From assembly GCA_026387335.1 (NCBI GenBank), contig JAPLLX010000001.1, positions 170,620 through 234,619 on the forward strand: a DNA stretch of 64,000 nt. The letters run 5' to 3'. Positions 1 through 64,000 of this stretch are shown here, one piece after another; positions within the stretch are counted from its first letter, which is position 1; each line of letters starts with the position of its first letter. The stretch comes from Candidatus Omnitrophota bacterium (lineage in GTDB: Bacteria > Omnitrophota > Gorgyraeia > Gygaellales > Profunditerraquicolaceae). The notes under the pieces were generated by a model, which saw only the letters and a list, made by a program, of their open reading frames with translations, had not been told where the DNA came from and did no database searches. The position numbers and the translations under genes are program-made.

Positions 1-678
1 GAAGATTTTCGCGGTAAGGACATTCTTGAATGTGGTTGCGGCGGAGGGCAACACACTTTTTTTATTGCCCCTTACGCCAGGAATATTACCGCTGTGGATT
101 TGAATACGGTTAATATAGCGAGAAAAAGGAACGCAGGCTTAGCTAATGTGAAATTCGTAGAAGCCGATATAATGAGTATGGATTTAGGAAGAACCTTTGA
201 TATTGTTTTTTCAATCGGCGTTGTACATCATACTGATAATCCCGACAAGGCTTTTGAAAACCTTAAAAAACACTTACGGCCTGGAGGGAAATTACTCTTA
301 TGGGTATATTCAGAAGAAGGAAATTTTCTGATTAAGTATATAGTGGAACCAATGAGGAAGTTGTTACTCCGCCGTATGAATAGAAATGCTCTTTTTCAAT
401 GTGCTAAGGTCTTGACATTTTTAATGTATCTTCCGGTATATTCGATATATCTGCTACCGTTAAAATTTTTTCCGTATTATGAATATTTCAAAAATTTTCG
501 AAAGCTTACGTTTTATAGGAATTGTCTTAATGTATTTGATAAATTGAACGCGCCGCAAGTCACTTTTATTAATAGAAAAAGGGTTGAGGGCTGGTTTAAT
601 TCGCGAGACTTTAAAAACACGCAGATAAGTAGTTATCGTGGCGTCAGTTGGCGGGCGTCAGGGATAAAAAATGGCTAA
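1..678 (+). CDS. class I SAM-dependent methyltransferase (5' end outside window)
   Basis: Frame 1 is open from nt 1 (EDFRGKDILECGCGGGQ... = motif I G-x-G-x-G). It continues into the listed ORF 94..678. Stop at 676-678. Confidence 0.7.
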   Translation, partial: EDFRGKDILECGCGGGQHTFFIAPYARNITAVDLNTVNIARKRNAGLANVKFVEADIMSMDLGRTFDIVFSIGVVHHTDNPDKAFENLKKHLRPGGKLLLWVYSEEGNFLIKYIVEPMRKLLLRRMNRNALFQCAKVLTFLMYLPVYSIYLLPLKFFPYYEYFKNFRKLTFYRNCLNVFDKLNAPQVTFINRKRVEGWFNSRDFKNTQISSYRGVSWRASGIKNG

Positions 679-2074
679 AATTTTACTTTTAAACCCTAAT
701 TATTATTACGATATTTTTAACCAGTCAAAAGTTCGCTCTGCGGTTTCTCGGGGCACTACTCCGTTGGGGTTGGTATGCATAGCCGCATCGTTAATAAAGG
801 ATGGCCATGGGGTCAGAATTTTAGACCTTAATCTTACGGATAATCCGGATGAATTTCTTCAGAGAGCGATTAAGGATGATAAACCTGATTTTGTGGGGAT
901 TACTTCTACGACGCCGTTAATTAAAAAAGCGTATCATTTATCCTCTTTGATAAAAGCGATAGACAAAAGTATTACCATTATTGTTGGCGGTGCGCATCCC
1001 TCCGCGCTCCCGGAAGACGTTTTGAAAGAAAGTAGTATTGATTGTGTTGTGCAAGGGGAAGGAGATTTCATATTTAGCTTAATTGTAAAAGAAGGCCTTT
1101 CTCGGAGCATCCCTAATATATTTTATAAAAATAATGGGATGATTGTTTCCTCCTGCATTCATAACGATATTATCAAAGATTTGGATCGGTTACCTTTTCC
1201 TGCCTATGAGCTATTGAATATAAATAGATACTATCAGCCGCGTATTTCAAGCCGAAGAGCGCCGCTTGGGTATCTTGAGACTTCCCGAGGCTGTTACGGT
1301 AAATGTATATTCTGCAATAAAAATATACACGGTTATCAAATGAGGATGAAATCTGTTTCGCGCGTGGTAGACGAAATGGACAGAATGCTTGGGCTCGGCT
1401 TTAGGGAAATACAAATTATTGATGACCTTTTTACCGCAGATATGAATAGGGCATATGCTATTTGCGAGGAGATAATGCGGCGCAATCTAAAATTCCCATG
1501 GTATCCGCGAGGAGGAATTCGGGTGGATAGGGTTAATGAAAAGCTGTTGAAAATTATGAAGCGCGCTGGTTGTTACCGTATTCCTTTTGGTATAGAGTCA
1601 GGTAGCCAGAGAATCATTGATATTGTCGGTAAGAAGATTTCCCTTGAGCAAGCTCAAAGAGCGGTTACTTTGGCTAAGAAAGCCGGGCTTGAAACAGAAT
1701 GTTACTTTATGTTGGGGCTTCCCGGCGAATGCGAAGATGACTTGAAGAAGACTATAGAGTTTTCCGTTAAGCTTAATCCGGACTACGTAAAATTTGCCAT
1801 AACAATACCATTACCCGGAACTCGGATGTTTGATGATATGTCTAGCCGTGGGCAAATCAAGACAAAGGATTGGGATAAGTACAATTTCTCGGTTTCTCCG
1901 AAAGAGCTTTATGAACACGATAGTCTTTCTTGGAAAACAATAGATAAATACTATAATATCTCGCACCGAAAATTTTACTTTCGTCTAAGCTATTTATTAA
2001 AAATGTTTTTCAAAACATTAGCAAATGGTACGCTGTTATCACATGCGAGGGCATTTTTACAGACAGATTGGTAA
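671..2074 (+). CDS. cobalamin (B12)-binding radical SAM protein (class B radical SAM, putative methylase)
   Basis: N-terminal B12-binding-like region followed by CxxxCxxC (SRGCYGKCIFC). ATG at 671 overlaps the upstream stop by 8 nt. Confidence 0.75.
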   Translation: MAKILLLNPNYYYDIFNQSKVRSAVSRGTTPLGLVCIAASLIKDGHGVRILDLNLTDNPDEFLQRAIKDDKPDFVGITSTTPLIKKAYHLSSLIKAIDKSITIIVGGAHPSALPEDVLKESSIDCVVQGEGDFIFSLIVKEGLSRSIPNIFYKNNGMIVSSCIHNDIIKDLDRLPFPAYELLNINRYYQPRISSRRAPLGYLETSRGCYGKCIFCNKNIHGYQMRMKSVSRVVDEMDRMLGLGFREIQIIDDLFTADMNRAYAICEEIMRRNLKFPWYPRGGIRVDRVNEKLLKIMKRAGCYRIPFGIESGSQRIIDIVGKKISLEQAQRAVTLAKKAGLETECYFMLGLPGECEDDLKKTIEFSVKLNPDYVKFAITIPLPGTRMFDDMSSRGQIKTKDWDKYNFSVSPKELYEHDSLSWKTIDKYYNISHRKFYFRLSYLLKMFFKTLANGTLLSHARAFLQTDW

Positions 2075-2100
2075 ATAATCCTAACTTAAGGAGGTTTTTG

Positions 2101-2973
2101 ATGCTTAGCGTGATCATCCCCGTATATAATGAAGAAAAAGCAGTAGTAAAGATTTTACATGAGCTCCAAGTTTTTTTGGATGAAGAATTTAAGGAATACG
2201 AAATCATTGTAGTCGATGATGGCTCGACTGATACAACGGGTGAAAAGATTAGGAATGTGAAAATTAAGGGTCTTTCCTTTATTACTCATGTTGAAAATGC
2301 AGGGTATGGCAAGTCTTTGTTAGAAGGTATACTAGTGGCAAAATACAATTGTATTGCGATTATTGACGGAGATGGTTCTTATAATGTAAAAGATTTAAAA
2401 AAGCTTTGTAATTTTTTCCCTCAATACGATATGGTTGTGGGGGAGCGTCAGGGCCAGGAATATCGGCGAGGCGTATGGAAGCGGCCTGCGCGAATGCTTT
2501 TTAAAATGCTGGCCGAATACGCTTCGGGACGCAGCATCCCGGATGTGAATTCAGGGTTACGTATTTTTAAAAAGGATATTGCTTTAAGCTTTCAGGATTC
2601 TTTATGTACAGGATTTTCTTTTACAACCACCTTAACACTGATTTTCTTACTAAATCACTATTTTGTGAAGTATGTTCCAATCCAGTATGCAAAGCGAGAA
2701 GGTAAGACAAAAGTGAAGCATGTTCGTGATACTCTACGCGCAGGCCAGATCATTATCGAAGCAGTTCTTTATTACAATCCTCTAAAACTTTTTTTACTTA
2801 TTGCTTTTTGTAATGCTATTTTTGGTATCGTTGTTGGGGTAATAAATAATATGTTTTTTAAACTTGATTTTCTTTCAGTGGCTGCGGCTCTCTGTATAGC
2901 AAGTTTTATTCCAGTCTTTTGTATTGGGTTCATTGCAGACCAGCTTAGGAAGATATATAATGTTAATAAGTGA
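2101..2973 (+). CDS. glycosyltransferase family 2
   Basis: LSVIIPVYNEE ... VVDDGSTD ... DGDG motifs. ATG 2101 is preceded by AAGGAGG, so it is preferred over the ORF-track start 2068. Confidence 0.75.
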   Translation: MLSVIIPVYNEEKAVVKILHELQVFLDEEFKEYEIIVVDDGSTDTTGEKIRNVKIKGLSFITHVENAGYGKSLLEGILVAKYNCIAIIDGDGSYNVKDLKKLCNFFPQYDMVVGERQGQEYRRGVWKRPARMLFKMLAEYASGRSIPDVNSGLRIFKKDIALSFQDSLCTGFSFTTTLTLIFLLNHYFVKYVPIQYAKREGKTKVKHVRDTLRAGQIIIEAVLYYNPLKLFLLIAFCNAIFGIVVGVINNMFFKLDFLSVAAALCIASFIPVFCIGFIADQLRKIYNVNK

Positions 2974-3023
2974 CAGAAGTAGCATACCTAAAAGCAGGTA
3001 ATAATAAGAGAAGGGGAGGGGTA

Positions 3024-4076
3024 ATGAATAAGAAGGTAATTCCAATTATTGTCTTTTTAATCTGTGTATATGCTTTATTTCTTAGGTTAGGTAATATTTC
3101 TAACTTTCCATTTTGGGCTGATGAAATATACGGATTAAACCAAATGAAAGGCTCCTTTATTAACTTAGTAATGTCAGCACCAAATAATGAAATCGGTTCT
3201 TATTTGTTAGGAGACCACTATTTAATATATCCGTTTTTTAAGGTTTTTGGTTACAACAGAGTTGGATTAGCGTTTCCGCATATTCTTGCAACTATTTTAG
3301 GGTTTTTTATCCTGTATCTTATATGCAGATTGTATTTTAAAACCATATGGGGATATTTAGTAGCTTTTATTATAGTTTGTTTTAATCAAACTCTAATCTA
3401 CCATTCCATAGAAATCAGGCCATATGCCGTAATTCCTACGTTGGCATTAGGGGTTTTTTATTTTACCCACATTTTATTAAAAGAAGGGGCACCGATAGCT
3501 GCTTATAAAAAATGGCTGATTGGAATTTTCTTCATTATTACAATATTATTCCATGTTTATGGCATATTGATTGTTTCTCTTCCAATATTGTTTTTATTAT
3601 TTTCAAATGCAAAAATGAATAATTTTATTATAATTGCCCGGAAGTTATTTTGTTTTTTATTTATTATATTTTGCATAACTCTTCCTGTATGGTGTATTAG
3701 TGTTTTTGGCAAACATTGGATCCATCCAGAACTTCCAGTTTTTGAATATATACCAGATCCACTTTTAAACGTAGTGGGTTTCCTAAAAGGTATCTTTGGA
3801 AATTTAATAGGGAGTAAAGGATTATATTTTCTTTTAGCAGGAGTTTTATTCCCCTTTATTTTTTCTTTCCCGGAAAGGACAAAACAGATTAAGTTTTTAT
3901 TAATAATGGTAATTTTACCTATAGGGCTTATTCTTTCACAGGACATAAGAGAAAAATATTGGTTTTTGCAACGTCAGTTTATTTGGGTTATGCCTTATTT
4001 TGCTTTTTTCTTGGGCTGGGTGTGGGATTCTATGGCGCAGTTATTTATAAAAAATTTACCAACAAGAAGGGGGTAA
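3024..4076 (+). CDS. polytopic membrane protein, GT-C-like (ArnT/PMT-type) glycosyltransferase candidate
   Basis: Many hydrophobic helices. ATG 3024 is preceded by GGGGAGGGG. The extracytoplasmic-loop motif WADEIYG resembles GT-C proteins. Confidence 0.55.
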   Translation: MNKKVIPIIVFLICVYALFLRLGNISNFPFWADEIYGLNQMKGSFINLVMSAPNNEIGSYLLGDHYLIYPFFKVFGYNRVGLAFPHILATILGFFILYLICRLYFKTIWGYLVAFIIVCFNQTLIYHSIEIRPYAVIPTLALGVFYFTHILLKEGAPIAAYKKWLIGIFFIITILFHVYGILIVSLPILFLLFSNAKMNNFIIIARKLFCFLFIIFCITLPVWCISVFGKHWIHPELPVFEYIPDPLLNVVGFLKGIFGNLIGSKGLYFLLAGVLFPFIFSFPERTKQIKFLLIMVILPIGLILSQDIREKYWFLQRQFIWVMPYFAFFLGWVWDSMAQLFIKNLPTRRG

Positions 4077-4120
4077 TTTTCCCCCGAAAAAGTGTATACG
4101 GCGAAGAGCTAAGGGAAGGC

Positions 4121-4912
4121 ATGACGCAAAAGGAAGTGTTTGAAAAGATATATAGTGAAGAACGACTTGATCATTTCAGTTTTCATGATAGCAAGGATCC
4201 ACTTACCAGATACCTTCGCGATAGAAGATTGAATATTGCTTTAAGTGAGATTAAAAAAAATGCCAAGGATTTCAATTGCGATTGGAAAATTCTAACGGTC
4301 TGTGATGGCGTGGGAGGAGAAGGGACTTTTTTTGCGAATTTAGGGTTCAATTCAGTAACTGTTTCTGACATTTCTCAAAATGCTTTGAATTATTGCGTAA
4401 AACGCGACCCTCGATTAAAGACTTTATTATTAAATGCAGAAGATACGGAATTAACCGAAGCAACATTTGATTTAGTTGTAGTGCAAGATGGGCTTCACCA
4501 TTTAAAAAGGCCATTTTTAGGATATACGGAGATGCTCAGGATCGCAAGGAAAGCGGTCATTGTTATTGAACCGCATACTGGTGTTGTAGCTCGAATTTTT
4601 GGGACGGTTTGGGAGAAGCATTATGGTGAAGTGAATTACGTTTTTCGTTGGAACTACTTTATTTTGAGGCAAATCACAAATAGTTATTTGTTAAAATCGG
4701 ATTTTTCTATCAAATTTATTCGCCTATGGGATCATAACTTAGTTATGGGAAAAATAGCGAAAATTTTTGGAGGAGGGAAAGCGGGGTTATTTATTGTTAA
4801 GATCGTTTATTCTATTTTAAATTCTATTTTCTCAGGGTTTGGCAATATGATGATAGGGATTGTAATCAAAGAAAACAGTGTGATAAAAGAGATTATTAAT
4901 GAAAATAGATAA
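4121..4912 (+). CDS. class I SAM-dependent methyltransferase
   Basis: DGVGGEGTFFANLGF (motif I). ATG 4121 is preceded by AGGGAAGG. The upstream extension to 3959 overlaps the preceding gene and was rejected. Confidence 0.65.
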   Translation: MTQKEVFEKIYSEERLDHFSFHDSKDPLTRYLRDRRLNIALSEIKKNAKDFNCDWKILTVCDGVGGEGTFFANLGFNSVTVSDISQNALNYCVKRDPRLKTLLLNAEDTELTEATFDLVVVQDGLHHLKRPFLGYTEMLRIARKAVIVIEPHTGVVARIFGTVWEKHYGEVNYVFRWNYFILRQITNSYLLKSDFSIKFIRLWDHNLVMGKIAKIFGGGKAGLFIVKIVYSILNSIFSGFGNMMIGIVIKENSVIKEIINENR

Positions 4913-6359
4913 AATTTTGCTAATTGTGCCTCCGGCATTAACTTTTAAAGTTTATCGGGATATAAGCCCTATGCCGCCAATGGGGCTTGGTTATCTTGCT
5001 TCGGTAATAGAAAATATGGGGATAGAAGTAAGGATCTTGGATTGTTTAATATCGGATTGGAATAAAGAAGAAGCTGTTAATGGGGATTTGATTCAGGTAG
5101 GTTTATCGGAGAAAGAAATAGCTGAGCGAATTTTAGATTTTAATCCAGATTTGATCGGATTAAACTGTCAATTTTCCAGGCAGCATAGAACGTATAGTAA
5201 AGTATTCTCTTTAATAAAAAAAATTAGCCCTAAATGCGTAATCGTCGCGGGAGGAGCGCATACAACGGTATGCCCGAAAGAGGTACTAAGCGAACAGGAT
5301 TGTGATTATGTAATTATTGGAGAAGCCGAGAATTCTTTTAAGGAGTTAATAGAGTACTTAAAATTAGATAAGGATATAGGCACGATTGATGGCTTGGGAT
5401 GGAAACAAGATAGAAAACTAAATATTAACCTAAAGAATAAATGGATTTCTGATCTGGACACCTTACCTTTTCCGGCGTATCATCTCATGGATTTAGAAAA
5501 ATATTTTAAGCTTGAATTATCCCATGGGTTCCGTCATAGAGAAAAATTCAGCCCTATAATTACATCCAGAGGCTGTATTGCCAAATGCACATTTTGCAGC
5601 GCAAATAAAGTTTGGGGTAATAAATACAGGACCAGGTCAATAGATAACGTTATTAAAGAGATGAGGTTATTGAAAGATAAGTACGGAATCCAGGAGTTAA
5701 TGTTTGAGGACGATAATGTTACAGCCGACCCTAAAAGAGCAAAAGAACTATTTTCCAGAATGGTTGAGGAAGAACTAGATTTTATTTGGGATACTCCCAA
5801 TGGTGTAGGGATATGGTCAATGGATGAAGAGATGTTGGATTTAATGAAACAATCGGGCTGTGTTAACGTTAATTTCCCGGTTGAAAGCGGTTCTCAGAGA
5901 GTCTTAACCGAGGTAATTAGGAAACCATTGAAACTTACTAAGGTCAGGAAATTAACTGACTATTGCAGGAAAATAAAGCTAGGTTACGGGATGTTCTTTG
6001 TTGTCGGGCTACCGGGAGAAACCAAAAAAGATATTTGGCGTTCATTTCGGTTTGCTGTTTCTTGTAAAGTTCGTGCGCCGTTTTTTTCCGTTGCAACTCC
6101 TTATCCGGGCACAGCCCTCTTTGAACAATGCAAAAACGATTCGCTTTTTAGCAGAGAATTTTCATTTGATGATCTTTTTATAAGGAGTTATTTAATTAAG
6201 ACAAAAGAGTGGGACGGGGATGAATTAAAAAAAATATTACGAAAGGGGTTATTTTACTTAAAAATAAGTAAATTAATTTATGATCCAATTGGATTTTTAA
6301 AATTAGCTTTTAAAAAGCTTAAAAGAATTACTAAAACATATTTTTTAAAAACGACTTAA
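4899..6359 (+). CDS. cobalamin-binding radical SAM protein (second paralog)
   Basis: SRGCIAKCTFCS CxxxCxxC motif. Architecture is similar to 671..2074. Confidence 0.75.
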   Translation: MKIDKILLIVPPALTFKVYRDISPMPPMGLGYLASVIENMGIEVRILDCLISDWNKEEAVNGDLIQVGLSEKEIAERILDFNPDLIGLNCQFSRQHRTYSKVFSLIKKISPKCVIVAGGAHTTVCPKEVLSEQDCDYVIIGEAENSFKELIEYLKLDKDIGTIDGLGWKQDRKLNINLKNKWISDLDTLPFPAYHLMDLEKYFKLELSHGFRHREKFSPIITSRGCIAKCTFCSANKVWGNKYRTRSIDNVIKEMRLLKDKYGIQELMFEDDNVTADPKRAKELFSRMVEEELDFIWDTPNGVGIWSMDEEMLDLMKQSGCVNVNFPVESGSQRVLTEVIRKPLKLTKVRKLTDYCRKIKLGYGMFFVVGLPGETKKDIWRSFRFAVSCKVRAPFFSVATPYPGTALFEQCKNDSLFSREFSFDDLFIRSYLIKTKEWDGDELKKILRKGLFYLKISKLIYDPIGFLKLAFKKLKRITKTYFLKTT

Positions 6360-6361
6360 TA

Positions 6362-7594
6362 ATGGACCAACTTCTTCAAGAAATGGATTCAGGGAAGAGC
6401 AAGTATTGGCCATATATAGACAAAATATTGATTTCGTTCTTTCTGATAACTTATCTGTTTATCGTTGCAACATTCTTTCTGGGAAAGATGTTTGATTCTT
6501 TTTATAAGCCGTTTTGGACAGATGAAATTGTCGGACTAGGTACAGCTAGAGCTTATAGCTATATCCATATGTTGTTTAAGGGAGCATCTGGACAAGCCAG
6601 TCCAGCTCCTTTAGATTTTTTTGTGTGTAAAATACTGGACCAAATTAAGGAAAAGATCTCTTATTTTGGTTTTACTCCGGAAGTTTATTTTCGTTTATTT
6701 GCTAATGGAATTACAGCACTCAGTGTATTAGTAATAATGTTTGTGTTTAAAAACGAAATAGAAAATAACAAAAGTAATATTGCCCTTAAAGCAACGCAAT
6801 TATTTTTACTTTTATGCCTACCAATCGCTTATTTATTCCAACGGCAGGTTTATTACTATGCCGCTGAGACGAGGCCGTATGCTTTATGGAACTCACTTTT
6901 TATGATTGCGTTAGCTGTCAGTTTGCTGGAGGGAAAAAATAAAAAGTTTTTCTTTTTTTCATTAGTATTGCTTGCTTTTTCAGCTACGGCAGTAATTTTT
7001 CAGATCATCGCTGTAGCAGTTGCTTATTTTATAGCACAGCTAATAAATGAAGACAATTTTAAAAATATTTTCAAGAACGAAATTAAATTGTTAGCAGTGC
7101 CTTTTTTTATTGTTCTATATTATTGCTTGCAGGTCGAAAGTAGCAATGTGGTTTCTGTGGGTGGTACGTTCGGTGATTTTATAGAATTATGGAAGCACAA
7201 AGCAGTGACGATCCCTATTATGTTTTCAGCAATCGCCGTATGTTACCTGAAGAAGGAAAATAGAAAATATGCGCTAGCTGCGTTAACTTTTCTTATCCTT
7301 TTTCTAATGGGGCCGTTAATATTCTTGTTTACTCGGTTGAAAGGTTATTTTTACGCTGAAAGGCAGTTTATCTACTATGAATTAACAACAGCCGTTTTTA
7401 TCCTGACATTAATAAAATGCATCCCTGCTTACATAAAAAATGTTAAGTCAAGGTTCAGGGTGAATATTATTCTGATTATTTTTTGTTTAATCGGCGCTTC
7501 TTTTACTTTTAGGCCAAAACTAATTAAAAAATTTAATAGAACAGAGGCCAATGCGCTAAAGGTATTATTCACTGATTTTACTAATTCTAAATAA
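6362..7594 (+). CDS. polytopic membrane protein, GT-C-like
   Basis: At least 10 predicted TM helices. WTDEIVG motif is similar to 3024..4076. Confidence 0.5.
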   Translation: MDQLLQEMDSGKSKYWPYIDKILISFFLITYLFIVATFFLGKMFDSFYKPFWTDEIVGLGTARAYSYIHMLFKGASGQASPAPLDFFVCKILDQIKEKISYFGFTPEVYFRLFANGITALSVLVIMFVFKNEIENNKSNIALKATQLFLLLCLPIAYLFQRQVYYYAAETRPYALWNSLFMIALAVSLLEGKNKKFFFFSLVLLAFSATAVIFQIIAVAVAYFIAQLINEDNFKNIFKNEIKLLAVPFFIVLYYCLQVESSNVVSVGGTFGDFIELWKHKAVTIPIMFSAIAVCYLKKENRKYALAALTFLILFLMGPLIFLFTRLKGYFYAERQFIYYELTTAVFILTLIKCIPAYIKNVKSRFRVNIILIIFCLIGASFTFRPKLIKKFNRTEANALKVLFTDFTNSK

Positions 7595-7708
7595 AATTTT
7601 ATTAAGGAGAAGTCGTTGCGCTACAGGCCTTATCCGTTTTTCTGTCCTGCGCTGCCTGTTCGATAAGCTACGTAAGGCAGAACAAATATCCTCGTTAAGC
7701 TTAATAAG

Positions 7709-8503
7709 ATGAATTGTAATTATCCTAAGAACATATCTTCAATAATGATTTTGGGGACACGGGTTGATGCTGTCCAAATTCCATATATCATTCAATATAT
7801 GGAAGACTGTATCGCTAAAAATATTCATCATAATTATATTATTGTCGCTAATGTCGATACTATAATGCAAAGTAAGCATAATCCCAAAATACAGGAGGCG
7901 GTCAATGCGAGCAGCTTATCAATTCCGGATGGGTTTCCTTTACTAATTATGCAGAGATTACATGGTAATCCACTAAAAAAAAGGGCGTACGGCCCGGATT
8001 TAATGAATGGGTTTCTGAAAATAACTGGAGAAAAAAAATATTCGCATTTCTTCTATGGCGCCACTGAGGACACGCTGGATAATTTAACTAAAAAATTGAA
8101 GGTTTTATTTCCTGGAATAAGGATAGCGGGCGCGTATTCGCCGCCTTTTAGACCACTTACTTTAGATGAGGATGCGAAGATCGTAGAGATGATTAATAAG
8201 GCTGCTCCCAGCGTGTTATGGGTGGGGATAGGTTGTCCTAAACAAGAGCTGTGGATGTATGAACACAGGGAACAACTGAGCGTTCCTGTTATGCTTGGAG
8301 TAGGCGCAGCTTTTGATTTTTTGGCAGGAGTTAAGCCGCAAGCTCCGCGTTGGATAAGGGATAATGGTTTTGAGTGGTTTTTTAGGCTTATTACGGAACC
8401 TAAACGTTTATGGCGCAGGTATTTAATGAATTACCCGCTCTTTGTTTATCATGTGTTAGTAGAATTAGTCTCCAAGCCTATAAAATCATTATTAAATAAG
8501 TAA
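7709..8503 (+). CDS. WecB/TagA/CpsF family glycosyltransferase (GT26)
   Basis: N-terminal ILGTRVDAV and overall WecG/TagA-like sequence. Confidence 0.75.
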   Translation: MNCNYPKNISSIMILGTRVDAVQIPYIIQYMEDCIAKNIHHNYIIVANVDTIMQSKHNPKIQEAVNASSLSIPDGFPLLIMQRLHGNPLKKRAYGPDLMNGFLKITGEKKYSHFFYGATEDTLDNLTKKLKVLFPGIRIAGAYSPPFRPLTLDEDAKIVEMINKAAPSVLWVGIGCPKQELWMYEHREQLSVPVMLGVGAAFDFLAGVKPQAPRWIRDNGFEWFFRLITEPKRLWRRYLMNYPLFVYHVLVELVSKPIKSLLNK

Positions 8504-8524
8504 AATTGTGATAAAATAAAGGTT

Positions 8525-9919
8525 ATGCATAAACTAAACAAGCGGGTTCGTATTGCTTATTTTTTTGTAGATATCGCGTTTATAATCATTTCATTTTATG
8601 AGGTATTCAAGCTTAACTTTGGTTTAATTCAATTTAATCCGGAGGATATCAAGTTATATCTGTCAGTTTACTTCTTTTGGGGCGTTGTTCTGGTTTTTTT
8701 ATTACATAACGCTTATCTTCACCATACCAATCGTTATCTAAGTGTCTCAGGAGAATGGTTGAAGGTAGGTAGATGTGTTTTATTGGCTTCTATTTTAACC
8801 GCATTGTTTATCTTTGTCCTTAAGTTAGATATTTTCTCACGCGCGGTTTTTATAGAATCAAGCTTTGCGTTATTATTAAGCCTTTCTGCTTGGAGAACGA
8901 TAAAACGGCTCTGTGTCCGTTATTTAATCCGAAAGGGATATGCTAATTATAATATTTTGATAATAGGCGCCGGAAATGCGGGTTTAGCGCTTGCGGATGA
9001 AACTAAAGCCTTTCCTTACTTAGGGATAAAGGCAGTCGGATTTCTGGATGATGTAAGGGTGGGTGAAAGAAACGGAATTAAGATTTTAGGCAAAATTAAC
9101 GATATTGAACAGGTTGTGAAAAATTATTTTATTGATGAAATTTACGTTACTATTCCTTCTGAGCGTAGAATTTCCGGAGAGATAATCCAAAAAGGTACAA
9201 AATTAGGCAAAACGGTGAGGGTTGCTGCCGAGCATTTTGGTCTACCATACAGCCAAGTAAGGCTAAATTATATCGGTGCTATCCCTTTATTGACTTATTT
9301 TGAGGAAAGTGGATACAGGACAAGAAACATGGTTAAGAGATTGTTGGATATTTTTATCTCCGTTTCAATTTTGGTATTATTTCTGCCTTTATTTGTATTA
9401 ATTGCCTGTTTAATTAAAATAGAAAGCTACGGACCAGTATTTTATATCTCAAAACGAAGTGGAAGAAAAGGGGTAATTTTTGATTTTTATAAGTTCCGTT
9501 CCATGATTAAGGGAGCGGATAGTCATAAGGAATCCTTAAAGAGTAAATCTGAAGTAGAGGGACCGATTTTTAAAATCCGTAACGACCCTCGTTTGACTAA
9601 AGCGGGTAGATTTTTACGTAAATACAGCTTAGATGAATTGCCCCAGTTAATAAATGTTTTAAAAGGCGACATGAGTTTGGTTGGTCCCCGTCCTTTTCCC
9701 GTTGAAGAAAGCAATAATATAGAATATAAGCATATACCGCGATTGAATATCCGGCCGGGGATTACAGGTTTAGCGCAAATAAAAGGCAGGTCGGATTTAA
9801 AATTCAGCCAGTGGATGCGTTGGGATATTTGGTATGTTAAGAATTGGTCTTTAGGTTTAGACATAAAGATACTTTTTTGGACCATCCCGGTAGTCTTTAA
9901 GGGGAAGGGAGCGTATTAA
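8525..9919 (+). CDS. polyprenyl-phosphate hexose-1-phosphate transferase (WbaP/exopolysaccharide sugar transferase family)
   Basis: N-terminal TM helices and a C-terminal catalytic domain carrying the signature DELPQLINVLKGDMSLVGPRP. Confidence 0.85.
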   Translation: MHKLNKRVRIAYFFVDIAFIIISFYEVFKLNFGLIQFNPEDIKLYLSVYFFWGVVLVFLLHNAYLHHTNRYLSVSGEWLKVGRCVLLASILTALFIFVLKLDIFSRAVFIESSFALLLSLSAWRTIKRLCVRYLIRKGYANYNILIIGAGNAGLALADETKAFPYLGIKAVGFLDDVRVGERNGIKILGKINDIEQVVKNYFIDEIYVTIPSERRISGEIIQKGTKLGKTVRVAAEHFGLPYSQVRLNYIGAIPLLTYFEESGYRTRNMVKRLLDIFISVSILVLFLPLFVLIACLIKIESYGPVFYISKRSGRKGVIFDFYKFRSMIKGADSHKESLKSKSEVEGPIFKIRNDPRLTKAGRFLRKYSLDELPQLINVLKGDMSLVGPRPFPVEESNNIEYKHIPRLNIRPGITGLAQIKGRSDLKFSQWMRWDIWYVKNWSLGLDIKILFWTIPVVFKGKGAY

Positions 9920-11113
9920 TTGAAAGATGAATTCTATAATTTCTTCAAGTTTATTAGCGAGTACGCGTTATATGGTTTGTTATTTTTTTTGTCAATTTCA
10001 AACGCTTTGGTTGAGACTTTTGTAGGTTTGGCAGTTTTTGGTTTTGTCGGACGCAAAGCAATAAGGCCGGACTTTAAGTATCTTAAGTCCTTACCGAATT
10101 TATTTCTTCTACTGTTTTTATTTTTTAGCGCGCTTTCTTTGTTTAATAGCGGAGCGTATCTTAAAATAAGCCTGAACGCTTTACTTGGAAAGTGGATGCA
10201 ATATCTCGGAATTTGTATCATTATCCAAGATGGCATATATGACCAAAAAATAATTAGGCGTGGGGTGTTTATCTTTTTGCTTGGTGCCGCCTTAGTAGTT
10301 CTTTCTGGGTTAAGCCAGTATTTTTTTAACATTGAATTCTTGCGAAATAGAAGTATCGCAGTTTTAAGCAACGGCCTGCATGCCGCGACATCTTCTTTTA
10401 GCCACTACAATGCTTTTGGCGGGTATTTGGTAGTTGTTCTATCTCTTGTCTCCGCTTTATTGTTAGCGAATAATTATTCTCGCCTTAAAACTAACAGTTT
10501 ATCAGCTTTAGCCATCTTATCAACCACGGCAATTATTTTGACTTTTTCTCGCGGTAGCTGGTTAGCTATGTTTATTTCGTTTATTTTTATGACTATTCTT
10601 TCTGAGAGAAATCTTAAGCGGTTAATTCCTGTTTTTCTTGTGATTATTATTTTATTTCTATTCCCCATCTTCCATGAAAGGTTATTTCTTACTTTTAAGG
10701 CCGGCGGTGATAGCGATAGGTTTAGGTATTGGCTGGTAGCATGGAAAATGATTAATGAACATCCATTTTTTGGAATGGGCTTAGGGACGTTTATGGCCAA
10801 TTTCCCAAAATTTCTACCGACTGCAAATATTTCATATGCGCACAATTGTTATTTGCAGATTTGGGCTGAAACAGGTATTTTTGCCTTATTTAGTTTTGGG
10901 GGTTTTATAGTTTCAGTTGTTTATTTTGGTATTAAAAGGTTTATTGATTCCAAGGATTTTGTATTGCTCGGATTATTGTCCGGAGTCGTGGGCTTCTTGT
11001 TACATAGTTTTTTTGAAACGAATTTATATTCTTTACGCCTTGCTATTTTATTCTGGGTTTGGGTTGGCTTGATTATTGTGAGAACGCGAAATGAACAACT
11101 GCCAAAAACATAG
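9920..11113 (+). CDS. O-antigen ligase/Wzy-family membrane protein
   Basis: Polytopic, with the Wzy_C-like motif TFSRGSWLAM. TTG start is adjacent to the upstream stop. Confidence 0.65.
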   Translation: MKDEFYNFFKFISEYALYGLLFFLSISNALVETFVGLAVFGFVGRKAIRPDFKYLKSLPNLFLLLFLFFSALSLFNSGAYLKISLNALLGKWMQYLGICIIIQDGIYDQKIIRRGVFIFLLGAALVVLSGLSQYFFNIEFLRNRSIAVLSNGLHAATSSFSHYNAFGGYLVVVLSLVSALLLANNYSRLKTNSLSALAILSTTAIILTFSRGSWLAMFISFIFMTILSERNLKRLIPVFLVIIILFLFPIFHERLFLTFKAGGDSDRFRYWLVAWKMINEHPFFGMGLGTFMANFPKFLPTANISYAHNCYLQIWAETGIFALFSFGGFIVSVVYFGIKRFIDSKDFVLLGLLSGVVGFLLHSFFETNLYSLRLAILFWVWVGLIIVRTRNEQLPKT

Positions 11114-12401
11114 TTTAGGTATTAAGAGGTATTTTTATCAGCTGCTTTTTAGGTACCTGTCGGTATTTATCCGTCCTGATAATCCGGTAATTGAAATAAA
11201 CCCGGAATCATTCCCGGTAAGCGCTTATTTTAAGAATTCAAAACAGATTTCTTCGGATCAAGATTTGGGGCAATTATTAAATAAGACCCCCGAATATTTG
11301 ATTCTAAATGGGACCGTCCATTACGAAAGGGAGATTTTGTCCTATTTTCGTAAATTAAAAAGTTCTCTGAGCCCTAAAACTAGAGTAATTATTTTGTATT
11401 ATAGTAGTTTGTGGAAACCGCTAGCAAGGCTTGCTTCTTTTTTGGGGATACGTTCCAGGACGCCTGAACAAAATTGGGTTGACCACGATGATATCTTAAA
11501 TATTTTGTCGTTAGCTGATTTTGAGCCGGTACTTATTGATAGAAAGATTATCCTCCCTTTCTATATTCCCATATTAAGCAATTTAATTAATCGTTATTTA
11601 GCCCCGCTTCCATTAATTCGTTCTTTTTGCCTTGTAAATATACTTGTGGCTAGGCCGCTTATAAGAAGTAGAAGAAATGATCTATCTGTATCAGTCATTG
11701 TTCCCGCCAAGAATGAAGCTGGGAACATTGAGAATATAGTCAAAAGGTTGCCAAAGATGGGTTCGGCAGATGAAGTAGTTTTTGTTGAGGGACATTCTAA
11801 AGATAACACCTGGCAGGAAATTAAAAGGGTGGAAGAGGCATATGGTAAGGTTTTAAACATAAAATGCGTTAAGCAGGATGGGAAGGGTAAGGCCGATGCC
11901 GTAAGAAAGGGCTTTGAATGCGCCTCAAAGGATATCTTTATGATTTTAGACGCTGATTTATCTGTCGCTCCCGAAGCTCTCGAGGATTTTTATAAAGCCA
12001 TGTGTGAAGATAAAGCTGAGTTCTTAAACGGAAGCAGGCTGGTTTATCCTCACGATGGCAAGGCTATGCGATTTTGCAATATGGTTGGCAATAAATTCTT
12101 TGCGGCAGTTTTTTCTTTTCTTGTTGGACAGAGGTTTAAGGATACATTATGCGGTACAAAGGCTATCTCCGGAGAAAATTACAGGAAAATCGCCTTAAAT
12201 AGAAGTTTTTTTGGCGAATTTGACCCGTTTGGTGATTTTGATCTGATTTTAGGCGCAACGCGGCTTTGCCTTAAAATCCGGGAGATACCGGTGAGGTATT
12301 ATGAAAGGACCTACGGAAGTACTAATATAAACCGCTGGAGACACGGGTTTATTCTTTTGAAGATGGCTTTATTTTCGGCGAGGAAATTAAAGTTTATTTA
12401 A
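11091..12401 (+). CDS. glycosyltransferase family 2 with N-terminal extension
   Basis: SVSVIVPAKNEAGNIENIV ... ILDADLS ... GSRLVYP. Confidence 0.7.
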   Translation: MNNCQKHSLGIKRYFYQLLFRYLSVFIRPDNPVIEINPESFPVSAYFKNSKQISSDQDLGQLLNKTPEYLILNGTVHYEREILSYFRKLKSSLSPKTRVIILYYSSLWKPLARLASFLGIRSRTPEQNWVDHDDILNILSLADFEPVLIDRKIILPFYIPILSNLINRYLAPLPLIRSFCLVNILVARPLIRSRRNDLSVSVIVPAKNEAGNIENIVKRLPKMGSADEVVFVEGHSKDNTWQEIKRVEEAYGKVLNIKCVKQDGKGKADAVRKGFECASKDIFMILDADLSVAPEALEDFYKAMCEDKAEFLNGSRLVYPHDGKAMRFCNMVGNKFFAAVFSFLVGQRFKDTLCGTKAISGENYRKIALNRSFFGEFDPFGDFDLILGATRLCLKIREIPVRYYERTYGSTNINRWRHGFILLKMALFSARKLKFI

Positions 12402-12454
12402 ACAGTAGGTCATTATTAGCTAGTATATGAATGTCTAAGAAAAATATTTAGCCC

Positions 12455-13399
12455 ATGGATAAGAAGCGAATTTATCTTGTAACTGGTGCAAGCGGTTTCG
12501 TCGGCGCTTGCCTGGTGAGGAGACTGATTTCCAGGAATGAGATAGTTCATATCATTGTAAGAAATAATTCCAATCTTTGGAGGGTTAATGATATCCTTCG
12601 TAAGATTAATGTGCATATATGCGATTTAACGGAGTTTAATAAATTAGCAAGAATAATCCGTAAGACTAAACCGAATGTTATCTATCATTTAGCTACCTAT
12701 GGTGCGTATTCCAGTCAGAATGACACAGATTTGTGTATAGATACAAATGTTAATGGTACGCGTAATTTATTGAATGCTGCTTCAGCGGTCGACTATGAGT
12801 TATTTGTTAACACTGGGAGCTCGTCTGAGTATGGTTTTAAGAAAAAACCGATGAAGGAAACTGATTTACTTGAGCCGGCGAGTTACTATGCCGTAGCTAA
12901 GAGCGCGCAGACCCTCTTGTGTTCATATTTTGCAAAGGAGAATAGTAAGCCTATAGCTACGCTTAGATTGTTTTCTGCGTATGGGCCTTATGAGGGCGGT
13001 AGCAGGTTTATTCCTACGCTCCTGAAAGCTTTGTATAACGGTAAAAAAATGAATTTGGTCTCTCCAGAGATTTCTAGAGATTGGATTTATGTTGAGGATA
13101 TAGTAGACGCGTATTTAATGATAGATAAGCTTAAGAAATTTAAAGGGGAAATTTTTAATATTGGTACCGGGAGGCAGAAGAATATAGAGGAAGTAGTAGG
13201 GCTGTCTTCTAAGATAACCGGTAAGACTACGGTTTTTAATTGGCAGGGCATGAATAATAGGATCTGGGATACTGATTATTGGGTTGCTGATATGAGTAAA
13301 ACAAAGAAACTTTTAAAGTGGCGTCCGAAAGTAGATTTGAAAGAAGGGATTTTACTTACTTGGAGTTGGCTTAGGGATAATTTACATCTTTATGTTTAA
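12455..13399 (+). CDS. NAD-dependent epimerase/dehydratase (SDR); possible NDP-4-keto-deoxyhexose reductase
   Basis: VTGASGFVGACLVRRL Rossmann motif. Paralog of 23165..24118 (about 45% identity by eye). Confidence 0.7.
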   Translation: MDKKRIYLVTGASGFVGACLVRRLISRNEIVHIIVRNNSNLWRVNDILRKINVHICDLTEFNKLARIIRKTKPNVIYHLATYGAYSSQNDTDLCIDTNVNGTRNLLNAASAVDYELFVNTGSSSEYGFKKKPMKETDLLEPASYYAVAKSAQTLLCSYFAKENSKPIATLRLFSAYGPYEGGSRFIPTLLKALYNGKKMNLVSPEISRDWIYVEDIVDAYLMIDKLKKFKGEIFNIGTGRQKNIEEVVGLSSKITGKTTVFNWQGMNNRIWDTDYWVADMSKTKKLLKWRPKVDLKEGILLTWSWLRDNLHLYV

Positions 13400-14149
13400 T
13401 TGCTGAAAACCCAGCGCATTAAGAATATGAATACAGCAAAGCTTAATACTGGACAAAAGAGAACAAGAAGAAGGATAATTGAGATCAGCTATGAATCTAA
13501 ACTTGCTCATCTCGGATCTTGCTTAAGTGTTGTGGATATAATAGAGGCTATATATCTAATTAAAAAGCAGGATGAGCGTTTTATTCTCTCAGGAGGGCAT
13601 GCGGGAATAGCTTTGTATGTTATTTTAGAGAAGCACGGTTTTATTAAACCCGAAGTAATTCCTGCTCTTCATATCCATCCGGACAGAAACATTAATTTAG
13701 GCATAGATTTTTCAACGGGAAGCTTAGGCCAGGGGCTGCCTGTGGCGGTTGGGATGGCTTTGTCTAATAGAAATAGACGTATTTTTTGTGTAATTACCGA
13801 CGGAGAATGCGCGGAGGGAAGTATCTGGGAAGCTTTAAGGATAACATCTGAAAATAAAATATGCAATCTTATTACTATAGTTAACGCAAACGGATGGGGA
13901 GCGTATGATCCGGTTTCTTCCGTATCGCTTTTAAAGCGTATTAAGGCCTTTGGTTTAAATACGATAGAAGTAGACGGGCATAATATAAAGGGAATAACTG
14001 ATGTAATTGAGAAAGCCGTAAAGAATGGCCCTTCAGTGATTTTTGCAAAGACAAGCGTAGAGCAATTCAACTTTTTAAAAGGTCAGGATGCGCATTATTA
14101 TGTAATGGATGAAAATGATTATAAAAGCGCGATGGAGATTTTAAAGTGA
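13400..14149 (+). CDS. transketolase N-terminal (TPP-binding) subunit
   Basis: Split-transketolase N-terminal section motifs (SKLAHLGSCLSVVDIIEA, GSLGQGLPVAVGMA). TTG start at 13400; an alternative ATG at 13427 is possible. Confidence 0.7.
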   Translation: MLKTQRIKNMNTAKLNTGQKRTRRRIIEISYESKLAHLGSCLSVVDIIEAIYLIKKQDERFILSGGHAGIALYVILEKHGFIKPEVIPALHIHPDRNINLGIDFSTGSLGQGLPVAVGMALSNRNRRIFCVITDGECAEGSIWEALRITSENKICNLITIVNANGWGAYDPVSSVSLLKRIKAFGLNTIEVDGHNIKGITDVIEKAVKNGPSVIFAKTSVEQFNFLKGQDAHYYVMDENDYKSAMEILK

Positions 14150-14649
14150 ACGATAATTACTCAACCGTAAGAATGAGGAGATATTTTGTTGATATTTTAC
14201 ATAAGAAAATGTCGGAATATAGAGATATTTGGGTTGTAACCGGTGACCTGGGATATAAAATGTGGGATGAAATCAGGAGAGATTATCCGGGCCGGTTTAT
14301 AAACGTGGGAGCTGCTGAACAGGCTATGATAGGGGTTGGTATAGGGTTGGCCTTAGAAGGCAAGATTCCCTTTGTTTATTCAATATCCCCATTTCTTTTA
14401 TATAGGCCTTTTGAGACTATTAGAAATTACATAAACGAGGAAAAGATTCCGGTGAAATTAGTTGGTTCGGGAAGAGATAAGGATTATATTCATGACGGTT
14501 TCTCTCACTGGGCGCAGGAGGATAGAGATATAATGAAGATTTTGAATAATATAAACGCCAGATGGCCGGAAACTAATGAAGATTTACCCGAGATAATAAA
14601 TGAAATGATTAGAAGAAATTCCCCGTATTATTTAAACCTTAAGAAATAG
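14146..14649 (+). CDS. transketolase C-terminal subunit, pyrimidine-binding domain only
   Basis: Pyr-domain motifs (VGAAEQAMIGVGIGLALEGKIPFVYS). GTGA overlap with the upstream gene. It lacks the usual C-terminal domain. Confidence 0.65.
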   Translation: MNDNYSTVRMRRYFVDILHKKMSEYRDIWVVTGDLGYKMWDEIRRDYPGRFINVGAAEQAMIGVGIGLALEGKIPFVYSISPFLLYRPFETIRNYINEEKIPVKLVGSGRDKDYIHDGFSHWAQEDRDIMKILNNINARWPETNEDLPEIINEMIRRNSPYYLNLKK

Positions 14650-14665
14650 TTATTTAGGAGAAAAT

Positions 14666-15601
14666 ATGAAGAAAATTTCAGCAGTAGTAGCCTGTTATAA
14701 TGACGAAAGAGCCATTCCGCATATGCATAAGAGATTGACCGATGTTTTTAGGAAAATAGGGGTTAATTATGAAATAATATTTGTTAATGACGGTAGTCCT
14801 GATAATACGGAAGTTTTATTGCGTGATCTTGTAAGAAGCGACCCGCACACAATCGGAGTAAACCATTCCCGTAATTTTAATTCTCAGATGGCTTTTACAA
14901 GCGGTATGGATATCGCTAATGGTGATGCGGTAGTTCTGTTAGATGGGGACTTGCAGGATCCGCCGGAGATTATTGAGCAATTTTATAACAAGTGGCTGGA
15001 GGGTTACGATATTGTATACGGAGTGAGGGTGAAACGAGAGGCTCCCTTATTTATGCAAGTAGCATATAAACTATTTTATTACATTTTTCACAAACTTTCT
15101 TATGTGAAAATACCTCTAAACGTCGGAGACTTCTCACTCATGGATAAAAAGGTGATTGAGGTAATGAAATTATTTCCCGAGAGAGACAGGTTTCTTAGAG
15201 GCCTAAGGGCATGGACGGGTTTCCGAAATACAGGCATCCCGTATATCAGGCCGGAGAGGATGTTCGGTAGGACAACGAATAATATTTTCCGGAATTTAAA
15301 CTGGGCGACAAAAGGAATTTTCTCTTTTTCATACGTACCACTTGAATTAATGACATTTTTCTCTTTCTTTGTGTTTATTCTTGCCTTATCCGGAATAATT
15401 TTTCAGATTATCGCAAGAATTCTAGAGCCGAATATTCCGCATGGAATTACAACCGTATTAGTTGTCGTGTTATTTATTGGCGCTATTCAGTTACTGGGGA
15501 TAAGTGTATTAGGTCAATATATCGGTAGGATATTCGAAGAAGTGAAACAGAGGCCTAAGTATATTGTTAAGAGTGTATTCCGTAATGAAGGAAAAGTATG
15601 A
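14666..15601 (+). CDS. GT2 polyprenyl-phosphate glycosyltransferase (GtrB/ArnC/DPM1-like)
   Basis: GT2 core motifs plus two C-terminal TM helices. This is the typical GtrB architecture. Confidence 0.75.
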   Translation: MKKISAVVACYNDERAIPHMHKRLTDVFRKIGVNYEIIFVNDGSPDNTEVLLRDLVRSDPHTIGVNHSRNFNSQMAFTSGMDIANGDAVVLLDGDLQDPPEIIEQFYNKWLEGYDIVYGVRVKREAPLFMQVAYKLFYYIFHKLSYVKIPLNVGDFSLMDKKVIEVMKLFPERDRFLRGLRAWTGFRNTGIPYIRPERMFGRTTNNIFRNLNWATKGIFSFSYVPLELMTFFSFFVFILALSGIIFQIIARILEPNIPHGITTVLVVVLFIGAIQLLGISVLGQYIGRIFEEVKQRPKYIVKSVFRNEGKV

Positions 15602-17679
15602 TTAATCTGATAGTAGTGAATGCAATCGTAATCTTTAGCTCTTGGATAATTGCAAGAAAGTATTTTGGCGTGCGTTTATTTAGTGAATTAATTTTAGTTT
15701 GGTTTATATTGTTCTTTGCTCAAATAGTCTTAGTTGAGATGATATTGGGAATTTTCAATCTGCTCTTTTTTAAGAATGTCTTTTCCGTACACCTGTTAAT
15801 TCTTATATTTATATTGTTGATAAGCCGCAAGAGAAGAATTGCCGAGTTTTTAAAACCTGATTTAGAATTTTTTGTAAATAGCAAATTGCTTTTTTTTGCC
15901 TTCTCTGTATTTGCAGCATTTTTCTTAGTGAGAATAGTTATTAATTTAATGACACCGGCTGTGTTCCCTGACGGATTGCAAATCTATTTATCTTTTCCTG
16001 CAACTTGGATTAAAAGCGGAAATTTGGATAATCCGGTAAATATATTCGGAGCATCGCCTATATTAAACGCAAAATTCTTGCAAACCAGTGCGACTTCTTA
16101 TTATCCTATTAATGGCCAGCTATTCTTTGCCTGGCTTATGTTGCCATTAAGAAGTTCATTCTTAGCAAATATTGGGCAGGCCCCATTTTACATAACAGGT
16201 ATAGCAGTTTTTTATTCAATATTAAGGAAATATGATTTAAATAGAACGATTGCCCTCTTAAGCGGCTTTCTTTGGGCCCTTATCCCTAATATTTTTAAAC
16301 AATTTAGGAATGGCGCTCAAATTGACATCATTTGTTCAGTCTTGGTGCTTTTGTTTTTTTACACAATTTTATTGCTTAAACTGAATTTTACTTTTAAGAA
16401 CGTAATCTTGTTTGGTATATCGGCGGGGCTTTTAATTGGAACTAAGGTTATTAATATTGTATGGTTTGCTGCTTTTCTACCTTTTACCTGTTATGTGTTA
16501 TTTAATGGGATAAAGGAAAACAAGCTTACAATGAGCAAGGTATTAAATTTTACAGGAGTCATTGCTTTAATGGTTATTTTATTCGGTGGTTTCATATATA
16601 TAAAAAATTATATTTTTACTGGTAACCCTCTGTTTCCTGTGAGCTTAAAAGTTTTCGGTGTCACTATCTTTAATGGTTTGCTTGATAACGCCGCATATGG
16701 AATGCAAATTGCCAGCGGAGATAAATTTGATTTAATGAGAATAATTTTTAAAGAAGGTTTAGGTGCGCAATTTTTAGTTTTAGTTTTACCCGGTTTGTTT
16801 CTGCCGGTAGTATTTTTTGCGTATTTAAGAAGAAAGTGCCAGCCTTTTGGAGAGTACGTGCTGATTTTTATCACACCGCTTATAATGTTTTTCTTATATT
16901 ACTTTCTTGTTAATGTGTACGTAGTCAGGTATCTTTTTCCGTTTATAAGTATGGGGTTGATAACTGCCGTTATTTTTATAAGCAGGTTACCTCGCGGAGA
17001 GAGATATTTGACATTGGTTTCATTTATAGCAATTTTTGTTTCAGCTTCCGAATTAGCTCATAGATATGAACTTATTACTTCGCTTTTGCTTTCTTTGATA
17101 TTCTTTATAGCATTAGTAGCATATAAAAAACAATTCATTTCATTTTATAAGAGCAAAGCATTTACTAAGAAGATGATTATTTTATTATCCGTGGTGTTAA
17201 TATTTCTAGGTTACCTAAATGAAAAATATAATAAAGAGGCATATGACCGCTATCCTCTAAGTTTCAGCAAGAAGGAAGCATCGCAGAGAGATATAGCTAG
17301 AGGTTGGAAGGCTCTCAATGACTTAACCGGGCCAGGCGCGCGAGTTGCTTATACCGGCAGGCAGGAGTTTTACCCTTTATTCGGCACGCGGCTTAAGAAT
17401 TATGTAGTCTATGTGTCTATTAATGAAAAAGAAGTTTCTCCTTATAATGAATTTGATGGGTTATTCCGGCAAACCAAGGATTTCCTTGCCTGGAGGATAA
17501 ATTTAAAGAGAGAAAAAATTGAGTATTTATTTATAGCGCATCCATTTTTTAATAGCCGTGAATCGGAAGATCCTGCTAAATTTCCAGTTGAAGATGAATG
17601 GGCTGTTGCGCATCCCGAAGATTTTAAGCTTTTATACAATAATTCATTAGCTCATATATATAAAATTTTAATTAAATAA
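15598..17679 (+). CDS. large polytopic membrane protein, GT-C-like partner of the GtrB-like GT2
   Basis: 693 aa with many TM helices followed by a soluble C-terminal domain. ATGA overlap with the upstream GtrB-like gene. Confidence 0.55.
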   Translation: MINLIVVNAIVIFSSWIIARKYFGVRLFSELILVWFILFFAQIVLVEMILGIFNLLFFKNVFSVHLLILIFILLISRKRRIAEFLKPDLEFFVNSKLLFFAFSVFAAFFLVRIVINLMTPAVFPDGLQIYLSFPATWIKSGNLDNPVNIFGASPILNAKFLQTSATSYYPINGQLFFAWLMLPLRSSFLANIGQAPFYITGIAVFYSILRKYDLNRTIALLSGFLWALIPNIFKQFRNGAQIDIICSVLVLLFFYTILLLKLNFTFKNVILFGISAGLLIGTKVINIVWFAAFLPFTCYVLFNGIKENKLTMSKVLNFTGVIALMVILFGGFIYIKNYIFTGNPLFPVSLKVFGVTIFNGLLDNAAYGMQIASGDKFDLMRIIFKEGLGAQFLVLVLPGLFLPVVFFAYLRRKCQPFGEYVLIFITPLIMFFLYYFLVNVYVVRYLFPFISMGLITAVIFISRLPRGERYLTLVSFIAIFVSASELAHRYELITSLLLSLIFFIALVAYKKQFISFYKSKAFTKKMIILLSVVLIFLGYLNEKYNKEAYDRYPLSFSKKEASQRDIARGWKALNDLTGPGARVAYTGRQEFYPLFGTRLKNYVVYVSINEKEVSPYNEFDGLFRQTKDFLAWRINLKREKIEYLFIAHPFFNSRESEDPAKFPVEDEWAVAHPEDFKLLYNNSLAHIYKILIK

Positions 17680-19076
17680 TGAAAATAGCGCTTGTATATC
17701 CACCGTCCCAGGAATTAAACCTTAAGGGGTATCCTTTAGGGCTGGCATACCTATCGGCCTCTTTAAAAAGAAAACATAAGGTGGATGTATATGATTATAA
17801 TGGCAGGGAGTTTAAGAAGAGCTTGAATTTGTTTTTTAATTCTGTCAGACAATCTAAGCCTGATTTAGTGTCAGTTTCTTTTAATTCCTTTAACCGCTGG
17901 GCTGCGTATAAAATAATTAATAAGGTTAAAAATATCAATAAGGATATTATTGTTGTTTTGGGAGGGGTTCATCCCTCTACAATGTATACCCAGATTTTTC
18001 AAAATTTCTTTGATGATATTGATTTTATTATTCAGTCAGAAGGCGAGAGCTCACTGTATAAGTTATGCAGTGCTTTAGAAACAGGATCAGATTACAAAGA
18101 AATAAGCGGATTAGTTTATAAAGACGGTGACAAAACTTTTAAAGCAAATCCTGTTACCCAGATTGCCGCTAATCTTGATGATTTACCTCTTCCGGATTAT
18201 TCATATGCTTCTCAAAGGATAATGGAGAGCGGGTCCGCGTATCTTATTACTTCCCGGGGATGCCCGGTTAACTGTTCTTTTTGCTCAACTTCTTCTTTTT
18301 GGGGACAGAACGTTAGGATGAATTCTCCGGAAAGAGTGGGAGAGGAAGTGGATTATGTAAAAAGTTTAGGCGCCAAGAGAATCTTTTTTCATGATGATAC
18401 TTTTAATCTCGGGATTGAGAGGACCATTAAGCTGGCCGAGATACTGAAAAATAAGAAAATTGAATATGCTGTTTCTTGCCGGGTAAAGCCCGTGAATGAA
18501 GAAATGGTCGCCAGATTAGTTGAGTCTGGCTGCAGGCATATAACCTGGGGGGTAGAGAGCCTATCCGATAAGATATTGCAGACAATTGATAAGAAGATTA
18601 CTAAAGAAGAAGCGAAGAATGCTTTTGATATCTGCTCTAAATATACTGATAGATTGACTACCAGCGGATTTTTCTGTGTCGGAATCCCGGGTGAAGCTGA
18701 AGAAACAATCAATGAAACAGTTGATTATTTGAATAAATTTATCAAGTCTACCCATGGGCCGGGAGCGTCTATGCTCTATATTTTGCCTGGGACAAAGATT
18801 TACAGGGAGTTGGTTAAGTCTGGGGAGTTTGACGAAAGCATATGGATAAAGACCAATTCAGTTTATTATTATACTGAAGAACATAGTATGAAGGTTTTAA
18901 ATAGATGGAGGAAGAGAGTCAATTCTAGTGGGATAAGGTTGCCATCCAACCTTAAATATTTTTGGGATTATGCCTTGGTTAATAAGGAAGATAATGCGGG
19001 CAGGTTAAGAAAAGCGCTTCGTAAGAATGTCAGGAAAATAACCAGATTTATAAATATGCTGCGCAACAGATACTAG
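17679..19076 (+). CDS. cobalamin-binding radical SAM protein (third paralog)
   Basis: TSRGCPVNCSFCS CxxxCxxC motif. N-terminal B12-binding-like region. Confidence 0.75.
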   Translation: MKIALVYPPSQELNLKGYPLGLAYLSASLKRKHKVDVYDYNGREFKKSLNLFFNSVRQSKPDLVSVSFNSFNRWAAYKIINKVKNINKDIIVVLGGVHPSTMYTQIFQNFFDDIDFIIQSEGESSLYKLCSALETGSDYKEISGLVYKDGDKTFKANPVTQIAANLDDLPLPDYSYASQRIMESGSAYLITSRGCPVNCSFCSTSSFWGQNVRMNSPERVGEEVDYVKSLGAKRIFFHDDTFNLGIERTIKLAEILKNKKIEYAVSCRVKPVNEEMVARLVESGCRHITWGVESLSDKILQTIDKKITKEEAKNAFDICSKYTDRLTTSGFFCVGIPGEAEETINETVDYLNKFIKSTHGPGASMLYILPGTKIYRELVKSGEFDESIWIKTNSVYYYTEEHSMKVLNRWRKRVNSSGIRLPSNLKYFWDYALVNKEDNAGRLRKALRKNVRKITRFINMLRNRY

Positions 19077-19104
19077 GCGTTTATAATAGAAAGAAAGGTT
19101 TGGA

Positions 19105-20139
19105 ATGAGAGAAAGTGTGTTAAAATTATTAAGATGTCCGGCCTGCAAAAGCAACTTATTGTCCTTACGCAAAGAAACCGTCAATGAGATTGAGACTAGA
19201 ACCGGCAGGATTGTGTGTAATAATTGCAGCGCAGATTATAAGATTGAAGATGGGATAATTAATTTTCTCCATAATGCCAATGAGGGAGTTTTGCGTGAAA
19301 GAAAGGCTATGGATGACGATGAGTACATTGTTGATGAAAGTGGCATTAAATATAGAATATCAAATGAAACGATAGAAAAGTTTAAAGATAAATTTCTTGC
19401 TTTGCCCGAAGGAGATGGTTCGTATTTCTTCAAGGCTAACGGAAGTTTTCAGACCACTGCCGAAGCATCAGGTAGATTTTATTCCGCATTAGCGGACCTA
19501 AACCTTAGCGGAAAGGAAAGTGTATTAGAGGTAGGCTCATGTTTTTCTTACGCCTCTTTTAATTTTGCTAAAAAAGGATGTAGTGTAGTCGCTACGGATA
19601 TAAGCAACTACTTAAAGGCCTCTAACCTTTTTATAAAGCAGGCGTATTTTGAAAGAATATTTTCGGATATGCACTATATACCATTTATGGATAATTCATT
19701 TGACATTGTGTTTGGTTCAGCGATTCTTCATCACAGTAAAGACTTGAAAAAAGTTTTTAGCGAGATATACAGGGTTTTAAAGCCAGGAGGCAGGCTTTTT
19801 GTGATTAACGAAGCATGTAGAGGGGTTTTAGAAAAAGTCCATCCAGTTTTTAAGAAAATGGAAGAAAAAGGTTTCGCGGACACCTCTTATACTATTCCGC
19901 AATTTATTAAGGGAGCCAAAGCCGGTGGTTTTAGAAAGGTAAAGGCTATATTTTCGTCCTTAGCCGATGATTATATCTTGAGGCGTAAAAACAGGAATCC
20001 TGACGAGCGCACCTTTAAGCTGGAATTAGCTAACTTTTTTAAGAAACACAGAAGATTAGAGCGTTTAGTATCTTTTTTTATGATACTGCCGAGATTATTA
20101 TTCAGGCCGAAAAGCTGGAAGCTTATTTGCTATAAATAA
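19105..20139 (+). CDS. SAM-dependent methyltransferase with N-terminal Trm112-like zinc ribbon
   Basis: CPACKSN ... CNNCSADYKIEDGIINF, then the MTase motif VLEVGSCFSYASFNFAKKGCSVVATDIS. Confidence 0.7.
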   Translation: MRESVLKLLRCPACKSNLLSLRKETVNEIETRTGRIVCNNCSADYKIEDGIINFLHNANEGVLRERKAMDDDEYIVDESGIKYRISNETIEKFKDKFLALPEGDGSYFFKANGSFQTTAEASGRFYSALADLNLSGKESVLEVGSCFSYASFNFAKKGCSVVATDISNYLKASNLFIKQAYFERIFSDMHYIPFMDNSFDIVFGSAILHHSKDLKKVFSEIYRVLKPGGRLFVINEACRGVLEKVHPVFKKMEEKGFADTSYTIPQFIKGAKAGGFRKVKAIFSSLADDYILRRKNRNPDERTFKLELANFFKKHRRLERLVSFFMILPRLLFRPKSWKLICYK

Positions 20140-20161
20140 TAATCAGAAAACGGAGAGATAA

Positions 20162-21409
20162 ATGACTTTGCGCGAGAAGATTTTAGTTGTATGTGAGAAG
20201 ATGATTTATTGGGGGATAATCCTTATACCGTTTGTGGTAAGTTTCTCTTCAGCCGCGGTAAATATCTTTATCGGTTTTGTAATTGTAGGATTCTTGGCTA
20301 AGAGGATAATCTTACGGGATCGCTCGTTCATTAAAACTCCCGTAAGTATCCCGTTTCTTTTGCTTATCGCAATCGCGTTGGTTTCCTTTATAAATTCAGT
20401 GAATATAAAATCCAGTATCCAAGGCATTGAAAAACTACTTAAATACGGCTTTTTGTTTCTGATTATGGTTGCGGAAATTAAAGATAAAAAACATGTTCAA
20501 AGGATAGTCGTAGCTATTATTGCCGGTTTGTTCCTGGCCTCAGCGGATGGTTTTTACTCGCTTATTTTCGGTAAAGATCTGTTTAACGGAGAGCCTCCGC
20601 AGTTTGTAATCGGTTTATCCCGGATAAGGGCAGCTTTTCCGCATACAAATATCTTCGGTGGCTATCTTACATTGTTTTTGGCGCTTCCCATATCATTAGC
20701 GCTGTATTATTTAAAAGGCCGTAAAAAGGTATTAGTAAGCATAGTCTCAGCTTTTGTGCTTTACGCCTTGATTTATACGTTTTCACGCAGCGCCATTTTG
20801 GGGGCATGGGTGGCAGTGCTTTTTATGGCATTAATAAAAAAGGATAAAATTATCCTTTTATTACTTCTATTATCGGTTATTTTATTGCCAATACTTATCC
20901 CGCGAAATATCGCGAATTGGGCAAGTAAGCAGGCATCTGTCTGGCAGATTGTTTTTGACGATACAAGGCTTAGTATATACCGGACATCTTTAAATATGAT
21001 TCAACATCACCCTATGATAGGGGTAGGGGTAAATACCTACTGCCTTAATTTCCAAAAGTATAAAGTGTATGAGAGCGAAGATTATACCGGCGATACCCAA
21101 TGGTACGCTCACAATATTTATTTGCATATGGCAGGTGAAATAGGCTTAACCGGATTGTTAATATTCATTTGGTTGCTTTTCATAGTTTTTAAGTATTGGG
21201 CTTATTTTTACCGTAGGGTTAACGGCGATGAATTCCTTAAGACTTGCAGTTTGGGTATTACCGCTGGCCTTGTAGCATTCCTTATTAACGGAATGACTGA
21301 AACAAATCTGTATTATTCTAAGATCGCGACATTTTTCTGGTTTCAAATCGGTTTATTACTGGCAATCATTAAATTAAAAAGAGGTGATTATGAAAAACGA
21401 AAAAATTAA
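20162..21409 (+). CDS. O-antigen ligase/Wzy-family membrane protein (second copy)
   Basis: Polytopic, with TFSRSAILGAW. RBS GGAGAG upstream. Confidence 0.65.
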   Translation: MTLREKILVVCEKMIYWGIILIPFVVSFSSAAVNIFIGFVIVGFLAKRIILRDRSFIKTPVSIPFLLLIAIALVSFINSVNIKSSIQGIEKLLKYGFLFLIMVAEIKDKKHVQRIVVAIIAGLFLASADGFYSLIFGKDLFNGEPPQFVIGLSRIRAAFPHTNIFGGYLTLFLALPISLALYYLKGRKKVLVSIVSAFVLYALIYTFSRSAILGAWVAVLFMALIKKDKIILLLLLLSVILLPILIPRNIANWASKQASVWQIVFDDTRLSIYRTSLNMIQHHPMIGVGVNTYCLNFQKYKVYESEDYTGDTQWYAHNIYLHMAGEIGLTGLLIFIWLLFIVFKYWAYFYRRVNGDEFLKTCSLGITAGLVAFLINGMTETNLYYSKIATFFWFQIGLLLAIIKLKRGDYEKRKN

Positions 21410-22187
21410 GGTAGTTATTTTATGCGGCGGCAGAGGAACGCGTTTAAGAGAAGAGACTGAGATAAGGCCGAAACCGTTGGTAGAAATCGGCAGTAGACCG
21501 ATTTTGTGGCATATCATGAAGACTTATTCTCATTATGGTTTTAAGGATTTTGTGTTATGCCTGGGGTATAAAGGCGACCTTATTAAAGATTATTTCTTAA
21601 ACTATGAAGCAATGAATAACGATTTTACCATTAATTTAGGCAACCGCAGTAATGTTATCTTTCATAATTCACATCTTGAAAAAGATTGGAACGTAACCCT
21701 GGTAAATACGGGAGCTCATGCGCAGACAGGTGCCCGGATAAAAAGAATTGAAGAGTATATTGACAGCGAAACTTTTATGGTTACATATGGAGACGGGGTT
21801 GGCGATATAAATATTAAGGAATTGCTCGAGTTTCATAGAGAAAATAAGAGTATTGGCACATTGACGGGTGTTCATCCATCTTCGCGATTTGGCGAGCTTT
21901 TGGTGAAAGGAAAGAATATTGTTGAATTTAATGAAAAGCCCCTGGTAAGTCAGGGTTTTATAAACGGAGGGTTTTTCATATTTAATAGAGAATTATTTCA
22001 TTATTTAAGTAATGAAGATAAATGTACGCTTGAACATGAGCCGCTAGGAAAGCTATCTAGAGATGGAAAACTTTCTGTTTATAAGCATGATGGTTTTTGG
22101 CAGTGTATGGATACTCAGCGTGAGCTTGACATATTGAATGATCTCTGGAAGCAAGGAAAGGCCCCTTGGAAGATTTGGAAGGATTAA
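21390..22187 (+). CDS. rfbF: glucose-1-phosphate cytidylyltransferase
   Basis: KVVILCGGRGTRLREETEIRPKPLVEIGSRPILWHIMKTYSHYGF is the canonical RfbF/DdhA signature. ATG 21390 is preceded by AGAGGTG. Confidence 0.9.
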   Translation: MKNEKIKVVILCGGRGTRLREETEIRPKPLVEIGSRPILWHIMKTYSHYGFKDFVLCLGYKGDLIKDYFLNYEAMNNDFTINLGNRSNVIFHNSHLEKDWNVTLVNTGAHAQTGARIKRIEEYIDSETFMVTYGDGVGDINIKELLEFHRENKSIGTLTGVHPSSRFGELLVKGKNIVEFNEKPLVSQGFINGGFFIFNRELFHYLSNEDKCTLEHEPLGKLSRDGKLSVYKHDGFWQCMDTQRELDILNDLWKQGKAPWKIWKD

Positions 22188-22190
22188 TAT

Positions 22191-23165
22191 ATGCCTAAGA
22201 GTTTTTGGAAAAATAAGAAGGTTTTGGTTACAGGTTATGAAGGGTTTCTTGGATCTTGGTTAGCAAAGACTTTAGTCGAGTTAGGCTCAAGGGTAGTCGG
22301 TATCGATATAATCAAAGACAGGCCACATTCAGTGTTGGAAGGCTACAGGAAAAGACTGGTTTCTATAAAGGCAGATGTATCAAATTTAAGCTTAGTCCGA
22401 AAAACGGTAATTGAGCATAGGCCCTCTGTAATCTTTCATCTTGCGGCAGAGGCTATAGTTGGACGCGCAAACATAGATCCAGTTAGGGCTTTTAAATCAA
22501 ACATTGAGGGGACTTGGAATATACTGGAGGCTTCAAGGGGTATGAAATTTATTGATTCGATAGTTGTAGCTTCCAGCGATAAAGCTTACGGCCCACATAG
22601 AGACCTGCCTTATTATGAAGATACAACAGCTTTAAAAGGCGATCATCCTTATGATGTTTCCAAAAGTTGCGCTGATCTTCTGTGCAATGCTTATTTTGTT
22701 TCTTTTAAATTGCCTGTATGTGTTACCAGATGCGGTAATATATACGGTCCGGGAGATAACAATTTCTCCAGGCTTATGCCGGATTTATTCAGGTCAATCG
22801 CAAGAAACAAAACCTTTATGATAAGGAGTGATGGAGCATTTACGCGCGATTATATTTATGTTGAGGATGTAATCAGTGGTTATATTTTACTCGGTGAGAA
22901 GATGAAGAGTAAGAATTTAGCTGGCCAGTCGTTTAATCTAAGTAACGAGAAGCCATTATCGGTAATTTCGATGGTTAAAACTGTTTATAAGCTGGCAGGT
23001 AAAAAGCCAAACTATAAAATACTTAATTCAACTTGCAATGAAATAAAAGACCAATATTTATGCTCATCAAAAGCAAAACGGATTCTTAGCTGGAAAGCAA
23101 GATACGAGTTATCCAAAGGATTAAACAAGGCAATGGGTTACTATATGAACAGGTTTAGCAGATAA
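22191..23165 (+). CDS. rfbG: CDP-glucose 4,6-dehydratase
   Basis: FWKNKKVLVTGYEGFLGSWL is the N-terminal signature of RfbG/DdhB. Confidence 0.85.
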   Translation: MPKSFWKNKKVLVTGYEGFLGSWLAKTLVELGSRVVGIDIIKDRPHSVLEGYRKRLVSIKADVSNLSLVRKTVIEHRPSVIFHLAAEAIVGRANIDPVRAFKSNIEGTWNILEASRGMKFIDSIVVASSDKAYGPHRDLPYYEDTTALKGDHPYDVSKSCADLLCNAYFVSFKLPVCVTRCGNIYGPGDNNFSRLMPDLFRSIARNKTFMIRSDGAFTRDYIYVEDVISGYILLGEKMKSKNLAGQSFNLSNEKPLSVISMVKTVYKLAGKKPNYKILNSTCNEIKDQYLCSSKAKRILSWKARYELSKGLNKAMGYYMNRFSR

Positions 23166-24118
23166 TGAATATAAATGGAAAAAACATTCTTATAACAGGT
23201 GCAACTGGTTTTGTTGGTGCCAATCTCGTCCGGTATTTTATAAATAAAAAAGCAAGGGTTAACATTTTTAAGAGAAAACAATCAGAATTATGGAGAATCA
23301 ATGATATAAAAAACAAATTTTTTTCGCACGATGTTAATCTTTTAAACCATGCGGATGTTAAGAGGGCAGTAAAAATAATTAAGCCGGAAGTAGTAATTCA
23401 TACCGCAACTTATGGCGGGCACGTAACCCAGCGAAATATTCCGCTTATCTTTAAGACTAATTTTGATGCAACGATAAATCTCTTAGATTCTTCCCTTAAG
23501 TCAGGAGCCGGTATTTTTATTAACACAGGATCAAGTTCAGAATATGGCCTCAAAAATTGCCCTATGAAGGAAACGGATGTGCTTAAGCCTATAACACCTT
23601 ACGGAGCTTCCAAGGCACTGGCGACAATTTATTGTCAATACGCGGCTAAGAAATTCAGTGTGCCTGTCGTAACGCTAAGATTATTTTCTCCGTATGGTTA
23701 TTATGATGACGTAAACAGGGCAGTTAGCTATTTGATTTTATCATGCCTCAGGAAAACTCCGCTGAATATTAAATCTCCTGATTCCGTAAGGGATTTTGTA
23801 TTTATTGAAGATGTAATAGAATCTTACGGGAATGTTTTAAGGAATAGTAGTAATTTATCCGGGGAAATATTTAATATAGGCTCGGGCAAGCAGTACTCTA
23901 TAAAATATTTGGCGGAGAAGATTGCGAGATTAACCGGTATGAATGCGCAGCTATCTTTCCAGAAGAAGAATAAAACTCTGATGACTGAGCCAAAAACCTG
24001 GGTAGCTGATTGCTCTTTATCTTTTAAGGAACTCGGCTGGAGTCCTAAATTTAATATTGAGGGCGGACTTAAGAAAACAATAAATTGGTTTAGGAGCAAT
24101 ATTGGTTTGTATTCTTAG
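23165..24118 (+). CDS. SDR epimerase/dehydratase-family protein; candidate CDP-sugar 4-reductase (YerF/RfbS-like)
   Basis: ILITGATGFVGANLVRYF; paralog of 12455..13399. It sits between rfbG and the YerE-like gene. Confidence 0.65.
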   Translation: MNINGKNILITGATGFVGANLVRYFINKKARVNIFKRKQSELWRINDIKNKFFSHDVNLLNHADVKRAVKIIKPEVVIHTATYGGHVTQRNIPLIFKTNFDATINLLDSSLKSGAGIFINTGSSSEYGLKNCPMKETDVLKPITPYGASKALATIYCQYAAKKFSVPVVTLRLFSPYGYYDDVNRAVSYLILSCLRKTPLNIKSPDSVRDFVFIEDVIESYGNVLRNSSNLSGEIFNIGSGKQYSIKYLAEKIARLTGMNAQLSFQKKNKTLMTEPKTWVADCSLSFKELGWSPKFNIEGGLKKTINWFRSNIGLYS

Positions 24119-24121
24119 CAT

Positions 24122-25915
24122 ATGAAATCTTCCGACTATATAATAAATTTTTTAAGCAAAAATAAAGTGACTCATGTTTTTGAGGTTTGCGGCGGTGCCA
24201 TCACGCATTTACTTGATTCGATGTATGGCAGGAAAGATATTGCTGCTGTGTCTATGCATCATGAGCAGGCAGCGGCGTTTGCTGCAGAAGGATATTCTAG
24301 GGCCAGTGGAAACATAGGTGTGGCTATGGCTACAAGCGGGCCAGGCGCAACAAATCTGATAACCGGTATTGGCAGCGCTTTTTTTGATTCAACCGCTACC
24401 CTGTTTATAACCGGTCAGGTAAACACATATGAATTTAAATTCAAAAAACCGATAAGGCAAAAAGGTTTTCAGGAGGCGGATATTGTAAGTATTGTTAGGC
24501 CTATTGTTAAAGAAGCGCATCTTATTGATAAACCGGAAAAAATTGTAAAAAACCTCAGAAAGGCTTTTTATACAGCAAAATCCGGAAGGCCGGGCCCTGT
24601 TCTTTTAGACATACCTATGGATATACAGCGTTTTAATTTGCCTTATAAGCGTGCGGATAAAGTTTATAATCTTAAATATATAAATTCCAGGCCTAGTTCT
24701 AAAGCGATCAGTCAAATAATAAGGCTTTTATCTATTGCTTCTCGACCAGTAATTATTTCCGGAGGCGGAGTGGGAATTTCCGGAGCAAGACAAGAATTGT
24801 TGTTATTATTAAGGAAAACCGGTATACCTGTTGTTGCTTCTTTGATGGGGTTGGATTCTTGCCCGCACGATATAGCAAATTACTGCGGGATGCTGGGAAC
24901 GTACGGCAACCGATATGCAAATTTGACTGTGGCTAATTCAGATTTAGTATTAGCTTTAGGCACTAGATTAGATACAAGGCAGACTGGCACAGTTTCTTCA
25001 ACATTTGCGCGTGGAGCAAAATTGATTCATATAGATATAGATCAATTTGAACTAAATAACAAGATTAAGGCGGATATTGGTTTAGTTTGCGATGTTAAGT
25101 TGTTTCTCGCAGCTTTAAATAAAAGTTTAACGAAATACAATAAAGCGCGTATATTGCCATGGATCAGTAAGACATTAGAATTTGAATGTAAATACCGGTC
25201 ATGGGTTAATCAGGAGGGCAACAATATAGCTCCAAATCTATTTATGCATATCCTTTCCGGATTTCTGCCCTCGGATGCTATAGTCTGCTTAGATGTTGGG
25301 CAGCATCAGATGTGGGCAGGGCAATCACTTGAGCTGAAAGAGAAGCAGATGTTGATTACGCAGGGGGGTATGGCTTCTATGGGATCCAGCCTACCTATGG
25401 CAATCGGCGCTTCTTTTGCCCAGCCGAATAGGCCTGTAGTTGTAATAACAGGTGACGGTGGATTCCAGTTAAATATCCAGGAGTTGGAAACTTTGCGTTG
25501 CCATAATCTTCCTGTTAAAATAATTCTGCTTAATAATAAAGGATACGGTATGATCCGTCAGTTCCAGCGGCAATATTTCGGGAGTAGATTTCAGTCTACA
25601 GTTAAAGGTTACAGCCAGCCTGATTTTAAGAAAGTAGTTTCAGCTTTCGGCATACCGGCAAGTCGGGTCGAAGGTATTGCTAGTTTAAAAAGTAAACTTA
25701 AGGAATTATTTAAGAGTAACAAGCCGGAATTTCTAGAAGTGATGATAGGTAAAAATAATTTAGTGCTTCCTAAGTTAGCTGTAAACAGGCCGATAGAGGA
25801 TCAGGATCCCCAACTTTCTTTTAATGAGTTAAAAAGCAATATGTTTATAAAGGCGCTGCCAAGAGTAGCCAATAGTTATGATAGAAAGAAGAATAAGAAA
25901 AAAAATATTCGATAA
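24122..25915 (+). CDS. thiamine-diphosphate-dependent acetolactate-synthase-like enzyme (YerE-like branched-sugar synthase candidate)
   Basis: ALS large-subunit-like three-domain protein of 597 aa, carrying TPP-binding GDGGFQ...NN. It is embedded between CDP-dideoxyhexose genes. Confidence 0.7.
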   Translation: MKSSDYIINFLSKNKVTHVFEVCGGAITHLLDSMYGRKDIAAVSMHHEQAAAFAAEGYSRASGNIGVAMATSGPGATNLITGIGSAFFDSTATLFITGQVNTYEFKFKKPIRQKGFQEADIVSIVRPIVKEAHLIDKPEKIVKNLRKAFYTAKSGRPGPVLLDIPMDIQRFNLPYKRADKVYNLKYINSRPSSKAISQIIRLLSIASRPVIISGGGVGISGARQELLLLLRKTGIPVVASLMGLDSCPHDIANYCGMLGTYGNRYANLTVANSDLVLALGTRLDTRQTGTVSSTFARGAKLIHIDIDQFELNNKIKADIGLVCDVKLFLAALNKSLTKYNKARILPWISKTLEFECKYRSWVNQEGNNIAPNLFMHILSGFLPSDAIVCLDVGQHQMWAGQSLELKEKQMLITQGGMASMGSSLPMAIGASFAQPNRPVVVITGDGGFQLNIQELETLRCHNLPVKIILLNNKGYGMIRQFQRQYFGSRFQSTVKGYSQPDFKKVVSAFGIPASRVEGIASLKSKLKELFKSNKPEFLEVMIGKNNLVLPKLAVNRPIEDQDPQLSFNELKSNMFIKALPRVANSYDRKKNKKKNIR

Positions 25916-27194
25916 TATAAGAGAATTATACAAAATTTCTTGTTGTGTCAATAAGAAAGCCGTTGTCAATCGTCCCATTCCTTATGCGGGCAGGGTGTAT
26001 AACGAGAAGGAGATTATCAACCTGGTGGATGCGTCTTTAGATTTTTGGTTGACCGCGGGTAGATATACGCAAAAATTTGAGAATTTATTATCCAGGTTTC
26101 TTAAGGTTAAATATGTTTCTTTTGTAAACTCTGGATCTTCAGCCAACTTATTAGCTATATCAGCGCTTACTTCTACAAAACTTAAGGACAGAAGGCTGAA
26201 ACCCGGTGATGAGGTGATTACTACTGCCAGTTGTTTTCCTACAACTTTGGCTCCGATTATACAAAATAGATTAGTGCCAGTATTCATAGATGTTGGTTTG
26301 GGAAATTACAATATAGAGGTTAAAAAGATTGAAAAAGCGATAAGTAAGAAGACTAAGGCGATATTCATAGCGCACGCCTTAGGTAATCCCTCCGATATTA
26401 AGACTATTTTAGATATATCCAGAAAATATAAGTTGTGGTTGGTAGAGGATAACTGTGATGCGCTGGGCTCTAAATATAATAATAAATATACCGGAACATT
26501 CGGCCATATTGCTACTTTAAGCTTTTATCCCGCGCATCATATAACTACTGGCGAGGGCGGCGCAGTAATAACTAACGATGGAGCCTTAAGCAGAATCGTT
26601 AATTCTTTTCGCGATTGGGGACGTGATTGTTGGTGTGAATCAGGTTATGATAATTCGTGCAAAAAAAGGTTCAGCTGGAAATTTGGGGAATTACCTTTTG
26701 GGTATGACCACAAGTATGTTTATTCTCATATAGGCTATAATCTTAAGGCCACAGATATGCAGGCAGCTGTAGGAGTGGAGCAGATAAAGAAGCTGCCAGG
26801 TTTTATCAGGAGAAGAAAAGAGAATTTCTTATTGCTATACAATGGGCTTAAGAGCCATGAGCATAGCTTAATACTCCCGGAATGGGAAAAAGGCGCTGAT
26901 CCTGCATGGTTCTGTTTTCCGATTACGGTTAAGGAGCGCGCAAGTTTTAAAAGAGAAGAGCTTACTGCATTTCTTGAGAAATCAGGAGTTCAGACAAGGT
27001 TAATTTTTGCCGGTAACGTGTTAAGACAACCTGCTTTTATGAACATAAAACACCGAGTTACTGGGGGGTTAGACAATACAGATATAGTTATGAAAAATTC
27101 ATTTTTCATAGGAGTTTACCCGGGGATTGAGCGAAAAGATACCCTGTATATAATTAGTCAATTTAATGCTTTCTTTAAGGAGCAAAGTAGATGA
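25878..27194 (+). CDS. rfbH: CDP-4-keto-6-deoxyglucose 3-dehydrase (E1)
   Basis: DegT-fold protein in which the PLP-lysine is replaced by histidine (SFYPAHHITTGEGG). It carries an exact C-X57-C-X1-C-X7-C [2Fe-2S] motif (NCDALG...DCWCESGYDNSC). Both are diagnostic of E1/DdhC. Confidence 0.85.
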   Translation: MIERRIRKKIFDNIRELYKISCCVNKKAVVNRPIPYAGRVYNEKEIINLVDASLDFWLTAGRYTQKFENLLSRFLKVKYVSFVNSGSSANLLAISALTSTKLKDRRLKPGDEVITTASCFPTTLAPIIQNRLVPVFIDVGLGNYNIEVKKIEKAISKKTKAIFIAHALGNPSDIKTILDISRKYKLWLVEDNCDALGSKYNNKYTGTFGHIATLSFYPAHHITTGEGGAVITNDGALSRIVNSFRDWGRDCWCESGYDNSCKKRFSWKFGELPFGYDHKYVYSHIGYNLKATDMQAAVGVEQIKKLPGFIRRRKENFLLLYNGLKSHEHSLILPEWEKGADPAWFCFPITVKERASFKREELTAFLEKSGVQTRLIFAGNVLRQPAFMNIKHRVTGGLDNTDIVMKNSFFIGVYPGIERKDTLYIISQFNAFFKEQSR

Positions 27195-27874
27195 AATTAA
27201 CAATTTTGGTTACTGTTTACAACGAGAAAGCTACTATACTTAAGGCAATCGAAGAGGCCAAAGGAATCCAGGTAGATAAGGAAGTTATTGTTATCGATAA
27301 TTGCTCAACGGACGGAACACGGGAGATCCTTAAGTCTCTGAATGATCAATCTATCCAGGTAGTCTATCAACCTTTAAATTACGGCTATGGCATGTCGGTA
27401 ATTACCGGGATGAGATTGGCTAAAGGCGAATATATGTATGTGCATAATTCCGATTTAGAGTATGATCCGGAATGCGTTTATAGAATGCTTAGCTTAGCTG
27501 AAAATGAAAATCTCGATGCTGTCTTTGGCTCTCGCTTGTCTTCCCGTAAGCAAGATTCAAGGTTTAAGATTCTCAAAGAGAGGCCCTTTTATTTAGGGAC
27601 TATGATTACAACAACACTGATCAATATTCTTTATAACAAGAATTTTACGGATATAATCGGCAATAGATTCTACCGTACGGATTCATTAAGAAAAGTAAGT
27701 CCTCAAATTTCTGGTATTGGTTTTGATTTTGAAGTGGTTAGTAAATTGTGCAAATACAGGTTTAATGTAAATGAAGTCCCGGTTAAATATTCTCCCAGGA
27801 CCTTGGGGAAGAAAATAAAAGTTTATGATATTGTGCCTGCACTGATGACAATATTAAAAGTTAAGTTCTTTTAG
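27191..27874 (+). CDS. short glycosyltransferase family 2 protein
   Basis: LTILVTVYNE ... VIDNCSTDGTRE. Confidence 0.65.
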   Translation: MKLTILVTVYNEKATILKAIEEAKGIQVDKEVIVIDNCSTDGTREILKSLNDQSIQVVYQPLNYGYGMSVITGMRLAKGEYMYVHNSDLEYDPECVYRMLSLAENENLDAVFGSRLSSRKQDSRFKILKERPFYLGTMITTTLINILYNKNFTDIIGNRFYRTDSLRKVSPQISGIGFDFEVVSKLCKYRFNVNEVPVKYSPRTLGKKIKVYDIVPALMTILKVKFF

Positions 27875-27883
27875 GATAAAATA

Positions 27884-28447
27884 ATGAAGCTGACAATAGT
27901 TATCCCAGTTCATAACCATAAAGATAATATACTTAAGACAATTGAAGAAGCTAAAAATATCCAGTTGGATAAGGAAATTATCGTGGTAGATAATTGCTCA
28001 ACGGACGGAACACGGGAAATTCTTAAAACCTTAAGCGGTAACGCGGTAAAGATTGTTTATCAGTCTAGGAATTACGGTTATGGGATGTCGGTTGTAACTG
28101 GAATGAATTTAGCGCAAGGCGAGTATTTGTTTATTCATAACCCTGAACTTGGAAACGATTTTAAACGTGTATATGAAATGTTGGATTTGGCGGAAAAAGA
28201 GAGTTTGGATGCTGTTTTTGAGCCTAGGCTGCTCGGTAAGAACTTCGGAATGGTTATCTATGCCGCGCTGGTTAGCCTTTTTTGCGGCAGAGATTTTAGC
28301 GATATAAACGGAAACAGGCTTTACAGGACAGCTTCTTTAAGGAAACTAGACCCCAAAGCCTCAAATATTGGTTTTAATTTTAAGGTGACCAGAAAATTAT
28401 GCAGAGATGGATTTAAGGTGAAGGAAGTTCCGGTAGGAAGAGGATGA
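27884..28447 (+). CDS. short GT2 paralog, C-terminally truncated relative to 27191..27874
   Basis: Same N-terminal motifs as the neighbour. It ends about 40 aa early and has an ATGA overlap with the next gene. Possibly degenerate. Confidence 0.5.
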   Translation: MKLTIVIPVHNHKDNILKTIEEAKNIQLDKEIIVVDNCSTDGTREILKTLSGNAVKIVYQSRNYGYGMSVVTGMNLAQGEYLFIHNPELGNDFKRVYEMLDLAEKESLDAVFEPRLLGKNFGMVIYAALVSLFCGRDFSDINGNRLYRTASLRKLDPKASNIGFNFKVTRKLCRDGFKVKEVPVGRG

Positions 28448-29562
28448 AAAATAAAAAACTCTTAATTGCTATTTTGACAGTTGCTGTTTTAATAAAATTC
28501 GGCTTATTTACTTTTGCGACGCTTCGGGTTCCTCAGAGCAAGTTTGACGGGGATTCCGAAAATTATTTAAATACCGCTTCAATGCTATATTCTAAAGCTG
28601 CGTTTGCGACTCAAGATAGCAATGGTAATCTTAGCCCCCATGTGCTGAGGACCCCCGGTTATCCTGTTTTTCTCGCTATCACGCATAATTTAATGAAGAT
28701 TCCTTTAAGCGGAGTGCTTTTCTTACAGGTTTTATTGACAATCCTGGTTGCTGGGATTGTTTATAAAACCTCGCTACAGATAGACAGCCGTATTGCTTTT
28801 TTAAGCGCGATAATTATATTGTTTGATCTGCCGATAACGGTCTTTTCCTTAAAGATTTTAACTGAGACCCTATTTTTATTATTAGTTTCAATTTTTATTT
28901 ATACGTTTATCAGGTATTTAAAAACAGGAAAAACCGGATTTATCCTGTTATCTTCTTGGCTGCTGGCTATGGCTACCTATACTCGGCCGATCAGCTATTT
29001 TTTAGGTGGAGCAACCGCTATTTTCATAGTTTATGCGAATGTGCTTAAGAATTTTAAAAGGGTTTTTACGCAGGCCTTGATTTTTCTGGTGATAGTTTAC
29101 AGTTTAATTGGCCTATGGCAAATCAGGAATTACCGGTGTTGCGGTGAAAAGTTTATCACTACTATCGCTAGATCTAACTTTCACTACTACGGATTAATTA
29201 AGGAGCCCCAGAGTAAACTTGATTACGCGTATGAATCCTGGCGGTCCTTTCTTTCTCTAATGACCCGGCCGGGGACACTGAAGTATTTCAATTCTAAGCC
29301 GTTAGCAATTACTGCTAAAGTATTAGCTTATCCCTGGATGGCTCTTTGGATGGTTGGTTTCTTGGTGGGTGTCTATAAAATAAGAAGGAATGTTTATTAT
29401 CAATTTCTGCTGCTGGTTATTCTCTATTTTGTCGGAGTCTCTGTTTTTAACCTCTCTTCGGCAGTTTCCGAGAGGTTCAGGGTGCCGATAGTGCCATGTA
29501 TAGCCATTATCTCCGCTTATGGCTGGTCAAACCTTTTAAATGGGGCTTTTAAGAAGAAGTGA
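28444..29562 (+). CDS. polytopic membrane protein, GT-C-like
   Basis: About 10 TM helices, with no recognisable soluble catalytic motif. Confidence 0.5.
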   Translation: MKNKKLLIAILTVAVLIKFGLFTFATLRVPQSKFDGDSENYLNTASMLYSKAAFATQDSNGNLSPHVLRTPGYPVFLAITHNLMKIPLSGVLFLQVLLTILVAGIVYKTSLQIDSRIAFLSAIIILFDLPITVFSLKILTETLFLLLVSIFIYTFIRYLKTGKTGFILLSSWLLAMATYTRPISYFLGGATAIFIVYANVLKNFKRVFTQALIFLVIVYSLIGLWQIRNYRCCGEKFITTIARSNFHYYGLIKEPQSKLDYAYESWRSFLSLMTRPGTLKYFNSKPLAITAKVLAYPWMALWMVGFLVGVYKIRRNVYYQFLLLVILYFVGVSVFNLSSAVSERFRVPIVPCIAIISAYGWSNLLNGAFKKK

Positions 29563-31016
29563 ACATTCTGGGCTTATCTTGCTTTTATCATGATAGCGCC
29601 GCCTGTTTAACCCGCGATGGAGAGATTACCGCAGCCGCTCAGGAAGAACGTTTTAGCCGCAAAAAATACGACCCTCGTTTTCCTACCCAGGCAATTAACT
29701 GGTGCCTTAAATATAACAATGTTAGTTCCCGCGCTTTAGACCGTATAGCTTGCTGTGGAAATAACCTAAGTCTAATTTTTAATCCAAAAGTAAAATTCTA
29801 TAGCCCCCGGGATGCATACCTGGCTGCGGCTTATTATCCTTCGCCCTTTAAAGAAGCGCTTATTCTGGTTAATGATGTTGATACTGGAGTTATCTTTGGC
29901 CGGAGCGAGGGAGAGAGAATCAGTTTAGTTAAAAATTCCATTTTTAAGTATCCTTTAGGCAAGGTTTATGCGCGAGTTAGCCGTTATTTAGGGTTTGGCG
30001 GATATGGCGATGAATTTAAAGTAATGGGTTTAGCTGCTTATGGTAAGCCAATATATAAAGAGAGATTGCTTCCCGCTTCGGCTTCGCCCCGCGGTCGCAA
30101 TGACATAACACAATTCCATATGGATGTTGCCGCTTCCTTACAGGTGGTAATGGAAGAAGAGGTTTTAAAGATTACCGAATATTTATCCGGGCTTAAAATG
30201 AGCGGTAACCTTTGTTTATCTGGAAATATGGCTTTAAATTGCCTGATTAACGCTAAGATTATAAAACAGGGTCTATTTAAAAATATCTGGATTCAACCTG
30301 CCAGCGCTAACGCCGGATGCGCTCTTGGCGCGGCCCTATTAGCCTGGTATGAGAAGAATAAGCGTAATGATGGCCCTGGAATGGACAAGATGAGCGGTAG
30401 TTTTCTTGGCCCGGATTATAATGAAGATTATATTGAGAATTTTTTAAGAAACGAAGGTATTCTTTATAAGAAATTGTACCATACGGATATTGCAAAAATT
30501 GCGGCAGGGTTGATTGCTCAAGGTAAGGTAGTCGGGTGGTTCCAGGGAAGGGCGGAATTTGGGCCCCGGGCCTTGGGGAACCGTTCTATTCTTGGGGATA
30601 GCCGCGACTTACGTATGCATAAGAAGCTTAACCTTGAGGTAAAAAGGCGCGAGGCTTTCCGGCCGTTTGCTCCGACTGTATTGTGGGAGAAAGCGGGTGA
30701 TTATTTTGAATTAGACAGAGAGGATCCGTTTATGCTGTTTACCGCTCAGGTAAAAGAGGAGAAGAAGGCTGAAATTCCCGCGGTAGTCCATATTGATGGC
30801 TCAAGCCGCGTCCAGACTATAAAAAAAGAAAACAATCCTTTGTATTATGATTTAGTAAATGAATTCTATCAAATTACGGGTTGCCCTGTTATAATAAATA
30901 CGTCGTTTAATAGCGGGCCTGAACCGATGGTTTTAAGCCCCGAAGACGCTTACCGCTGCTTTAAGTCATCGGCGATTGATTGTTTAGTTTTAGGGCGTTA
31001 CTTAGTAGAGAAATGA
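29559..31016 (+). CDS. carbamoyltransferase (NodU/CmcH family)
   Basis: N-terminal NILGLSCFYHDSAACLTRDGEI. GTG start in a GTGA overlap. Confidence 0.85.
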   Translation: MNILGLSCFYHDSAACLTRDGEITAAAQEERFSRKKYDPRFPTQAINWCLKYNNVSSRALDRIACCGNNLSLIFNPKVKFYSPRDAYLAAAYYPSPFKEALILVNDVDTGVIFGRSEGERISLVKNSIFKYPLGKVYARVSRYLGFGGYGDEFKVMGLAAYGKPIYKERLLPASASPRGRNDITQFHMDVAASLQVVMEEEVLKITEYLSGLKMSGNLCLSGNMALNCLINAKIIKQGLFKNIWIQPASANAGCALGAALLAWYEKNKRNDGPGMDKMSGSFLGPDYNEDYIENFLRNEGILYKKLYHTDIAKIAAGLIAQGKVVGWFQGRAEFGPRALGNRSILGDSRDLRMHKKLNLEVKRREAFRPFAPTVLWEKAGDYFELDREDPFMLFTAQVKEEKKAEIPAVVHIDGSSRVQTIKKENNPLYYDLVNEFYQITGCPVIINTSFNSGPEPMVLSPEDAYRCFKSSAIDCLVLGRYLVEK

Positions 31017-31921
31017 TGAAGAATATTTTAGCTATACGTAATGATAGGTTTGGGGAGTTTTTACTCAATATTCCGGCGTTTAGGGCACTTAAAGAAAGTT
31101 TTCCTGGCTCCTTGCTTACTTTGGCGGTAAGCCCAGCGGTTAAAGAGCTAGCGGAATGCGTAGAATATGCTGACCAAGTAGTTATTTGGGATGATGATTT
31201 TGAGAAAAATTTAAGGAAGCAGAAATTTGATACTTGCGTTGTTTTAAATCCTACAAAAGAAGCGCACTGGATAAGTTTTTGGGCGGGGATCCCTAAGCGG
31301 GTTGGTTATAATAGGAAATGGGGCATTTTATTGACCCATAAAATACAGGATAATAAAAACTTAGGCCTCAAGCATGAAGTTGAGTATAATTTGGATTTAG
31401 TTGGTCTAATTGGCGCAAAAACTAGCGATAAGATAGTTCGCTTAGGTAAGTTGCCGCAATATAATAAACCTGAGTATGTGGGAGCGATTGCCGTGCACCC
31501 TTTTACAAGTGATACGCTTAAGCAATGGCCCATTGATAAGTTTAGGCAATTAATAAAACGCTTATCTGAAGAGGCTGGGGTAAAAGTGTTGGTTGTCGGT
31601 AGGGATGAAGTCATCGGCAGAGAATATTTTGATAACCTAGGTAGTAGTATTATAAACTTGGTTAACAGGACCTCGCTTGTTGAATTGGCCCAGATCCTTA
31701 AACAATGCAAGTTATTGGTAACTTGTGACAGCGGGCCGATGCATTTGGCCGCGGCAGTGGGGATACCAGTGGTGGCGTTATTTCGAAATGATTTAGCGGG
31801 TAAAACGCCTAAGCGCTGGGGGCCTTGGGGCAAGAGGCATGTGGTGATTGAAAAAGGCCAACTTACAGATATAAGCGTTGAAGAAGTACTTGACAAAGCC
31901 AAATATATCAGGTATAGTTAG
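31013..31921 (+). CDS. glycosyltransferase family 9 (heptosyltransferase-like)
   Basis: ILAIRNDRFGEFLLNIPAFRALKESFP is the GT9 N-terminal signature. ATG overlaps the upstream stop. Confidence 0.75.
   Translation: MMKNILAIRNDRFGEFLLNIPAFRALKESFPGSLLTLAVSPAVKELAECVEYADQVVIWDDDFEKNLRKQKFDTCVVLNPTKEAHWISFWAGIPKRVGYNRKWGILLTHKIQDNKNLGLKHEVEYNLDLVGLIGAKTSDKIVRLGKLPQYNKPEYVGAIAVHPFTSDTLKQWPIDKFRQLIKRLSEEAGVKVLVVGRDEVIGREYFDNLGSSIINLVNRTSLVELAQILKQCKLLVTCDSGPMHLAAAVGIPVVALFRNDLAGKTPKRWGPWGKRHVVIEKGQLTDISVEEVLDKAKYIRYS
31890..31918 (+). promoter_or_regulatory. sigma-70-like promoter TTGACA-17-TATAGT for the AbiEi-like gene
   Basis: TTGACA at 31890-31895, a 17-nt spacer, and TATAGT at 31913-31918. 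The -10 lies inside the palindrome. Confidence 0.55.
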
Positions 31922-31947
31922 TTAACAGTTTTGTTAACTAACTATAC
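31912..31947. promoter_or_regulatory. perfect 16-bp inverted repeat (36-bp palindrome) GTATAGTTAGTTAACA-gttt-TGTTAACTAACTATAC; candidate autoregulatory operator or terminator
   Basis: Read directly. It overlaps the -10 and ends 4 nt before the ATG at 31952. Confidence 0.7.
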
Positions 31948-31951
31948 TCAG

Positions 31952-32545
31952 ATGAACTACACAAAAATTAAGTTATTAAATAAGCTTTACTTTAGCTACC
32001 GGGATATTTCAAGGGTGTTTGGCATATCTCCTGGCTCAGGGCGCGTTGCGGCTACAAGGTTGGTAAAAAGCGGCGACATCACCAGAGTTAAGAGGGATTT
32101 TTATATATTAAGCCAGAGATGGAGCTCTTCTTCTCTGGAAGACCGGTTTATTTTAGCTAACCTACTCCAAGTCCCTTCCTATATATCACTTATGACCGCT
32201 TTAAGTTATTATGAGATCACTACTCAGGTGCAGCGAGATTTTATAGAATCTGTGGGTTACTATAGGACTAAGCTGGTTGAAGTTAAGGAAAGTAGTTTCA
32301 ATTACAGTAAAATAAATAGAAAATTATATTTTGGGTTCGCAAAAATTAAGGGATTTTTTATCGCTAGCCCGGAAAAGGCGTTTCTTGACGCGATCTATCT
32401 TAAGTCTTTAAAAAAATATAATTTTGACCTTACGTCTATTGATCCTAGCAAGTTGAATATTAAGCGGATTAAACTAATGTCCGGAAAATATCCGTTATTA
32501 ACCAGGAAACTATTATTAAAATATGGATATCTTAAGAAAACATGA
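31952..32545 (+). CDS. AbiEi-like antitoxin / winged-HTH transcriptional regulator
   Basis: N-terminal wHTH signature ISRVFGISPGSGRVAATRLVKSGDITRVKRDFYIL. It is immediately upstream of the NTase gene. Confidence 0.6.
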   Translation: MNYTKIKLLNKLYFSYRDISRVFGISPGSGRVAATRLVKSGDITRVKRDFYILSQRWSSSSLEDRFILANLLQVPSYISLMTALSYYEITTQVQRDFIESVGYYRTKLVEVKESSFNYSKINRKLYFGFAKIKGFFIASPEKAFLDAIYLKSLKKYNFDLTSIDPSKLNIKRIKLMSGKYPLLTRKLLLKYGYLKKT

Positions 32546-33191
32546 AATATTTGAGATAGAGGTCCTGGAAAAGCTCAAGAATGGAGATTTCTTGAGGCCG
32601 CTTATTTTTATCGGCGGCACAATGCTTAGGCTTTGTTATGAGCTGAGCCGCTATTCCACGGATCTTGATTTCTGGTTTGTTAAAAAAACAGACCAAAAGG
32701 GTTATTTTAATAAACTCAAAAGTTATTTGAGCGGGTTTTATGAAGTTACTGACGCGCAGTTAAAGTTTAATAGCTTGCTTTTAGAGCTACGCAGTAAGAA
32801 TTATCCCAAGCGGCTTAAAATTGAAATCAGGAAAGAGCTTAGGGAGTGTGATATTCAGGAAAGAATCGCCTTTTCAAAATATAGCACTAACCAAGTTGTT
32901 TTAAGGGTGATTGTCCTGGAAGAAGCAATGAAGTATAAGATTATGGCGGCTTTAGATAGAAAAGATATAAGAGATTTTTTTGATTTGGAGTTTTTGCTGC
33001 GGCAAGGTGTTGAGCTTAAGGCCAAAAGCAGTGATTTAGAAGCCTTGAGGGATATTGCAGAGGGTTTTAAAGATAAGGATTATAAGGTCGTTTTAGGCTC
33101 GCTTTTGGAGGCAGATTTGCGTAATTATTACGTGAAGAATAAATTTGAATTCTTAATAGCGAAGATAGATAACTTGGGGAAGAAAATATGA
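32523..33191 (+). CDS. AbiEii/AbiGii-family nucleotidyltransferase (putative type IV TA toxin)
   Basis: FIGGTMLRLCYELSRYSTDLDFWF is the Pol-beta NTase G[GS]...DhD motif of the DUF1814/AbiEii family. Confidence 0.65.
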   Translation: MDILRKHEIFEIEVLEKLKNGDFLRPLIFIGGTMLRLCYELSRYSTDLDFWFVKKTDQKGYFNKLKSYLSGFYEVTDAQLKFNSLLLELRSKNYPKRLKIEIRKELRECDIQERIAFSKYSTNQVVLRVIVLEEAMKYKIMAALDRKDIRDFFDLEFLLRQGVELKAKSSDLEALRDIAEGFKDKDYKVVLGSLLEADLRNYYVKNKFEFLIAKIDNLGKKI

Positions 33192-34582
33192 ATTACGCGG
33201 TGATTTTAGCAGGAGGGGTGGGAAGCAGATTCTGGCCTTTTTCGCGTGAGCTCGAGCCAAAGCAGTTTATGCGCCTGATTGGCGAAGAAAGCCTGCTGCA
33301 GTCCACATTTAAGCGCCTGAAGGGCATAGTTACGCCCAAGAATACCTTTATTATTACAAATGATATCTATTTTTATGAATTATTAAATCAGATAAAGGGC
33401 TATGGGATACCGGAAGGCAATATTATCCTGGAGCCTGAAGGAAAAAATACCGCTCCGGCAATCGGCCTTTGCGCGAAATTAATCTCTAAACTTGATAAAA
33501 ACGCAACTTTAATAGTTTTGCCAGCTGACCATTATATAAAAGGCCTGTTTAATTTTAAGAGAGCTATTAAAAATGCGATTGAAGCGGCGCGCAATGATTT
33601 ATTAGTTACTATTGGGATTAAGCCGAATAAGCCTTCAACAGCGTATGGGTATATAAAAATAAAGTCAAAAGTCAAAAGTCAAAAGTCAAAAGTCTATTCC
33701 GTGGAGAAATTTCTGGAGAAGCCGGGTTTAGATAAAGCGAAAAAATACTTAAAAGATAAAAGTTTCTTCTGGAACAGCGGGATGTTTATCTGGAAGGCGG
33801 ATATATTTTTAGGAGAGGTAAAGAAATATTTGCCGGATTTGTTCAAACGTCTGGATTCCATAAAATCAGTAAATGATATTAAGAAAATCTGGCCGAAGAT
33901 AAAATCAATCTCGGTTGATTATGGGATAATGGAGCATTCTAAGAAGATCGCGCTTATTCCGGCAAACTTTTATTGGACGGATTTGGGAAGTTGGGATGCG
34001 CTGGCGGAAATATTGCCGAAAGATAAGAAGGGGAATATTACTAACAGCGATACTTTGAATGTGGATAGCCAGGGCGTATGCGTATTTTCCAGAGGCAACA
34101 GGTTGGTTTCAACCATCGGTGTTAATAATATGGTTATCGCGGATACCCCAGATGCTTTGTTAGTTTGTGACAGGAATAGGACTCAGGATGTGAAACAGCT
34201 GGTGGAGAGGTTAAAGACGCTTAAGCGTAAAGAGCATCAGGTGCATTTGACTGAACGTAGGCCTTGGGGGTCGTTTACTGTTTTGCAGGAGGGGCCAGGT
34301 TTTAAGATCAAGCTTATTGAGCTTGCGCCAAAAAAACGCCTTAGTCTACAAAGACATAAAAATCGCGCTGAGCATTGGGTAGTAGTTTCCGGTATGGCCA
34401 AGACAACTCGCGCCGGCAAGGTTTCATTTGTGCGCAGTAATGAGAGTGTGTATATACCTAAGGGTAGGAAGCATCGCTTGGAAAATCCTTTGCGTATACC
34501 TTTGAAGATTGTGGAAGTGCAAACAGGCGCGTATTTGGAAGAGGATGATATTGAGAGATTTGAGGATGATTTTAAAAGGTAA
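33188..34582 (+). CDS. manC: mannose-1-phosphate guanylyltransferase / mannose-6-phosphate isomerase (bifunctional ManC)
   Basis: N-terminal NTP-transferase domain (ILAGGVGSRFWPFS) and C-terminal cupin PMI domain. ATGA overlap with the upstream NTase gene. Confidence 0.8.
   Translation: MNYAVILAGGVGSRFWPFSRELEPKQFMRLIGEESLLQSTFKRLKGIVTPKNTFIITNDIYFYELLNQIKGYGIPEGNIILEPEGKNTAPAIGLCAKLISKLDKNATLIVLPADHYIKGLFNFKRAIKNAIEAARNDLLVTIGIKPNKPSTAYGYIKIKSKVKSQKSKVYSVEKFLEKPGLDKAKKYLKDKSFFWNSGMFIWKADIFLGEVKKYLPDLFKRLDSIKSVNDIKKIWPKIKSISVDYGIMEHSKKIALIPANFYWTDLGSWDALAEILPKDKKGNITNSDTLNVDSQGVCVFSRGNRLVSTIGVNNMVIADTPDALLVCDRNRTQDVKQLVERLKTLKRKEHQVHLTERRPWGSFTVLQEGPGFKIKLIELAPKKRLSLQRHKNRAEHWVVVSGMAKTTRAGKVSFVRSNESVYIPKGRKHRLENPLRIPLKIVEVQTGAYLEEDDIERFEDDFKR
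33661..33694 (+). repeat. heptanucleotide tandem repeat (AAAGTCA/AAAAGTC) x about 4.9, inside the manC coding sequence
   Basis: Read directly: aaagtcaaaagtcaaaagtcaaaagtcaaaagtc. It encodes KSKVKSQKSKV. Confidence 0.8.
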
Positions 34583-34595
34583 ACCAGATTATTAG

Positions 34596-34624
34596 TTGAC
34601 ATAAGTTATACAACAATATATATT
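34596..34624 (+). promoter_or_regulatory. sigma-70-like promoter TTGACA-17-TATATT
   Basis: TTGACA at 34596-34601 and TATATT at 34619-34624. It overlaps an inverted repeat. Confidence 0.55.
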
Positions 34625-34646
34625 ACTATATACATTGTTGTATAAC
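34605..34646. promoter_or_regulatory. inverted repeat GTTATACAACAAT ... ATTGTTGTATAAC (13 bp perfect, extendable to 19 bp with 1 mismatch); candidate operator
   Basis: Read directly. It lies between the -35 and the RBS of the small gene. Confidence 0.6.
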
Positions 34647-34659
34647 AGGAGTGTGTTAT

Positions 34660-34980
34660 ATGAGAGGCTTAATTAAGGGTGTGTTGTCAGAAGAATTGGG
34701 TAACTCTCTGCGTATGAAAAAAAGATATGTAGAGGAGCTCGATAAGCTTCCTAAGGGGTGCCTCTCCCGTAAAAAAATTAAAGGACACTATTATTTTTAT
34801 TTAGTTCAAAGACATAAAGGTAAGTTTCTATACAATTATAAGGGTAGGCTTTCGCCCGATGAAGTTAAAAAACATAAGTCTTTACAGCTTAAGCGCGCGG
34901 GTTACCGTAAGTCTTTAAGCAAACTAAATAAACAGATTAAGTTTTTACGGAGTACTTTACGTGGAAAACAGCCAGTATAA
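34660..34980 (+). CDS. small basic protein (possible antitoxin/DNA-binding partner)
   Basis: ATG 34660 lies 8 nt after AGGAG. 106 aa, Lys/Arg-rich. Confidence 0.45.
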   Translation: MRGLIKGVLSEELGNSLRMKKRYVEELDKLPKGCLSRKKIKGHYYFYLVQRHKGKFLYNYKGRLSPDEVKKHKSLQLKRAGYRKSLSKLNKQIKFLRSTLRGKQPV

Positions 34981-35641
34981 ATTATGTACAGAAGTCTTAA
35001 AAAGGCTGGATGGTTCTGGGATATTAAAACACTTAGTTCTTATTGGAAGCTGGTGCGTTCCTTTTTATAAAGAATATTTTTCAGATGTAGAGTATTCTAC
35101 TTCTATAACAACCAGAGATCTCGATTTCTTTGTTCCCCTACCGCTTGTAACAAAAAACAAAATTGATATTGAGAAATTGTTAGATGGACTTGGTTTTGTC
35201 ATTGATTTTAAGGGTTCTGACGGTTACATTAAGTTATACCATCCTGAGCTTATTCTAGAGTTTCTGGTTACGGAAAAAGGCGTGGGTTTAAATAAGCCTT
35301 ATAAATTGGATCAACTTGGGATTAATGCCCAGCCTTTACGGTTTCTTAATTTACTTACAGCGAAACTTATAAATGTTATGGTTGAAGGAATTAGAATTAA
35401 TTTGCCTCATCCCGCCCTTTTTGCTTTACACAAGTTGATTGTATCAGATAGAAGGATAAAAAAGGACAAAAAAGTCAAAGATTTAGATACGGCAATTAGA
35501 ATAATAAGGGCATTGCTTGATAAAGGCGAAGCTAATAAATTGAAATTTTTCTTTATGGGTTTTACTCCTAAGTTGCGTAACAGAATTACGGCTGTATTGA
35601 AAGATGACGGCCAATTAGATTTAGTGGATGTGCTTATATGA
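34961..35641 (+). CDS. nucleotidyltransferase-fold protein (second NTase, TA-toxin-like)
   Basis: LIGSWCVPFY ... TTRDLDFFVP carries the NTase G-S ... D-x-D motif. Confidence 0.5.
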   Translation: MENSQYKLCTEVLKRLDGSGILKHLVLIGSWCVPFYKEYFSDVEYSTSITTRDLDFFVPLPLVTKNKIDIEKLLDGLGFVIDFKGSDGYIKLYHPELILEFLVTEKGVGLNKPYKLDQLGINAQPLRFLNLLTAKLINVMVEGIRINLPHPALFALHKLIVSDRRIKKDKKVKDLDTAIRIIRALLDKGEANKLKFFFMGFTPKLRNRITAVLKDDGQLDLVDVLI

Positions 35642-36708
35642 TAAAATTGTTAATTATTAACCCTTTTGGCATCGGAGATGTTTTATTCACCACGCCGGTA
35701 ATCAAGGCGATAAAGGAAAAATACGGGAATAGTTTTATCGGTTACTGGTGTAATCGCAGAGTGCGGCCATTATTGGAAGCAAACCCTGGAATCAACAAGC
35801 TTTTTGATTTAAACCGGGGGGATCTTAAAAAAATATACCAAGAATCATTTTTTAGCGGGCTTGGGGAAACTTTAAAGCTCGGATGGGAGATTAAAAAAGG
35901 TAACTTTGACATTTGTTTTGACTTTTCGCTGGACTACCGCTATAGTTTATTTGCAAAAATAATCGGCATACGCAAAAGAATAGGTTTTAATTATAAGGGC
36001 CGGGGCAGGTTTCTTACGGATAGAGTTGATTTAGATGGTTATAGCGCTAAGCATGTTGTGGAGTATTATCTGGGGTTGCTTAGCTTTCTGGGTATAGAAA
36101 CAGAAGATAAATCTTTGGATTTGATTGTTTCTTCTGTTGCTCAAACAAAGGCTCAGAATATACTTAGCTCAAAAGGGATTGAAAGAGGCGACTTGTTGGT
36201 TGGTATTGCTCCCGGAGCCGGCGGGAGTTGGGGTAAGGACGCAAGTTACAAGCATTGGCCGCCATTAAAGTTCGCCCAGGTAGCGGATAAACTTATGGAT
36301 AAATTTAAAGTAAAAGTAGTAATTCTGGGAGATGAAACCGAACAGCCAATTTCGGATGTAATTATTAATTCTATGCGCCAAAAACCCATAGATTTGACCG
36401 GAAAGATTAAGCTGGAGGTACTCCCGGCAATAATCAAAAGTTTAAACCTTTTGCTATCCAATGACGGCGGACCGATGCATATGGCCGTTGCTTTAGGTAT
36501 AAAAACTGTTTCGGTATTCGGGCCGGTGAGCGAGCGGGTTTACGGGCCGTATCCGGATAGCCGCAACCACGTAGTTTTAAAATGGGATATGGAGTGCCGG
36601 CCATGCTATAAGAATTTTAGGCTACCCGTTTGCGATAAAGATAAGGAATGCTTGAGGCAGGTGAGCGCTGATGCGGTGTTTGATGCAGCGGAAAGGTTGT
36701 TAAGTTAA
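35638..36708 (+). CDS. glycosyltransferase family 9 (heptosyltransferase-like), second copy
   Basis: IINPFGIGDVLFTTPVIKAIKE is the GT9 signature. Confidence 0.75.
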   Translation: MIKLLIINPFGIGDVLFTTPVIKAIKEKYGNSFIGYWCNRRVRPLLEANPGINKLFDLNRGDLKKIYQESFFSGLGETLKLGWEIKKGNFDICFDFSLDYRYSLFAKIIGIRKRIGFNYKGRGRFLTDRVDLDGYSAKHVVEYYLGLLSFLGIETEDKSLDLIVSSVAQTKAQNILSSKGIERGDLLVGIAPGAGGSWGKDASYKHWPPLKFAQVADKLMDKFKVKVVILGDETEQPISDVIINSMRQKPIDLTGKIKLEVLPAIIKSLNLLLSNDGGPMHMAVALGIKTVSVFGPVSERVYGPYPDSRNHVVLKWDMECRPCYKNFRLPVCDKDKECLRQVSADAVFDAAERLLS

Positions 36709-36717
36709 GAGGGATTA

Positions 36718-37836
36718 ATGAAAATATCTGCGTTAGATCTTAAGAGACAAATTGCGCCGATTCGCCAGGAAATAGACGCGGCGATAAAAGGGGTAATTGA
36801 TAATACCAGTTTTATCCTTGGAGCTCAGGTTGAAAAGTTTGAGCAGCATATTGCGCAATATTCTGGGGCAAAATACGCAATTGGGGTTTCCAATGGAACT
36901 GATGCTCTAGCGCTGGCTTTGATGGCGTTGGGGATTAAAGCCGGAGACGGGGTGATCTGCCCTACGTTTACCTACTACGCTACGGCAGGGGCAGTGGCCA
37001 GTATCGGGGCGCGGCCGGTTTTTGCGGATATTGACAGGGATACTTATAACATTTCTATAGAGAGCGTTGAGAAGATTTTAACTAAGAAAAATAAACTTAA
37101 AATAAAAGCAATTATCCCGGTGCATCTTTACGGCCAATGCGCGGATATGGACGGGATTCTAAAGTTGTCCCGTAAATATAAATTAAAGGTTATTGAAGAC
37201 GCGGCTCAAAGCTTTGGCGCGGAGTATCGAGGTAGGAAAGCCGGCACGTTGGGAGATTGCGGCGCAGTGAGTTTTTATCCGGGTAAAAACCTTGGCGCTT
37301 TCGGGGATGCTGGATTAATTTTAACAAATAATAAAGCTGTCGCTGAAAAATTAAAAATCCTGCGTAATCAAGGAAATGAGAATAAATATTATCATTTAGT
37401 TTTAGGTAGGAATAATCGTATGGATACAATTCAGGCAGTTGTACTGGATGTAAAGCTGAAGTATTTGGATGCCTGGAATAAAAGAAGGCTGGAGATCGCG
37501 CAGTATTATAATAAAAATCTGGCGGGAGTAGCGATAAAGACCCCGTTTGTGCCTAGCTATACCACGCATATTTATCATCAGTATACATTGAGGGCATTTA
37601 AATCCAACAAGAAATTCATGGATTATTTACAGGAAAAAGGGATTGACTCGCGCGTATTTTATCCGATGCCGCTACATTTACAGATTTGTTTTAAGTATTT
37701 AGGATATAAAAGAGGGGATTTTCCGGAAGCTGAAAAAGCCGCGGGGCAGATTCTGACTCTGCCTATTGACCCGGAACTTAGCCGTAAGGAATTAGATTAT
37801 ATTGTTCAAACTGTGAAGGAGTATATGCATGGTTAA
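36718..37836 (+). CDS. DegT/DnrJ/EryC1/StrS-family PLP-dependent sugar aminotransferase
   Basis: SFYPGKNLGAFGDAG, with the catalytic Lys retained. Confidence 0.8.
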   Translation: MKISALDLKRQIAPIRQEIDAAIKGVIDNTSFILGAQVEKFEQHIAQYSGAKYAIGVSNGTDALALALMALGIKAGDGVICPTFTYYATAGAVASIGARPVFADIDRDTYNISIESVEKILTKKNKLKIKAIIPVHLYGQCADMDGILKLSRKYKLKVIEDAAQSFGAEYRGRKAGTLGDCGAVSFYPGKNLGAFGDAGLILTNNKAVAEKLKILRNQGNENKYYHLVLGRNNRMDTIQAVVLDVKLKYLDAWNKRRLEIAQYYNKNLAGVAIKTPFVPSYTTHIYHQYTLRAFKSNKKFMDYLQEKGIDSRVFYPMPLHLQICFKYLGYKRGDFPEAEKAAGQILTLPIDPELSRKELDYIVQTVKEYMHG

Positions 37837-38581
37837 TTTATCGGTTGTCGTATTGACTAAGAATGAAGAGTCTTGTATTGCCGAGTGCTTAGAGTCAGTG
37901 AAGTGGGCAAATGAAATTATTGTGGTAGATGATGAGAGTACGGATAAGACTGTTGAGATTGTCAAAAGATATACCACTAAAATTTTTCATCGCAAGATGG
38001 GTATTGAAGGAAAACACCGGAATTGGGCGTATGAACAGGCAGCTAATTTGTGGGTATTAAGCTTGGATGCTGACGAAAAGGTCACTCCGGAATTAAAAAT
38101 TGAAATTGAAGAAGCGATTAAGTCCCAGGAATTTATTGCATTTGATATACCGTTGCGTAATTACATCGGCAACTATTGGGTAAAATATGGCGGATGGTAT
38201 CCGGCGTCCAAGGTAAGGCTTTTTAGGAAGGATAAGTTTAAGTATGAAGAAGCAGAGGTCCACCCTCGGATAATCCTGGATGGAAAATGCGGCCACTTAA
38301 AAAGCGATATTATCCACAAGGGTTATCCGGATCTAGAGCATTTTATGAATAGTGTTAACCGGCAGTCAACCTTAGAGGCGAAGAAATGGATAAATACCGG
38401 ACGGAAAATGACTTTACTCTGGATTACCTGGCGCACAGTGGATAGATTTTTTAGGAGATATTTTGGCAAAAAAGGGTATAAAGACGGAATATATGGGTTT
38501 GTGATTGCTTATTTTGATTCATTGTATCAGATATTAAGTTACGTCAAGTTCAGAGAAATGCAGAAACAATTAAAAAAATGA
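37829..38581 (+). CDS. glycosyltransferase family 2
   Basis: LSVVVLTKNEE ... IIVVDDESTD ... LDADE. Confidence 0.7.
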   Translation: MVNLSVVVLTKNEESCIAECLESVKWANEIIVVDDESTDKTVEIVKRYTTKIFHRKMGIEGKHRNWAYEQAANLWVLSLDADEKVTPELKIEIEEAIKSQEFIAFDIPLRNYIGNYWVKYGGWYPASKVRLFRKDKFKYEEAEVHPRIILDGKCGHLKSDIIHKGYPDLEHFMNSVNRQSTLEAKKWINTGRKMTLLWITWRTVDRFFRRYFGKKGYKDGIYGFVIAYFDSLYQILSYVKFREMQKQLKK

Positions 38582-39114
38582 AAGTTGTGTTTTTAGATAG
38601 AGATGGGGTAATTAATAAGTATCCGGGTGATAAGCTGTACGTCACTTCGTTAAAAAAGTTTTGTTTTTTGCCCGGCGCAAAGAAAGCAATTGCCAAATTA
38701 ACAAAAGCCGGTTTTAAAATATTTATTGCTTCTAATCAGGCAGGTATTGGAAGAGGAATATACGCTAAGCGCACGCTGGCTGCGATTACCGCTAAGATGC
38801 TCTCAGGGATTGAGAAGGCCGGTGGCAAAATTACTAAAGTTTATTATTGCATACATCGTAAGGACGAAGGTTGCCTGTGTCGCAAACCTAAGCCAGGATT
38901 GCTTAAAAAGGCCTCCAAAGAATTCAAATTCAGCCTTAAAAATTCCTATTTTATAGGCGATACTATCCGCGATGTGCTTACTGCGCATGCAGCAGGTTGT
39001 AAATCCATTCTGGTGTTAAACGGTAAGGAAAAACTGGTAAATCAAAAGAACTGGGAAGCAAAGCCGGATTTTGTGTTTAAAGACCTCTTGGAAGTAGCGA
39101 AATTTTTAATTTAA
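38578..39114 (+). CDS. gmhB: D-glycero-D-manno-heptose 1,7-bisphosphate 7-phosphatase
   Basis: HAD-IIIA motifs FLDRDGVIN, ASNQAGIGRG, the Zn-binding CLCRKPKPG loop, and GDTIRD. Confidence 0.8.
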   Translation: MKVVFLDRDGVINKYPGDKLYVTSLKKFCFLPGAKKAIAKLTKAGFKIFIASNQAGIGRGIYAKRTLAAITAKMLSGIEKAGGKITKVYYCIHRKDEGCLCRKPKPGLLKKASKEFKFSLKNSYFIGDTIRDVLTAHAAGCKSILVLNGKEKLVNQKNWEAKPDFVFKDLLEVAKFLI

Positions 39115-39156
39115 AACGAGATTGCTTCGGGCACTTTGCGCCCTCGCAATGACGAG

Positions 39157-40248
39157 ATGAAGGTATTGATTACTTATGCTTCTGCCGGAGCTGGCCATCG
39201 CAGGGTAGCCGAAGCAGTATATAATTATTTTAAGGAAAACCGGCCGGAAGTTGAATTAAAGATAGTTGATATACTGGCGCAAACCAATGCCTTATTCAGG
39301 TTTGATTATACCAAAGGTTATACATTTCTTATAAGGCATGCGGTTGCATTGTGGCACTTCGCATTTTGGCTGACTGAGTTTAAGGTTTTTAGGCCTTTAA
39401 CGCGTTTAATCGCCTCCACGATCAACTCCATCAATACGCGCGGTTTTGTTTCATATTTAGTCAGCGAAAACCCGGATTATATAATCTCCACGCATTTCCT
39501 GCCTTCAGAAATCGCCGGCCGCCTAAAATTAAAAAATAAGATAAGCTCAAAGTTAGTTACCATAATTACGGATTTTGGAGTGCATCCATTCTGGATAGCT
39601 AAAGGCACTGATTTTTACGTCGTGGCATCGGATTTTACTAAAGATAGGCTTTTAGCCGAAGGCGTGCCGGAAGATAAGGTAAAGGTATTTGGCTTGCCTT
39701 CCGACGCTAAATTCTTAAAACAGTTTGACAGGCTGGCTTTGGGCAATAAGCTGGGAATTCAGGTGGATAAATTCACGGTTTTACTTATGACGGGATCTTT
39801 TGGCACTGGCCCGCTTGAGGATATTGCCGAATTATTAGCTCCCGAGGCGCAGGTTATCCTTGTGTGCGCGGGTAATAAAAAGTTATACGCAAGATTAACC
39901 GCCAGAAACCTAGCCAATGTAAAGGTTTTTGGATTTGTAAATAACGCCGAAGAGCTTATGGCGGTTTCCGATGTTATTGTAACTAAGCCCGGCGGCTCCA
40001 CTATCGCTGAGATACTTAATATGGAGCTGGCCCCGATATTTATATCTATGATCCCCGGCCAGGAAGAAGCAAACGTCCGGGCCTTAAAACAATTCGGGAT
40101 AGGCGCTAGCCCTAAAGGTATCCCTGAGGTAAAGGATTTAATCCTAGATTTAAAAAACCACCCTGAAAAACTTAAGGAAATAAAAGAAAGAATCCAAAAA
40201 ATAAAGAAGCCTTTCAGCTGCCAGGAGTTATCCGGTGTTATACGCTAA
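39157..40248 (+). CDS. GT28-family glycosyltransferase (MGDG synthase/UgtP/MurG-like)
   Basis: N-terminal VLITYASAGAGHRRVAEAV and a C-terminal GT-B domain. Confidence 0.65.
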   Translation: MKVLITYASAGAGHRRVAEAVYNYFKENRPEVELKIVDILAQTNALFRFDYTKGYTFLIRHAVALWHFAFWLTEFKVFRPLTRLIASTINSINTRGFVSYLVSENPDYIISTHFLPSEIAGRLKLKNKISSKLVTIITDFGVHPFWIAKGTDFYVVASDFTKDRLLAEGVPEDKVKVFGLPSDAKFLKQFDRLALGNKLGIQVDKFTVLLMTGSFGTGPLEDIAELLAPEAQVILVCAGNKKLYARLTARNLANVKVFGFVNNAEELMAVSDVIVTKPGGSTIAEILNMELAPIFISMIPGQEEANVRALKQFGIGASPKGIPEVKDLILDLKNHPEKLKEIKERIQKIKKPFSCQELSGVIR

Positions 40249-42076
40249 AATAGTGGTGGGGCTAGCAGTCAGCGGCCCGTTTGATTATATTGTCCCTGAG
40301 GCAATAAAAGAAAAAATTAAAGTAGGCGTAAGGGTCTGGGTTAGCTTCGGAACCCGGCGCATAGTTGGTTATGTGGTGGGGTTAGCCAAAAAGAGCGGGG
40401 TTAAGAATTTAAAACCGGTATTAGAGCTGATTGATGAGCAGCCATTGTTAACTGAGAAGTTACTTTTACTGACTAAGTGGATAGCGGATTACTATTGTTG
40501 CTCTTGGGGCGAGGCAATTGAAACAGCGATACCTGAGGATTTAAGAAAGGGAAAGAAAACAGGGGACGCTTCGGGGGTTTTAAAAGTAGAAACTACCGAA
40601 GCGTCCCCTTATCTTTTAATTCATGATTTGGATGGCCAGGCGCGCTGGGATGTGTATATAGCTGAGATAAAAAAGGCCTTAGATAGTAAGTTATCAGCGA
40701 TACTCTTGTTACCGGATGTGCCTTATGTATTTAAGGCTCGCGATACAATTGAGAAGCGTTTGGGAATAAATGCCCGGATCTTATACCGTAAGCAGCCAAA
40801 AGAATTAGAAGAGTGGGTCAAACTTAAGGACAATGAACCCAAGGTCGTTGTGGGCACGCGCTCAGCAGTTTTTGCGCCGTTAAGTAATTTAGGCCTGATG
40901 ATTATAGACGATGAAGAGGATTCGGTCTATAAACAGGAACAGGCGCCGCATTATCACGCCCGGGAAGCAGGATTAACCCGCTCTAAATTAGAGGGTTTTA
41001 AGCTGATTTTAGGGAGCAGTGCGCCTTCGTTAGAAAGTTTTTATTTAAGCAAGAAACAAAAAGCTAAATATACGCTTATTCCCAGGAGAAAAGAGTTTCC
41101 CGAAGTTAAAATTATTGATACGCGGCGTTTACCTTTTCAAGCGGGAAAGAAAAAAGCTATTTTGTCCCGCTTGCTGGAAGATTCTATCTATTCTGTTTTA
41201 AATGAAAAAGGTAAGACACTTTTATTTCTTAACCGCCGGGGTTTTGCTACAAGCGCAACCTGTCATAATTGCGGAAAAGTCCTTAAATGCCCGCGCTGTA
41301 GTATAAATTTAGTTTATCATTTTAAAGAAGATTTGTTAGGTTGCCACTATTGTAATTTTAAGATGCAACCTCCAAAGATATGTCCGGAATGTAATTCCGG
41401 TTATATTAAATTTTCCGGAGCAGGGACAGAGAAGATAGAGAGCGAGCTCGCCCGTATATTTCCGCAGGCCAGGATCAATATATTGGATGAGAATAATTTA
41501 AATCCGCAGAATTCCGATATAGCAATAGCCACGAGCAGTGTTATCAGACAGGCTGGGTTAGAGTTTGACCTTATAGGCGTTTTAGGGATAGATAACGCCT
41601 TAAACCGCGTGGACTTTCGTTCTACGGAGAAAGTCTCCGGTTTATTATCCGGGCTAATCAGCCTGACGCGCAAGAAATTTCTGATTCAGACCGGCTTGCC
41701 TGCGCACCATTGTTTTCAAGCGCTGCTAAAAAAAGACGCCAATTTCTTCTATGAAGAAGAGCTAAAGCAAAGAAGGCAGCTGGGATTTCCGCCATATAAA
41801 CATATGGTTTTAGTAAAATTGCGGGCTAAAATTGAGGATAAGGTCAAAGATGCCGCAGAGTCATTATGCGCTAACTTAAGAGAAATAAACAAAAGTAAAG
41901 ATATTGAAATAGTTGCGGTTAATCCGTCTAACCCGGCTAAGCTAAGAGGGAATTATCATTGGCAGGTGTTGCTACGCTGTAGCAAGGTAATTGCGGCCAG
42001 CGCGTTCTTAAGAAATAGTTTAAAAAATTTCCGGCATTCGGGTATAATAGTAACCGTAGATGTTGATCCATTATAA
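40235..42076 (+). CDS. priA: primosomal protein N' (replication restart helicase PriA)
   Basis: Helicase motifs and a Cys4 zinc-finger cluster (CHNCGKVLKCPRC ... CHYCNF ... CPEC). Confidence 0.85.
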   Translation: MLYAKIVVGLAVSGPFDYIVPEAIKEKIKVGVRVWVSFGTRRIVGYVVGLAKKSGVKNLKPVLELIDEQPLLTEKLLLLTKWIADYYCCSWGEAIETAIPEDLRKGKKTGDASGVLKVETTEASPYLLIHDLDGQARWDVYIAEIKKALDSKLSAILLLPDVPYVFKARDTIEKRLGINARILYRKQPKELEEWVKLKDNEPKVVVGTRSAVFAPLSNLGLMIIDDEEDSVYKQEQAPHYHAREAGLTRSKLEGFKLILGSSAPSLESFYLSKKQKAKYTLIPRRKEFPEVKIIDTRRLPFQAGKKKAILSRLLEDSIYSVLNEKGKTLLFLNRRGFATSATCHNCGKVLKCPRCSINLVYHFKEDLLGCHYCNFKMQPPKICPECNSGYIKFSGAGTEKIESELARIFPQARINILDENNLNPQNSDIAIATSSVIRQAGLEFDLIGVLGIDNALNRVDFRSTEKVSGLLSGLISLTRKKFLIQTGLPAHHCFQALLKKDANFFYEEELKQRRQLGFPPYKHMVLVKLRAKIEDKVKDAAESLCANLREINKSKDIEIVAVNPSNPAKLRGNYHWQVLLRCSKVIAASAFLRNSLKNFRHSGIIVTVDVDPL

Positions 42077-42135
42077 TGACCAATGACCAAATCCCAATGC
42101 CGAATGAAATTCCAATGATTCAATATCCAATATGA
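42076..42135 (+). CDS. 19-codon mini-ORF (MTNDQIPMPNEIPMIQYPI) exactly bridging the priA stop and the fmt start
   Basis: The ATG overlaps the priA TAA (TAATG). Its TGA overlaps the fmt ATG (ATGA). It contains repeated CCAATG. Confidence 0.35.
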   Translation: MTNDQIPMPNEIPMIQYPI

Positions 42136-43082
42136 AAATAATATTTTTTGGCAGCGCACATTTTGCGGTTCCGGCATTAGAGGCTTTGATAAAAAGCCCT
42201 TATGAAGTTTGTTGCGTGGTGACCCAGCCTGATAAAAAGAAGGGCAGGGATATGCATTTGGCTGCGACCGATATAAAGGCTGCGGCGAAACTGGCGGGAT
42301 TAAAAGTTTTCCAGCCGGAAAGTGTAAATTCTCCTGAAGCGCTGAATTACCTGAAGAGTTTCTCTGCCGATTTATTGGTTATTGTCGCTTACGGCCAGAT
42401 TTTATCCCAAGAAGTATTAGATATACCTAAGGTTATACCCATCAATATACATGCTTCACTTTTGCCGAAATACCGGGGAGCCGCTCCTATAAATTGGGCT
42501 ATAATTAATGGCGAGAGCTCTACAGGCGTAACTATTATTAAGGTAATCCGTAAGATGGATACCGGGCCCATAATCGCGCAAAAAGAAGTTTCTATAAACA
42601 AAGACGATGACGCAATAACCCTAGAGGAAAAACTACGCTCGCTGGGCGCGGAGTTATTAATGGCTGCGCTTAAGGATATAATGAATAAAACATTTAAATT
42701 AATTGAGCAGGATGAAGCCCAAGCGGTAATGGCGCCTAAATTAAAAAAGGTTAACGGTTATATTGATTGGGCCAGGCCCGCTAGTGAAATCAATAATCTA
42801 GTAAGAGGATGTCTACTCTGGCCAGGCGCTTTTACATATTATAAAGGGAAGCTGCTTAAGATTTTTAAGGCTGAATTCGGGCCAGATTTAAGCTGCAAAA
42901 ATAAAATTCAGCCTGGAGAAGTCGCGCAAATCACAGAGCCTAAAAACGAGATAGTTGTAGCAACCGCTAGAGGCTTTCTGATGATTGAAGAGCTGCAATT
43001 AGAGGCTGGTAAGAGAATGAGCGCTAAGGAATTTGTCCACGGCCATAAAATTAAGGCCGGCGACCTCTTTGGGAAAAAGTAG
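42132..43082 (+). CDS. fmt: methionyl-tRNA formyltransferase
   Basis: IIFFGSAHFAVPALEAL ... HASLLPKYRGAAPINWAIING. Confidence 0.9.
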   Translation: MKIIFFGSAHFAVPALEALIKSPYEVCCVVTQPDKKKGRDMHLAATDIKAAAKLAGLKVFQPESVNSPEALNYLKSFSADLLVIVAYGQILSQEVLDIPKVIPINIHASLLPKYRGAAPINWAIINGESSTGVTIIKVIRKMDTGPIIAQKEVSINKDDDAITLEEKLRSLGAELLMAALKDIMNKTFKLIEQDEAQAVMAPKLKKVNGYIDWARPASEINNLVRGCLLWPGAFTYYKGKLLKIFKAEFGPDLSCKNKIQPGEVAQITEPKNEIVVATARGFLMIEELQLEAGKRMSAKEFVHGHKIKAGDLFGKK

Positions 43083-43110
43083 TTGCATAATGGTCTTGTT
43101 ATGTTATAAT
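43083..43110 (+). promoter_or_regulatory. sigma-70 promoter TTGCAT-16-TATAAT ending 8 nt before the ATG (leaderless-mRNA candidate)
   Basis: TTGCAT at 43083-43088 and TATAAT at 43105-43110. ATG at 43119, with no SD. Confidence 0.5.
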
Positions 43111-43118
43111 TTCAGCTT

Positions 43119-44144
43119 ATGCCAGAACTAAGAAAAGATCCGATTATCGGCAGGTGGGTAATTATTGCTACTGAGCGCGCTAAAAGGCCCGATCAATTCA
43201 GCAGTAAGCAGGAAGAATTGCCTCCTGATAAGTCTTGCCCTTTTTGCGAAGGTTCAGAATCCCAGACTCCCCCGGAAATTTATTCCATAAGGCCAACGAA
43301 TACTGCGCCCAATACACCCGGCTGGGAATTAAGGGTCGTGCCCAGCATCGCCCCGTTTTTAAGGATAGAGGGCGAGCTTGACCGAAGAGGTAAGGGCCTT
43401 TATGACATGATGAACGGTATCGGCGCGCACGAGATCATCGTGGAGACGAACCAGCATATCGCTAATATGAGCGATTTAAGCGCTGAGCAGATAGCTAAGG
43501 TTTTAAAGTGCTATTCCGATAGAATCACGGATTTAGAGAAAGACAAACGTTTTAAATATGCTCTGGTGTTTAAGAATTACGGGAAAAGCGCCGGGGGCAG
43601 TTCTTTAAAGCATTCCCGCTCCCAACTTATTGCTACACCCGTAAACCCCAAGCGCGTAAAGGAAGAACTTGCCGGTTCCAAACAATATTTTGATTATCAT
43701 GAAAGATGTATATTCTGCGATTTAATCCGGCAGGAGATTGAACAGAAAGACCGCATAGTCCTGGATTTGGATGGTTTTATCGCTATTACGCCGTTTGCGG
43801 CGAGGTTTCCTTTTGAAATCTGGATACTCCCTAAAAAACACTGTTGTGATTTTACTTGTCTGGATGCAGAATCCATAAAAAATTTAGGCAAGGTTATGAA
43901 AATAGTCCTTTCTAAACTTAAGAAAGGATTAAATGACCCGCCGTATAATTATGTTATTCATACCGCGCCTTTTCGCAGGCAGAAGGCCGGCTACTGGAAG
44001 ACGGTAGATCAGGATTATCACTGGCACATTGAGATTATGCCCCGTCTGACGCGCGTTGCCGGTTTTGAATGGGGAACGGGATTTTATATCTGTCCGCTTC
44101 CACCGGAAGACGCCGCTACTTTTTTAAGAGGAGTAGAAGTATAA
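43119..44144 (+). CDS. GalT-family (HIT superfamily) nucleotidyltransferase-like protein, catalytic His replaced (KHSRSQ)
   Basis: CPFCEG zinc motif is conserved. The HxHxQ motif is degenerate: the nucleophile His is replaced by Arg. Confidence 0.7.
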   Translation: MPELRKDPIIGRWVIIATERAKRPDQFSSKQEELPPDKSCPFCEGSESQTPPEIYSIRPTNTAPNTPGWELRVVPSIAPFLRIEGELDRRGKGLYDMMNGIGAHEIIVETNQHIANMSDLSAEQIAKVLKCYSDRITDLEKDKRFKYALVFKNYGKSAGGSSLKHSRSQLIATPVNPKRVKEELAGSKQYFDYHERCIFCDLIRQEIEQKDRIVLDLDGFIAITPFAARFPFEIWILPKKHCCDFTCLDAESIKNLGKVMKIVLSKLKKGLNDPPYNYVIHTAPFRRQKAGYWKTVDQDYHWHIEIMPRLTRVAGFEWGTGFYICPLPPEDAATFLRGVEV

Positions 44145-44145
44145 A

Positions 44146-45147
44146 ATGGGTGAATTAAGGAGAGATCCGGTTGTGGGCAGGTGGGTGATCGTAGATACTG
44201 ATCATCCCAGCGCGCCGAGCGACTTTCAATATGAACAGTATATTCAAAAAGGAGGAGTTTGTCCTTTTTGCTACGGTAACGAAGCGATGACTCCGCCGGA
44301 AATTGACGCGATCCGCGAGCCGGGGACGCAAGCCAATACTTCAGGGTGGCAGGTGCGGGTTGTCCCGAATAAATTCCCGGCGCTACAGGTGGAAGGGGAA
44401 TTAAATAGAAGGCCGCAGGGGATATATGATATGTCCAGCGGAATAGGCGCGCATGAAGTACTGGTAGAGACGCCGTATCATGCCAAGGATATCTGTGATT
44501 TATTGCCGCAGGAGGTTGAAAATTATTTAAAGATGTGCTGCCGCCGGGCGATAGATCTAGCTAAAGATAAACGCTTTAAGTATCTTATGTTTTTTAGGAA
44601 TTTCGGTTCAGCTGCAGGGGCATCGTTAGAGCATCCGCATACCCAGATTGTCGCGCTTCCGATGGTGCCTAAGAACGCGTTAGAGGAAATACACGGGGCC
44701 AAGAATTATTTTGAGTACCGCGAAAGATGCATATTTTGCGATATTATCCGGCAGGAAACTCAGGAAAAAGAACGCATAATCCTGGAGAATAAATATTTTA
44801 TATCATTTTGTCCGTTTGTTTCGCGTTTTCCGTTTGAAATCTGGATAATGCCGAAAAAGCACAGCGGGCATTTTTGCTATATGACCCAGGAAGAAATCCA
44901 GGCCTTGGCTGAAGTTTTGAAAGAAACAATAGCTAAAATAAAAAAAGTATTTATTAATTTGTCTTACAATTATATTATTCATTCTGCACCAATCAATGGC
45001 GATGGGGAAATGGAGTATTACCATTGGCATATTGAATTCATGCCTAAGCTTACGCAGGTTGCCGGTTTTGAATGGGGGACGGGATTTTATATTGACCCCA
45101 CCTCTCCGGAATTAGCCGCCAAGCACTTAAAGGCGATAAAAGAATAA
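44146..45147 (+). CDS. galT: galactose-1-phosphate uridylyltransferase-family enzyme (intact HPHTQ)
   Basis: CPFCYGNE, GAHEVLVE and EHPHTQIVA motifs are all present. Confidence 0.7.
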   Translation: MGELRRDPVVGRWVIVDTDHPSAPSDFQYEQYIQKGGVCPFCYGNEAMTPPEIDAIREPGTQANTSGWQVRVVPNKFPALQVEGELNRRPQGIYDMSSGIGAHEVLVETPYHAKDICDLLPQEVENYLKMCCRRAIDLAKDKRFKYLMFFRNFGSAAGASLEHPHTQIVALPMVPKNALEEIHGAKNYFEYRERCIFCDIIRQETQEKERIILENKYFISFCPFVSRFPFEIWIMPKKHSGHFCYMTQEEIQALAEVLKETIAKIKKVFINLSYNYIIHSAPINGDGEMEYYHWHIEFMPKLTQVAGFEWGTGFYIDPTSPELAAKHLKAIKE

Positions 45148-45179
45148 AACCAATATATTAATCAAAAGGAGGAAACAAA

Positions 45180-46232
<1,053 letters not shown>

Positions 46233-46233
46233 T

Positions 46234-46299
46234 AAATAGGGACAGCGACCGTTTTTTCTAATACTATATACACGAAAAAAACGGTCGCTGTCCCTATTT
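46234..46299. repeat. hairpin repeat element copy A: 24-bp perfect terminal inverted repeats AAATAGGGACAGCGACCGTTTTTT / AAAAAACGGTCGCTGTCCCTATTT with a 17-nt loop
   Basis: Read directly. It lies downstream of gap and upstream of the 746-aa gene. A T-rich tract on both sides suggests a bidirectional terminator. Confidence 0.8.
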
Positions 46300-46305
46300 A
46301 TTTCT

Positions 46306-48546
46306 ATGGCGCTTCTATCTACTATTTTTATTATCGGTTTAAGCGGCTTAATCGCTCAGATTATTATCCTGCGCGAGCTTCTGGTCAATTTTTCCGGTAA
46401 TGAGTTAACCGTAGGCATTATTCTGGCTAACTGGGTTATTCTGGAAGCCGCCGGTGTTTTTTTCCTCGGAAAAGCTATAGAGAGGATTAAGAATAAATTA
46501 AGCGTTTTTATAGCTTTAAATATACTCTTCGCGTTGATCCTGCCGTTTACTATTTACTTTGCGCGCACGTTTAAGGCGTTTACAGGCCTACCTTTTATAG
46601 AAGCGGTTTCTTTACCCGTTATATTCTTCTCTTCGTTGGCGATAATCTTTCCAGCGGCATTTTTACATGGCGCGCTCTTTAGCTGCGCTTGTAAGGAACA
46701 TTCCTTAATAACCAACAACTCTGAACGCTCAATAAGGATGGTTTATGCCTGGGAGGCCCTTGGGACAATATTCGGCGGGATAATTCTGGTATTTTTACTC
46801 ATACCGCGCCTGACTTCATTTCAAATAGTGCTTATTATTTCCTTCCTAAATATTATTTTGTCCATTTTTCTTACCCGGGCTAAGAAAAGATATTTTTATC
46901 TGTGCGTTATTACGTTTTTATGCGTTTTATTTTCCGCTAAAGCCGCGGGTTATTTGCAAAGAGCCTCAATTGATAAACAATGGCAGGGCCAGTTTATCCT
47001 GGATTATCGGAATTCTAATTACGCTAATATTACCGTAACCAAAAAACTTAACCAGTACACCTTTTTCTATAACGGAGTGCCGGCGATTACTACTCCTTTC
47101 CCGGATAAGCAATTTGTCAGCGACTTCGCCAACTTACCGTTATTATTTCATGACTCGCCGCAGGATATCCTGATTGTAGGTTCCGGTATCGGAGGCTTAA
47201 TCGCAGAGTCCCTGAAACACCCCCTCAAAAGCCTGGATTATGTTGAAATTGACCCCTTGATTATCAAGTTACTTAAAGAATACCCTACGTCTTTAAGCGA
47301 AGCTGAGCTCGCTGACAGCAGAGTAAATATTATTAATACCGACCCCCGGCTGTTCTTAATGACCAGCAAAAAATCTTACGATGTGATTTTGATAGGGCTA
47401 TCGGCTCAAGCGGATTTATCCAGTAACCGGTTTTTTACGGAAGAGTTTTTTAAGAGGGCTAAGATGAGACTAAATCCCAAAGGTATAATCGCTTTGTGGA
47501 TGCCAGGTTCATTGACCTACCTGAGCAGTGAGTTAAAAGATCTGAATAACTGCGTATGGAATAGTTTAAGGCTTTCTTTTAAATATACGCGCGTCATTCC
47601 TGGAGATTACAACATATTTATCGCTTCTGAGGCAGACGGGATAATGCTGGTTAATCCTACTTTATTATCCGAGAGGCTAATGAAGCGCGGTGTCGCGCAG
47701 GGGATACTCATTCCGGATTATCTTCAAGAGCGCTTAAGCCAGAGGTGGCTGGATTGGTTTAATCAGGAACTTAGGTTAGCCACAAAGGAGAGTAATCAGG
47801 ACCTGCGGCCCGCGGCAGTATATGCAACCTTAAAGATTATAAATAAGAAGTTCTCTCCCGGATTTAGCCGGGTATTTAGTTATCTTGGCTATGTTAATTT
47901 AAAATTATTATTCCTTATAATTTTTCTGATGAGCTTAGGGGTAATGGTTGTCTCTAAAATTAAACGTGATCCAAAAATCCCGGTTGCCTACGCGATTTTT
48001 ACAACCGGATTTTTCGGAATGCTGGCTAACCTGCTTTTATTATTTGCTTACCAGGTTTCTTACGGGTGCTTGTATCAGATGATAAGTATATTAACCGCGG
48101 TATTTATCTTTGGAGCCGCAATAGGGGTTATTTTACTTTCTCCGGCGTTTAGCCGGCTAAAGAAACCGGGATCAATTTTAATTATAATGGAAGCCTTAAT
48201 AATTAGTTTTATATTTATACTGGGGTCAGTTATTACCAGAGGCAACGTTATTTTAAACAATTCAGCTGCAATTTTCTATTGCCTATTGTTTATTGCGGGC
48301 TTACTTATGGGCCTGGAATTTCCTTTAGCCGCCAAGATATACCTAAAAGATAATAGGGATAACGCAGGCGCTGTTTCAGGGTTGCTTTATGCCAGCGATC
48401 TTATTGGCGGGTGGTTAGCCGGAATATTCGGGGGAGTCGTATTTTTGCCCGTGTTAGGCTTTTTTAATACCTGCCTGCTTATGGTTATGTTGAAGCTGAG
48501 CAGCCTTCTTGTGTTAATAAATAGGGACAGCGACCGTTTTTTCTAA
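46306..48546 (+). CDS. membrane protein fused to a spermidine-synthase-like (aminopropyl/methyltransferase-fold) domain
   Basis: N-terminal and C-terminal TM bundles flank a SpeE-like domain (ILIVGSGIGGL ... VEIDPLIIKL). Confidence 0.65.
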   Translation: MALLSTIFIIGLSGLIAQIIILRELLVNFSGNELTVGIILANWVILEAAGVFFLGKAIERIKNKLSVFIALNILFALILPFTIYFARTFKAFTGLPFIEAVSLPVIFFSSLAIIFPAAFLHGALFSCACKEHSLITNNSERSIRMVYAWEALGTIFGGIILVFLLIPRLTSFQIVLIISFLNIILSIFLTRAKKRYFYLCVITFLCVLFSAKAAGYLQRASIDKQWQGQFILDYRNSNYANITVTKKLNQYTFFYNGVPAITTPFPDKQFVSDFANLPLLFHDSPQDILIVGSGIGGLIAESLKHPLKSLDYVEIDPLIIKLLKEYPTSLSEAELADSRVNIINTDPRLFLMTSKKSYDVILIGLSAQADLSSNRFFTEEFFKRAKMRLNPKGIIALWMPGSLTYLSSELKDLNNCVWNSLRLSFKYTRVIPGDYNIFIASEADGIMLVNPTLLSERLMKRGVAQGILIPDYLQERLSQRWLDWFNQELRLATKESNQDLRPAAVYATLKIINKKFSPGFSRVFSYLGYVNLKLLFLIIFLMSLGVMVVSKIKRDPKIPVAYAIFTTGFFGMLANLLLLFAYQVSYGCLYQMISILTAVFIFGAAIGVILLSPAFSRLKKPGSILIIMEALIISFIFILGSVITRGNVILNNSAAIFYCLLFIAGLLMGLEFPLAAKIYLKDNRDNAGAVSGLLYASDLIGGWLAGIFGGVVFLPVLGFFNTCLLMVMLKLSSLLVLINRDSDRFF

Positions 48547-48583
48547 TACTATATACGCGGAAAAATGGTCGCTGTCCCTATTT
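48519..48583. repeat. hairpin repeat element copy B (about 95% identical to copy A, loop included)
   Basis: The left arm is identical. The right arm has 2 mismatches. The element encodes the last 9 codons and stop of the 746-aa gene. Confidence 0.8.
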
Positions 48584-48624
48584 AATCTATTGTTTTTGGG
48601 TATTGCGGTGGTATAATAAATTTT

Positions 48625-49233
48625 GTGACTGATTTAGATTTCGTCCAGAAATGCGTCAAAGGGGACAGCCAATCCTGGGATGAATTCTTAAAACGTTATT
48701 CCCGCCTGATATATAAGTATATCCACAGCGTATTAAACTCTAAGAACATTCTTGCCTCTAACCCTGACCATATAGACGATATATTTCAGGGTTTTTTCTC
48801 TTCTTTGATCCAAGACGACTATAAAAAACTAAAAAGCTTTAGAGGTATAAATGGCTGTAGCCTGGCCAGCTGGTTAAGGCTGCTTACTATAAATTTCACC
48901 CTGGATTATCTGCGTAGGGTTAAACCGGCATTTTCTCTGGAAGCTGAGAATGACGAAGGTTTTAGCCTTAAGGATACACTAGCTGATGGTTCAATTTCCG
49001 TGCCTGAGCTGCTTGCCCAGGAAGAAATGTTAAAGAGCCTGGAGGATTGCCTGGACGGTTTAAGCCTGCAAAGCAGGTTTCTTATAGAGTTAAATATTAA
49101 TCAAGGCGTAAAGCTGGAGGCCTTAAAAGATTTATTTAAACTTTCCCGCGGGGCCATAGATATGCAGAAGAAGAGGATTATTGATAAACTAAGAGAGTGT
49201 TTTAGGAGTAAAGGTTTTAAGTTAGATTTTTAA
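48625..49233 (+). CDS. ECF-type RNA polymerase sigma factor (sigma-70 family)
   Basis: Region 2 and region 4 architecture, 202 aa. GTG start lies 8 nt downstream of TGGTATAAT (extended -10 at 48609-48617). Confidence 0.7.
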   Translation: MTDLDFVQKCVKGDSQSWDEFLKRYSRLIYKYIHSVLNSKNILASNPDHIDDIFQGFFSSLIQDDYKKLKSFRGINGCSLASWLRLLTINFTLDYLRRVKPAFSLEAENDEGFSLKDTLADGSISVPELLAQEEMLKSLEDCLDGLSLQSRFLIELNINQGVKLEALKDLFKLSRGAIDMQKKRIIDKLRECFRSKGFKLDF

Positions 49234-49272
49234 GGCGCTTGCGTCTATTATACTAAGGAGGGGACTATCAAT

Positions 49273-49977
49273 ATGCCGGATAAGTTAGAGGTTTTAATTA
49301 AAAAAGTTTACAACAGATGGAAGAGGCGCTCTAGGGTTAACGATGCTCATCCTGATGAAGAGGCCATGGCTTGTTTTTTTGATGGTTGCTTAAGCTATGA
49401 AGAAAGCGAGCGGATAAAAGCCCATTTAGCTGCTTGTGATGATTGCGCTCATCTTTTTGCTCTTAGCTTAAACGCTGAAAGTTCCGCTGAATTAAAAGAG
49501 GTGCCTGAAGAGCTGCTAAACAGGGTGCTGGAGTTATTGAAATCAAATGATAAGCCGTCGATCCTGGATATTGTTTTACGGCTCAAAGAGAATATGCTTG
49601 AGATAATCAATGCCAGCGGAGATATTCTTTTAGGCCAGGAGTTAATTCCCGTACCGCTATTACGCAGCCGTAAAATCCGGGATTTTAAGGAGGAAGTCAC
49701 TATATTCAAGGATTTTAAGAATATTCGATTAGAGGTGCGGATAGAAAATAAGGATGGAAAATTCTTTAACTTAATGACCAGGGCTATTTTTAAGCCTGGC
49801 GCGCTACCCTTTAAAGGCTTAAGGGTTACTCTCTTTAAGGATGGTTTGGAATTAGAATCCTACCTTAGCGATTCGGGTTCGGTTAATTTTGAGCATGTTG
49901 CCTTGGGTAAATATGAGTTAGAGCTGAGCAACGATAGCGGTAAGTTCGCTTCAGTGGTTTTAGATATTAAGGCCTAA
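49273..49977 (+). CDS. soluble zinc-binding (ZAS-type, HxxxCxxC) anti-sigma factor candidate
   Basis: HLAACDDC motif. No TM segment. RBS AAGGAGG. Confidence 0.55.
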   Translation: MPDKLEVLIKKVYNRWKRRSRVNDAHPDEEAMACFFDGCLSYEESERIKAHLAACDDCAHLFALSLNAESSAELKEVPEELLNRVLELLKSNDKPSILDIVLRLKENMLEIINASGDILLGQELIPVPLLRSRKIRDFKEEVTIFKDFKNIRLEVRIENKDGKFFNLMTRAIFKPGALPFKGLRVTLFKDGLELESYLSDSGSVNFEHVALGKYELELSNDSGKFASVVLDIKA

Positions 49978-49985
49978 ATAAAAGA

Positions 49986-52205
49986 ATGCCAGAAGAAAAG
50001 ACCCTTATTTTGGAGATTAGCCGCCAGGTTGACCTGCTGAAGATGAGCCTTTTTGAGGCCAACGACTCTCCGGCAACCCTAAAGCAATATAGCCAGCACA
50101 AAGTCGATCTTAGCCAGATTGATCGGCTCTGCGCCGAGGTCACTTCAGTATTAAATAAGGTTGTCTTACAGGATAGCGCTTTAATTAGAAGCTTACAGAA
50201 AACAGGACAGGCCCTCTGGGATCATCTTTTAAGCCGTTCGGTTAAAGAGAGGTTAAAATCATCCCTCTCTGCCAACTTAGCGCTGACCATTGATGAAGAG
50301 CTGATTAATATTCCCTGGGAACTGCTTTATGATGGAGATAATTTTCTCTGCCTGAAATTTAACTTAGGAAGGCTGGTTAGGACGAAAAGCCAGGCTAGCC
50401 GGGTGCAATACCGCTCGGCTACGCATATTTTTAAGATGTTAATTTTGGCCAATCCGACCAATGATTTAAAATGCGCTTATCAGGAAGGCCTAAGCATTAA
50501 AAACCAGTTTGACCGTAAGCGTTCAAACATACACGTTGATTTTAAATCCACAAATATAGATAAGTTATACCTAAAGAAGAACCTTTGCGACTATGACATT
50601 ATACATTTTGCCGGGCATGGCGAGTATGACCAGTATAACCAGAAAAATAGCGGATGGGTCTTAAGCGACGGGAAATTTAATATACAGGATATTTTAAGCA
50701 TGGGGCAGGCTGTTTCTTTGCCGGCGTTGGTTTTTTCTAATGCCTGTAATTCGGCGCAAGGTAACGCCAGCGGTATAATTGAGGCGGATTATCAGAAGAG
50801 ATATTATTCCTTTGCTTCGGCCTTCCTTTTTTCAGGAGTCAGGCATTACATCGGCTCAATACGCAAGATTGATGATTTCGCCAGCCTGGCTTTCGCCAAA
50901 GAATTTTATCACCATTTAATCTTCGGGAAATCTGTCGGTGAAAGTTTGCGTTTAAGCAGGATCAAGTTAGTCCGGGATTATGGGCTCATCTCTTTACATT
51001 GGGCGAATTACCTGCTTTATGGAGACCCGGCTTTTTTTCTCTTTAAGCCCAAAGACAAAGCGTTTAAGAGCAGGGATAAAATAAGGGTAAGGCTAAACCG
51101 GAAATGGCTGGCCGGGTTTTTAATTTTAGCCGCCGGCATAGGGTTAGGTCTATGTCTCTTTATGTTTTTACCTACGCTTAATCCAAATGCCTACCGTTTA
51201 TTCTTGAAGTCCAGGGATTTATTTAGCAAAGGCGATAACCAGCAAGTTATCCAGCTGGCTGACCGGATTATTAAGAAAGACCCGGACTTCCGGGATATTT
51301 ACCGGTTGCTTGGCGATACTTACCTTAGGCTGGGGAATAAGGAGAGGGCCTTAAAATATTATTTTGACTACGCGCTTTTAGCGGAGAAGAAGCGGGATTT
51401 TAAGTGTTTAGCCGCAGGCTATATTGAAATTGGCTGGCTTTACCAACTGCAAGGTGAATACCTTAAGGCAGCTGATTTTTATAATAAGGCCCTGGAATTG
51501 GCGCGCAAGAACAATGATAAATTAAATGAAGCCGTAGCCATGCGTAAGCTGGCTGTATGGCATATAGATAAGGATGAAAACGATTTGGCCTTAAGTCTTT
51601 TAACCAAAAGCGCCGAGATTAACCGCGAAAGGCAGTATTCTTATGAGCATCGCTATAACCTGGCTTGCGATTATTTTGATATCGGATTGGTTTTTTCCAA
51701 TAAGGAGGATTTTAAAGCCGCGGATGAGTTTTACCGCAAAAGCCGGGTGATTTTTGAGAGACTTAAAATTAAGAATGGTTTAAGCGATTATTATTTTAAT
51801 CTTGGGGAATTGTGTTTATTTGAAAAACAGTATCAAAAGGCCAAAGATTATTACTTAGCCGGGCTAAGGATAGATTTGAGCCAGGGGAATAAATTGAACC
51901 TGCCTTCGGATTATAACATGATCGGCGAGCTGTATCTTGAGATGGATATGCTACTGGAAGCTAAACTTGCCTTGGAAGAGTCGCTAAATGCCGCAAAAGA
52001 GATCCAGGCGCAGCCGGAAGTGGCCGCGGCGTATCATAATTTAGGTTTGTTGTATAAGAAACTGGGAAAAAAGAATAAGGCCAAGGAATTCTTGCGGCTG
52101 GCGCAGGAAATTTACAGTATTATTGACCCCTTGGCTTATAAAGAGGTAAAAAATGAGATTTTAGGCCTGGATGGGGCAAACCTGCCGGACTTGACAAAGC
52201 CTTAA
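49986..52205 (+). CDS. CHAT-domain (caspase-like) protease fused via one TM helix to C-terminal TPR repeats
   Basis: His in HFAGHGEYD and Cys in FSNACNSAQG form the catalytic dyad. TM helix FLILAAGIGLGLCLFMFL. Several TPR repeats follow. Confidence 0.75.
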   Translation: MPEEKTLILEISRQVDLLKMSLFEANDSPATLKQYSQHKVDLSQIDRLCAEVTSVLNKVVLQDSALIRSLQKTGQALWDHLLSRSVKERLKSSLSANLALTIDEELINIPWELLYDGDNFLCLKFNLGRLVRTKSQASRVQYRSATHIFKMLILANPTNDLKCAYQEGLSIKNQFDRKRSNIHVDFKSTNIDKLYLKKNLCDYDIIHFAGHGEYDQYNQKNSGWVLSDGKFNIQDILSMGQAVSLPALVFSNACNSAQGNASGIIEADYQKRYYSFASAFLFSGVRHYIGSIRKIDDFASLAFAKEFYHHLIFGKSVGESLRLSRIKLVRDYGLISLHWANYLLYGDPAFFLFKPKDKAFKSRDKIRVRLNRKWLAGFLILAAGIGLGLCLFMFLPTLNPNAYRLFLKSRDLFSKGDNQQVIQLADRIIKKDPDFRDIYRLLGDTYLRLGNKERALKYYFDYALLAEKKRDFKCLAAGYIEIGWLYQLQGEYLKAADFYNKALELARKNNDKLNEAVAMRKLAVWHIDKDENDLALSLLTKSAEINRERQYSYEHRYNLACDYFDIGLVFSNKEDFKAADEFYRKSRVIFERLKIKNGLSDYYFNLGELCLFEKQYQKAKDYYLAGLRIDLSQGNKLNLPSDYNMIGELYLEMDMLLEAKLALEESLNAAKEIQAQPEVAAAYHNLGLLYKKLGKKNKAKEFLRLAQEIYSIIDPLAYKEVKNEILGLDGANLPDLTKP

Positions 52206-52220
52206 AAAATATGTTATACT
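52191..52220 (+). promoter_or_regulatory. sigma-70-like promoter TTGACA-18-TATACT upstream of the riboswitch
   Basis: Read directly. The -35 lies within the last codons of the CHAT gene. Confidence 0.45.
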
Positions 52221-52257
52221 TTTTTAGTTGATATTTGACAATTTAAACCTGACCTAA

Positions 52258-52345
52258 TGAAAAGGCTAACCAGCAGCAATGCTGGGGCGCAAAACTTCCG
52301 GACCCGCCAAAGGCGGGCTAGCGGGGTTGCCAAAAGGAGCTAACC
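52258..52345 (+). ncRNA. c-di-GMP-I (GEMM) riboswitch aptamer candidate
   Basis: GGCUAACC, a 4-bp hairpin with a GCAA tetraloop, GGGGCGCAAAAC, the P3 hairpin CCCGCC-AAAG-GCGGG, and CUAGCGGGGUUGCC. This closely parallels the Vc2 pattern GGCAAACC-[GNRA hairpin]-GGGACGCAAAGCC ... GGUAGCGGGGUUACC. Confidence 0.6.
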
Positions 52346-52372
52346 CTAAAATTAATCCTTTTAGGGTTTTTT
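52342..52372 (+). terminator. intrinsic terminator (riboswitch expression platform)
   Basis: AACCCTAAAA-ttaatcc-TTTTAGGGTT followed by TTTTTG. It overlaps the 3' strand of the aptamer. Confidence 0.6.
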
Positions 52373-52445
52373 GTTGCAGAGGGCAACACACCGAACCATC
52401 CGATAGGTTTGGGTGACCCTGGAGGAGGGCGCAAAGGAGGCTAAG

Positions 52446-52553
52446 ATGAGGCGAATGCATAGAAAGTTAATGCGCAAACCAGCAAGAAGGCACCATAAGA
52501 GGCAGCCAAGCTTTATCCAGGCTATAAGGCTATATTTAGGCATGCCAGCGTAA
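52446..52553 (+). CDS. 35-aa highly basic small protein (MRRMHRKLMRKPARRHHKRQPSFIQAIRLYLGMPA)
   Basis: Consensus SD AAAGGAGG sits 5 nt upstream of the ATG. The ORF lies in the GC-rich island downstream of the riboswitch and is not in the ORF track because it is under 60 aa. Confidence 0.4.
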   Translation: MRRMHRKLMRKPARRHHKRQPSFIQAIRLYLGMPA

Positions 52554-52556
52554 AAT

Positions 52557-52609
52557 AAATAGGGACAGCGACCGTTTTTCTATGGGAAAAACGGTCGCTG
52601 TCCCTATTT
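52557..52609. repeat. hairpin repeat element copy C (same 23-bp arms, 7-nt loop)
   Basis: Read directly. It lies immediately after the small ORF stop. Confidence 0.8.
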
Positions 52610-52618
52610 AAAGTGGCC

Positions 52619-52646
52619 TTGAAAATCAGGGCTGATGTGTTATACT
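52619..52646 (+). promoter_or_regulatory. sigma-70-like promoter TTGAAA-16-TATACT
   Basis: Read directly. The predicted TSS is at the GGCAAGGGG stem. Confidence 0.45.
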
Positions 52647-52733
52647 TAGTTTAGGCAAGGGGTAAACTACCAGCGGGCAGGCAATGCCCGGTAAAAAACA
52701 AAGAAAAATAGAATTCCCCTTGCCAGTTTTATT

Positions 52734-52769
52734 TTCCCCGTATTGAAAAAATGCGGGGATTTTTTTTAA
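52734..52769 (+). terminator. strong intrinsic terminator/attenuator in the leader of the BNR-repeat gene
   Basis: CCCCG-tattgaaaaaatg-CGGGG followed by T8. Confidence 0.6.
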
Positions 52770-52816
52770 GTTAGATTTCTCTACCTCCCGCGTCTATTGA
52801 AGCAGGAGGTGGTAAA

Positions 52817-54367
52817 ATGAAAAAAGTTATAGTAGTTTTAGCAGCGCTGGTTTTGGTGAGCGGGAAGGCCTGGTCGTCAGAGCCTGAGTGGCAGGAGGTA
52901 AGCAGGGGCATAGTTAACGTAAGAAGCGTTTTAGTCAGTCCGGATAACCCTAAAGTAATTTATGCCGGAGCGGATAAAGGGGTATTTAGAACTGAAGACG
53001 CGGGTAATACTTGGCGGAATATCCTTTCAGTCCGCGGGGATAGCCGCGCGGTTAATTATCTGATTTTTGATGCCCAGAATAAAAATGCCCTCTACGCGGC
53101 AACCGGAAACGGTCTCTATTTTAGCGAAAACGCTGGCCAAAGATGGAACAGGATTTTTAAAGGTAAGAATTCATTTGAAAATGAGTGCGTATTCGTAACC
53201 ATAATACCTCAAGGCATGTATCTGGGGACAAAATCCGGTTTGTTCGTTAGTAAAGATAGGGGCCGCTCCTGGTATAAGGAAGCAGGAAAATTAGGGGCAA
53301 GCAGAATATTTAATATTAGCGTTGTTTATAAGGAGCCGGAGCAGCTTTATGTTTCCTGCAGTGATGGGGTATTTAAAACCGTTGATAGCGGGATGACCTG
53401 GGAAAGAATTTTTATCGCGCATCCGGTAGAAAACGGCTTAGAGCAGGAAGAAGAAACTGAAGACCGCGATGAAGATGAACGGCATTCTGAGATAAGGTAT
53501 GTAGCCATAGATCCGCAAAGTCCGGATAATCTATACTTGGCGACCAGCCGCGGAGTATACAAGAGTAAAAACAGGGGCGCGGGTTGGGAATTATTATCCG
53601 AATACGGATTACTCAGCCGCGACACCCAATTTTTATTATTTTCGGATAAATCATCCGGGTTCTATGCAATGAGTAAGTCAGGAGTTTTTATGTATAAGGA
53701 TGACGCCTGGAGAGAACTTTCTTTTAACCTTGCTTCCGGTAGCATTAATTTCTTACTATTGGATAAAGATATGAATTTATACGCCTGTAGCGATAAGGGA
53801 TTATTTAAGACTAGTTTAAGCTATACAAGTTCGTTTGAGGTTCCGGATATAATTTCGGGGTATTCCAACGGAGAGCCCGGGATTGAAGAGGTGCAAAAAC
53901 AGGCAATTAAATACGCTGAGGTAGAGCCCAGTAAAATAATTAATTGGAGGAAGCAGGCGCAGAAAAAAGCTATATTTCCCAAGGTAAGTATGGGTCTGGA
54001 AAGAAATACCGGCGACCTCTGGCACTGGGAGGGCGGTTCAACCACTAAAGATTGCGATGATACTTTAAGGCGCGGACGGGATACGCTGGATTGGGATGTT
54101 ACTTTAAGCTGGGATTTAAGCGAGTTGGTCTGGAATAGCGACCAGACCTCTATTGATACGCGCTCACGGCTGATGGTGCAGCTAAGGGACGACATACTTG
54201 ACGAAGTGAATAAAACATATTTTGAGCGTATTCGGGTTAAGATGGAGATGGATAGTTTACAGATTGAGGATAGAAAGAAGCGCTTTGAAAAAGAATTACG
54301 GGTCAGGGAGTTGACCGCTTCGCTGGACGCCCTTACCGGCGGCTATTTCTCAAGCCATACGCGCTAA
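52817..54367 (+). CDS. secreted BNR/Asp-box repeat beta-propeller protein (Ycf48/sialidase-like repeats)
   Basis: Signal peptide MKKVIVVLAALVLVSGKAWS. At least 5 repeats of S/T-x-D-x-G-x-T/S-W. RBS AGGAGGTG. Confidence 0.7.
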   Translation: MKKVIVVLAALVLVSGKAWSSEPEWQEVSRGIVNVRSVLVSPDNPKVIYAGADKGVFRTEDAGNTWRNILSVRGDSRAVNYLIFDAQNKNALYAATGNGLYFSENAGQRWNRIFKGKNSFENECVFVTIIPQGMYLGTKSGLFVSKDRGRSWYKEAGKLGASRIFNISVVYKEPEQLYVSCSDGVFKTVDSGMTWERIFIAHPVENGLEQEEETEDRDEDERHSEIRYVAIDPQSPDNLYLATSRGVYKSKNRGAGWELLSEYGLLSRDTQFLLFSDKSSGFYAMSKSGVFMYKDDAWRELSFNLASGSINFLLLDKDMNLYACSDKGLFKTSLSYTSSFEVPDIISGYSNGEPGIEEVQKQAIKYAEVEPSKIINWRKQAQKKAIFPKVSMGLERNTGDLWHWEGGSTTKDCDDTLRRGRDTLDWDVTLSWDLSELVWNSDQTSIDTRSRLMVQLRDDILDEVNKTYFERIRVKMEMDSLQIEDRKKRFEKELRVRELTASLDALTGGYFSSHTR

Positions 54368-54449
54368 AACTCCTTGCAATTCCTACCTAGTTATGATAAT
54401 TTAATTAAGCTTTCCGCATTAATAATCTTTTAACTTGAGGATAAAAGAT

Positions 54450-54773
54450 ATGAGTATTCTGCATTTTAGCGATGGCAACTTTAAGAAAGAAGTCTTGGAA
54501 TCCAAGGTCCCGGTTATGGTTGATTTTTGGGCGAATTGGTGCGGGCCCTGCAAAATGATCGCTCCGCTAGTTGAAGAGTTAGCCAAGGAATACGCCGGCA
54601 AAATGAAAATCGGCAAGCTGGATGTTGACACTAACCCTAAAAGCGCTGCAGCCTACGGTATTATGTCAATTCCTAGCCTGATATTTATTAAGAACGGCAA
54701 GGTCATGGACCAGGTTACTGGTGCCCTGAATAAGGCGGCCTTAAAGAAAAAAATAGAAGAAAACCTAGAATGA
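54450..54773 (+). CDS. trxA: thioredoxin
   Basis: WANWCGPCKMIAP. RBS GAGGA sits 8 nt upstream. Confidence 0.9.
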   Translation: MSILHFSDGNFKKEVLESKVPVMVDFWANWCGPCKMIAPLVEELAKEYAGKMKIGKLDVDTNPKSAAAYGIMSIPSLIFIKNGKVMDQVTGALNKAALKKKIEENLE

Positions 54774-55858
54774 AGAAAATATTCATCGCTGCTACCAAGC
54801 AGAATGATGGTAAGACCACGGTTTCATTAGGCTTAATCCGCAATTTCCAGAATATCTTTAAAAAAGTATGTTTCATTAAGCCGATCGGCCAGCGTTACCT
54901 GGAAGAAGAAGGCCTGAAAATTGACGAAGATTCTGTCCTGATCGAGGAAGTCTGCGGCATAAAGTGCGGGCTAAAAGATATGAGCCCGATTGCCGTAGAA
55001 AAAGGATTTACAGAGAGGTATATCGCCTCTCCCAATAAAGAATCCATTAGCCGGCAGATTAAAGATTCGTTTCGCCGGGTTTCTAAAGGACAGAATTTAG
55101 TTATTGTTGAAGGGACGGGCCACGCCGGAGTAGGTTCGGTTTTTGACCATTCTAACGCTACAGTCGCGAAATTGCTGGGTTCAAAAGCAATATTGATCTC
55201 TTCCGGAGGAGTAGGCCGGCCGATTGATGAGATTATTCTGAATAAAGCGCTCTTTGAACGGGAAGGCGTTAAGCTCTTAGGTGTAATCATTAATAAGGTC
55301 CTTCCGGATAAATTTAACAAAATCAATGATCTGGTCAGGAGGGGATTAAAGAGGAAAGGCGTAGATGTTTTAGGGGTAATTCCTTATAACCCTATGCTTT
55401 CACGCCCGACCATTGAGCAGATCCTGGAAGAAACAGGTTTTGAGATTTTGTGCGGTAAGGAATATTTGGAGTCATACGTTTCTCAGGTCATTGTCGGGGC
55501 AATGGAGCCGCGCGACGCAGTAAAATATATCGTTGAAGATAGCCTGGTGATTACGCCCGGAGATCGGGAAGATATGATTATGACTGTTTTAAGCTGTTTT
55601 CGAGAGAAAAACGCTAAAAGGCTTAAGGCTAGCGGTATAGTTTTATCCGGAGGGATAACACCGGAACAGCCGATAATGAATTTATTATATAAAGCCCAGA
55701 TTCCGATTTTACTGGCTAAGTCCGATACCTATGATGTGGCAACTTCTATTCATGATTTAACCGTAAAGATCCGGCCGCGGGATAAGGAAAAAATTAACGC
55801 GGTAGTGAAATTGATTAAGGATAACGTAGACTTAAATAAAATATTGAAAGGGATGTAA
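54770..55858 (+). CDS. phosphotransacetylase N-terminal-domain-like protein (P-loop/DRTGG domains) encoded separately
   Basis: N-terminal MKKIFIAATKQNDGKTTVSLGL (CobQ/Pta N-terminal P-loop-like). ATGA overlap with trxA. Confidence 0.6.
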   Translation: MKKIFIAATKQNDGKTTVSLGLIRNFQNIFKKVCFIKPIGQRYLEEEGLKIDEDSVLIEEVCGIKCGLKDMSPIAVEKGFTERYIASPNKESISRQIKDSFRRVSKGQNLVIVEGTGHAGVGSVFDHSNATVAKLLGSKAILISSGGVGRPIDEIILNKALFEREGVKLLGVIINKVLPDKFNKINDLVRRGLKRKGVDVLGVIPYNPMLSRPTIEQILEETGFEILCGKEYLESYVSQVIVGAMEPRDAVKYIVEDSLVITPGDREDMIMTVLSCFREKNAKRLKASGIVLSGGITPEQPIMNLLYKAQIPILLAKSDTYDVATSIHDLTVKIRPRDKEKINAVVKLIKDNVDLNKILKGM

Positions 55859-55861
55859 AAG

Positions 55862-56794
55862 ATGAACGCAATTGAACAGATCCGCCAGAGGGCAAGAAAA
55901 AAGATAAAATCCATCGTGCTTCCGGAATATAATGATCCGCGCGTAATTGAGGCAGCGCGTATTATTCAGGGAGAGGGTTTGGCTAAGGTTACGCTTTTTA
56001 CCAAGGAGATGGTGGATAATCAAGAGAGAGAGCGCTATATTCAGGAATATTATGAAACATATAAGGCAAAAGATATTGATATTTCGCAGGTGAGAAAACT
56101 TTTTGAAGCGGATACGCTTTATTATACCGCGATGATGACTACAGAGGGTAAGTTTGACGGATTGGTTGCTGGAGCCGCGCACACAACTCCGGATATGGTC
56201 AGGGCTTCTATGCGCTGTATCGGGATAGACGAGCGTATCACCATAATTTCCAGTTGTTTTATTATGGATGTCCCGAATTGCCCTTATGGGGAATCCGGGA
56301 CTTTTGTATTCGCGGATTGCGGCGTAATACCGGATCCAAATTCGCGACAATTATCCCGTATCGCCCTTTCGGCCGCGGAATTAGCCGGAAAGGTTTTGGA
56401 GATTACCCCGCGTATAGCTTTTTTAAGTTATTCCACTAAAGGCTCAGCCAGAGCTAAATCCGCTGAGAAAATTGCCGAGGCGCTCTCTATGCTTAAAGAG
56501 CTGGCTCCCGGAATGCTGGCGGATGGAGAGATGCAGGTGGATGCGGCGATTGTCCCGGACGTAGCCAAAATAAAATATCCGGATAGCCCGCTAGGTGGAA
56601 AAGCGAATGTTTTAATATTTCCTAATTTAGAGGCAGGCAATATTGGCTATAAATTAACCCAGCGGCTCTCTGGAGCCAGGGCATTAGGGCCGTTGCTTCT
56701 GGGCCTAAATAAGCCGGCTAGCGATTTATCGCGCGGATGCTTAGTTGAAGACGTTGTGGATTGCGTAGCGGTAACAGCAATAAGGGCGCAATAA
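55862..56794 (+). CDS. pta: phosphate acetyltransferase (catalytic PTA_PTB domain)
   Basis: IVLPEYNDPRVIEAARII ... SRGCLVEDVV. Confidence 0.85.
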   Translation: MNAIEQIRQRARKKIKSIVLPEYNDPRVIEAARIIQGEGLAKVTLFTKEMVDNQERERYIQEYYETYKAKDIDISQVRKLFEADTLYYTAMMTTEGKFDGLVAGAAHTTPDMVRASMRCIGIDERITIISSCFIMDVPNCPYGESGTFVFADCGVIPDPNSRQLSRIALSAAELAGKVLEITPRIAFLSYSTKGSARAKSAEKIAEALSMLKELAPGMLADGEMQVDAAIVPDVAKIKYPDSPLGGKANVLIFPNLEAGNIGYKLTQRLSGARALGPLLLGLNKPASDLSRGCLVEDVVDCVAVTAIRAQ

Positions 56795-56795
56795 A

Positions 56796-57851
56796 ATGAA
56801 TATACTCGTAATTAATAGCGGAAGTTCATCCATAAAATATAAGCTCTTTAAGATGCCCCAGAAAAAACTTTTAACTAAGGGCGTAATCGAGCATATTGGC
56901 GAAGAGGGCTCGGATATCCAGGATCACTATACCGGACTAAAGCTTATTTTAAGTAAAGTTAATTCCGTTGACGCTGTGGGGCATAGGGTAGTTCACGGAG
57001 CAGAGAGTTTTAAGAAACCGGCGTTAATTAATCCTTTGGTTATTAGAAAAATCCGGCAGTGTTGCGCCATAGCGCCGTTGCATAATCCGGCAAACCTGGC
57101 CGGGATACTTGCCTGCAATAAGTTACTGGCAGGCATAAAACAGGTCGCGGTATTTGATACCGCCTTCCACCAAAGCCTTCCGGATTACGCTTATATTTAC
57201 GGACTCCCTTATGAATATTATACTAAGCTTTGTATACGCAAATACGGTTTTCACGGAACCAGCCATGAATATGTGGCCCACGAAGCCGCGCGCCTATTAA
57301 AGTCGCCCATAAATAAATTAAAATTAATCACCTGTCATTTAGGTAATGGCAGTAGTATTACCGCTGTAGATAGAGGCAAATCCATAGATACGAGTATGGG
57401 TTTTACTCCTTTAGAAGGCCTGGTTATGGGGACGCGCTGCGGAGACGTGGATCCGGCCTTAATTACCCATATCATGAAAAAGAAAAAACTGGATATTGCC
57501 GCAATGAATACTTTGTTAAACCGGGAAAGCGGGCTTAAGGGGATATCCGGCATAAGCAATGATGTGCGTATTTTGGAAGAAAAGTCTAAGCTGGGGAATA
57601 AACGCGCGAGGCTGGCGCTAGAAATATTTATTTATCGCATCAAAAAATATATTGGCGCTTATACGGGAATTATGTCCGGCTGCGATGCCCTTGTTTTTAC
57701 CGGTGGTATCGGAGAAAACCAGAAGAGGGTAAGGGGAAAAATTATCCGGGGCCTCTTTAGCCACCTGAAGAAAAAGCCCAAAATACTTATTATTCCGACT
57801 AATGAAGAGCTAATGATAGCTAAACAGACTTATTTGTTGATCAATGGTTAA
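56796..57851 (+). CDS. ackA: acetate kinase
   Basis: ILVINSGSSSIKYKLF ... HLGNGSSITA. Confidence 0.85.
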   Translation: MNILVINSGSSSIKYKLFKMPQKKLLTKGVIEHIGEEGSDIQDHYTGLKLILSKVNSVDAVGHRVVHGAESFKKPALINPLVIRKIRQCCAIAPLHNPANLAGILACNKLLAGIKQVAVFDTAFHQSLPDYAYIYGLPYEYYTKLCIRKYGFHGTSHEYVAHEAARLLKSPINKLKLITCHLGNGSSITAVDRGKSIDTSMGFTPLEGLVMGTRCGDVDPALITHIMKKKKLDIAAMNTLLNRESGLKGISGISNDVRILEEKSKLGNKRARLALEIFIYRIKKYIGAYTGIMSGCDALVFTGGIGENQKRVRGKIIRGLFSHLKKKPKILIIPTNEELMIAKQTYLLING

Positions 57852-57933
57852 AGCGCTAAAGCGGTATGGAATAGTTTTGTTTATTTTAAGCTTAGGCTGC
57901 GTAATTTCCGGCTACGCCAAGGAGGTGGGTCAC

Positions 57934-58443
57934 ATGAAAAAAGCGGTCATGATTATTGCCCACGACGGTTTTCGCGACGAGGAGTTACTGGATACTAAAG
58001 CAGTTTTAGAAAAAAATGGCGTAGAAGTCCAGGTCGCTTCAACCGCACTTGGCTTGGCCAGGGGTAAACTGGGGGCGCAGGTGAGCCCCGATATGCTATT
58101 TAACGCTATAAAGGTAAAAGATTTTGACGCCATTATATTTGTAGGCGGCCCGGGCGCGCTGGATTATTGGAATAACGCTTTAGCGCATAAACTGCTTAAG
58201 GAGTCTGTTTCTTTAGGCAAAGTCACTGCCGGGATTTGCAGCGCGGTCGTTACCTTGGCCAAGTCAGGAATACTTAAAGAAAAGCGGGCAACGGTTTTTC
58301 CCGGGGATTTTCAGGAGCTAATTGATAATGGAGCAAAATATACCGCCAGCCACGTAGAGATAGATGGCGATATTATAACGGCTGACGGGCCTTATGCCGC
58401 TAAAGATTTTGGAGAGGCAATTGTTAAGGCGTTAAAAAAATGA
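57934..58443 (+). CDS. DJ-1/PfpI-family protein
   Basis: ATG 57934 is preceded by GGAGGTGGG. GICSAV nucleophile-elbow-like motif. The extension back to 57844 overlaps ackA and is not preferred. Confidence 0.7.
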   Translation: MKKAVMIIAHDGFRDEELLDTKAVLEKNGVEVQVASTALGLARGKLGAQVSPDMLFNAIKVKDFDAIIFVGGPGALDYWNNALAHKLLKESVSLGKVTAGICSAVVTLAKSGILKEKRATVFPGDFQELIDNGAKYTASHVEIDGDIITADGPYAAKDFGEAIVKALKK

Positions 58444-58447
58444 CAAT

Positions 58448-58522
58448 AGGGACGGTTCTCAACTCAAAGCTAAAGTGTCCCCTAACAGGGGACACTTTGA
58501 GATTGGCTTGAGAACCGTCCCT
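58448..58522. repeat. nested palindromic element (15-bp outer stem AGGGACGGTTCTCAA/TTGAGAACCGTCCCT enclosing a 12-bp inner hairpin AAAGTGTCCCCT/AGGGGACACTTT); shares the AATAGGGAC start with the other hairpin elements
   Basis: Read directly. Intergenic between the DJ-1 gene and panD. Confidence 0.7.
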
Positions 58523-58541
58523 GACTGACGAGGAGAATAAA

Positions 58542-58892
58542 ATGTTAAGGACAGTTTTAAAATCTAAAATTCACCGGGCTATAGTCACTGAAGCAAATCT
58601 TTATTATGAGGGCAGCATCACTATTGATAGCAAGTTAATGCGGGCGGCGGATATTCTGGAGCATGAAAAGGTCGAGGTTTTAAATCTGAATAATGGCCAG
58701 CGCCTGGAAACTTACGCTATTAAAGGAAAACCGGGAAGCGGAGTAGTCTGCCTTAATGGTCCTGCAGCCCGCGGAGCCTGCAGCGGCGATACAGTGGTTA
58801 TACTTACTTATGTCAGCGCTGAAGATAAAGAAGCAATAAAAATAAAACCCAAAATAATTAAAGTAGATGAAAAAAACCGGATTAAGAGTTAG
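58542..58892 (+). CDS. panD: aspartate 1-decarboxylase
   Basis: [38 protein letters not shown]. Confidence 0.9.
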
Positions 58893-59415
58893 AAAATTTG
58901 GAGATTTGGTTTTAAGAAAAAAGTCAGTTCCGGTAAAAAAGATCACCCCTGAGCATGGCGAGTTCTTAAGTAAAATGGCCCAGCTTATGTATGAGGATGA
59001 AGGCGTAGGGTTAGCCGCGCCTCAGGCAGGGTTAAATCAGGCCATGATTGTGGTGGATATAGGAAAAGGGCTGTATAAATTAATCAATCCCAAGATTACT
59101 AAACAGCAGGGTGCGCAGGTAAATAAAGAGGGTTGCCTAAGTGTCCCCGGGGTATGCATTAATGTAAGGCGCGCGAAGAGAATTAAATTAGAGGCTCTCG
59201 ATGAAAGCGGCCAGCCCTTAAATATTGAAGCTGAAGGGTTGCTCGCCTGCGTCTTTCAGCATGAAATTGACCACCTGCGCGGAAAACTTATCGTGGATTA
59301 CGCGTCATTATTAGAAAAGATTAAATTCGCTAAAATCCTTAAGGAATTAAAAAAGCACGCTAAAGATGAAAAGTTGCCTGAATCAAAAACAGAATCTTGC
59401 AGTCTGCAATTGTAG
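58867..59415 (+). CDS. def: peptide deformylase
   Basis: EGCLSVPG and QHEIDHLRG metal-binding motifs. Confidence 0.85.
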
Positions 59416-59424
59416 TTCTTACCG

Positions 59425-60279
59425 ATGAATCGCCTACCTTCCTGGTTAAAACAGGATATTCCGGACGACTTTGCTCGCGCTACAGCCGATAATATCCGTA
59501 AGTTAAAGTTAGATACTGTCTGTCAGGAGGCAAGGTGTCCGAATATAAATGATTGTTTCAGCCGCAAGCATGTTACTTTTATGATCCTGGGAAAATCCTG
59601 CACCAGGAATTGCAAGTTCTGTAATATTTCCGGGGACACTTTACGCTTGTTTCCAGAACCGTCCCTAGATGAACCTAAACGAATCGCAGAAGCAGTAAAG
59701 GTTTTAGGATTAAAATATGTGGTAATAACTTCGGTAACCCGGGATGATTTAAGCGACGGAGGTTCTGGCCAATTTATTAAGACAATAGAGGCAATACGCG
59801 GATTAGACGGCGGTATCCGGATCGAAGTCTTAATCCCGGATTTTCTGGGGAAACTTGAAAGTTTAAATTCTATCGTTAAGGCCGCTCCGTTTGTTTTGGC
59901 CCATAATCTTGAGACAATCCGCAGATTATATAGTATAATAAGGCCCCAGGCAGATTATGCTCGTTCATTAATGCTGTTGAAAAAAGCAAAAGAAATTAAC
60001 TGTAATCTTACTACCAAGTCTTCGCTTATGCTTGGCTTGGGTGAGACAGAAGAGGAAGTAGTGGCTTCCTTAAAAGATTTGCGTAACTGCGGCTGCGCTA
60101 GCCTAACTTTAGGCCAGTACCTTGCGCCATCTGCTCAACATTACCCGGTAATAGAATTTGTTCCTCCGGAGCAATTCCGGAAATACGCGGATATTGCCAA
60201 AGGATTAGGCTTTCAGAATGTTTTATCCGCCCCGAAAGTGAGAAGTTCTTATCGGGCAGGAGAATTAAGCTATGCATGA
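59425..60279 (+). CDS. lipA: lipoyl synthase
   Basis: CPNINDC and CTRNCKFC cluster motifs. Confidence 0.9.
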   Translation: MNRLPSWLKQDIPDDFARATADNIRKLKLDTVCQEARCPNINDCFSRKHVTFMILGKSCTRNCKFCNISGDTLRLFPEPSLDEPKRIAEAVKVLGLKYVVITSVTRDDLSDGGSGQFIKTIEAIRGLDGGIRIEVLIPDFLGKLESLNSIVKAAPFVLAHNLETIRRLYSIIRPQADYARSLMLLKKAKEINCNLTTKSSLMLGLGETEEEVVASLKDLRNCGCASLTLGQYLAPSAQHYPVIEFVPPEQFRKYADIAKGLGFQNVLSAPKVRSSYRAGELSYA

Positions 60280-61183
60280 TTTAATAATTATCGGAGCCGG
60301 CCCGGCAGGCCTGACCGCGGCTTTATATGCCGGAAGGTTTAAACTGGATACTCTGATCTTTGAGAAAATGTCGGCGGGTGGGCAAATCTTACTTTCTCCG
60401 ACCATCGAAAACTACCCCGGGTTTCCCGAGGGGATCTCTACTTTTAGCCTGGTGGATAAATTTAAAAAACAGGTGGAAGATTTAGGTTTACGGATAGAAG
60501 AAAAAGAGGTAGTAGAGATTATTCCTGAGGACAAGTTTTATCAGGTTAAAACAACAGACGGTATTTTCCAAACCAAGGCAATTGTCATCGCCAGCGGAGC
60601 GTGTTCTAAAAGATTGGATGTCAAAGGCGAAAATGAATTTATCGGCCGCGGTGTTTCTTACTGCGGGACTTGCGACGGGCCTCTTTTTAAGAATAAAGAT
60701 ATCGTGGTGGTTGGCGCCGGGGACCGGGCAGTTGAAGACGCTATTTTTCTGGCTAGTTACGCCAAATCCATACACCTGGTGCACCGCCGGTCAGAATTCC
60801 GGGCGGCAAAAATTTTAGTAGAGAGGCTTAAAGGAAATCCTAAAGTAAGATTTGTATTAGATAGCGTAGTGGAAGAGATTACCGGCAGTAATAAGGTAAA
60901 TGCGGTTAAGGTTAAAAATATTAAGACGCTTGAAGAGTCAGTGATCAACTGTGACGGAGTTTTTATATTCGTGGGCATAATCCCGGAAACCGGCTTTACA
61001 AAAAATATATTGGAAAAAGATGAATTAGGGTTTATAATTACAGCTTCAGAAATGCGCACTTCCCGGGAAGGTATATTTGCCTGCGGTGATTGCATAAGAA
61101 AAACTTTATACCAGGTCATCAATGCCTGCGGCGACGCCGCTACTGCCGTAGATTCAGCGCATAAGTACCTGTTAAAACTATGA
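60272..61183 (+). CDS. trxB: thioredoxin-disulfide reductase
   Basis: IIGAGPAGLTAALYAGR, redox-active CGTC, and GDRAVEDA. Confidence 0.85.
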   Translation: MHDLIIIGAGPAGLTAALYAGRFKLDTLIFEKMSAGGQILLSPTIENYPGFPEGISTFSLVDKFKKQVEDLGLRIEEKEVVEIIPEDKFYQVKTTDGIFQTKAIVIASGACSKRLDVKGENEFIGRGVSYCGTCDGPLFKNKDIVVVGAGDRAVEDAIFLASYAKSIHLVHRRSEFRAAKILVERLKGNPKVRFVLDSVVEEITGSNKVNAVKVKNIKTLEESVINCDGVFIFVGIIPETGFTKNILEKDELGFIITASEMRTSREGIFACGDCIRKTLYQVINACGDAATAVDSAHKYLLKL

Positions 61184-62970
61184 AAAAATTCCCCACACAT
61201 AATAAGAAACTAAGAGATTGGGTGGCCAAGATGGCCAAGCTTTGCCAGCCGCTGGATATTGTTTGGATTAATGGAACAGACGCCCAGAAGTTAATTTTAG
61301 AGAAAGAGGCTATTGAGTCAGGCGAGTTGATCCAATTGAATAAAGAGAAGCATCCTGACTCTTTCCTGCATCGCACAGCCATTGATGATGTTGCCCGCAC
61401 CGAGCATCTCACTTTTATCTGCACCAAAAAGAAAGCAGACGCCGGACCGAATAATAACTGGATGGCCCCAACTGCCGCCTATAGGAAGGCCAAGGCTATA
61501 TTTAAAGGCTCTATGCGGGGCAGGATAATGTATGTTATTCCTTTTTCTATGGGCCCGGTCGGTTCAAGGTTCTCTAAGATCGGGGTTGAACTTACGGATT
61601 CGCGTTATGTAGTCCTAAATATGCTCATTATGACCCGCGCCGGCGAGGCAGTTTTAAGGCAGTTGGAGAAGGAAGATAATTTTACCAAGTGTTTGCATTC
61701 TAAGGCCGAGTTGGATATTAATAAAAGGCTGATTTTACATTTTCCCGAAGATAATACTATTTGGAGTGTGGGTTCAGGTTACGGCGGAAATGTCCTCCTG
61801 GGGAAAAAATGTTTGTCTTTGCGTATCGCTAGTTTCCTGGCCCGGCGCGAGCACTGGCTGGCAGAACATATGCTGATCATGGGTATTGAAGAGCCCAACG
61901 GCCATATTGAATATATTGCCGCGGCTTTCCCCAGCGCTTGTGGCAAGACGAATTTAGCCATGCTTGTCCCTCCGGAAGGCCTGAAAGTGAAAGGCTACCG
62001 GATCTGGACAGTCGGAGACGATATTGCCTGGATGCGCGTGGATTCTGATGGCGCGCTTTGGGCGATCAATCCGGAGTCCGGGTTTTTTGGCGTCGCTCCC
62101 AACACAAATTCCGAAACTAACCCGAATATGGTCGCTACAATAAAGAAGGGGGCAATTTTTACCAATGTCCTGCTTAAACCGGATAAGACTGTCTGGTGGG
62201 AAGGCGCCGACGGCGAGATTCCGGCTAACGGTATTGACTGGCAGGGCCGGGCTTGGAAGCCGGGCTTGAAAGATGCTACTGGTAAGCCTATTCTGGGAGC
62301 GCATCCCAATAGCAGATTTACTGTTCCGATCATTAATTGTCCTTCAGCCTCGTTTCGCTTAGAGCAGCATCACGGGGTTCCCATATCCGCGATTATCTTT
62401 GGCGGCCGCAGGCAACAGGTGGCGCCGCTGGTTTATGAAACATTTAACTGGCAGCATGGCGTCTTTGCCGGGGCGACTATGGCCTCTGAACGCACAGCAG
62501 CTCAGGTGGGAGAACTGGGAGAGGTGCGTAGAGATCCCCTGGCCATGCTTCCGTTCTGCGGTTACAATATGGCGTATTATTTCAGGCATTGGCTGGATAT
62601 GGGTAAGCGTATGCCTAAGGCTCCGAAGATATTCCATGTCAATTGGTTTCGGACTGATGATAAAGGGAAATTTTTGTGGCCCGGTTTCACCGAGAATTTA
62701 AGGGTCCTGGAATGGATACTCGACCGTTGCAACAATAGAGTAGAGGCATTTAAAACTCCCATAGGCTATGTGCCGTATCCGGCGGATATTGATATGACCG
62801 GGCTTAATCTTTCAGGAGGGACGCTGGAAAAATTATTAGAAGTCCGTAAAACTGACTGGCTGGAAGAATTAAAAGGGATCAAAAAATTCTTTTCACAGTT
62901 CAAGCAGGATTTACCTGCGGAATTATGGCAGGAATACACCGCGCTGGCTAGCCGCCTTAAGACCTCATGA
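61180..62970 (+). CDS. pckG: phosphoenolpyruvate carboxykinase (GTP)
   Basis: FPSACGKTNLAML kinase-1a P-loop. 596 aa. Confidence 0.9.
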   Translation: MKKFPTHNKKLRDWVAKMAKLCQPLDIVWINGTDAQKLILEKEAIESGELIQLNKEKHPDSFLHRTAIDDVARTEHLTFICTKKKADAGPNNNWMAPTAAYRKAKAIFKGSMRGRIMYVIPFSMGPVGSRFSKIGVELTDSRYVVLNMLIMTRAGEAVLRQLEKEDNFTKCLHSKAELDINKRLILHFPEDNTIWSVGSGYGGNVLLGKKCLSLRIASFLARREHWLAEHMLIMGIEEPNGHIEYIAAAFPSACGKTNLAMLVPPEGLKVKGYRIWTVGDDIAWMRVDSDGALWAINPESGFFGVAPNTNSETNPNMVATIKKGAIFTNVLLKPDKTVWWEGADGEIPANGIDWQGRAWKPGLKDATGKPILGAHPNSRFTVPIINCPSASFRLEQHHGVPISAIIFGGRRQQVAPLVYETFNWQHGVFAGATMASERTAAQVGELGEVRRDPLAMLPFCGYNMAYYFRHWLDMGKRMPKAPKIFHVNWFRTDDKGKFLWPGFTENLRVLEWILDRCNNRVEAFKTPIGYVPYPADIDMTGLNLSGGTLEKLLEVRKTDWLEELKGIKKFFSQFKQDLPAELWQEYTALASRLKTS

Positions 62971-63860
62971 CTAAAAATACGCTCTTAAATACTGATTTTA
63001 AGGATTTAAAGTTATTCCGCAAGGGTAAGGTCAGGGATGTTTATGATTTAGGCGATAAACTGTTGATTGTTTCAACAGACAGGATATCCTGTTTTGATGT
63101 GGTTTTGCCCTGCGCTATACCGCAAAAAGGAGAGGTTTTATCCAGCCTTTCCTGTTTCTGGTTTTCCTTCCTGAAAGATCTAATCCCCAATCATTTTATT
63201 ACTGCCGATATAAATGAATATCCTCAAGAACTAAAGAAATACAAAAGTGTATTAACCGGCCGCTCAATGCTGGTACTAAATTGCAAACCGCTTCCCGTAG
63301 AATGCATTGTCAGGGGTTATCTTTCGGGTTCCGGATGGAAGGAGTATCAAAAAGAGCAGGCGGTCTGCGGGATAAAGCTTCCGGCCGGGTTAAAAGAATC
63401 CGCTAAGCTTCCCCTTACGCTATTTACGCCTTCCACTAAAGCGGATGTAGGCCATGACCAGAATGTCAATCAGGGAGAGATAGAAAAGTTAATCGGCAAA
63501 GAAATAACCGCTAAAATATCTAAAGCCAGCCTAGACATTTATGAAAAAGCCAGCGCCTACGCTTTAAAGAGAGGCATAGTTATTGCCGATACAAAATTTG
63601 AATTTGGGTTCTCTAACGGTAAGGTTATTTTAATTGATGAAGTATTGACCCCGGATTCATCGCGTTTTTGGCCGTTGGATCAGTATAATGAGGGCCGGTC
63701 CCAGCCAAGTTTTGATAAGCAATTCGTCCGTGACTATCTGGAAACATTGGACTGGAATAAGACTCCTCCGGCCCCGGATTTACCCGCGGATATAATCGCT
63801 AAAACCACCCAGAAATACTTAGAGGTTTACCGGAAATTAACCGGTAATGAACTTAAATAA
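62967..63860 (+). CDS. purC: phosphoribosylaminoimidazole-succinocarboxamide synthase
   Basis: GKVRDVYDLGDKLLIVSTDRISCFD. Confidence 0.9.
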   Translation: MTKNTLLNTDFKDLKLFRKGKVRDVYDLGDKLLIVSTDRISCFDVVLPCAIPQKGEVLSSLSCFWFSFLKDLIPNHFITADINEYPQELKKYKSVLTGRSMLVLNCKPLPVECIVRGYLSGSGWKEYQKEQAVCGIKLPAGLKESAKLPLTLFTPSTKADVGHDQNVNQGEIEKLIGKEITAKISKASLDIYEKASAYALKRGIVIADTKFEFGFSNGKVILIDEVLTPDSSRFWPLDQYNEGRSQPSFDKQFVRDYLETLDWNKTPPAPDLPADIIAKTTQKYLEVYRKLTGNELK

Positions 63861-64000
63861 TGAAAATCATTAAGAAAATATTTTCCATATTATTAAGAGT
63901 TGGGATAAGTATAATTTTGTTAGTCTTATTGTTCAGGCAGGCTGACGAGAAGAGCCTTTTAGCGGTTATTAAGGGTATTCATAAACCGCTTTTAGGTTTA
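63860..64000 (+). CDS. membrane protein, 5' fragment (continues past window end)
   Basis: The ATG overlaps the purC TAA. Hydrophobic N-terminus ISIILLVLLF. Confidence 0.4.
   Translation, partial: MKIIKKIFSILLRVGISIILLVLLFRQADEKSLLAVIKGIHKPLLGL

What the first reader, a model, noticed from the sequence alone, without database searches (positions are those of the whole stretch)
31890..33191. AbiEi/AbiEii-like type IV toxin-antitoxin module inserted inside the glycan operon, with a perfect 36-bp palindromic operator over its promoter, and translationally coupled to manC
The first gene has the AbiEi wHTH signature (RLVKSGDITRVKRDFYIL). The second is an AbiEii/DUF1814 Pol-beta NTase (GGT...DLDF). 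A TTGACA-17-TATAGT promoter is overlapped by a flawless 16-bp inverted repeat ending 4 nt before the start codon, matching AbiEi-style negative autoregulation. The NTase stop overlaps the manC ATG (ATGA), so sugar-nucleotide supply is transcribed through a TA or abortive-infection cassette. The palindrome may also terminate the upstream GT9 gene.
Basis: partly seen in the sequence, partly recalled or inferred. Interest (0 to 1): 0.6.

Follow-up and report, generated by a model that had tools for sequence, protein, structure and literature searches.

The report
AbiE toxin-antitoxin cassette inside glycan operon
This is a real but ordinary member of the well-known AbiE toxin-antitoxin (phage-defence) family, carrying its own promoter and operator, and it sits as a mobile insert at a junction of a surface-sugar operon in an uncultured Omnitrophota bacterium.

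Summary
The two genes are abiEi (31952..32545) and abiEii (32523..33191). Both pass Pfam thresholds, and the toxin matches a PADLOC AbiEii model full length (4e-91). NCBI already annotates this exact toxin protein as AbiEii/AbiGii family in a Candidatus Omnitrophica MAG.

The 16+4+16 inverted repeat over the TTGACA-17-TATAGT promoter is not chance. The same architecture, with core TTAACA-N4-TGTTAA and covarying outer arms, lies upstream of abiEi in about 65 loci from several phyla. Its symmetry is kept at the DNA level, not the RNA level, so it is best read as the AbiEi autorepression operator. It is not an intrinsic terminator.

Orthologous operons show a polymorphic insertion:
- In 24 of 43 relatives the GT9 gene's stop overlaps the manC start (ATGA).
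- Seven relatives carry abiE at that junction.
- The closest relative carries a methyltransferase there instead.

The ATGA coupling to manC is therefore the ancestral junction, reused by the cassette. A second nucleotidyltransferase cassette (34596..35641) flanks manC on the other side.

Verdict: a new member of a known kind, of modest interest. The "type IV" label is being revised to type VII.

The parts
31890..31895 (+). -35 hexamer TTGACA of the abiE promoter. It also encodes L-D-K in the C-terminal tail of the upstream GT9 gene.
   Evidence: Nearly invariant across 65 loci (information content 1.35-2.0 bits per column). Read as codons.
31913..31918 (+). -10 hexamer TATAGT, 17 nt from the -35, inside the left arm of the inverted repeat.
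   Evidence: The consensus TATAnT is conserved in alignment A2.
31912..31947 (.). Inverted-repeat operator: arms GTATAGTTAGTTAACA / TGTTAACTAACTATAC with a 4-nt spacer and core TTAACA-N4-TGTTAA. This is the predicted binding site for two AbiEi wHTH domains.
   Evidence: not chance. (conserved, covarying, DNA-level symmetry). (the only exact core match in the window).
31952..32545 (+). abiEi, the antitoxin and autorepressor: 197 aa, an N-terminal winged HTH plus a C-terminal domain, with no Shine-Dalgarno sequence upstream.
   Evidence: The start codon is conserved in about 70 loci. AlphaFold model pLDDT 86, with top Foldseek hits 6Y8Q and 1ZEL.
32523..33191 (+). abiEii, a DUF1814 Pol-beta-type nucleotidyltransferase toxin of 222 aa. 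Motifs: G31-G32, R43-x-S45-x-D47-L-D49, K139...R146, R150-D151-x-x-D154.
   Evidence: Motif definitions come from PMC3985639.
33188..33191 (+). ATGA stop/start overlap between abiEii and manC. This is the ancestral GT9|manC junction, reused.
   Evidence: About 20 empty-site relatives have the GT9 stop overlapping the manC ATG in the same way. The overlap recurs in other abiE-filled loci.
31875..33187 (+). Extent of the segment with no counterpart in the closest relative L087, which has a 250-aa SAM methyltransferase gene in the same interval.
   Evidence: blastn homology to L087 ends at window 31874 and resumes at 33188.
30980..31921 (+). Upstream GT9 (heptosyltransferase-family) gene. Its last codons (..LDKAKYIRYS*) are laid over the abiE promoter and left arm.
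33188..34582 (+). manC (mannose-1-phosphate guanylyltransferase / mannose-6-phosphate isomerase), the downstream gene coupled to abiEii.

Best explanation
The region is a complete AbiE-family two-gene cassette. AbiEi is a COG5340-type antitoxin and repressor. AbiEii is a DUF1814 Pol-beta nucleotidyltransferase toxin. The cassette belongs to a compact subfamily (about 197 + 217-222 aa) that is common in Omnitrophota, Desulfobacterota, Nitrospirota and neighbouring phyla.

Shown here:
- family membership by profile and fold;
- all four catalytic motifs intact;
- a promoter and operator architecture conserved across phyla;
- presence/absence polymorphism at an operon junction.

Inferred by analogy with S. 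agalactiae AbiE and M. tuberculosis MenAT:
- Transcription starts about 7 nt after the -10, near 31925, giving an unstructured leader of about 27 nt.
- Two AbiEi winged-helix domains bind the two half-sites, whose core hexamers are 10 bp apart. This occludes the -10 and start site and represses the operon.
- AbiEii adds nucleotides to tRNA 3' ends and stops translation.
- AbiEi neutralises AbiEii, probably by inducing its auto-phosphorylation on S45. S45 is the counterpart of T65 in S. agalactiae AbiEii.
- Release of the toxin on phage infection, or on loss of the cassette, arrests growth.

In this genome the cassette was imported into the ancestrally ATGA-coupled GT9|manC junction of a conserved glycan operon. 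The import was most likely by homologous recombination through the flanking genes. The insertion has been made seamless. Its promoter is written over the 3' codons of the GT9 gene, and the toxin's stop reuses the manC ATGA. As a result manC translation is now coupled to toxin translation, and the operon gains an autorepressed internal promoter.
For: Profiles: Pfam AbiEi_4 and AbiEii both score above their gathering cut-offs. PADLOC gives AbiEi 6e-26 and AbiEii 4.3e-91 full length. NCBI names the identical toxin protein AbiEii/AbiGii family.

Fold: the AbiEi model (pLDDT 86) has 6Y8Q and 1ZEL as its top two PDB hits, probability 1.00.

Motifs: G31 G32, R43, S45, D47, D49, K139, R146, R150, D151 and D154 are invariant in 28 homologues at 60-100% identity. 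They match the residues whose mutation abolished toxicity in S. agalactiae (G49, R63, D67, D69, K173, R180, D192) and the T65 phosphoacceptor position.

Gene pair: every locus whose contig reaches upstream of abiEii has abiEi directly upstream, aligned from residue 1 in most.

Operator: the layout TTGACA-17-TATAnT plus AATTAACA-N4-TGTTAATT is found in about 65 loci. 83.9% of cells are paired against 31-38% for slid partners, and 0 of 500 shuffles reach the observed pairing or covariation score. G.T and A.C mismatches are equally frequent (91 against 85), as expected for DNA symmetry rather than an RNA stem.

Known precedent: S. agalactiae AbiEi binds two 23-bp inverted repeats 3 bp apart over its promoter. 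There the start site is 26 nt before the ATG and the -35/-10 spacing is 17 bp.

Insertion: the junction census is 24 empty, 7 abiE and 12 other. The empty sites are ATGA-coupled. L087 is the closest relative, with 79-83% identity at four-fold sites downstream, yet it lacks abiE. abiEi is less diverged at four-fold sites (69-70%) than the flanking genes (38-51%) against L121 and L007.
Against: There is no experimental evidence for this subfamily on toxicity, DNA binding or phage defence.

AbiEi is far below the NCBIfam equivalog cut-off (21.8 against 150 bits). Neither it nor a profile of its family finds 6Y8Q or 1ZEL by sequence, so functional transfer rests on fold and on Pfam/PADLOC hits. 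The global TM-score to 6Y8Q is low (0.36), and only one of five AlphaFold models reached pLDDT 86.

The half-site geometry (16-21 bp arms, 4-bp gap) differs from S. agalactiae (23 bp, 3-bp gap).

The shuffle control does not correct for relatedness. Pairs and pair types with changes on both sides were not above the shuffles (306/500 and 191/500).

No Shine-Dalgarno sequence precedes abiEi.

The four-fold-site counts are small (40-60 sites per gene).

No close homologue was found on sequenced plasmids or phages.
Confidence: 0.8

Rival explanations
1. The inverted repeat works mainly as RNA. In transcripts reading through from the GT9 gene it forms a hairpin that terminates or pauses transcription, or that masks the abiEi start codon 4 nt downstream. 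On this view it insulates the cassette from operon transcription and is not primarily a protein operator.
For: A read-through transcript folds into a -22.4 kcal/mol hairpin (z = -5.8, 0 of 200 shuffles as stable) whose base reaches the AUG. The leader from the predicted own start site is unstructured (-4.7 kcal/mol, z = 0.55). Only read-through RNA would therefore be affected. This could coexist with operator function.
Against: No T-run follows the stem, and the terminator scan did not report it. Mismatch types show no excess of G.U over A.C (91 against 85). The left arm contains the conserved -10, so it lies upstream of the cassette's own transcript. The repeat is equally conserved in loci where the upstream gene is on the opposite strand or hundreds of bases away. 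No Rfam family matches.
Confidence: 0.12
2. The pair has been domesticated as part of the glycan pathway, for example as a regulator plus a nucleotidyltransferase acting on a sugar or carrier. On this view it is no longer a toxin-antitoxin or defence module, and its tight coupling to manC reflects a shared function.
For: In Omnitrophota the cassette recurs inside glycan clusters at three different junctions: GT9|manC, HAD|MGDG-synthase-type GT, and methyltransferase|acyltransferase. It is repeatedly ATGA-coupled to the downstream biosynthetic gene. abiEi is more conserved than its neighbours.
Against: Most orthologous operons lack it (24 empty and 12 other of 43), and so does the closest relative. 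Across phyla the neighbours are heterogeneous: 148 Pfam families among 109 neighbours, including integrases. About 70 of 77 cassettes have no coupled downstream gene. The self-contained promoter and operator travel with the pair. The residues needed for toxicity in characterised AbiEii proteins are all retained. Omnitrophota polysaccharide clusters are reported to be hypervariable cargo regions.
Confidence: 0.05
3. The cassette is an inert passenger. It is a selfish addiction module, or a decaying remnant, that landed in a permissive intergenic hot spot. It gives the host no defence and has no regulatory effect on manC.
For: The same junctions also accept other cargo: a methyltransferase, a reversed NTase-XRE cassette, and module 2. 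TA modules commonly accumulate in variable regions (established knowledge). No phage or plasmid link was found.
Against: It is not decaying. Both ORFs are intact, the motifs are invariant, and the family is under strong purifying selection with 60-100% identity across phyla. The repeated re-creation of the ATGA coupling suggests selection to keep downstream expression. An addiction role is compatible with the best explanation and is not really a separate mechanism.
Confidence: 0.25

Closest known systems
Streptococcus agalactiae AbiE (AbiEi SAG1284 / AbiEii SAG1285; AbiEi structure PDB 6Y8Q)
   Same: Both are bicistronic, with the antitoxin gene first and overlapping the toxin gene. AbiEi has an N-terminal winged HTH plus a C-terminal domain, and 6Y8Q is the best fold hit. 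AbiEii carries Pol-beta motifs I-IV, including R-x-(S/T)-x-D-h-D. Both have a sigma-70-type promoter with a 17-bp spacer, overlapped by a pair of inverted repeats with a short gap. The start site, mapped there and predicted here, lies about 26-27 nt before the ATG.
   Different: Sequence identity is very low: AbiEi is 16% identical in the structural alignment and is not detectable by HMM against the PDB. The toxin is shorter (222 aa). The half-sites are 16-21 bp with a 4-bp gap, against 23 bp with a 3-bp gap. The gene overlap is 23 nt, against 4 nt. The candidate phosphoacceptor is Ser, not Thr. This cassette is chromosomal and embedded in an operon, whereas the S. agalactiae one sits on an ICE. 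Nothing has been tested experimentally here.
Mycobacterium tuberculosis MenAT systems and Rv2827c/Rv2826c (PDB 1ZEL, 6Y56)
   Same: Both pair a DUF1814 NTase toxin with a COG5340 antitoxin. Rv2827c is the second-best fold hit and gives the best TM-score (0.60) for AbiEi. The MenT3 motif RFSTDLDF aligns with RYSTDLDF here. This places S45 at the position of the MenT3 S78 phosphoacceptor.
   Different: Rv2827c has a larger C-terminal domain and four inverted repeats with 13-bp gaps and negative cooperativity. The toxins are about 290 aa. The hosts and genomic contexts are unrelated.
Helicobacter pylori JHP933 (PDB 4O8S / 4OK0)
   Same: It is the closest solved structure to this AbiEii subfamily by sequence (profile E = 5.6e-7 over residues 25-161). 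It shares the GxT...RFSxDLDF and RDxFD motifs.
   Different: JHP933 is a stand-alone virulence-associated NTase with no described AbiEi partner or operator.
Lactococcus lactis pNP40 AbiE (the original abortive-infection system)
   Same: It belongs to the same two-gene family by Pfam and PADLOC naming. It is the source of the phage-defence phenotype attributed to the family.
   Different: It is plasmid-borne in a Firmicute. No sequence comparison was made here, and defence is not shown for this subfamily.

Membership tests
AbiE toxin-antitoxin / abortive infection system (AbiEi + AbiEii) | The toxin is a DUF1814 / PF08843 nucleotidyltransferase. | tested here: met
   Pfam AbiEii scores 64.9 bits against a cut-off of 22.5. 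PADLOC PDLC02330 gives 4.3e-91 over residues 1-217 of 219 profile positions. NCBI names the identical protein AbiEii/AbiGii family.
AbiE toxin-antitoxin / abortive infection system (AbiEi + AbiEii) | Catalytic motifs I-IV are present: hG[GS], RxxxDhD, KxxAxxxR, +DxxD. Their mutation abolishes toxicity in S. agalactiae AbiEii. | tested here: met
   G31 G32; R43, D47, D49; K139, R146; R150, D151, D154. All are invariant in alignment A1. Motif definitions and mutants come from PMC3985639.
AbiE toxin-antitoxin / abortive infection system (AbiEi + AbiEii) | The antitoxin is a COG5340-type protein with an N-terminal winged HTH and a C-terminal domain. | tested here: met
   Pfam AbiEi_4 scores 28.5 bits against a cut-off of 25, over residues 13-53. 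PADLOC AbiEi gives 6e-26 over residues 9-155. The top Foldseek hits are 6Y8Q and 1ZEL at probability 1.00.
AbiE toxin-antitoxin / abortive infection system (AbiEi + AbiEii) | AbiEi is an equivalog of the characterised antitoxin (NCBIfam NF047376 TAA_AbiEi). | tested here: not met
   The score is 21.8 bits against a cut-off of 150. It is a divergent subfamily, not an equivalog.
AbiE toxin-antitoxin / abortive infection system (AbiEi + AbiEii) | The operon is bicistronic, with the antitoxin gene immediately upstream of and overlapping the toxin gene. | tested here: met
   The genes overlap by 23 nt. The pair is conserved in all related genome loci whose contig reaches upstream of abiEii.
AbiE toxin-antitoxin / abortive infection system (AbiEi + AbiEii) | Inverted repeats overlap the promoter and are bound by AbiEi for negative autoregulation. 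| tested here: inconclusive
   The inverted repeat over the -10 is present, conserved and covarying. Binding and repression cannot be tested with these tools.
AbiE toxin-antitoxin / abortive infection system (AbiEi + AbiEii) | The toxin arrests growth and the cognate antitoxin reverses this. | not testable with these tools
   This needs expression assays.
AbiE toxin-antitoxin / abortive infection system (AbiEi + AbiEii) | The system confers an abortive-infection phenotype against phage. | not testable with these tools
   There is no cultured host. No homologue was found in the phage collection.
Type VII mode of neutralisation (antitoxin-induced toxin auto-phosphorylation, as in MenAT1/3 and S. 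agalactiae AbiE) | A Ser/Thr phosphoacceptor lies two residues before the first catalytic Asp of motif II. | tested here: met
   S45 in R43-Y-S45-T-D47-L-D49 is invariant in A1. It aligns with MenT3 RFSTDLDF. T65/D67 in S. agalactiae and S78 in MenT3 are described. Phosphorylation itself is not testable here.
Rho-independent (intrinsic) terminator, for the palindrome | A G+C-rich stem is followed directly by a run of T. | tested here: not met
   The stem has 4 G-C pairs of 16 and is followed by TCAGATGAAC. The terminator scan does not report it.

The most novel reading that the evidence does not exclude
In this Omnitrophota clade the gene junctions of the surface-glycan operon, above all the two flanking manC, may act as preferred landing sites for Pol-beta-nucleotidyltransferase toxin cassettes. 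Three kinds occur there: AbiE, a reversed AbiEii-XRE pair, and DUF6788 + NTP_transf_8. Each brings a strong palindrome-controlled promoter, and each tends to become translationally fused (ATGA) to the next biosynthetic gene. If this is selected rather than incidental, the cassettes would act as operon-internal addiction or control devices. They would tie GDP-mannose and glycan synthesis, and so the surface that phages would have to recognise, to toxin-antitoxin homeostasis. They would also lock in particular glycan-cluster variants.
Probability: 0.1. Interest if true: 0.6.

Novelty: new member of a known kind. Interest (0 to 1): 0.3.

Why it matters
The cassette itself adds little. AbiE is one of the most abundant defence and TA systems, and this toxin is already named as such in GenBank.

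The analysis adds three things:
1. A cross-phylum operator consensus for a compact and so far uncharacterised AbiE subfamily: (G/A)TATAnTTAATTAACA-N4-TGTTAATTAnnTATA(C/T), overlapping the -10. This is directly testable by EMSA.
2. A clean natural example of how a TA cassette is threaded into a tightly packed operon without breaking it. The promoter is written over the upstream gene's last codons, and the toxin's stop reuses the ancestral ATGA.
3. Evidence that glycan-operon junctions in Omnitrophota are recombination hot spots that collect nucleotidyltransferase toxin cassettes. This fits reports of hypervariable polysaccharide clusters in the phylum.

It also flags an uncharacterised DUF6788 + NTP_transf_8 pair next door as a TA candidate.

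Tried and rejected
- PDB sequence searches with AbiEi alone and with a 33-sequence profile found nothing relevant. Fold comparison was needed.
It was repeated with database homologues.
- NCBIfam gave only a sub-threshold AbiEi hit and nothing for AbiEii.
- An Rfam scan of 30900-35800 at E <= 1 found no RNA family.
- tblastn of AbiEii against plasmids found only three distant hits at about 30% identity. Against phages it found none. A link to sequenced mobile elements could not be shown.
- The intrinsic-terminator reading was rejected.
- RNA-hairpin selection was rejected on mismatch symmetry.
- Purely vertical inheritance of the cassette was rejected. The closest backbone relative lacks it, and four-fold-site identity in abiEi exceeds that of the flanks.
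- A search for further operator copies in the window found only one 1-mismatch core match at 21146, which is within chance.
- I considered whether the -35 was recruited from the GT9 codons (F/L-N/D-K, for example TTTGATAAA in empty sites) or came with the cassette. It could not be decided, because TTGACA at 17 bp is universal in the family but the flanking K-V-K codons look GT9-derived.
- Literature searches for NTP_transf_8 / PF12281 / DUF6788 found nothing useful.
Full report
**1. Observation**

The region reads as described. abiEi runs 31952..32545 (197 aa) and abiEii runs 32523..33191 (222 aa). They overlap by 23 nt. The abiEii TGA overlaps the manC ATG at 33188-33191.

A perfect inverted repeat with 16-nt arms (31912-31927 / 31932-31947) and a 4-nt spacer ends 4 nt before the abiEi ATG. 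It overlaps the -10 of a TTGACA-17-TATAGT promoter at 31890..31918.

It is the second-longest perfect inverted repeat in the 64-kb window. Forty Markov simulations never exceeded 13-nt arms.

The stop codon of the upstream GT9 gene (30980..31921) lies inside the left arm. The promoter is therefore written over that gene's last codons.

The surrounding genes form a co-directional glycan-biosynthesis cluster. It contains DegT aminotransferases, GT2s, a PMT_2-like membrane protein, a carbamoyltransferase, two GT9s, ManC, a HAD hydrolase and an MGDG-synthase-type GT.

**2. Identity of the genes**

Gene 2 passes Pfam AbiEii (64.9 bits against a cut-off of 22.5). It matches one PADLOC AbiEii model end to end (4.3e-91). 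Gene 1 passes Pfam AbiEi_4 (28.5 against 25) and matches PADLOC AbiEi models over residues 9-155 (6e-26). The NCBIfam AbiEi equivalog is far from met (21.8 against 150).

The identical toxin is in GenBank as 'nucleotidyl transferase AbiEii/AbiGii toxin family protein [Candidatus Omnitrophica bacterium]'. The identical antitoxin is 'hypothetical protein NTW18_01085', although close relatives are named AbiEi family.

Sequence searches of the PDB did not find AbiEi structures. An AlphaFold model built on 42 homologues (pLDDT 86) has S. agalactiae AbiEi (6Y8Q) and M. tuberculosis Rv2827c (1ZEL) as its two best Foldseek matches. For the toxin, the nearest solved relative is H. pylori JHP933, and MenT3 aligns over motif II.

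All residues whose mutation abolishes S. agalactiae AbiEii toxicity have counterparts here. These are G31/G32, R43, D47, D49, K139, R146 and D151, and all are invariant in 28 homologues. S45 sits two residues before D47. This is where T65 of S. agalactiae AbiEii sits (two before D67) and where S78 of MenT3 sits (two before the first Asp of RFSTDLDF); both are phosphorylated.

**3. The palindrome is a conserved DNA operator**

A genome-collection scan with an AbiEii profile returned 80 loci from Omnitrophota, Planctomycetota-labelled MAGs, Nitrospirota, Desulfobacterota, Calditrichota, Acidobacteriota and others. Every locus whose contig reaches upstream of abiEii has abiEi directly upstream. 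In most, the alignment starts at residue 1, which fixes the ATG at 31952.

The 75 nt upstream of abiEi share one architecture. TTGACA is followed by 17 nt, then (G/A)TATAnT, running into AATTAACA-N4-TGTTAATT. The mirror of the -10 region then ends about 3-5 nt before the ATG, and there is no Shine-Dalgarno sequence.

Several distant loci have even longer perfect arms of different sequence (L056 and L079 with 21 nt, L070 with 18, L029 with 15). The symmetry is therefore maintained while the outer sequence drifts.

On a 65-sequence alignment, 83.9% of cells are complementary, against 31-38% when partners are slid by 1-3 columns. No shuffle reaches the observed pairing or covariation score. That shuffle control ignores relatedness, and the counts of pairs and pair types with double changes were not above the shuffles.

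Among non-complementary cells, G.T/T.G (91) and A.C/C.A (85) are equally common. That is the expectation for a double-stranded DNA site, not for a + strand RNA stem.

The layout parallels the mapped S. agalactiae abiE promoter. That promoter has -35 and -10 elements 17 bp apart, a start site 26 nt before the ATG, and two 23-bp inverted repeats 3 bp apart. Two AbiEi monomers bind those repeats cooperatively and repress the operon.

I therefore read 31912-31947 as the AbiEi operator. The two core hexamers are 10 bp centre to centre, which places them on one face of the helix (inference).

**4. Not a terminator**

The stem has only 4 G-C pairs and is followed by TCAGATGAAC. The terminator scan does not call it. 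The repeat is also conserved where no co-directional gene lies upstream.

A read-through transcript would form a -22.4 kcal/mol hairpin abutting the AUG. The transcript from the predicted own start site is unstructured. A secondary role in damping abiEi translation from read-through RNA cannot be excluded, but the mismatch statistics do not support it.

**5. The cassette is an insertion at an ancestrally coupled junction**

A manC-anchored scan of metagenome contigs gave 80 loci with the same backbone: GT9a-manC-GT9b-DegT-GT2. The GT9a|manC junction is visible in 43 of them. It is empty in 24, holds abiE in 7, and holds other DNA in 12. The other DNA is mostly a SAM methyltransferase gene of about 750 nt.

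In the empty sites the GT9a stop overlaps the manC ATG as ATGA. In the window, and in L120, L008/L121, L098, L010 and L144, the AbiEii ORF is extended by a few codons to end on that same ATGA. In L108, L112 and L011 it ends on the ATGA of a carbamoyltransferase gene.

The GT9a tail reads ..EEVFNKAKEMLKK* in empty loci and ..EEVLDK(A/V)KNIRYS* in filled ones. LDK is the -35, and IRYS-stop is the -10 plus left arm.

L087 is the closest backbone relative, with 94-95% amino-acid identity and 79-83% four-fold-site identity in GT9b, DegT and GT2. It has the methyltransferase instead of abiE. Its homology to the window stops at 31874 and resumes at 33188. GT9a and manC are noticeably more diverged from L087 (69% and 59% at four-fold sites) than the genes further downstream.

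Against L121 and L007, abiEi is less diverged at four-fold sites (69-70%) than the flanking genes (38-51%). Site numbers are small. Even so, the pattern points to exchange of the junction segment by homologous recombination among related lineages, not strict vertical descent.

In other Omnitrophota-type loci the same cassette sits at other junctions of the cluster. These are HAD|MGDG-synthase GT in L014 and L025, and methyltransferase|acyltransferase in L013. Outside that group the neighbours are heterogeneous: 148 Pfam families in 109 neighbours, including integrases. About 70 of 77 cassettes there have no tightly coupled downstream gene. Recent preprints report that polysaccharide clusters in Omnitrophota are hypervariable cargo regions.

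**6. Mechanism**

Shown: family membership by profile and fold, intact motifs, a conserved operator, and insertion polymorphism.

Inferred from the characterised relatives:
- AbiEi represses P_abiE by occupying the -10 and start-site region.
- AbiEii is a tRNA 3'-end nucleotidyltransferase that blocks translation.
- AbiEi neutralises it. According to the 2026 preprint this happens by inducing auto-phosphorylation of the Ser/Thr before motif II, which makes the family type VII rather than type IV.
- Phage infection or loss of the cassette frees the toxin.

Consequences specific to this locus are also inferred. manC translation is coupled to abiEii translation. The operon acquires an autorepressed internal promoter. 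A repressor-bound operator now sits in the path of operon read-through.

**7. Comparison and novelty**

This is a member of the AbiE family by every sequence-testable criterion except equivalog-level similarity of the antitoxin. It belongs to a compact subfamily with no characterised representative. I rate it a new member of a known kind.

The new elements are the subfamily operator consensus, the seamless threading into an operon, and the hot-spot behaviour of the manC-flanking junctions. Interest is modest (0.3).

**8. Seen alongside**

- A second two-gene cassette follows manC (34596..35641). It consists of a 106-aa DUF6788-type protein (start 34660) and an NTP_transf_8 nucleotidyltransferase.
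- That second cassette has the same regulatory logic as abiE. It has TTGACA-17-TATATT overlapped by 19-nt arms with a 4-nt spacer, conserved with covarying arms in L099 and L125. It also has an ATGA overlap with the next GT9 gene.
- It is absent from 46 of 52 orthologous junctions and from L087.
- A third cassette type, an AbiEii-like NTase followed by an XRE-HTH protein, occupies the GT9a|manC junction in L090. In L006 it follows abiE.

Noticed in passing
window 34596-35641: A second two-gene nucleotidyltransferase cassette lies directly after manC. It encodes a 106-aa protein (ATG 34660; homologues are all 106 aa, and some hit PF20586/DUF6788) and a 226-aa NTP_transf_8 (PF12281) protein. It has its own TTGACA-17-TATATT promoter (34596-34624), overlapped by an inverted repeat with 19-nt arms (34605-34623 / 34628-34646, 4-nt spacer), and an AGGAG ribosome-binding site. 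Its stop overlaps the next GT9 gene's ATG as ATGA (35638-35641). It is absent from L087 and from 46 of 52 orthologous junctions. The operator arms covary in L099 and L125. The small protein models confidently (pLDDT 92) as helix, three strands, helix, with no significant PDB match, and it has no PADLOC hit. It is a candidate uncharacterised TA pair.
   Followed up: partly
L090 1392-2611; L006 6721-7940: A third cassette type occupies the same GT9|manC junction in relatives. It is an AbiEii-family NTase (236 aa, PF08843 5e-22) followed, not preceded, by a 170-aa protein with a C-terminal XRE-type HTH. In L006 it sits in tandem after abiE.
   Followed up: partly
L014 about 4808-7869; L025 about 3101-6109; L013 about 4585-7300: In L014 and L025 the same abiE cassette is found at another junction of the same kind of glycan cluster, between the HAD hydrolase and the MGDG-synthase-type GT (window homologues 38578..39114 and 39136..40248). 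In L025 it is ATGA-coupled to the GT. In L013 it lies between a methyltransferase and a hexapeptide acyltransferase.
   Followed up: partly
window 52556-52610: This is the longest perfect inverted repeat in the window, with 25-nt arms (TAAATAGGGACAGCGACCGTTTTTC) and a 5-nt loop. It lies in the gap between the ORFs ending at 52205 and starting at 52817.
   Followed up: no
window 58472-58498: A perfect 12-nt-arm inverted repeat (AAAGTGTCCCCT / AGGGGACACTTT, 3-nt loop) lies between the ORFs 57844..58443 and 58867..59415. It may be a terminator.
   Followed up: no
window 1-64000: Every ORF that tiles the 64-kb window gap-free lies on the + strand. All - strand ORFs of 120 aa or more are nested inside + strand ORFs. 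No tRNA genes were found. Stop/start overlaps are common.
   Followed up: no
L012 5340-6729 / L097 (same contig): In this relative the GT9 tail has an in-frame TAA before the NIRYS codons (..DKV*NIRYS*), so the GT9 gene ends earlier. The AbiEii frame also appears to run 68 nt into manC. This may be a lost stop codon or an artefact of my frame extension.
   Followed up: no
window 30980-31874 and 33188-34597 against L087: GT9a and manC are clearly more diverged from the closest relative L087 (four-fold-site identity 69% and 59%) than the genes further downstream (79-83%). This suggests that a recombination tract extends beyond the cassette into both flanking genes.
   Followed up: partly
L007 6655-6694; L093 5221-5261; L101: In loci where AbiEii is not ATGA-coupled, its stop is followed by a short G+C-rich hairpin-like sequence (GATTGCCGCG...GCGGCGGGCTCG). 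This may be the cassette's own terminator remnant.
   Followed up: no

Follow-up and report, generated by a model that had tools for sequence, protein, structure and literature searches.

A DUF6788-nucleotidyltransferase gene pair behind a conserved promoter-embedded operator in Candidatus Omnitrophota: a candidate mobile toxin-antitoxin or defence cassette

The window analysed here, a stretch of 64,000 nt from a Candidatus Omnitrophota bacterium, contains a same-strand operon in which a cassette of two overlapping genes, ORF1 and ORF2, lies between ManC (33188-34582) and a GT9 gene (35638-36708) (Table 1). The preliminary description of this locus had proposed a TTGACA-17-TATATT promoter overlapping a palindrome, followed by a Lys/Arg-rich 106-aa protein, an overlapping 226-aa nucleotidyltransferase (NTase)-fold protein with the signature GS...RDLDF, and the GT9 gene entered through a 4-nt overlap. 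All elements of the promoter were found in place, the coordinates bore out both gene overlaps, and the composition of ORF1 (28% K+R, pI 10.5) agreed with the description. For ORF1 we adopted an ATG start because it is supported by the homologues; the list of open reading frames puts the start three codons earlier, at a GTG. No terminator-like site was found between ORF2 and the GT9 gene.

Table 1. Features of the cassette and of the neighbouring AbiE module (window coordinates)
Feature	Position	Strand	Basis
-35 box TTGACA	34596..34601	+	11/12 sigma-70 match
Left operator half-site GTTATACAACAAT	34605..34617	+	between -35 and -10; perfect inverted repeat
-10 box TATATT	34619..34624	+	within operator spacer
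Right operator half-site (ATTGTTGTATAAC on + strand)	34634..34646	-	perfect inverted repeat
Ribosome-binding site AGGAG for ORF1	34647..34651	+	read from sequence
ORF1, DUF6788 protein, presumed operator-binding autorepressor and antitoxin-like partner of the NTase	34660..34980	+	homologues, AF2 model, hhalign
Internal Shine-Dalgarno GGAG for ORF2, inside ORF1	34949..34952	+	read from sequence
ORF1/ORF2 overlap, 20 nt, ORF2 GTG start	34961..34980	+	translational coupling
ORF2, GSU2403-family Pol-beta-fold NTase, presumed effector/toxin	34961..35641	+	PF12281, AF2 model, Foldseek
ATGA overlap, ORF2 stop/GT9 start, 4 nt	35638..35641	+	read from sequence
AbiEi/AbiEii module (context, outside the cassette)	31890..33191	+	PADLOC AbiEi 6e-26, AbiEii 4e-91

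The region between 29 and 40 kb of the window is not enriched in promoter-like sites overall (22 vs 27 expected), and only two of its sites match the sigma-70 consensus at 11 of 12 positions: the cassette promoter, with its 17-nt spacer, and the promoter of the AbiE pair upstream. The palindrome consists of perfect 13-nt arms separated by 16 nt (19 nt at 95% when extended). Its arms bracket the -10 box, TTGACA stands 3-4 bases upstream, and the right half-site corresponds to about +3 to +15 of the predicted transcript. A transcript hairpin can be dismissed for the palindrome, whose left arm precedes the predicted start site, and an Rfam scan of 31.5-36 kb returned no RNA family. The same design recurs in homologous loci. 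Upstream of 88 of them the best inverted-repeat score averaged 12.2, compared with 6.2 for shuffled sequences, and a half-site GTTACC(A/C)(T/A)ACAA, of which the left arm in the window is a variant, is conserved over 75 unique loci; the cassette palindrome is thus no chance occurrence. In nearly all homologous loci the starts of the two half-sites are separated by exactly 30 nt. TTGAC begins 10 nt ahead of the TTA of the left half-site just as in the window, TATAnT is conserved in the promoter alignment at the column of the window's -10 box, and a purine-rich motif is found at the position of the ORF1 AGGAG. In most of these loci the repeat pair is found again, in identical form, about 58 nt further upstream. 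As judged from these alignments, the palindrome is a conserved operator that overlaps the -35/-10/+1 region. Perfect copies of the GTTATACAACAAT motif in the 64-kb window are confined to the two cassette arms; further matches carry two mismatches and are no more frequent than by chance, and we discarded the idea of an ORF1 regulon within the window.

The junction between the two genes is conserved as well. Among the 75 unique loci, the ORF2 homologue starts with GTG in 67, the overlap measures 20 nt in 64, an SD-like motif for ORF2 is found inside ORF1 in 66, and the overlap sequence cGTGGAAAAGAAnCAnTAT is highly conserved. Such conservation, together with the existence of fused homologues (see below), might suggest that programmed ribosomal frameshifting joins ORF1 and ORF2 and so regenerates a fused protein. 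However, the reading frame of ORF2 is +1 and none of the known +1 shift sites occurs, and in all gene callers and homologues ORF2 begins at M/V-E-K-x-Q-Y. Because the conserved GTG, an AGGAG-like SD 8-10 nt upstream of it and two overlapping coding constraints suffice to account for the conserved overlap, we rejected frameshifting as a very improbable explanation.

Homologues of ORF1 (n=88) share 25 invariant residues, and the N-terminal helix is highly conserved. Many of them carry a precomputed match to PF20586 (DUF6788), in some cases labelled 'weak'; PF20586 was not matched, even at E<=10, when ORF1 and five homologues were run locally through hmmscan, and a single-sequence comparison of ORF1 with a fused protein reached a probability of only 1%. 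With a 13-sequence profile, hhalign matched the ORF1 family to the PF20586-bearing N-terminus of fused proteins (E 2.4e-5, probability 75%). This profile result and the precomputed Pfam matches make the homology convincing, and mark ORF1 as a probable DUF6788 protein, equivalent to the domain with which the usual fused GSU2403-family protein begins. The AF2 model (pLDDT 92) consists of a helix, a three-strand beta-meander and a second helix, with no HTH and no evident ligand-sensing domain. Comparison of the fold with solved DNA-binding proteins gave no significant match (best, prefoldin beta, E 0.12), and a sequence search of solved structures returned only noise. Models of AbiEi, an antitoxin assigned to COG5340 and PF13338 among others, did not match ORF1 in Pfam, NCBIfam or PADLOC either, which, with the lack of an HTH in the model, upholds the earlier remark that the small partner is not a recognisable AbiEi. 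Across homologous loci, operator class covaries more with columns 58, 37, 36 and 34 of ORF1, in the beta-sheet, than with NTase columns, a trend confounded by phylogeny. The operator would be bound by ORF1 rather than by ORF2.

ORF2 matches PF12281 (NTP_transf_8) over residues 10-187 with E 4e-21 and 76.4 bits (cut-off 26.3), confirming the proposed NTase fold, and the protein identical to it in NCBI is named GSU2403 family. In the homologue alignment G29, S30, D53, D55, H157, K158 and D174 are invariant, and E100, R165 and K173 nearly so. The alignment shows motifs I and II (IG29S30, then T51-R52-D53-x-D55; IGS...TRDLDF), invariant or nearly so, motif III (H157-K158-L-I...R165, with a K-to-R distance of 7) and a half-conserved motif IV, in which K173-D174 is kept and the second Asp of +DxxD is not. 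Conservation of the catalytic Asp residues, a point raised in the preliminary description, is thereby settled for D53 and D55. The AF2 model (pLDDT 91.5) was matched by Foldseek to ANT(2'')-Ia (E 1.7e-4, TM up to 0.62 on the target), MenT1 (E 5.7e-4, TM 0.41-0.49), TM1012, LnuA and MenT3 (E 0.016). A sequence search of solved structures found no match to ORF2, and a profile search retrieved designed repeat proteins only. ORF2 was not matched by AbiEii models in Pfam (E<=0.1) or PADLOC (E<=1), and hhalign against the window's own AbiEii gave a probability of 1.7%. It does not belong to PF01909, nor does it match the sugar-1-phosphate nucleotidylyltransferase family PF00483, unlike ManC, the only match to that family among the tested genes of the window. 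Of the three NTase types considered at the outset, ORF2 proved to be GSU2403-type and neither AbiEii nor MNT (PF01909).

We found 249 ORF2 relatives in GTDB species genomes and examined the best 80. The suspected association with a small partner held throughout: in 79 of the 79 loci with upstream sequence, the small gene immediately precedes the NTase gene in the same orientation. These 79 loci come from many phyla and stably keep the split form; split pairs also occur in Velamenicoccus and delta-proteobacterial genomes. The commonest form of the family is nevertheless a single DUF6788-NTase fusion of about 340 aa (at least 2,992 proteins, with matches in 285 plasmid records), as seen in L092-L097 and P0358-P0477. 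Given this usual architecture of one fused DUF6788 and NTP_transf_8 protein, the window pair is the split-gene form. Fused GSU2403 genes of Alphaproteobacteria and plasmids encode in one polypeptide, instead of two overlapping genes, domains that are both homologous to ORF1 and ORF2, with about 25-32% identity in the NTase. Like the cassette, they occur in variable genomic contexts and are preceded by paired inverted repeats, with similar half-sites in Alphaproteobacteria (TTACCCCACAA, TACCCTAC; TTACC(C/A)(C/A)ACAA) that stand closer together (loops of 6-12 nt) than those of the cassette. Similar half-sites also precede a stand-alone distant DUF6788 gene that has no NTase downstream. The fused form provides no functional anchor, since it too is uncharacterised. 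PADLOC-DB v2 gave no defence-model match at E<=1 for ORF1, ORF2, their homologues or the fused forms, NCBIfam and PHROG models gave nothing for split or fused forms, searches of viral contigs and phage records retrieved no family copies, and our literature search on DUF6788, NTP_transf_8 and the GSU2403 family found no paper.

Several observations indicate that the cassette moves between genomes. Its flanks are unrelated across loci, the nearest neighbour carries another phylum label for 26 of 58 NTases, and L021 and L090 are two copies from a single MAG. In the window, the GC content of the module is 33.9%, compared with 41-42% in the flanks. In L008/L009, L027, L042 and L074 a disrupted NTase gene stands beside an intact small gene, and no locus showed an intact NTase gene beside a disrupted small one; among GTDB loci this asymmetry (3/79 vs 0/79) is statistically not significant. 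From comparative evidence of this kind we regard the cassette as horizontally mobile. More generally, the gene pair, its coupling, the conservation of the operator and of the catalytic residues, the split/fused relation and the mobility can be considered established at the sequence level. The cassette likewise reads as a generic toxin-antitoxin layout: a conserved, coupled two-gene operon with the small gene first, mobile and in variable context.

An AbiE pair (AbiEi, 31931-32545; AbiEii, 32523-33191) lies 1.4 kb upstream of the cassette, with a TTGACA-17-TATAGT promoter (31890-31918) and a perfect 16-nt inverted repeat (31912-31927/31932-31947). The cassette is thus a real second two-gene NTase module with a promoter-embedded operator, as had been proposed. 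The preliminary description had called the two pairs unrelated while parallel in layout; the parallel stands, and 'unrelated' goes too far, since both NTases have the Pol-beta fold and share motifs I-III. AbiE, recently reclassified as a type VII toxin-antitoxin system (PMC3985639; bioRxiv 10.64898/2026.01.19.700257), resembles the cassette in being bicistronic, with overlapping genes and the regulator first, and in having a Pol-beta-fold NTase effector with G[GS]...RxxxDxD-like motifs I and II; in motif III of AbiEii the Lys and Arg (K173/R180) are, as in ORF2, 7 residues apart (PMC3985639). Both families have inverted repeats in the promoter and are mobile and plasmid-borne, and AbiEi and Rv2827c autoregulate through such repeats, including four repeats in two pairs (PMC7319586). 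The differences are equally clear. ORF2 is a PF12281 protein and not PF08843/DUF1814, with no profile match between them, its G-S to D spacing is 22 residues and that of AbiEii 15, and its motif IV is reduced to KD. ORF1 lacks the wHTH and the C-terminal domain of AbiEi, the AbiE operator has 23-bp repeats separated by 3 bp whereas the cassette half-sites flank the -10 box at a distance of 30 nt from each other, and, in contrast to AbiE, a fused single protein dominates the DUF6788-NTP_transf_8 family. A second likeness is to MenAT1 of M. tuberculosis (MenA1/MenT1, Rv0078B/Rv0078A; PMC11375011; PDB 8AN5), which combines a small antitoxin unrelated to AbiEi with a minimal NTase toxin, as the cassette would; MenT1 also ranks with the best structural matches of ORF2. 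The motif-I hydroxyl is T39 in MenT1, S78 in MenT3 and the invariant S30 in ORF2, and MenA1 acts through one extended helix, to which the highly conserved N-terminal helix of ORF1 may be compared. At the sequence level there is no homology to MenAT1, and ORF1 differs from MenA1 in its larger size, its beta-sheet module and its conserved operator. Neutralisation of MenT/AbiEii toxins by small antitoxins of unrelated structure, through induced auto-phosphorylation of the toxin, has precedents (PMC11375011; bioRxiv 10.64898/2026.01.19.700257).

The cassette most likely represents an uncharacterised family of toxin-antitoxin or defence modules and not a part of sugar synthesis. In agreement with the addiction or defence islet suggested earlier, it is mobile and low in GC, its NTase has decayed in some loci, and it adjoins the AbiE pair. 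In particular, we lean towards an autoregulated, mobile NTase toxin-antitoxin module of the AbiE/MenAT kind, in split-gene form and with a non-HTH regulator. In such a module the strong sigma-70 promoter would drive ORF1, and translational coupling, through the internal SD and the GTG 20 nt before the ORF1 stop, would yield a smaller amount of ORF2. The very basic ORF1 would bind both half-sites, one between the -35 and -10 boxes and one just past the start site, and so repress its own promoter. ORF2 would be an active minimal Pol-beta-fold NTase with AbiEii/MenT-like motifs, most likely a growth-inhibiting toxin that nucleotidylates RNA, for example tRNA 3' ends. ORF1 would bind ORF2 directly and thereby restrain it; one way to do so, known from MenAT and AbiE, may be to trigger auto-phosphorylation of the NTase at the invariant Ser30 of motif I. 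We also propose, tentatively, that DUF6788 is an unrecognised sequence-specific DNA-binding fold that reads TTACCNNACAA and doubles as the off-switch of a MenT/AbiEii-like toxin, which would define a new NTase toxin-antitoxin or abortive-infection family. Several observations count against a toxin-antitoxin module: split and fused forms match no PADLOC defence, NCBIfam or PHROG model, the ORF1 fold resembles no solved DNA-binding protein significantly, motif IV is only half conserved, antibiotic NTases are among the best structural matches of ORF2, and the dominance of the fused architecture, which is unusual for toxin-antitoxin pairs, fits two cooperating enzyme domains equally well.

The latter point leads to a two-subunit enzyme, in which the NTase would depend on DUF6788 for binding nucleic acid or for being targeted to a specific DNA or RNA substrate, with DUF6788 also autoregulating the gene, the window pair being the fission product of a normal two-domain protein with a regulatory or housekeeping-like role. 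In favour of this, the fusion is by far the commonest form, with domains homologous to ORF1 and ORF2; obligate subunits would be expected to show just such tight coupling and 100% co-occurrence; and defence and toxin-antitoxin databases gave no match. On the other hand, obligate subunits do not sit well with loci in which the NTase decays and the small gene stays intact, or with stand-alone DUF6788 genes that keep their operators. A small partner ahead of an enzyme weakly initiated at GTG is the layout of antitoxin over toxin, and a patchy, mobile, low-GC, plasmid-borne and multi-copy distribution is atypical of housekeeping genes. Moreover, fused toxins inhibited in cis, such as CapRel, are known. 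On balance we judge a two-subunit enzyme rather unlikely. Much less probable is a resistance enzyme of the ANT/Lnu type, which would modify an antibiotic or another small molecule under a dedicated repressor. Foldseek does place ANT(2'')-Ia and LnuA among its top matches, but identity to them is only 12-14%, ORF2 matches no ANT/Lnu sequence family, and its C-terminal K...R and KD motifs resemble those of DUF1814 toxins and not ANT. Resistance is also disfavoured by the ORF1 model, which has no evident ligand-sensing domain, by the hosts, which are uncultured environmental lineages, and by the selfish-element-like behaviour of the cassette.

As its other reading, the preliminary description had suggested a role of the NTases in the glycan pathway, and a version in which ORF2 nucleotidylylates a sugar or lipid intermediate with ORF1 as pathway regulator would explain why the module lies in the operon from ManC to GT9, overlaps GT9 by 4 nt and keeps this position in three close relatives (L012-L014). 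Elsewhere the contexts are unrelated, and any of the window's glycan genes is shared by only 4 of the 80 genome loci. In a related Omnitrophota locus (L027) the cassette sits at another junction of the same operon, GT9a|ManC, where the NTase is frameshifted and the operon intact. The different junction and the unrelated contexts argue against a role in glycan synthesis. The operator motif is perfect only at the cassette's own promoter, and ORF2 has a minimal Pol-beta fold instead of the sugar-1-phosphate NTP_transferase fold of ManC. The comparative context thus appears largely to refute a glycan-pathway function, which we regard as the most improbable of these alternatives. Both NTase pairs of the window would then be mobile insertions in an LPS-type operon and not pathway genes, and treating them as insertions prevents a mis-annotation of the glycan pathway. 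In the syntenic locus L014 the AbiE module is missing.

NTase toxins such as AbiE and MenAT are among the commonest modules linked to phage defence and persistence, and how they are controlled by structurally unrelated antitoxins is under active study. If the toxin-antitoxin reading is correct, the DUF6788-NTP_transf_8 family would add a third NTase lineage together with a non-HTH regulator, and the half-site TTACCNNACAA would be read from Alphaproteobacteria to Omnitrophota, an unusually clear, phylum-spanning operator code. DUF6788 would inhibit an NTase toxin in trans in the split form and in cis in the fused form, and the natural occurrence of both would allow direct tests of cis versus trans inhibition. 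The system would be widespread, with thousands of genes missed by current defence and toxin-antitoxin catalogues. Because the family is abundant on alphaproteobacterial (rhizobial and roseobacter) plasmids and absent from PADLOC, one characterised member would annotate thousands of 'nucleotidyltransferase fold' proteins.

HEPN-MNT (HepT/MntA, type VII) and the cassette are both two-gene modules with a minimal NTase. They differ in that the NTase of HEPN-MNT is the antitoxin and the HEPN RNase the toxin; the cassette has no HEPN gene, and its NTase, as stated above, lies outside the MNT family. A further point in common is one distant DUF6788-like domain whose fusion partner is an NTP_transf_2 (MNT) domain.

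All the sequence elements listed in the preliminary description (promoter, palindrome, ORF1, ORF2 and GT9 overlap) were found in place. The small protein ORF1 is strongly basic (28% Lys+Arg, pI 10.5), and of the two half-sites of the palindrome, one falls between the -35 and -10 boxes, the second roughly at +3 to +15. Within 29-40 kb, the sigma-70 score was equalled by one other site, the promoter of the upstream AbiE pair. Because promoter-like sites were not enriched in this interval (22 observed versus 27 expected), the consensus match carries little weight by itself.

Features of the two nucleotidyltransferase (NTase) modules in the window
Feature	Position	Strand	Remarks
-35 TTGACA	34596-34601	+	with 17-nt spacer and TATATT, 11/12 sigma-70 match
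-10 TATATT	34619-34624	+	17-nt spacer to TTGACA
Inverted-repeat arms GTTATACAACAAT	34605-17 and 34634-46		perfect, 13 nt; extendable to 19 nt at 95%
ORF1	34660-34980	+	106 aa; AGGAG 8 nt upstream
ORF2	34961-35641	+	226 aa; GTG start 20 nt before ORF1 stop
AbiEi/AbiEii pair	31931-33191		PADLOC 6e-26 and 4e-91
AbiE module with promoter	31890-33191		TTGACA-17-TATAGT inside 3′ end of preceding GT9 gene
AbiE inverted repeat	31912-27 / 31932-47		perfect, 16 nt; overlaps annotated TTG start

ORF2 matched PF12281 NTP_transf_8 in Pfam (E 4e-21), and 'GSU2403 family nucleotidyltransferase fold protein' is the name given to an identical protein in a Candidatus Omnitrophica MAG. Across 27 diverse homologues G29, S30, D53, D55, H157, K158 and D174 were invariant and R52, E100, R165 and K173 nearly so; this is the signature of Pol-beta enzymes (G[GS]...DxD with a further, third carboxylate). 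ORF2 also has a Lys and an Arg spaced by 7 residues (K...R) and a KD dipeptide, resembling motifs III and IV as defined for AbiEii/DUF1814 (PMC3985639); membership of DUF1814 was unsupported by any profile comparison run. The AF2 model (pLDDT 91.5) matched minimal NTases, namely ANT(2'')-Ia (1.7e-4), a fungal NTase-like protein, toxin MenT1 (5.7e-4), TM1012, LnuA and MenT3 (0.016).

Scanning one genome for each GTDB species by pattern and tblastn yielded 249 ORF2 relatives, the best 80 of which were examined; their MAGs were labelled Omnitrophota, Planctomycetota, Elusimicrobiota, Nitrospirota, Clostridia, delta-proteobacteria, Sumerlaeota, Saganbacteria and others. An ORF1 homologue lay directly upstream on the same strand in 79 of these 80 loci, the eightieth being cut by a contig end. 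Among 75 unique loci, the NTase started with GTG in 67, overlapped ORF1 by exactly 20 nt in 64 and was preceded by an AGGAG-like motif 8-10 nt upstream in 66. This arrangement points to translational coupling in which the weak start codon would keep the enzyme less abundant than its partner. Flanks differed from locus to locus, with unrelated neighbour genes, and the nearest relative stood under another phylum label for 26 of 58 labelled NTases, bearing in mind that MAG labels may be imperfect. One MAG held two copies (loci L021 and L090). The low GC content of the cassette (33.9%) and of the AbiE module (35.9%), compared with 41-42% in the flanking ManC/GT9 genes and 39.8% in the whole window, is consistent with horizontal acquisition. 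At loci L008/L009, L027, L042 and L074 the NTase was frameshifted or deleted and the small gene intact; the reverse decay was not seen among the loci examined. Full cassettes also occurred in two MAGs labelled 'uncultured archaeon' (L040, L086), with bacterial (Nitrospirota) nearest NTase relatives, which indicates either transfer or mis-binning.

The palindrome appears to be a deeply conserved operator, since an inverted repeat with a common half-site precedes virtually every homologous locus. Most loci have GTTACCATACAA as their half-site, in the classes CCTA, CCCA, CCAA and ACCA; the variant in the window is TACA. Anchored alignment of the 75 unique promoters gave the consensus TTGACA-N3-GTTACCATACAA-(taTATAnTAT)-N-TTGTATGGTAAC, the half-sites starting at an interval of exactly 30 nt and the -10 box lying in the spacer. 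In most loci another, identical repeat pair stands about 58 nt farther upstream, which brings the half-sites to four; only the promoter-proximal pair is present in the window and its nearest relatives. This layout is reminiscent of AbiEi and Rv2827c, repressors that act on their own promoters via one or two inverted-repeat pairs (PMC7319586). Because perfect motif matches within the 64-kb window occur only at the cassette promoter, the regulator would be dedicated to its own cassette, and because the operator travels with the cassette between phyla, the cassette must encode that regulator, ORF1 and ORF2 being the only candidates. We infer that ORF1 is the favoured binder, since it is extremely basic; since operator class covaries more with ORF1 columns (top columns 58, 37, 36 and 34, in beta-strands) than with all but one NTase column, phylogeny not being removed; since an orphan ORF1 beside a decayed NTase (L008/9) retains all four half-sites; and since a distant stand-alone DUF6788 gene (L098:250-720), with no NTP_transf_8 downstream, still has two upstream TGCCTAACA...TGTTAGGCA inverted repeats. 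In the place of an NTase, L098 has an RHS-like C-terminal fragment 193 nt downstream.

The 88 close homologues of ORF1 are nearly all 105-106 aa, and a PF20586 DUF6788 match, in some cases weak, was precomputed for many. A profile search of 1.84 billion representatives returned 812 clusters, almost all of stand-alone proteins of ~100 aa. In the model (pLDDT 92), two long helices flank a beta-meander of three strands; nothing significant was found in the PDB and viral structure libraries (top match prefoldin beta, E 0.12).

Distant GSU2403-family genes were detected by tblastn in 285 plasmid records of PLSDB (125 conjugative), mostly from Rhizobium, Sinorhizobium, Paracoccus and roseobacters. 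Their products are ~340 aa, with PF12281 at residues ~105-312. A database search with one fused protein as query gave at least 2,992 matches; of the 120 listed, nearly all combined PF20586 and PF12281, and the N-terminal 104 residues (13-sequence profile) aligned to the ORF1 family (E 2.4e-5). The window pair therefore appears to be a split gene, a stable two-gene version of a family whose commonest architecture is a single DUF6788-NTase polypeptide. Fused genes, too, have two upstream inverted repeats, whose half-sites (TTACCCCACAA, TACCCTAC) resemble those of the split family, although their spacing is shorter. They occupy variable contexts, some beside trb/rep genes on plasmids; on two alphaproteobacterial plasmids (L092, NZ_CP045347.1 45460-46482; L094, NZ_CP017782.1) they lie between trb conjugation genes and repA, or beside ssb and an IS21 element. 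P0294 (JGI 3300075153, on a contig of 1.5 kb) joins a DUF6788-like N-terminal domain to an NTase of the MNT type (NTP_transf_2), and a small gene that may encode a HEPN partner follows with a 4-nt overlap. This suggests that DUF6788 could be a portable regulator module of NTase-type toxin-antitoxin (TA) systems. DUF6788-like N-termini also occur on XylR-like regulators (Peripla_BP_3 + AraC HTH; P0291, P0332), putative fusions that are possibly gene-calling artefacts.

On balance, the best-supported reading is that the cassette is probably an autoregulated AbiE/MenAT-like NTase TA module. ORF1 dimers or oligomers would fill the half-sites bracketing the -10 box and switch the promoter off; ORF1 would also bind ORF2 and hold it inactive, and upon its loss or titration ORF2 would nucleotidylate an essential RNA. 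The antitoxins of MenAT and AbiE, although unrelated in structure, induce auto-phosphorylation of a motif-I Ser/Thr (PMC11375011; bioRxiv 10.64898/2026.01.19.700257), and the invariant S30 of ORF2 would be the obvious candidate. The main rival, with which the prevalence of fused forms would agree, is a two-part enzyme that has DUF6788 as its targeting or nucleic-acid-binding domain; we regard it as less likely. It is unlikely that the cassette encodes an antibiotic NTase or that ORF1 and ORF2 are joined by frameshifting across their overlap. The kind of system assumed in the TA reading, an NTase effector with an autoregulating partner, is already known, but not with this NTase family, this partner fold, this operator code or the existence of both split and fused versions. 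A literature search found no paper that treats the function of PF12281, NTP_transf_8, DUF6788 or the GSU2403 family, and neither ORF matched PADLOC, NCBIfam HMMs or PHROGs.

The upstream AbiEi/AbiEii pair is a bona fide AbiE, in which translation of AbiEi probably begins not at the annotated TTG but at the ATG at ~31952. The window operon (30980-36708) reads GT9a-[AbiEi/AbiEii]-ManC-[ORF1/ORF2]-GT9b-DegT-GT2; in related Omnitrophota, L014 (266-4758) reads GT9a-ManC-[ORF1/ORF2]-GT9b without AbiE, and L027 (1550-6170) GT9a-[ORF1/ORF2, NTase frameshifted]-ManC-GT9b. Of the three operons, only that of the window carries AbiE, and GT9a-ManC-GT9b-DegT-GT2 looks like an insertion hot-spot for TA-like modules. 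The preliminary description had offered addiction or defence islands, or NTases acting on the glycan pathway. Because the junctions vary in this conserved operon, both NTase pairs are read as independent insertions and not pathway components, and any of these glycan genes accompany the cassette in only 4 of the best 80 loci; the glycan-enzyme reading is thus unlikely. Addiction or defence was the better option, for a cassette that proved real and conserved. Because both NTase genes run into the next biosynthetic gene through ATGA overlaps (33188-33191 into ManC; 35638-35641, at the ORF2 3′ end, into a GT9 heptosyltransferase-like gene), with no terminator-like site found between either NTase gene and that gene, the autoregulated promoters of both modules may read through into, and co-drive, the downstream glycan genes.

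Follow-up and report, generated by a model that had tools for sequence, protein, structure and literature searches.

Three near-identical hairpins occur in the stretch of Omnitrophota DNA analysed here (64,000 nt, hereafter the window), each at the 3' end of a gene, and they raise the question of what kind of element they are and why their sequences are so alike. All three share the core GGGACAGCGACC and have near-perfect arms of 24-27 nt; each was delimited with a repeat finder and annotated without a strand. Copy A (46231-46302; also read by eye and folded) has fully complementary 27-nt arms (46231-46257 and 46276-46302; 100%) around an 18-nt spacer, with the cores at 46239-46250 and 46283-46294. 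It lies between a GAPDH gene, whose stop codon (46230-46232) overlaps the foot of the hairpin, and a fused MFS/spermidine-synthase gene starting at 46306. Copy B (48518-48584; likewise read and folded) has 24-nt arms (48518-48541 and 48561-48584) that are 96% complementary, a 19-nt spacer and nearly the same loop as copy A; one C>T change in its right arm gives a G.U pair in the RNA of the + strand. Its left arm provides the coding tail INRDSDRFF* (48518-48546, + strand), that is, the last 9 codons and the stop of ORF 46306-48546, and homologues of this ORF outside the window's lineage end in unrelated C-terminal tails. Copy C, a 59-nt segment (52554-52612) also defined by comparison with a 94%-identical relative, has fully complementary 25-nt arms (52556-52580 and 52586-52610; 100%) and a 5-nt loop, and lies immediately behind the TAA stop that ends a small conserved ORF (52446-52553).

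An initial annotation had described these three hairpins, their position at gene ends and the contribution of copy B to the ORF, all of which is borne out here; its figure of about 95% identity between copies A and B has to be lowered to 92% (67/73 positions, loop included). The family is far above chance expectation. The 13-mer GGGACAGCGACCG, allowing up to 2 mismatches, occurs six times in the window and every time in a hairpin arm, where 0.26 occurrences would be expected, and none of 100 shuffled sequences reached six. Each copy folds as RNA from either strand with -35 to -45 kcal/mol (z about -9 to -11 against shuffles).

The motif is not unique to the window, a point on which the initial annotation had made its reading depend. 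Scanning public MAGs for the pattern GGGACAGCGACC-N7-37-GGTCGCTGTCCC, we found at least 115 8-kb stretches, mostly from Omnitrophota, which carry at least 126 of the two-armed elements; up to about 19 of the listed stretches come from one MAG, and the invariance of the core is partly due to ascertainment, as the scan required exact arms. The element is thus not a local oddity but is dispersed over many unrelated housekeeping loci. Viral contigs searched for the element gave no match. The hairpins matched no Rfam family at gathering thresholds, and with E-value thresholds only generic miRNA-precursor hairpin models were hit, below threshold. A full-text literature search with the core sequence found no paper, nor did a search for papers linking Omnitrophota with repetitive extragenic elements.

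Among the listed elements, the consensus of the arms reaches 5-6 nt beyond the core on both sides. The repeat unit is about 24 nt long, (W)AAATA-GGGACAGCGACC-ATTTT, and the doublet consists of two inverted units and a variable spacer. Spacers are unrelated between most listed copies, and identical spacers occur within single genomes (four copies in MAG nzgw297, three in CAZQGT). Pairing of the cores is nearly universal: the 260 listed core occurrences comprise 126 pairs and only about 8 unpaired cores, and none of them shows the reverse arrangement. The arms begin with AAATA-GGGAC, with position -1 being A in 86% and G in 13% of the listed arms, and none of these arms carries a GTAG (or CGTC) REP tag at the repeat end. 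Taken singly, an arm has the potential for no more than a weak A/T palindrome, a stem of 5 bp (-6..-2 with +12..+16) that encloses 13 nt. The pairs (-2,+12), (-3,+13) and (-5,+15) show an excess of Watson-Crick combinations with some double changes, which is weak evidence because the sequences are phylogenetically related.

Reading of a stretch with four hairpins revealed what may move them. Related genomes encode a Y1/HUH transposase of 223-235 aa that is flanked by single arms or whole hairpins of the element (loci L044, L122, L123/124 and L125-134). The gene at L044 (3617-4324) has whole hairpins on both sides, and its product matches Pfam Y1_Tnp (E 7e-11) and contains the HUH motif (HVH) and YIERNPVR. 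In the homologues P0124, P0126 and P0138 the gene is preceded by a left arm, and its stop is followed by either a right arm or a complete hairpin; the number of tandem arms at P0138 varies between 10 samples. A tblastn search for the linked family in the 64-kb window found no member. A metagenomic scan seeded with the protein only yielded 80 transposase loci, 56 of them with enough flanking sequence; many transposase contigs are only 1-2 kb long. In 54 of the 56 loci, GGGAC followed by 7 nt stands about 55 nt (50 to 60) upstream of the start, and the reverse complement follows about 15-20 nt past the stop in most loci (54/56 have both). The 7-nt part varies with the transposase clade, GGGACAGACACC being the arm from another clade: transposases with the same core are on average 60% identical and those with different cores 47%, and the nearest-neighbour transposase shares the core in 28/53 cases.

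The protein itself is consistent with a REP-type enzyme. Pfam Y1_Tnp (PF01797) matches 29/29 aligned members, and H60, H62 and Y119 are invariant in the alignment. The sole NCBIfam match is NF047646, 'REP-associated tyrosine transposase', with 56-63 bits, below its cut-off of 80. An AlphaFold model (mean pLDDT 85.5) found 4ER8_A as its best PDB match (E 6e-8), ahead of the IS608, ISDra2 and IS200 TnpA structures. It took this fold search to reach 4ER8, as the sequence profile of the transposase retrieved only a weak IS200-like match (2EC2) from the PDB. A conserved C-terminal extension of about 85 residues follows, with three predicted helices (166-174, 179-191 and 198-208).

Because the arms flank a Y1 transposase and the 7-nt part tracks its clade, we read the hairpins as REPIN-like doublets, and consider it highly probable that they are non-autonomous doublets of the terminal repeats of a RAYT system of the TIRYT/TIRtron type. 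Of the "REP/MITE-like" label in the initial annotation, the REP half stands, with a dispersed motif whose arms flank a REP-type Y1 transposase, and the half that implies a DDE transposase does not, as target-site duplications (3 bp or longer) were not seen. The kind of element is already known (REP/REPIN, "TIRtron"); here it is found in Omnitrophota, a little-studied phylum, and in at least one other.

TIRYT genes have terminal inverted repeats (TIRs) that share GGGGWSAS and lie at similar distances on both flanks (Di Nocera et al., 2013, PMC3733652), and in some TIR families the repeats come as dimers (PMC3733652; PMC6006769). The system described here resembles them in its RAYT-like Y1/HUH gene between inverted repeats at a roughly constant distance, in the motif, which AGGGACAG fits at 7/8 positions and the variants GGGGACAG and GGGGACAC at 8/8, in dispersed repeat families that occur in some genomes and often as dimers, and in a C-terminal extension that makes the protein longer than IS200 TnpA. 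It probably belongs to subclass 2.1 TnpA-REP of Quentin et al. (2018, PMC6006769), which is marked by a C-terminal extension resembling a helix-turn-helix; the C-terminal 85 residues or so have no detectable HTH Pfam domain here (no member matched Bac_DnaA_C, HTH_23 or HTH_28 at E<=1). Further differences are that the hosts are Omnitrophota and other uncultivated lineages absent from those papers (the term Omnitrophota does not occur in PMC6006769), that the family here occurs in many copies, nearly all of them tight doublets, in contrast to the few genomes with TIR families in the 2013 survey (PMC3733652), and that the co-variation between the 7-nt part and the transposase clade was not described in the 2013 paper.

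The REPIN-RAYT systems of Pseudomonas and Enterobacteria (Bertels and Rainey, 2011, PMC3116915; Messing et al., 2012, PMC3479197, PDB 4ER8) likewise have hairpins made of two inverted short repeats, tens of extragenic copies, copies with identical spacers within a genome, and repeats around the Y1 transposase gene; the best structural match to our transposase is the E. coli RAYT, solved bound to a REP hairpin (4ER8). Our elements differ from them in lacking the GTAG tag, in the score below the cut-off of the NCBIfam RAYT model, and in a single repeat that is no GC-rich palindrome but whose GC-rich core would form the loop of a weak A/T stem. With IS200/IS605 the elements share the Y1/HUH domain (PF01797), the lack of target duplication and the dependence on DNA hairpins. 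The ends of IS200/IS605 are distinct subterminal hairpins, whereas here the two ends repeat each other in inverted orientation and the abundant form is gene-free.

By homology with E. coli TnpA-REP and IS200/IS605 TnpA, a transposase encoded elsewhere in the genome would act on the repeat in trans. It would bind the repeat on single-stranded DNA, probably folded into the hairpin, and cut and rejoin it through a 5'-phosphotyrosine intermediate, so that doublets may be copied or moved without target duplication. To our knowledge, no TIRYT has been tested biochemically. Copies would then persist where they are harmless, which in compact genomes may mean a few bases past a stop codon. In the transcript, the stem of 24-27 bp followed by UAUUU probably also forms a 3' hairpin, and we conjecture that it may act as a terminator or mRNA stabilizer.

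That last step leads to the best-surviving alternative, namely that the hairpins are only intrinsic (bidirectional) terminators or stabilizers of mRNA 3' ends that are kept by selection and resemble each other because they were duplicated or homogenized by gene conversion, a transposase playing no part. Their placement, which also speaks for the doublet reading, agrees with this: the listed elements follow stop codons and hardly ever separate divergent genes, neighbouring genes being in tandem (83), convergent (14) or divergent (3) orientation, and the core lies a median of 7 nt from the stop codon. In 20/119 listed cases the TAG of ATAG-GG itself supplies the stop. The outer arm, TAAATAG, holds stops in two frames and often the host gene's own stop, and at L086 two convergent genes both end in ..KN* inside the arms. 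The stems are stable and lie between A tracts on the 5' side and T tracts on the 3' side, a terminator scan picked copy C on the - strand (only copy C passed), and the junction between the GAPDH and spermidine-synthase genes in relatives at 65% and 62% identity holds an unrelated, canonical-looking hairpin with a T tract.

A terminator needs no fixed sequence, however, and the 12-nt core recurs across phyla in genomes of 36-67% GC, with arms at fixed distances around a Y1 transposase with which they co-vary. Where the listed elements lie between tandem genes, the gap to the following start codon has a median of 47 nt and is often only 8-25 nt, too short to hold a promoter if transcription were efficiently terminated there, and in the window the element is present at just 3 gene ends out of about 70. 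Of the features of a terminator, the hairpins have a stem and a U tract that is interrupted (UAUUU), and the loops of A and B measure 18-19 nt. The orientation of the loop shows no bias relative to gene direction and hence no sign of a strand-specific role of the loop sequence, and a comparison of G.U with A.C mismatches in the sense strand (12 versus 5), made to probe for selection on the RNA, gave no significant difference. A terminator role does not account for the sequence identity of the copies. We therefore regard it as an unlikely full explanation; the bidirectional termination proposed initially is plausible as a secondary role, for which the hairpins are candidates.

The doublets also appear to turn over between relatives. 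In the 94%-identical relative (L116), which is otherwise collinear, copy C is absent and the empty site reads GCGTAA-GTGGCC. The site of copy A is occupied there by a hairpin whose loop differs and which contains two G.T positions, and the loops of A and B, alike in the window, are unlike in this relative. Sequence comparison thus points to recent turnover, although the difference at copy C could be a deletion via a 2-nt AA microhomology instead of an insertion. In the leu operon, hairpins occupy different junctions among genomes whose proteins are about 80-90% identical.

Movement as MITEs, by a DDE transposase that recognizes the 24-nt inverted repeats in double-stranded DNA, would explain the conserved arms, the variable length of the interior and the TA found immediately outside GGGAC...GTCCC in the listed elements. 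We consider it very improbable: among the listed elements flanking direct repeats are at chance level, with two of 3 bp observed against 3.4 expected and none of 4 bp or more; clustering of the neighbouring ORFs in search of an enriched transposase, DDE enzymes included, gave only housekeeping genes; and the gene that is associated with the arms encodes a Y1/HUH enzyme.

Uptake sequences (Neisseria DUS, Haemophilus USS) are mostly single and frequent inside genes, and the paired ones double as terminators. Our elements resemble the latter in their fixed sequence of about 12 nt and in inverted pairs past genes, and differ in the near absence of single cores, with none inside genes in the window, and in the linked dedicated transposase. 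Least probable of all are therefore the two remaining suggestions of the initial annotation, that the core is a DNA uptake signal or that copies A and B, as direct repeats 92% identical around one gene, are recombination sites of an acquired or excisable cassette; against the latter, the fused gene has 916 homologues, is conserved across Omnitrophota and still follows the GAPDH gene in the relatives of 94, 65 and 62% identity, the latter two of which have no copy of the element, and in the 94% relative A and B have unlike loops. From these comparisons, the fused gene is a conserved syntenic Omnitrophota gene and no cassette.

Returning to the REPIN-like doublets, the same repeat type is found in hosts with a GC content of 0.32-0.68, including genomes of 50-67% GC. 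Record labels also name Nitrospirota, Elusimicrobiota and others as hosts. The proteins encoded by stretches that bear the label 'Planctomycetales' (CAZQGT) are 87-95% identical to proteins from Omnitrophota stretches; because labels are unreliable for some MAGs, the cross-phylum claim was checked separately, and a Planctomycetota host was verified independently for one GC-rich genome. The very different host GC and the Planctomycetota host argue against strictly vertical descent. REPIN-RAYT systems, in contrast, are described as mostly vertically inherited (10.1101/2022.05.22.493013), and one repeat type across such different GC contents and phyla sets our elements apart from them. We tentatively propose, as a possibility less likely than not, that transposase and repeats spread horizontally as a unit, one 12-nt core being present in many species of Omnitrophota and in Planctomycetota at 36-67% GC, that GGGAC plus the 7-nt part forms a natural recognition code, and that the elements are perhaps recruited as 3'-end signals of the host.

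The identification as doublets explains a conspicuous repeat in the genomes of a large uncultivated phylum. It also calls for caution in annotation, as the hairpins give host genes stop codons and short C-terminal tails, break assemblies and can be mistaken for terminators or recombination sites. The more than 50 pairs of transposase and repeat with co-varying cores represent a data set on DNA recognition by REP-type Y1 enzymes, and the 7-nt code, if true, could reveal how Y1 transposases read DNA. The presence of the repeat across hosts of very different composition bears on the view of such elements as strictly vertical, "domesticated" passengers, and horizontal spread as a unit, if true, would contrast with the vertically inherited REPIN-RAYT systems described so far.

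The three hairpins that the initial annotation picked out are a further case of an already known, REP-like kind of element. A repeat finder confirmed them in place, with perfect 27-nt arms at 46231-46257/46276-46302 (copy A), 24-nt arms with one mismatch at 48518-48541/48561-48584 (copy B) and perfect 25-nt arms at 52556-52580/52586-52610 (copy C). The 13-mer GGGACAGCGACCG occurs six times in the window against 0.26 expected, always within these arms. Copies A and B show 67/73 identity, arms and loop counted, and RNA folding gives -35 to -45 kcal/mol per copy on both strands. The foot of copy A is overlapped by the stop of the GAPDH gene (45180-46232), and 3 nt past this copy starts a fused MFS/spermidine-synthase gene (46306-48546, + strand; Pfam Spermine_synth), the final nine codons of which, INRDSDRFF*, are encoded by the left arm of copy B, much as had been proposed. 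The TAA that ends a small, highly basic ORF (MRRMHRKLMRKPARRHHKRQPSFIQAIRLYLGMPA, 52446-52553) immediately precedes copy C; upstream of this ORF lies a c-di-GMP-I riboswitch (52254-52334, 64.7 bits), with a terminator-like hairpin (52342-52368) between the two. The ORF and its ribosome-binding site are both kept in the 94% relative L116, where the riboswitch-to-ORF interval holds ~150 additional bases with a tandem repeat. Along the entire window (1-64000) GC skew is positive and all real-looking ORFs of at least 100 aa lie on the + strand, an extreme gene-strand bias over 64 kb.

The suspicion of a REP-like element was borne out by its dispersal and by a Y1 transposase flanked by its arms. 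Outside the window, a search for GGGACAGCGACC-N7-37-GGTCGCTGTCCC, with each species represented by a single genome, returned at least 126 elements in at least 115 8-kb stretches; since exact arms were demanded, part of the core's constancy among them follows from the search pattern itself. Among the matches listed, the half-element consensus is (W)AAATA-GGGACAGCGACC-ATTTT(T/C), with no conservation found beyond ~6 nt either side of the core, and most copies have unrelated spacers (0-36 nt past the inner stem), but some copies of one genome share an identical one. Outer and inner A/T stems carry compensating changes, e.g. ATAG...CTAT, GTTTTT...AAAAAC and ATTATC...GATAAT. The cores of the listed matches stand in the order GGGAC...GTCCC without exception and are nearly always paired, so that the suggested likeness to uptake signals does not hold. 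The element was not found in viral contigs, and no Rfam family matches the hairpins. Mini-palindromes, GGGACAGTCCC (5 seen against ~0.55 expected) and GGGACAGCTGTCCC, also occur near genes (L007 2861, 3970; L072 93, 111; L085 4215; L052 60, 1478); they resemble doublets of which just a few outermost bases remain, perhaps as scars of deletion.

The transposase was encountered in contig stretch L044, which holds four hairpins within 2.6 kb. Between the first and second of these lies a 235-aa ORF matching Pfam Y1_Tnp (IS200-like), which carries the HUH motif (HVH) and YIERNPVRAKLV and the final codons of which extend into the second hairpin. A Phd/YefM-ParE toxin-antitoxin pair (L044 4390-4930) is situated between two hairpins directly 3' of the transposase gene, followed by rplM-rpsI. 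The protein has 3841 homologues; the best 120 of these are 217-242 aa long with PF01797, and those with a named source are annotated as Omnitrophota or Omnitrophica transposases. Three homologues were examined in their contig context. For P0124, one left arm stands ~120 nt upstream, and the stop is followed after 4 nt by a whole hairpin. P0126 has an arm on each side, the left one upstream and the right one ~25 nt past the stop. P0138 occurs in ten groundwater metagenome samples, where its gene is directly preceded by 1-5 tandem left arms and its stop directly followed by 1-2 right arms (L125-L134, about 3750-4000 and 4676-4730). How many tandem arms surround P0138 varies between samples, and this population polymorphism suggests ongoing cutting and joining at the arms. 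Two contigs of the three-homologue set are the source contigs of hairpin stretches L042 and L079.

An independent test started from the protein alone: metagenome contigs were scanned with 29 aligned homologues. It yielded 80 loci (39-67% identity), of which 56 had enough flank; 54 of the 56 carry GGGAC plus 7 nt some 55 nt ahead of the start, and the reverse complement of this motif ~15-20 nt past the end of the match. The 7-nt variants include AGCGACC (10 loci), AGACACC (9), AGCGCCC (6), ACCATAC (5), AGTCACC (3) and GCAACCC (3), besides others. Repeat and transposase co-vary: mean transposase identity is 60% where the core is shared versus 47% where cores differ, and the core is shared with the nearest protein neighbour in 28 of 53 cases. 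The other core types likewise form tight doublets beside their own gene, and each type is found in contigs of widely different GC.

The sole NCBIfam hit of the transposase is 'REP-associated tyrosine transposase' (RAYT), at 56-63 bits and thus below the cut-off of 80. Its AlphaFold model is confident (mean pLDDT 85.5), and the top solved-structure match is 4ER8_A (E 6e-8, TM 0.72 on target), the E. coli REP-associated transposase with bound REP hairpin, which outranks the IS608, ISDra2 and IS200 transposases. The last ~85 residues of the protein form a conserved, helical extension, and none of the HTH models matched it. REPINs, two inverted REPs exploiting a RAYT (PMC3337134), are the functional analogue of the hairpins described here. 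The GTAG tag that marks classical REPs is missing, and we therefore place the element in the TIRYT/TIRtron branch of RAYTs and not among classical REPs, TIRtron being the name of the unit and TIRYT that of the enzyme (Di Nocera et al., PMC3733652). Many terminal inverted repeats (TIRs) flanking RAYT-like genes share GGGGWSAS, and some are moderately abundant families, often dimers (Di Nocera et al., PMC3733652); this description is matched by the arm (AGGGACAG or GGGGACAG), by the fixed distances and by the dimers. Most TIRYTs have been assigned to TnpA-REP subclass 2.1 (Quentin et al. 2018, PMC6006769).

Turnover of the element is seen among relatives. L116/L117 (94% identical protein) are collinear with the window over 22 kb. 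Site A is occupied there by a hairpin that differs in its loop (CTACAGG) and has two G.T positions, site B by one with a different loop again. At site C there is no hairpin, and GCGTAA joins GTGGCC where the window holds 59 extra bases (52554-52612). Since the relative's loops are unlike, the near-identical loops of A and B are recent and window-specific, their source being conversion or replacement. Copy C is either a recent insertion in the window or was lost in the relative via 2-nt microhomology. The idea that the gene between A and B is a mobile cassette does not hold, as more distant relatives (65% and 62%) keep the order from GAPDH to spermidine synthase with a different hairpin at site A (core GGGGACGGTTCT) and none found at site B. 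In the leu operon of three related Omnitrophota the element occupies differing junctions.

Two further kinds of hairpin were observed. A family with core GGGACGGTTCT forms a nested 36-nt-arm hairpin between two genes of the window (58448-58522), fills the junction of GAPDH and spermidine synthase in the 65% and 62% relatives, and is repeated as doublets in several Omnitrophota stretches; its sites include L119 about 9950-9995, L120 about 9935-10000, L115, L033, L056, L104 and L012, and no transposase link was found among the loci examined. A 20-nt-arm hairpin (AGGGGACGCTTCGG...) at 40561-40609 lies in frame within priA, where residues 109-125 form a variable linker. This hairpin is missing from the 94% relative, whose priA is called as two ORFs, and is degenerate in the 62% relative; it may have arisen by intragenic insertion of a related repeat.

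Among the matches listed, 83 elements lie between tandem, 14 between convergent and 3 between divergent genes. The neighbours in these matches are ordinary housekeeping genes (leuBCD, fabF, smc, atpA), with the upstream stop codon a median of 7 nt from the core and the downstream start a median of 47 nt away. The stop is the TAG of ATAG preceding GG in 20 of 119 listed cases, and many others use the TAA of TAAATA; in L086, both convergent genes terminate (..KN*) within the two arms. The listed matches gave neither target duplication beside elements nor a bias of loop orientation relative to gene direction. This position at stop codons is best explained by copies persisting where an insertion does no harm, given how short the spacers of these genomes are; stops in two frames are supplied by the outer arm. 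A preference for certain insertion targets may also lie behind it. The SMC genes of several Omnitrophota contain an intein with a LAGLIDADG domain (L015 5465-8000; L123 5931-8672).

By analogy with E. coli TnpA-REP and the IS200/IS605 enzymes (PMC3479197), and from the fold match, we posit that the transposase would act on single-stranded DNA, recognise the folded repeat, and cut and rejoin it through a phosphotyrosine intermediate. The recognised form could be either the doublet folded into its long hairpin or one arm folded by itself, with a weak A/T stem and the GC core looped; some covariation exists within single arms. The element may plausibly serve in a secondary role as a terminator or mRNA 3' hairpin, since the junction of GAPDH and spermidine synthase holds an unrelated hairpin in the distant relatives. 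In many tandem pairs among the matches listed the next gene begins 8-25 nt past the element, so that read-through must be common.

All named homologues of the spermidine-synthase fusion belong to Omnitrophota, the phylum of the window, which is also the label of most element-bearing stretches among the matches listed. Record labels alone are unsafe, because the proteins encoded on some Planctomycetales-labelled stretches share 87-95% identity with proteins from Omnitrophota stretches. Other element-bearing stretches have 50-67% GC. Near relatives of the adenylosuccinate lyase adjacent to the element in L086 (64% GC) are only Planctomycetes-labelled, and at least two phyla therefore carry the identical element, A/T tracts included. 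It is also borne by two contigs (1.0 and 1.9 Mb) of one Nitrospirota-labelled MAG (MFD03726.bin.2.99). These findings go beyond the literature in that Omnitrophota and other lineages serve as hosts, tight doublets are abundant, the 7-nt code is specific to the transposase clade, and a single repeat type is shared by hosts from different phyla.
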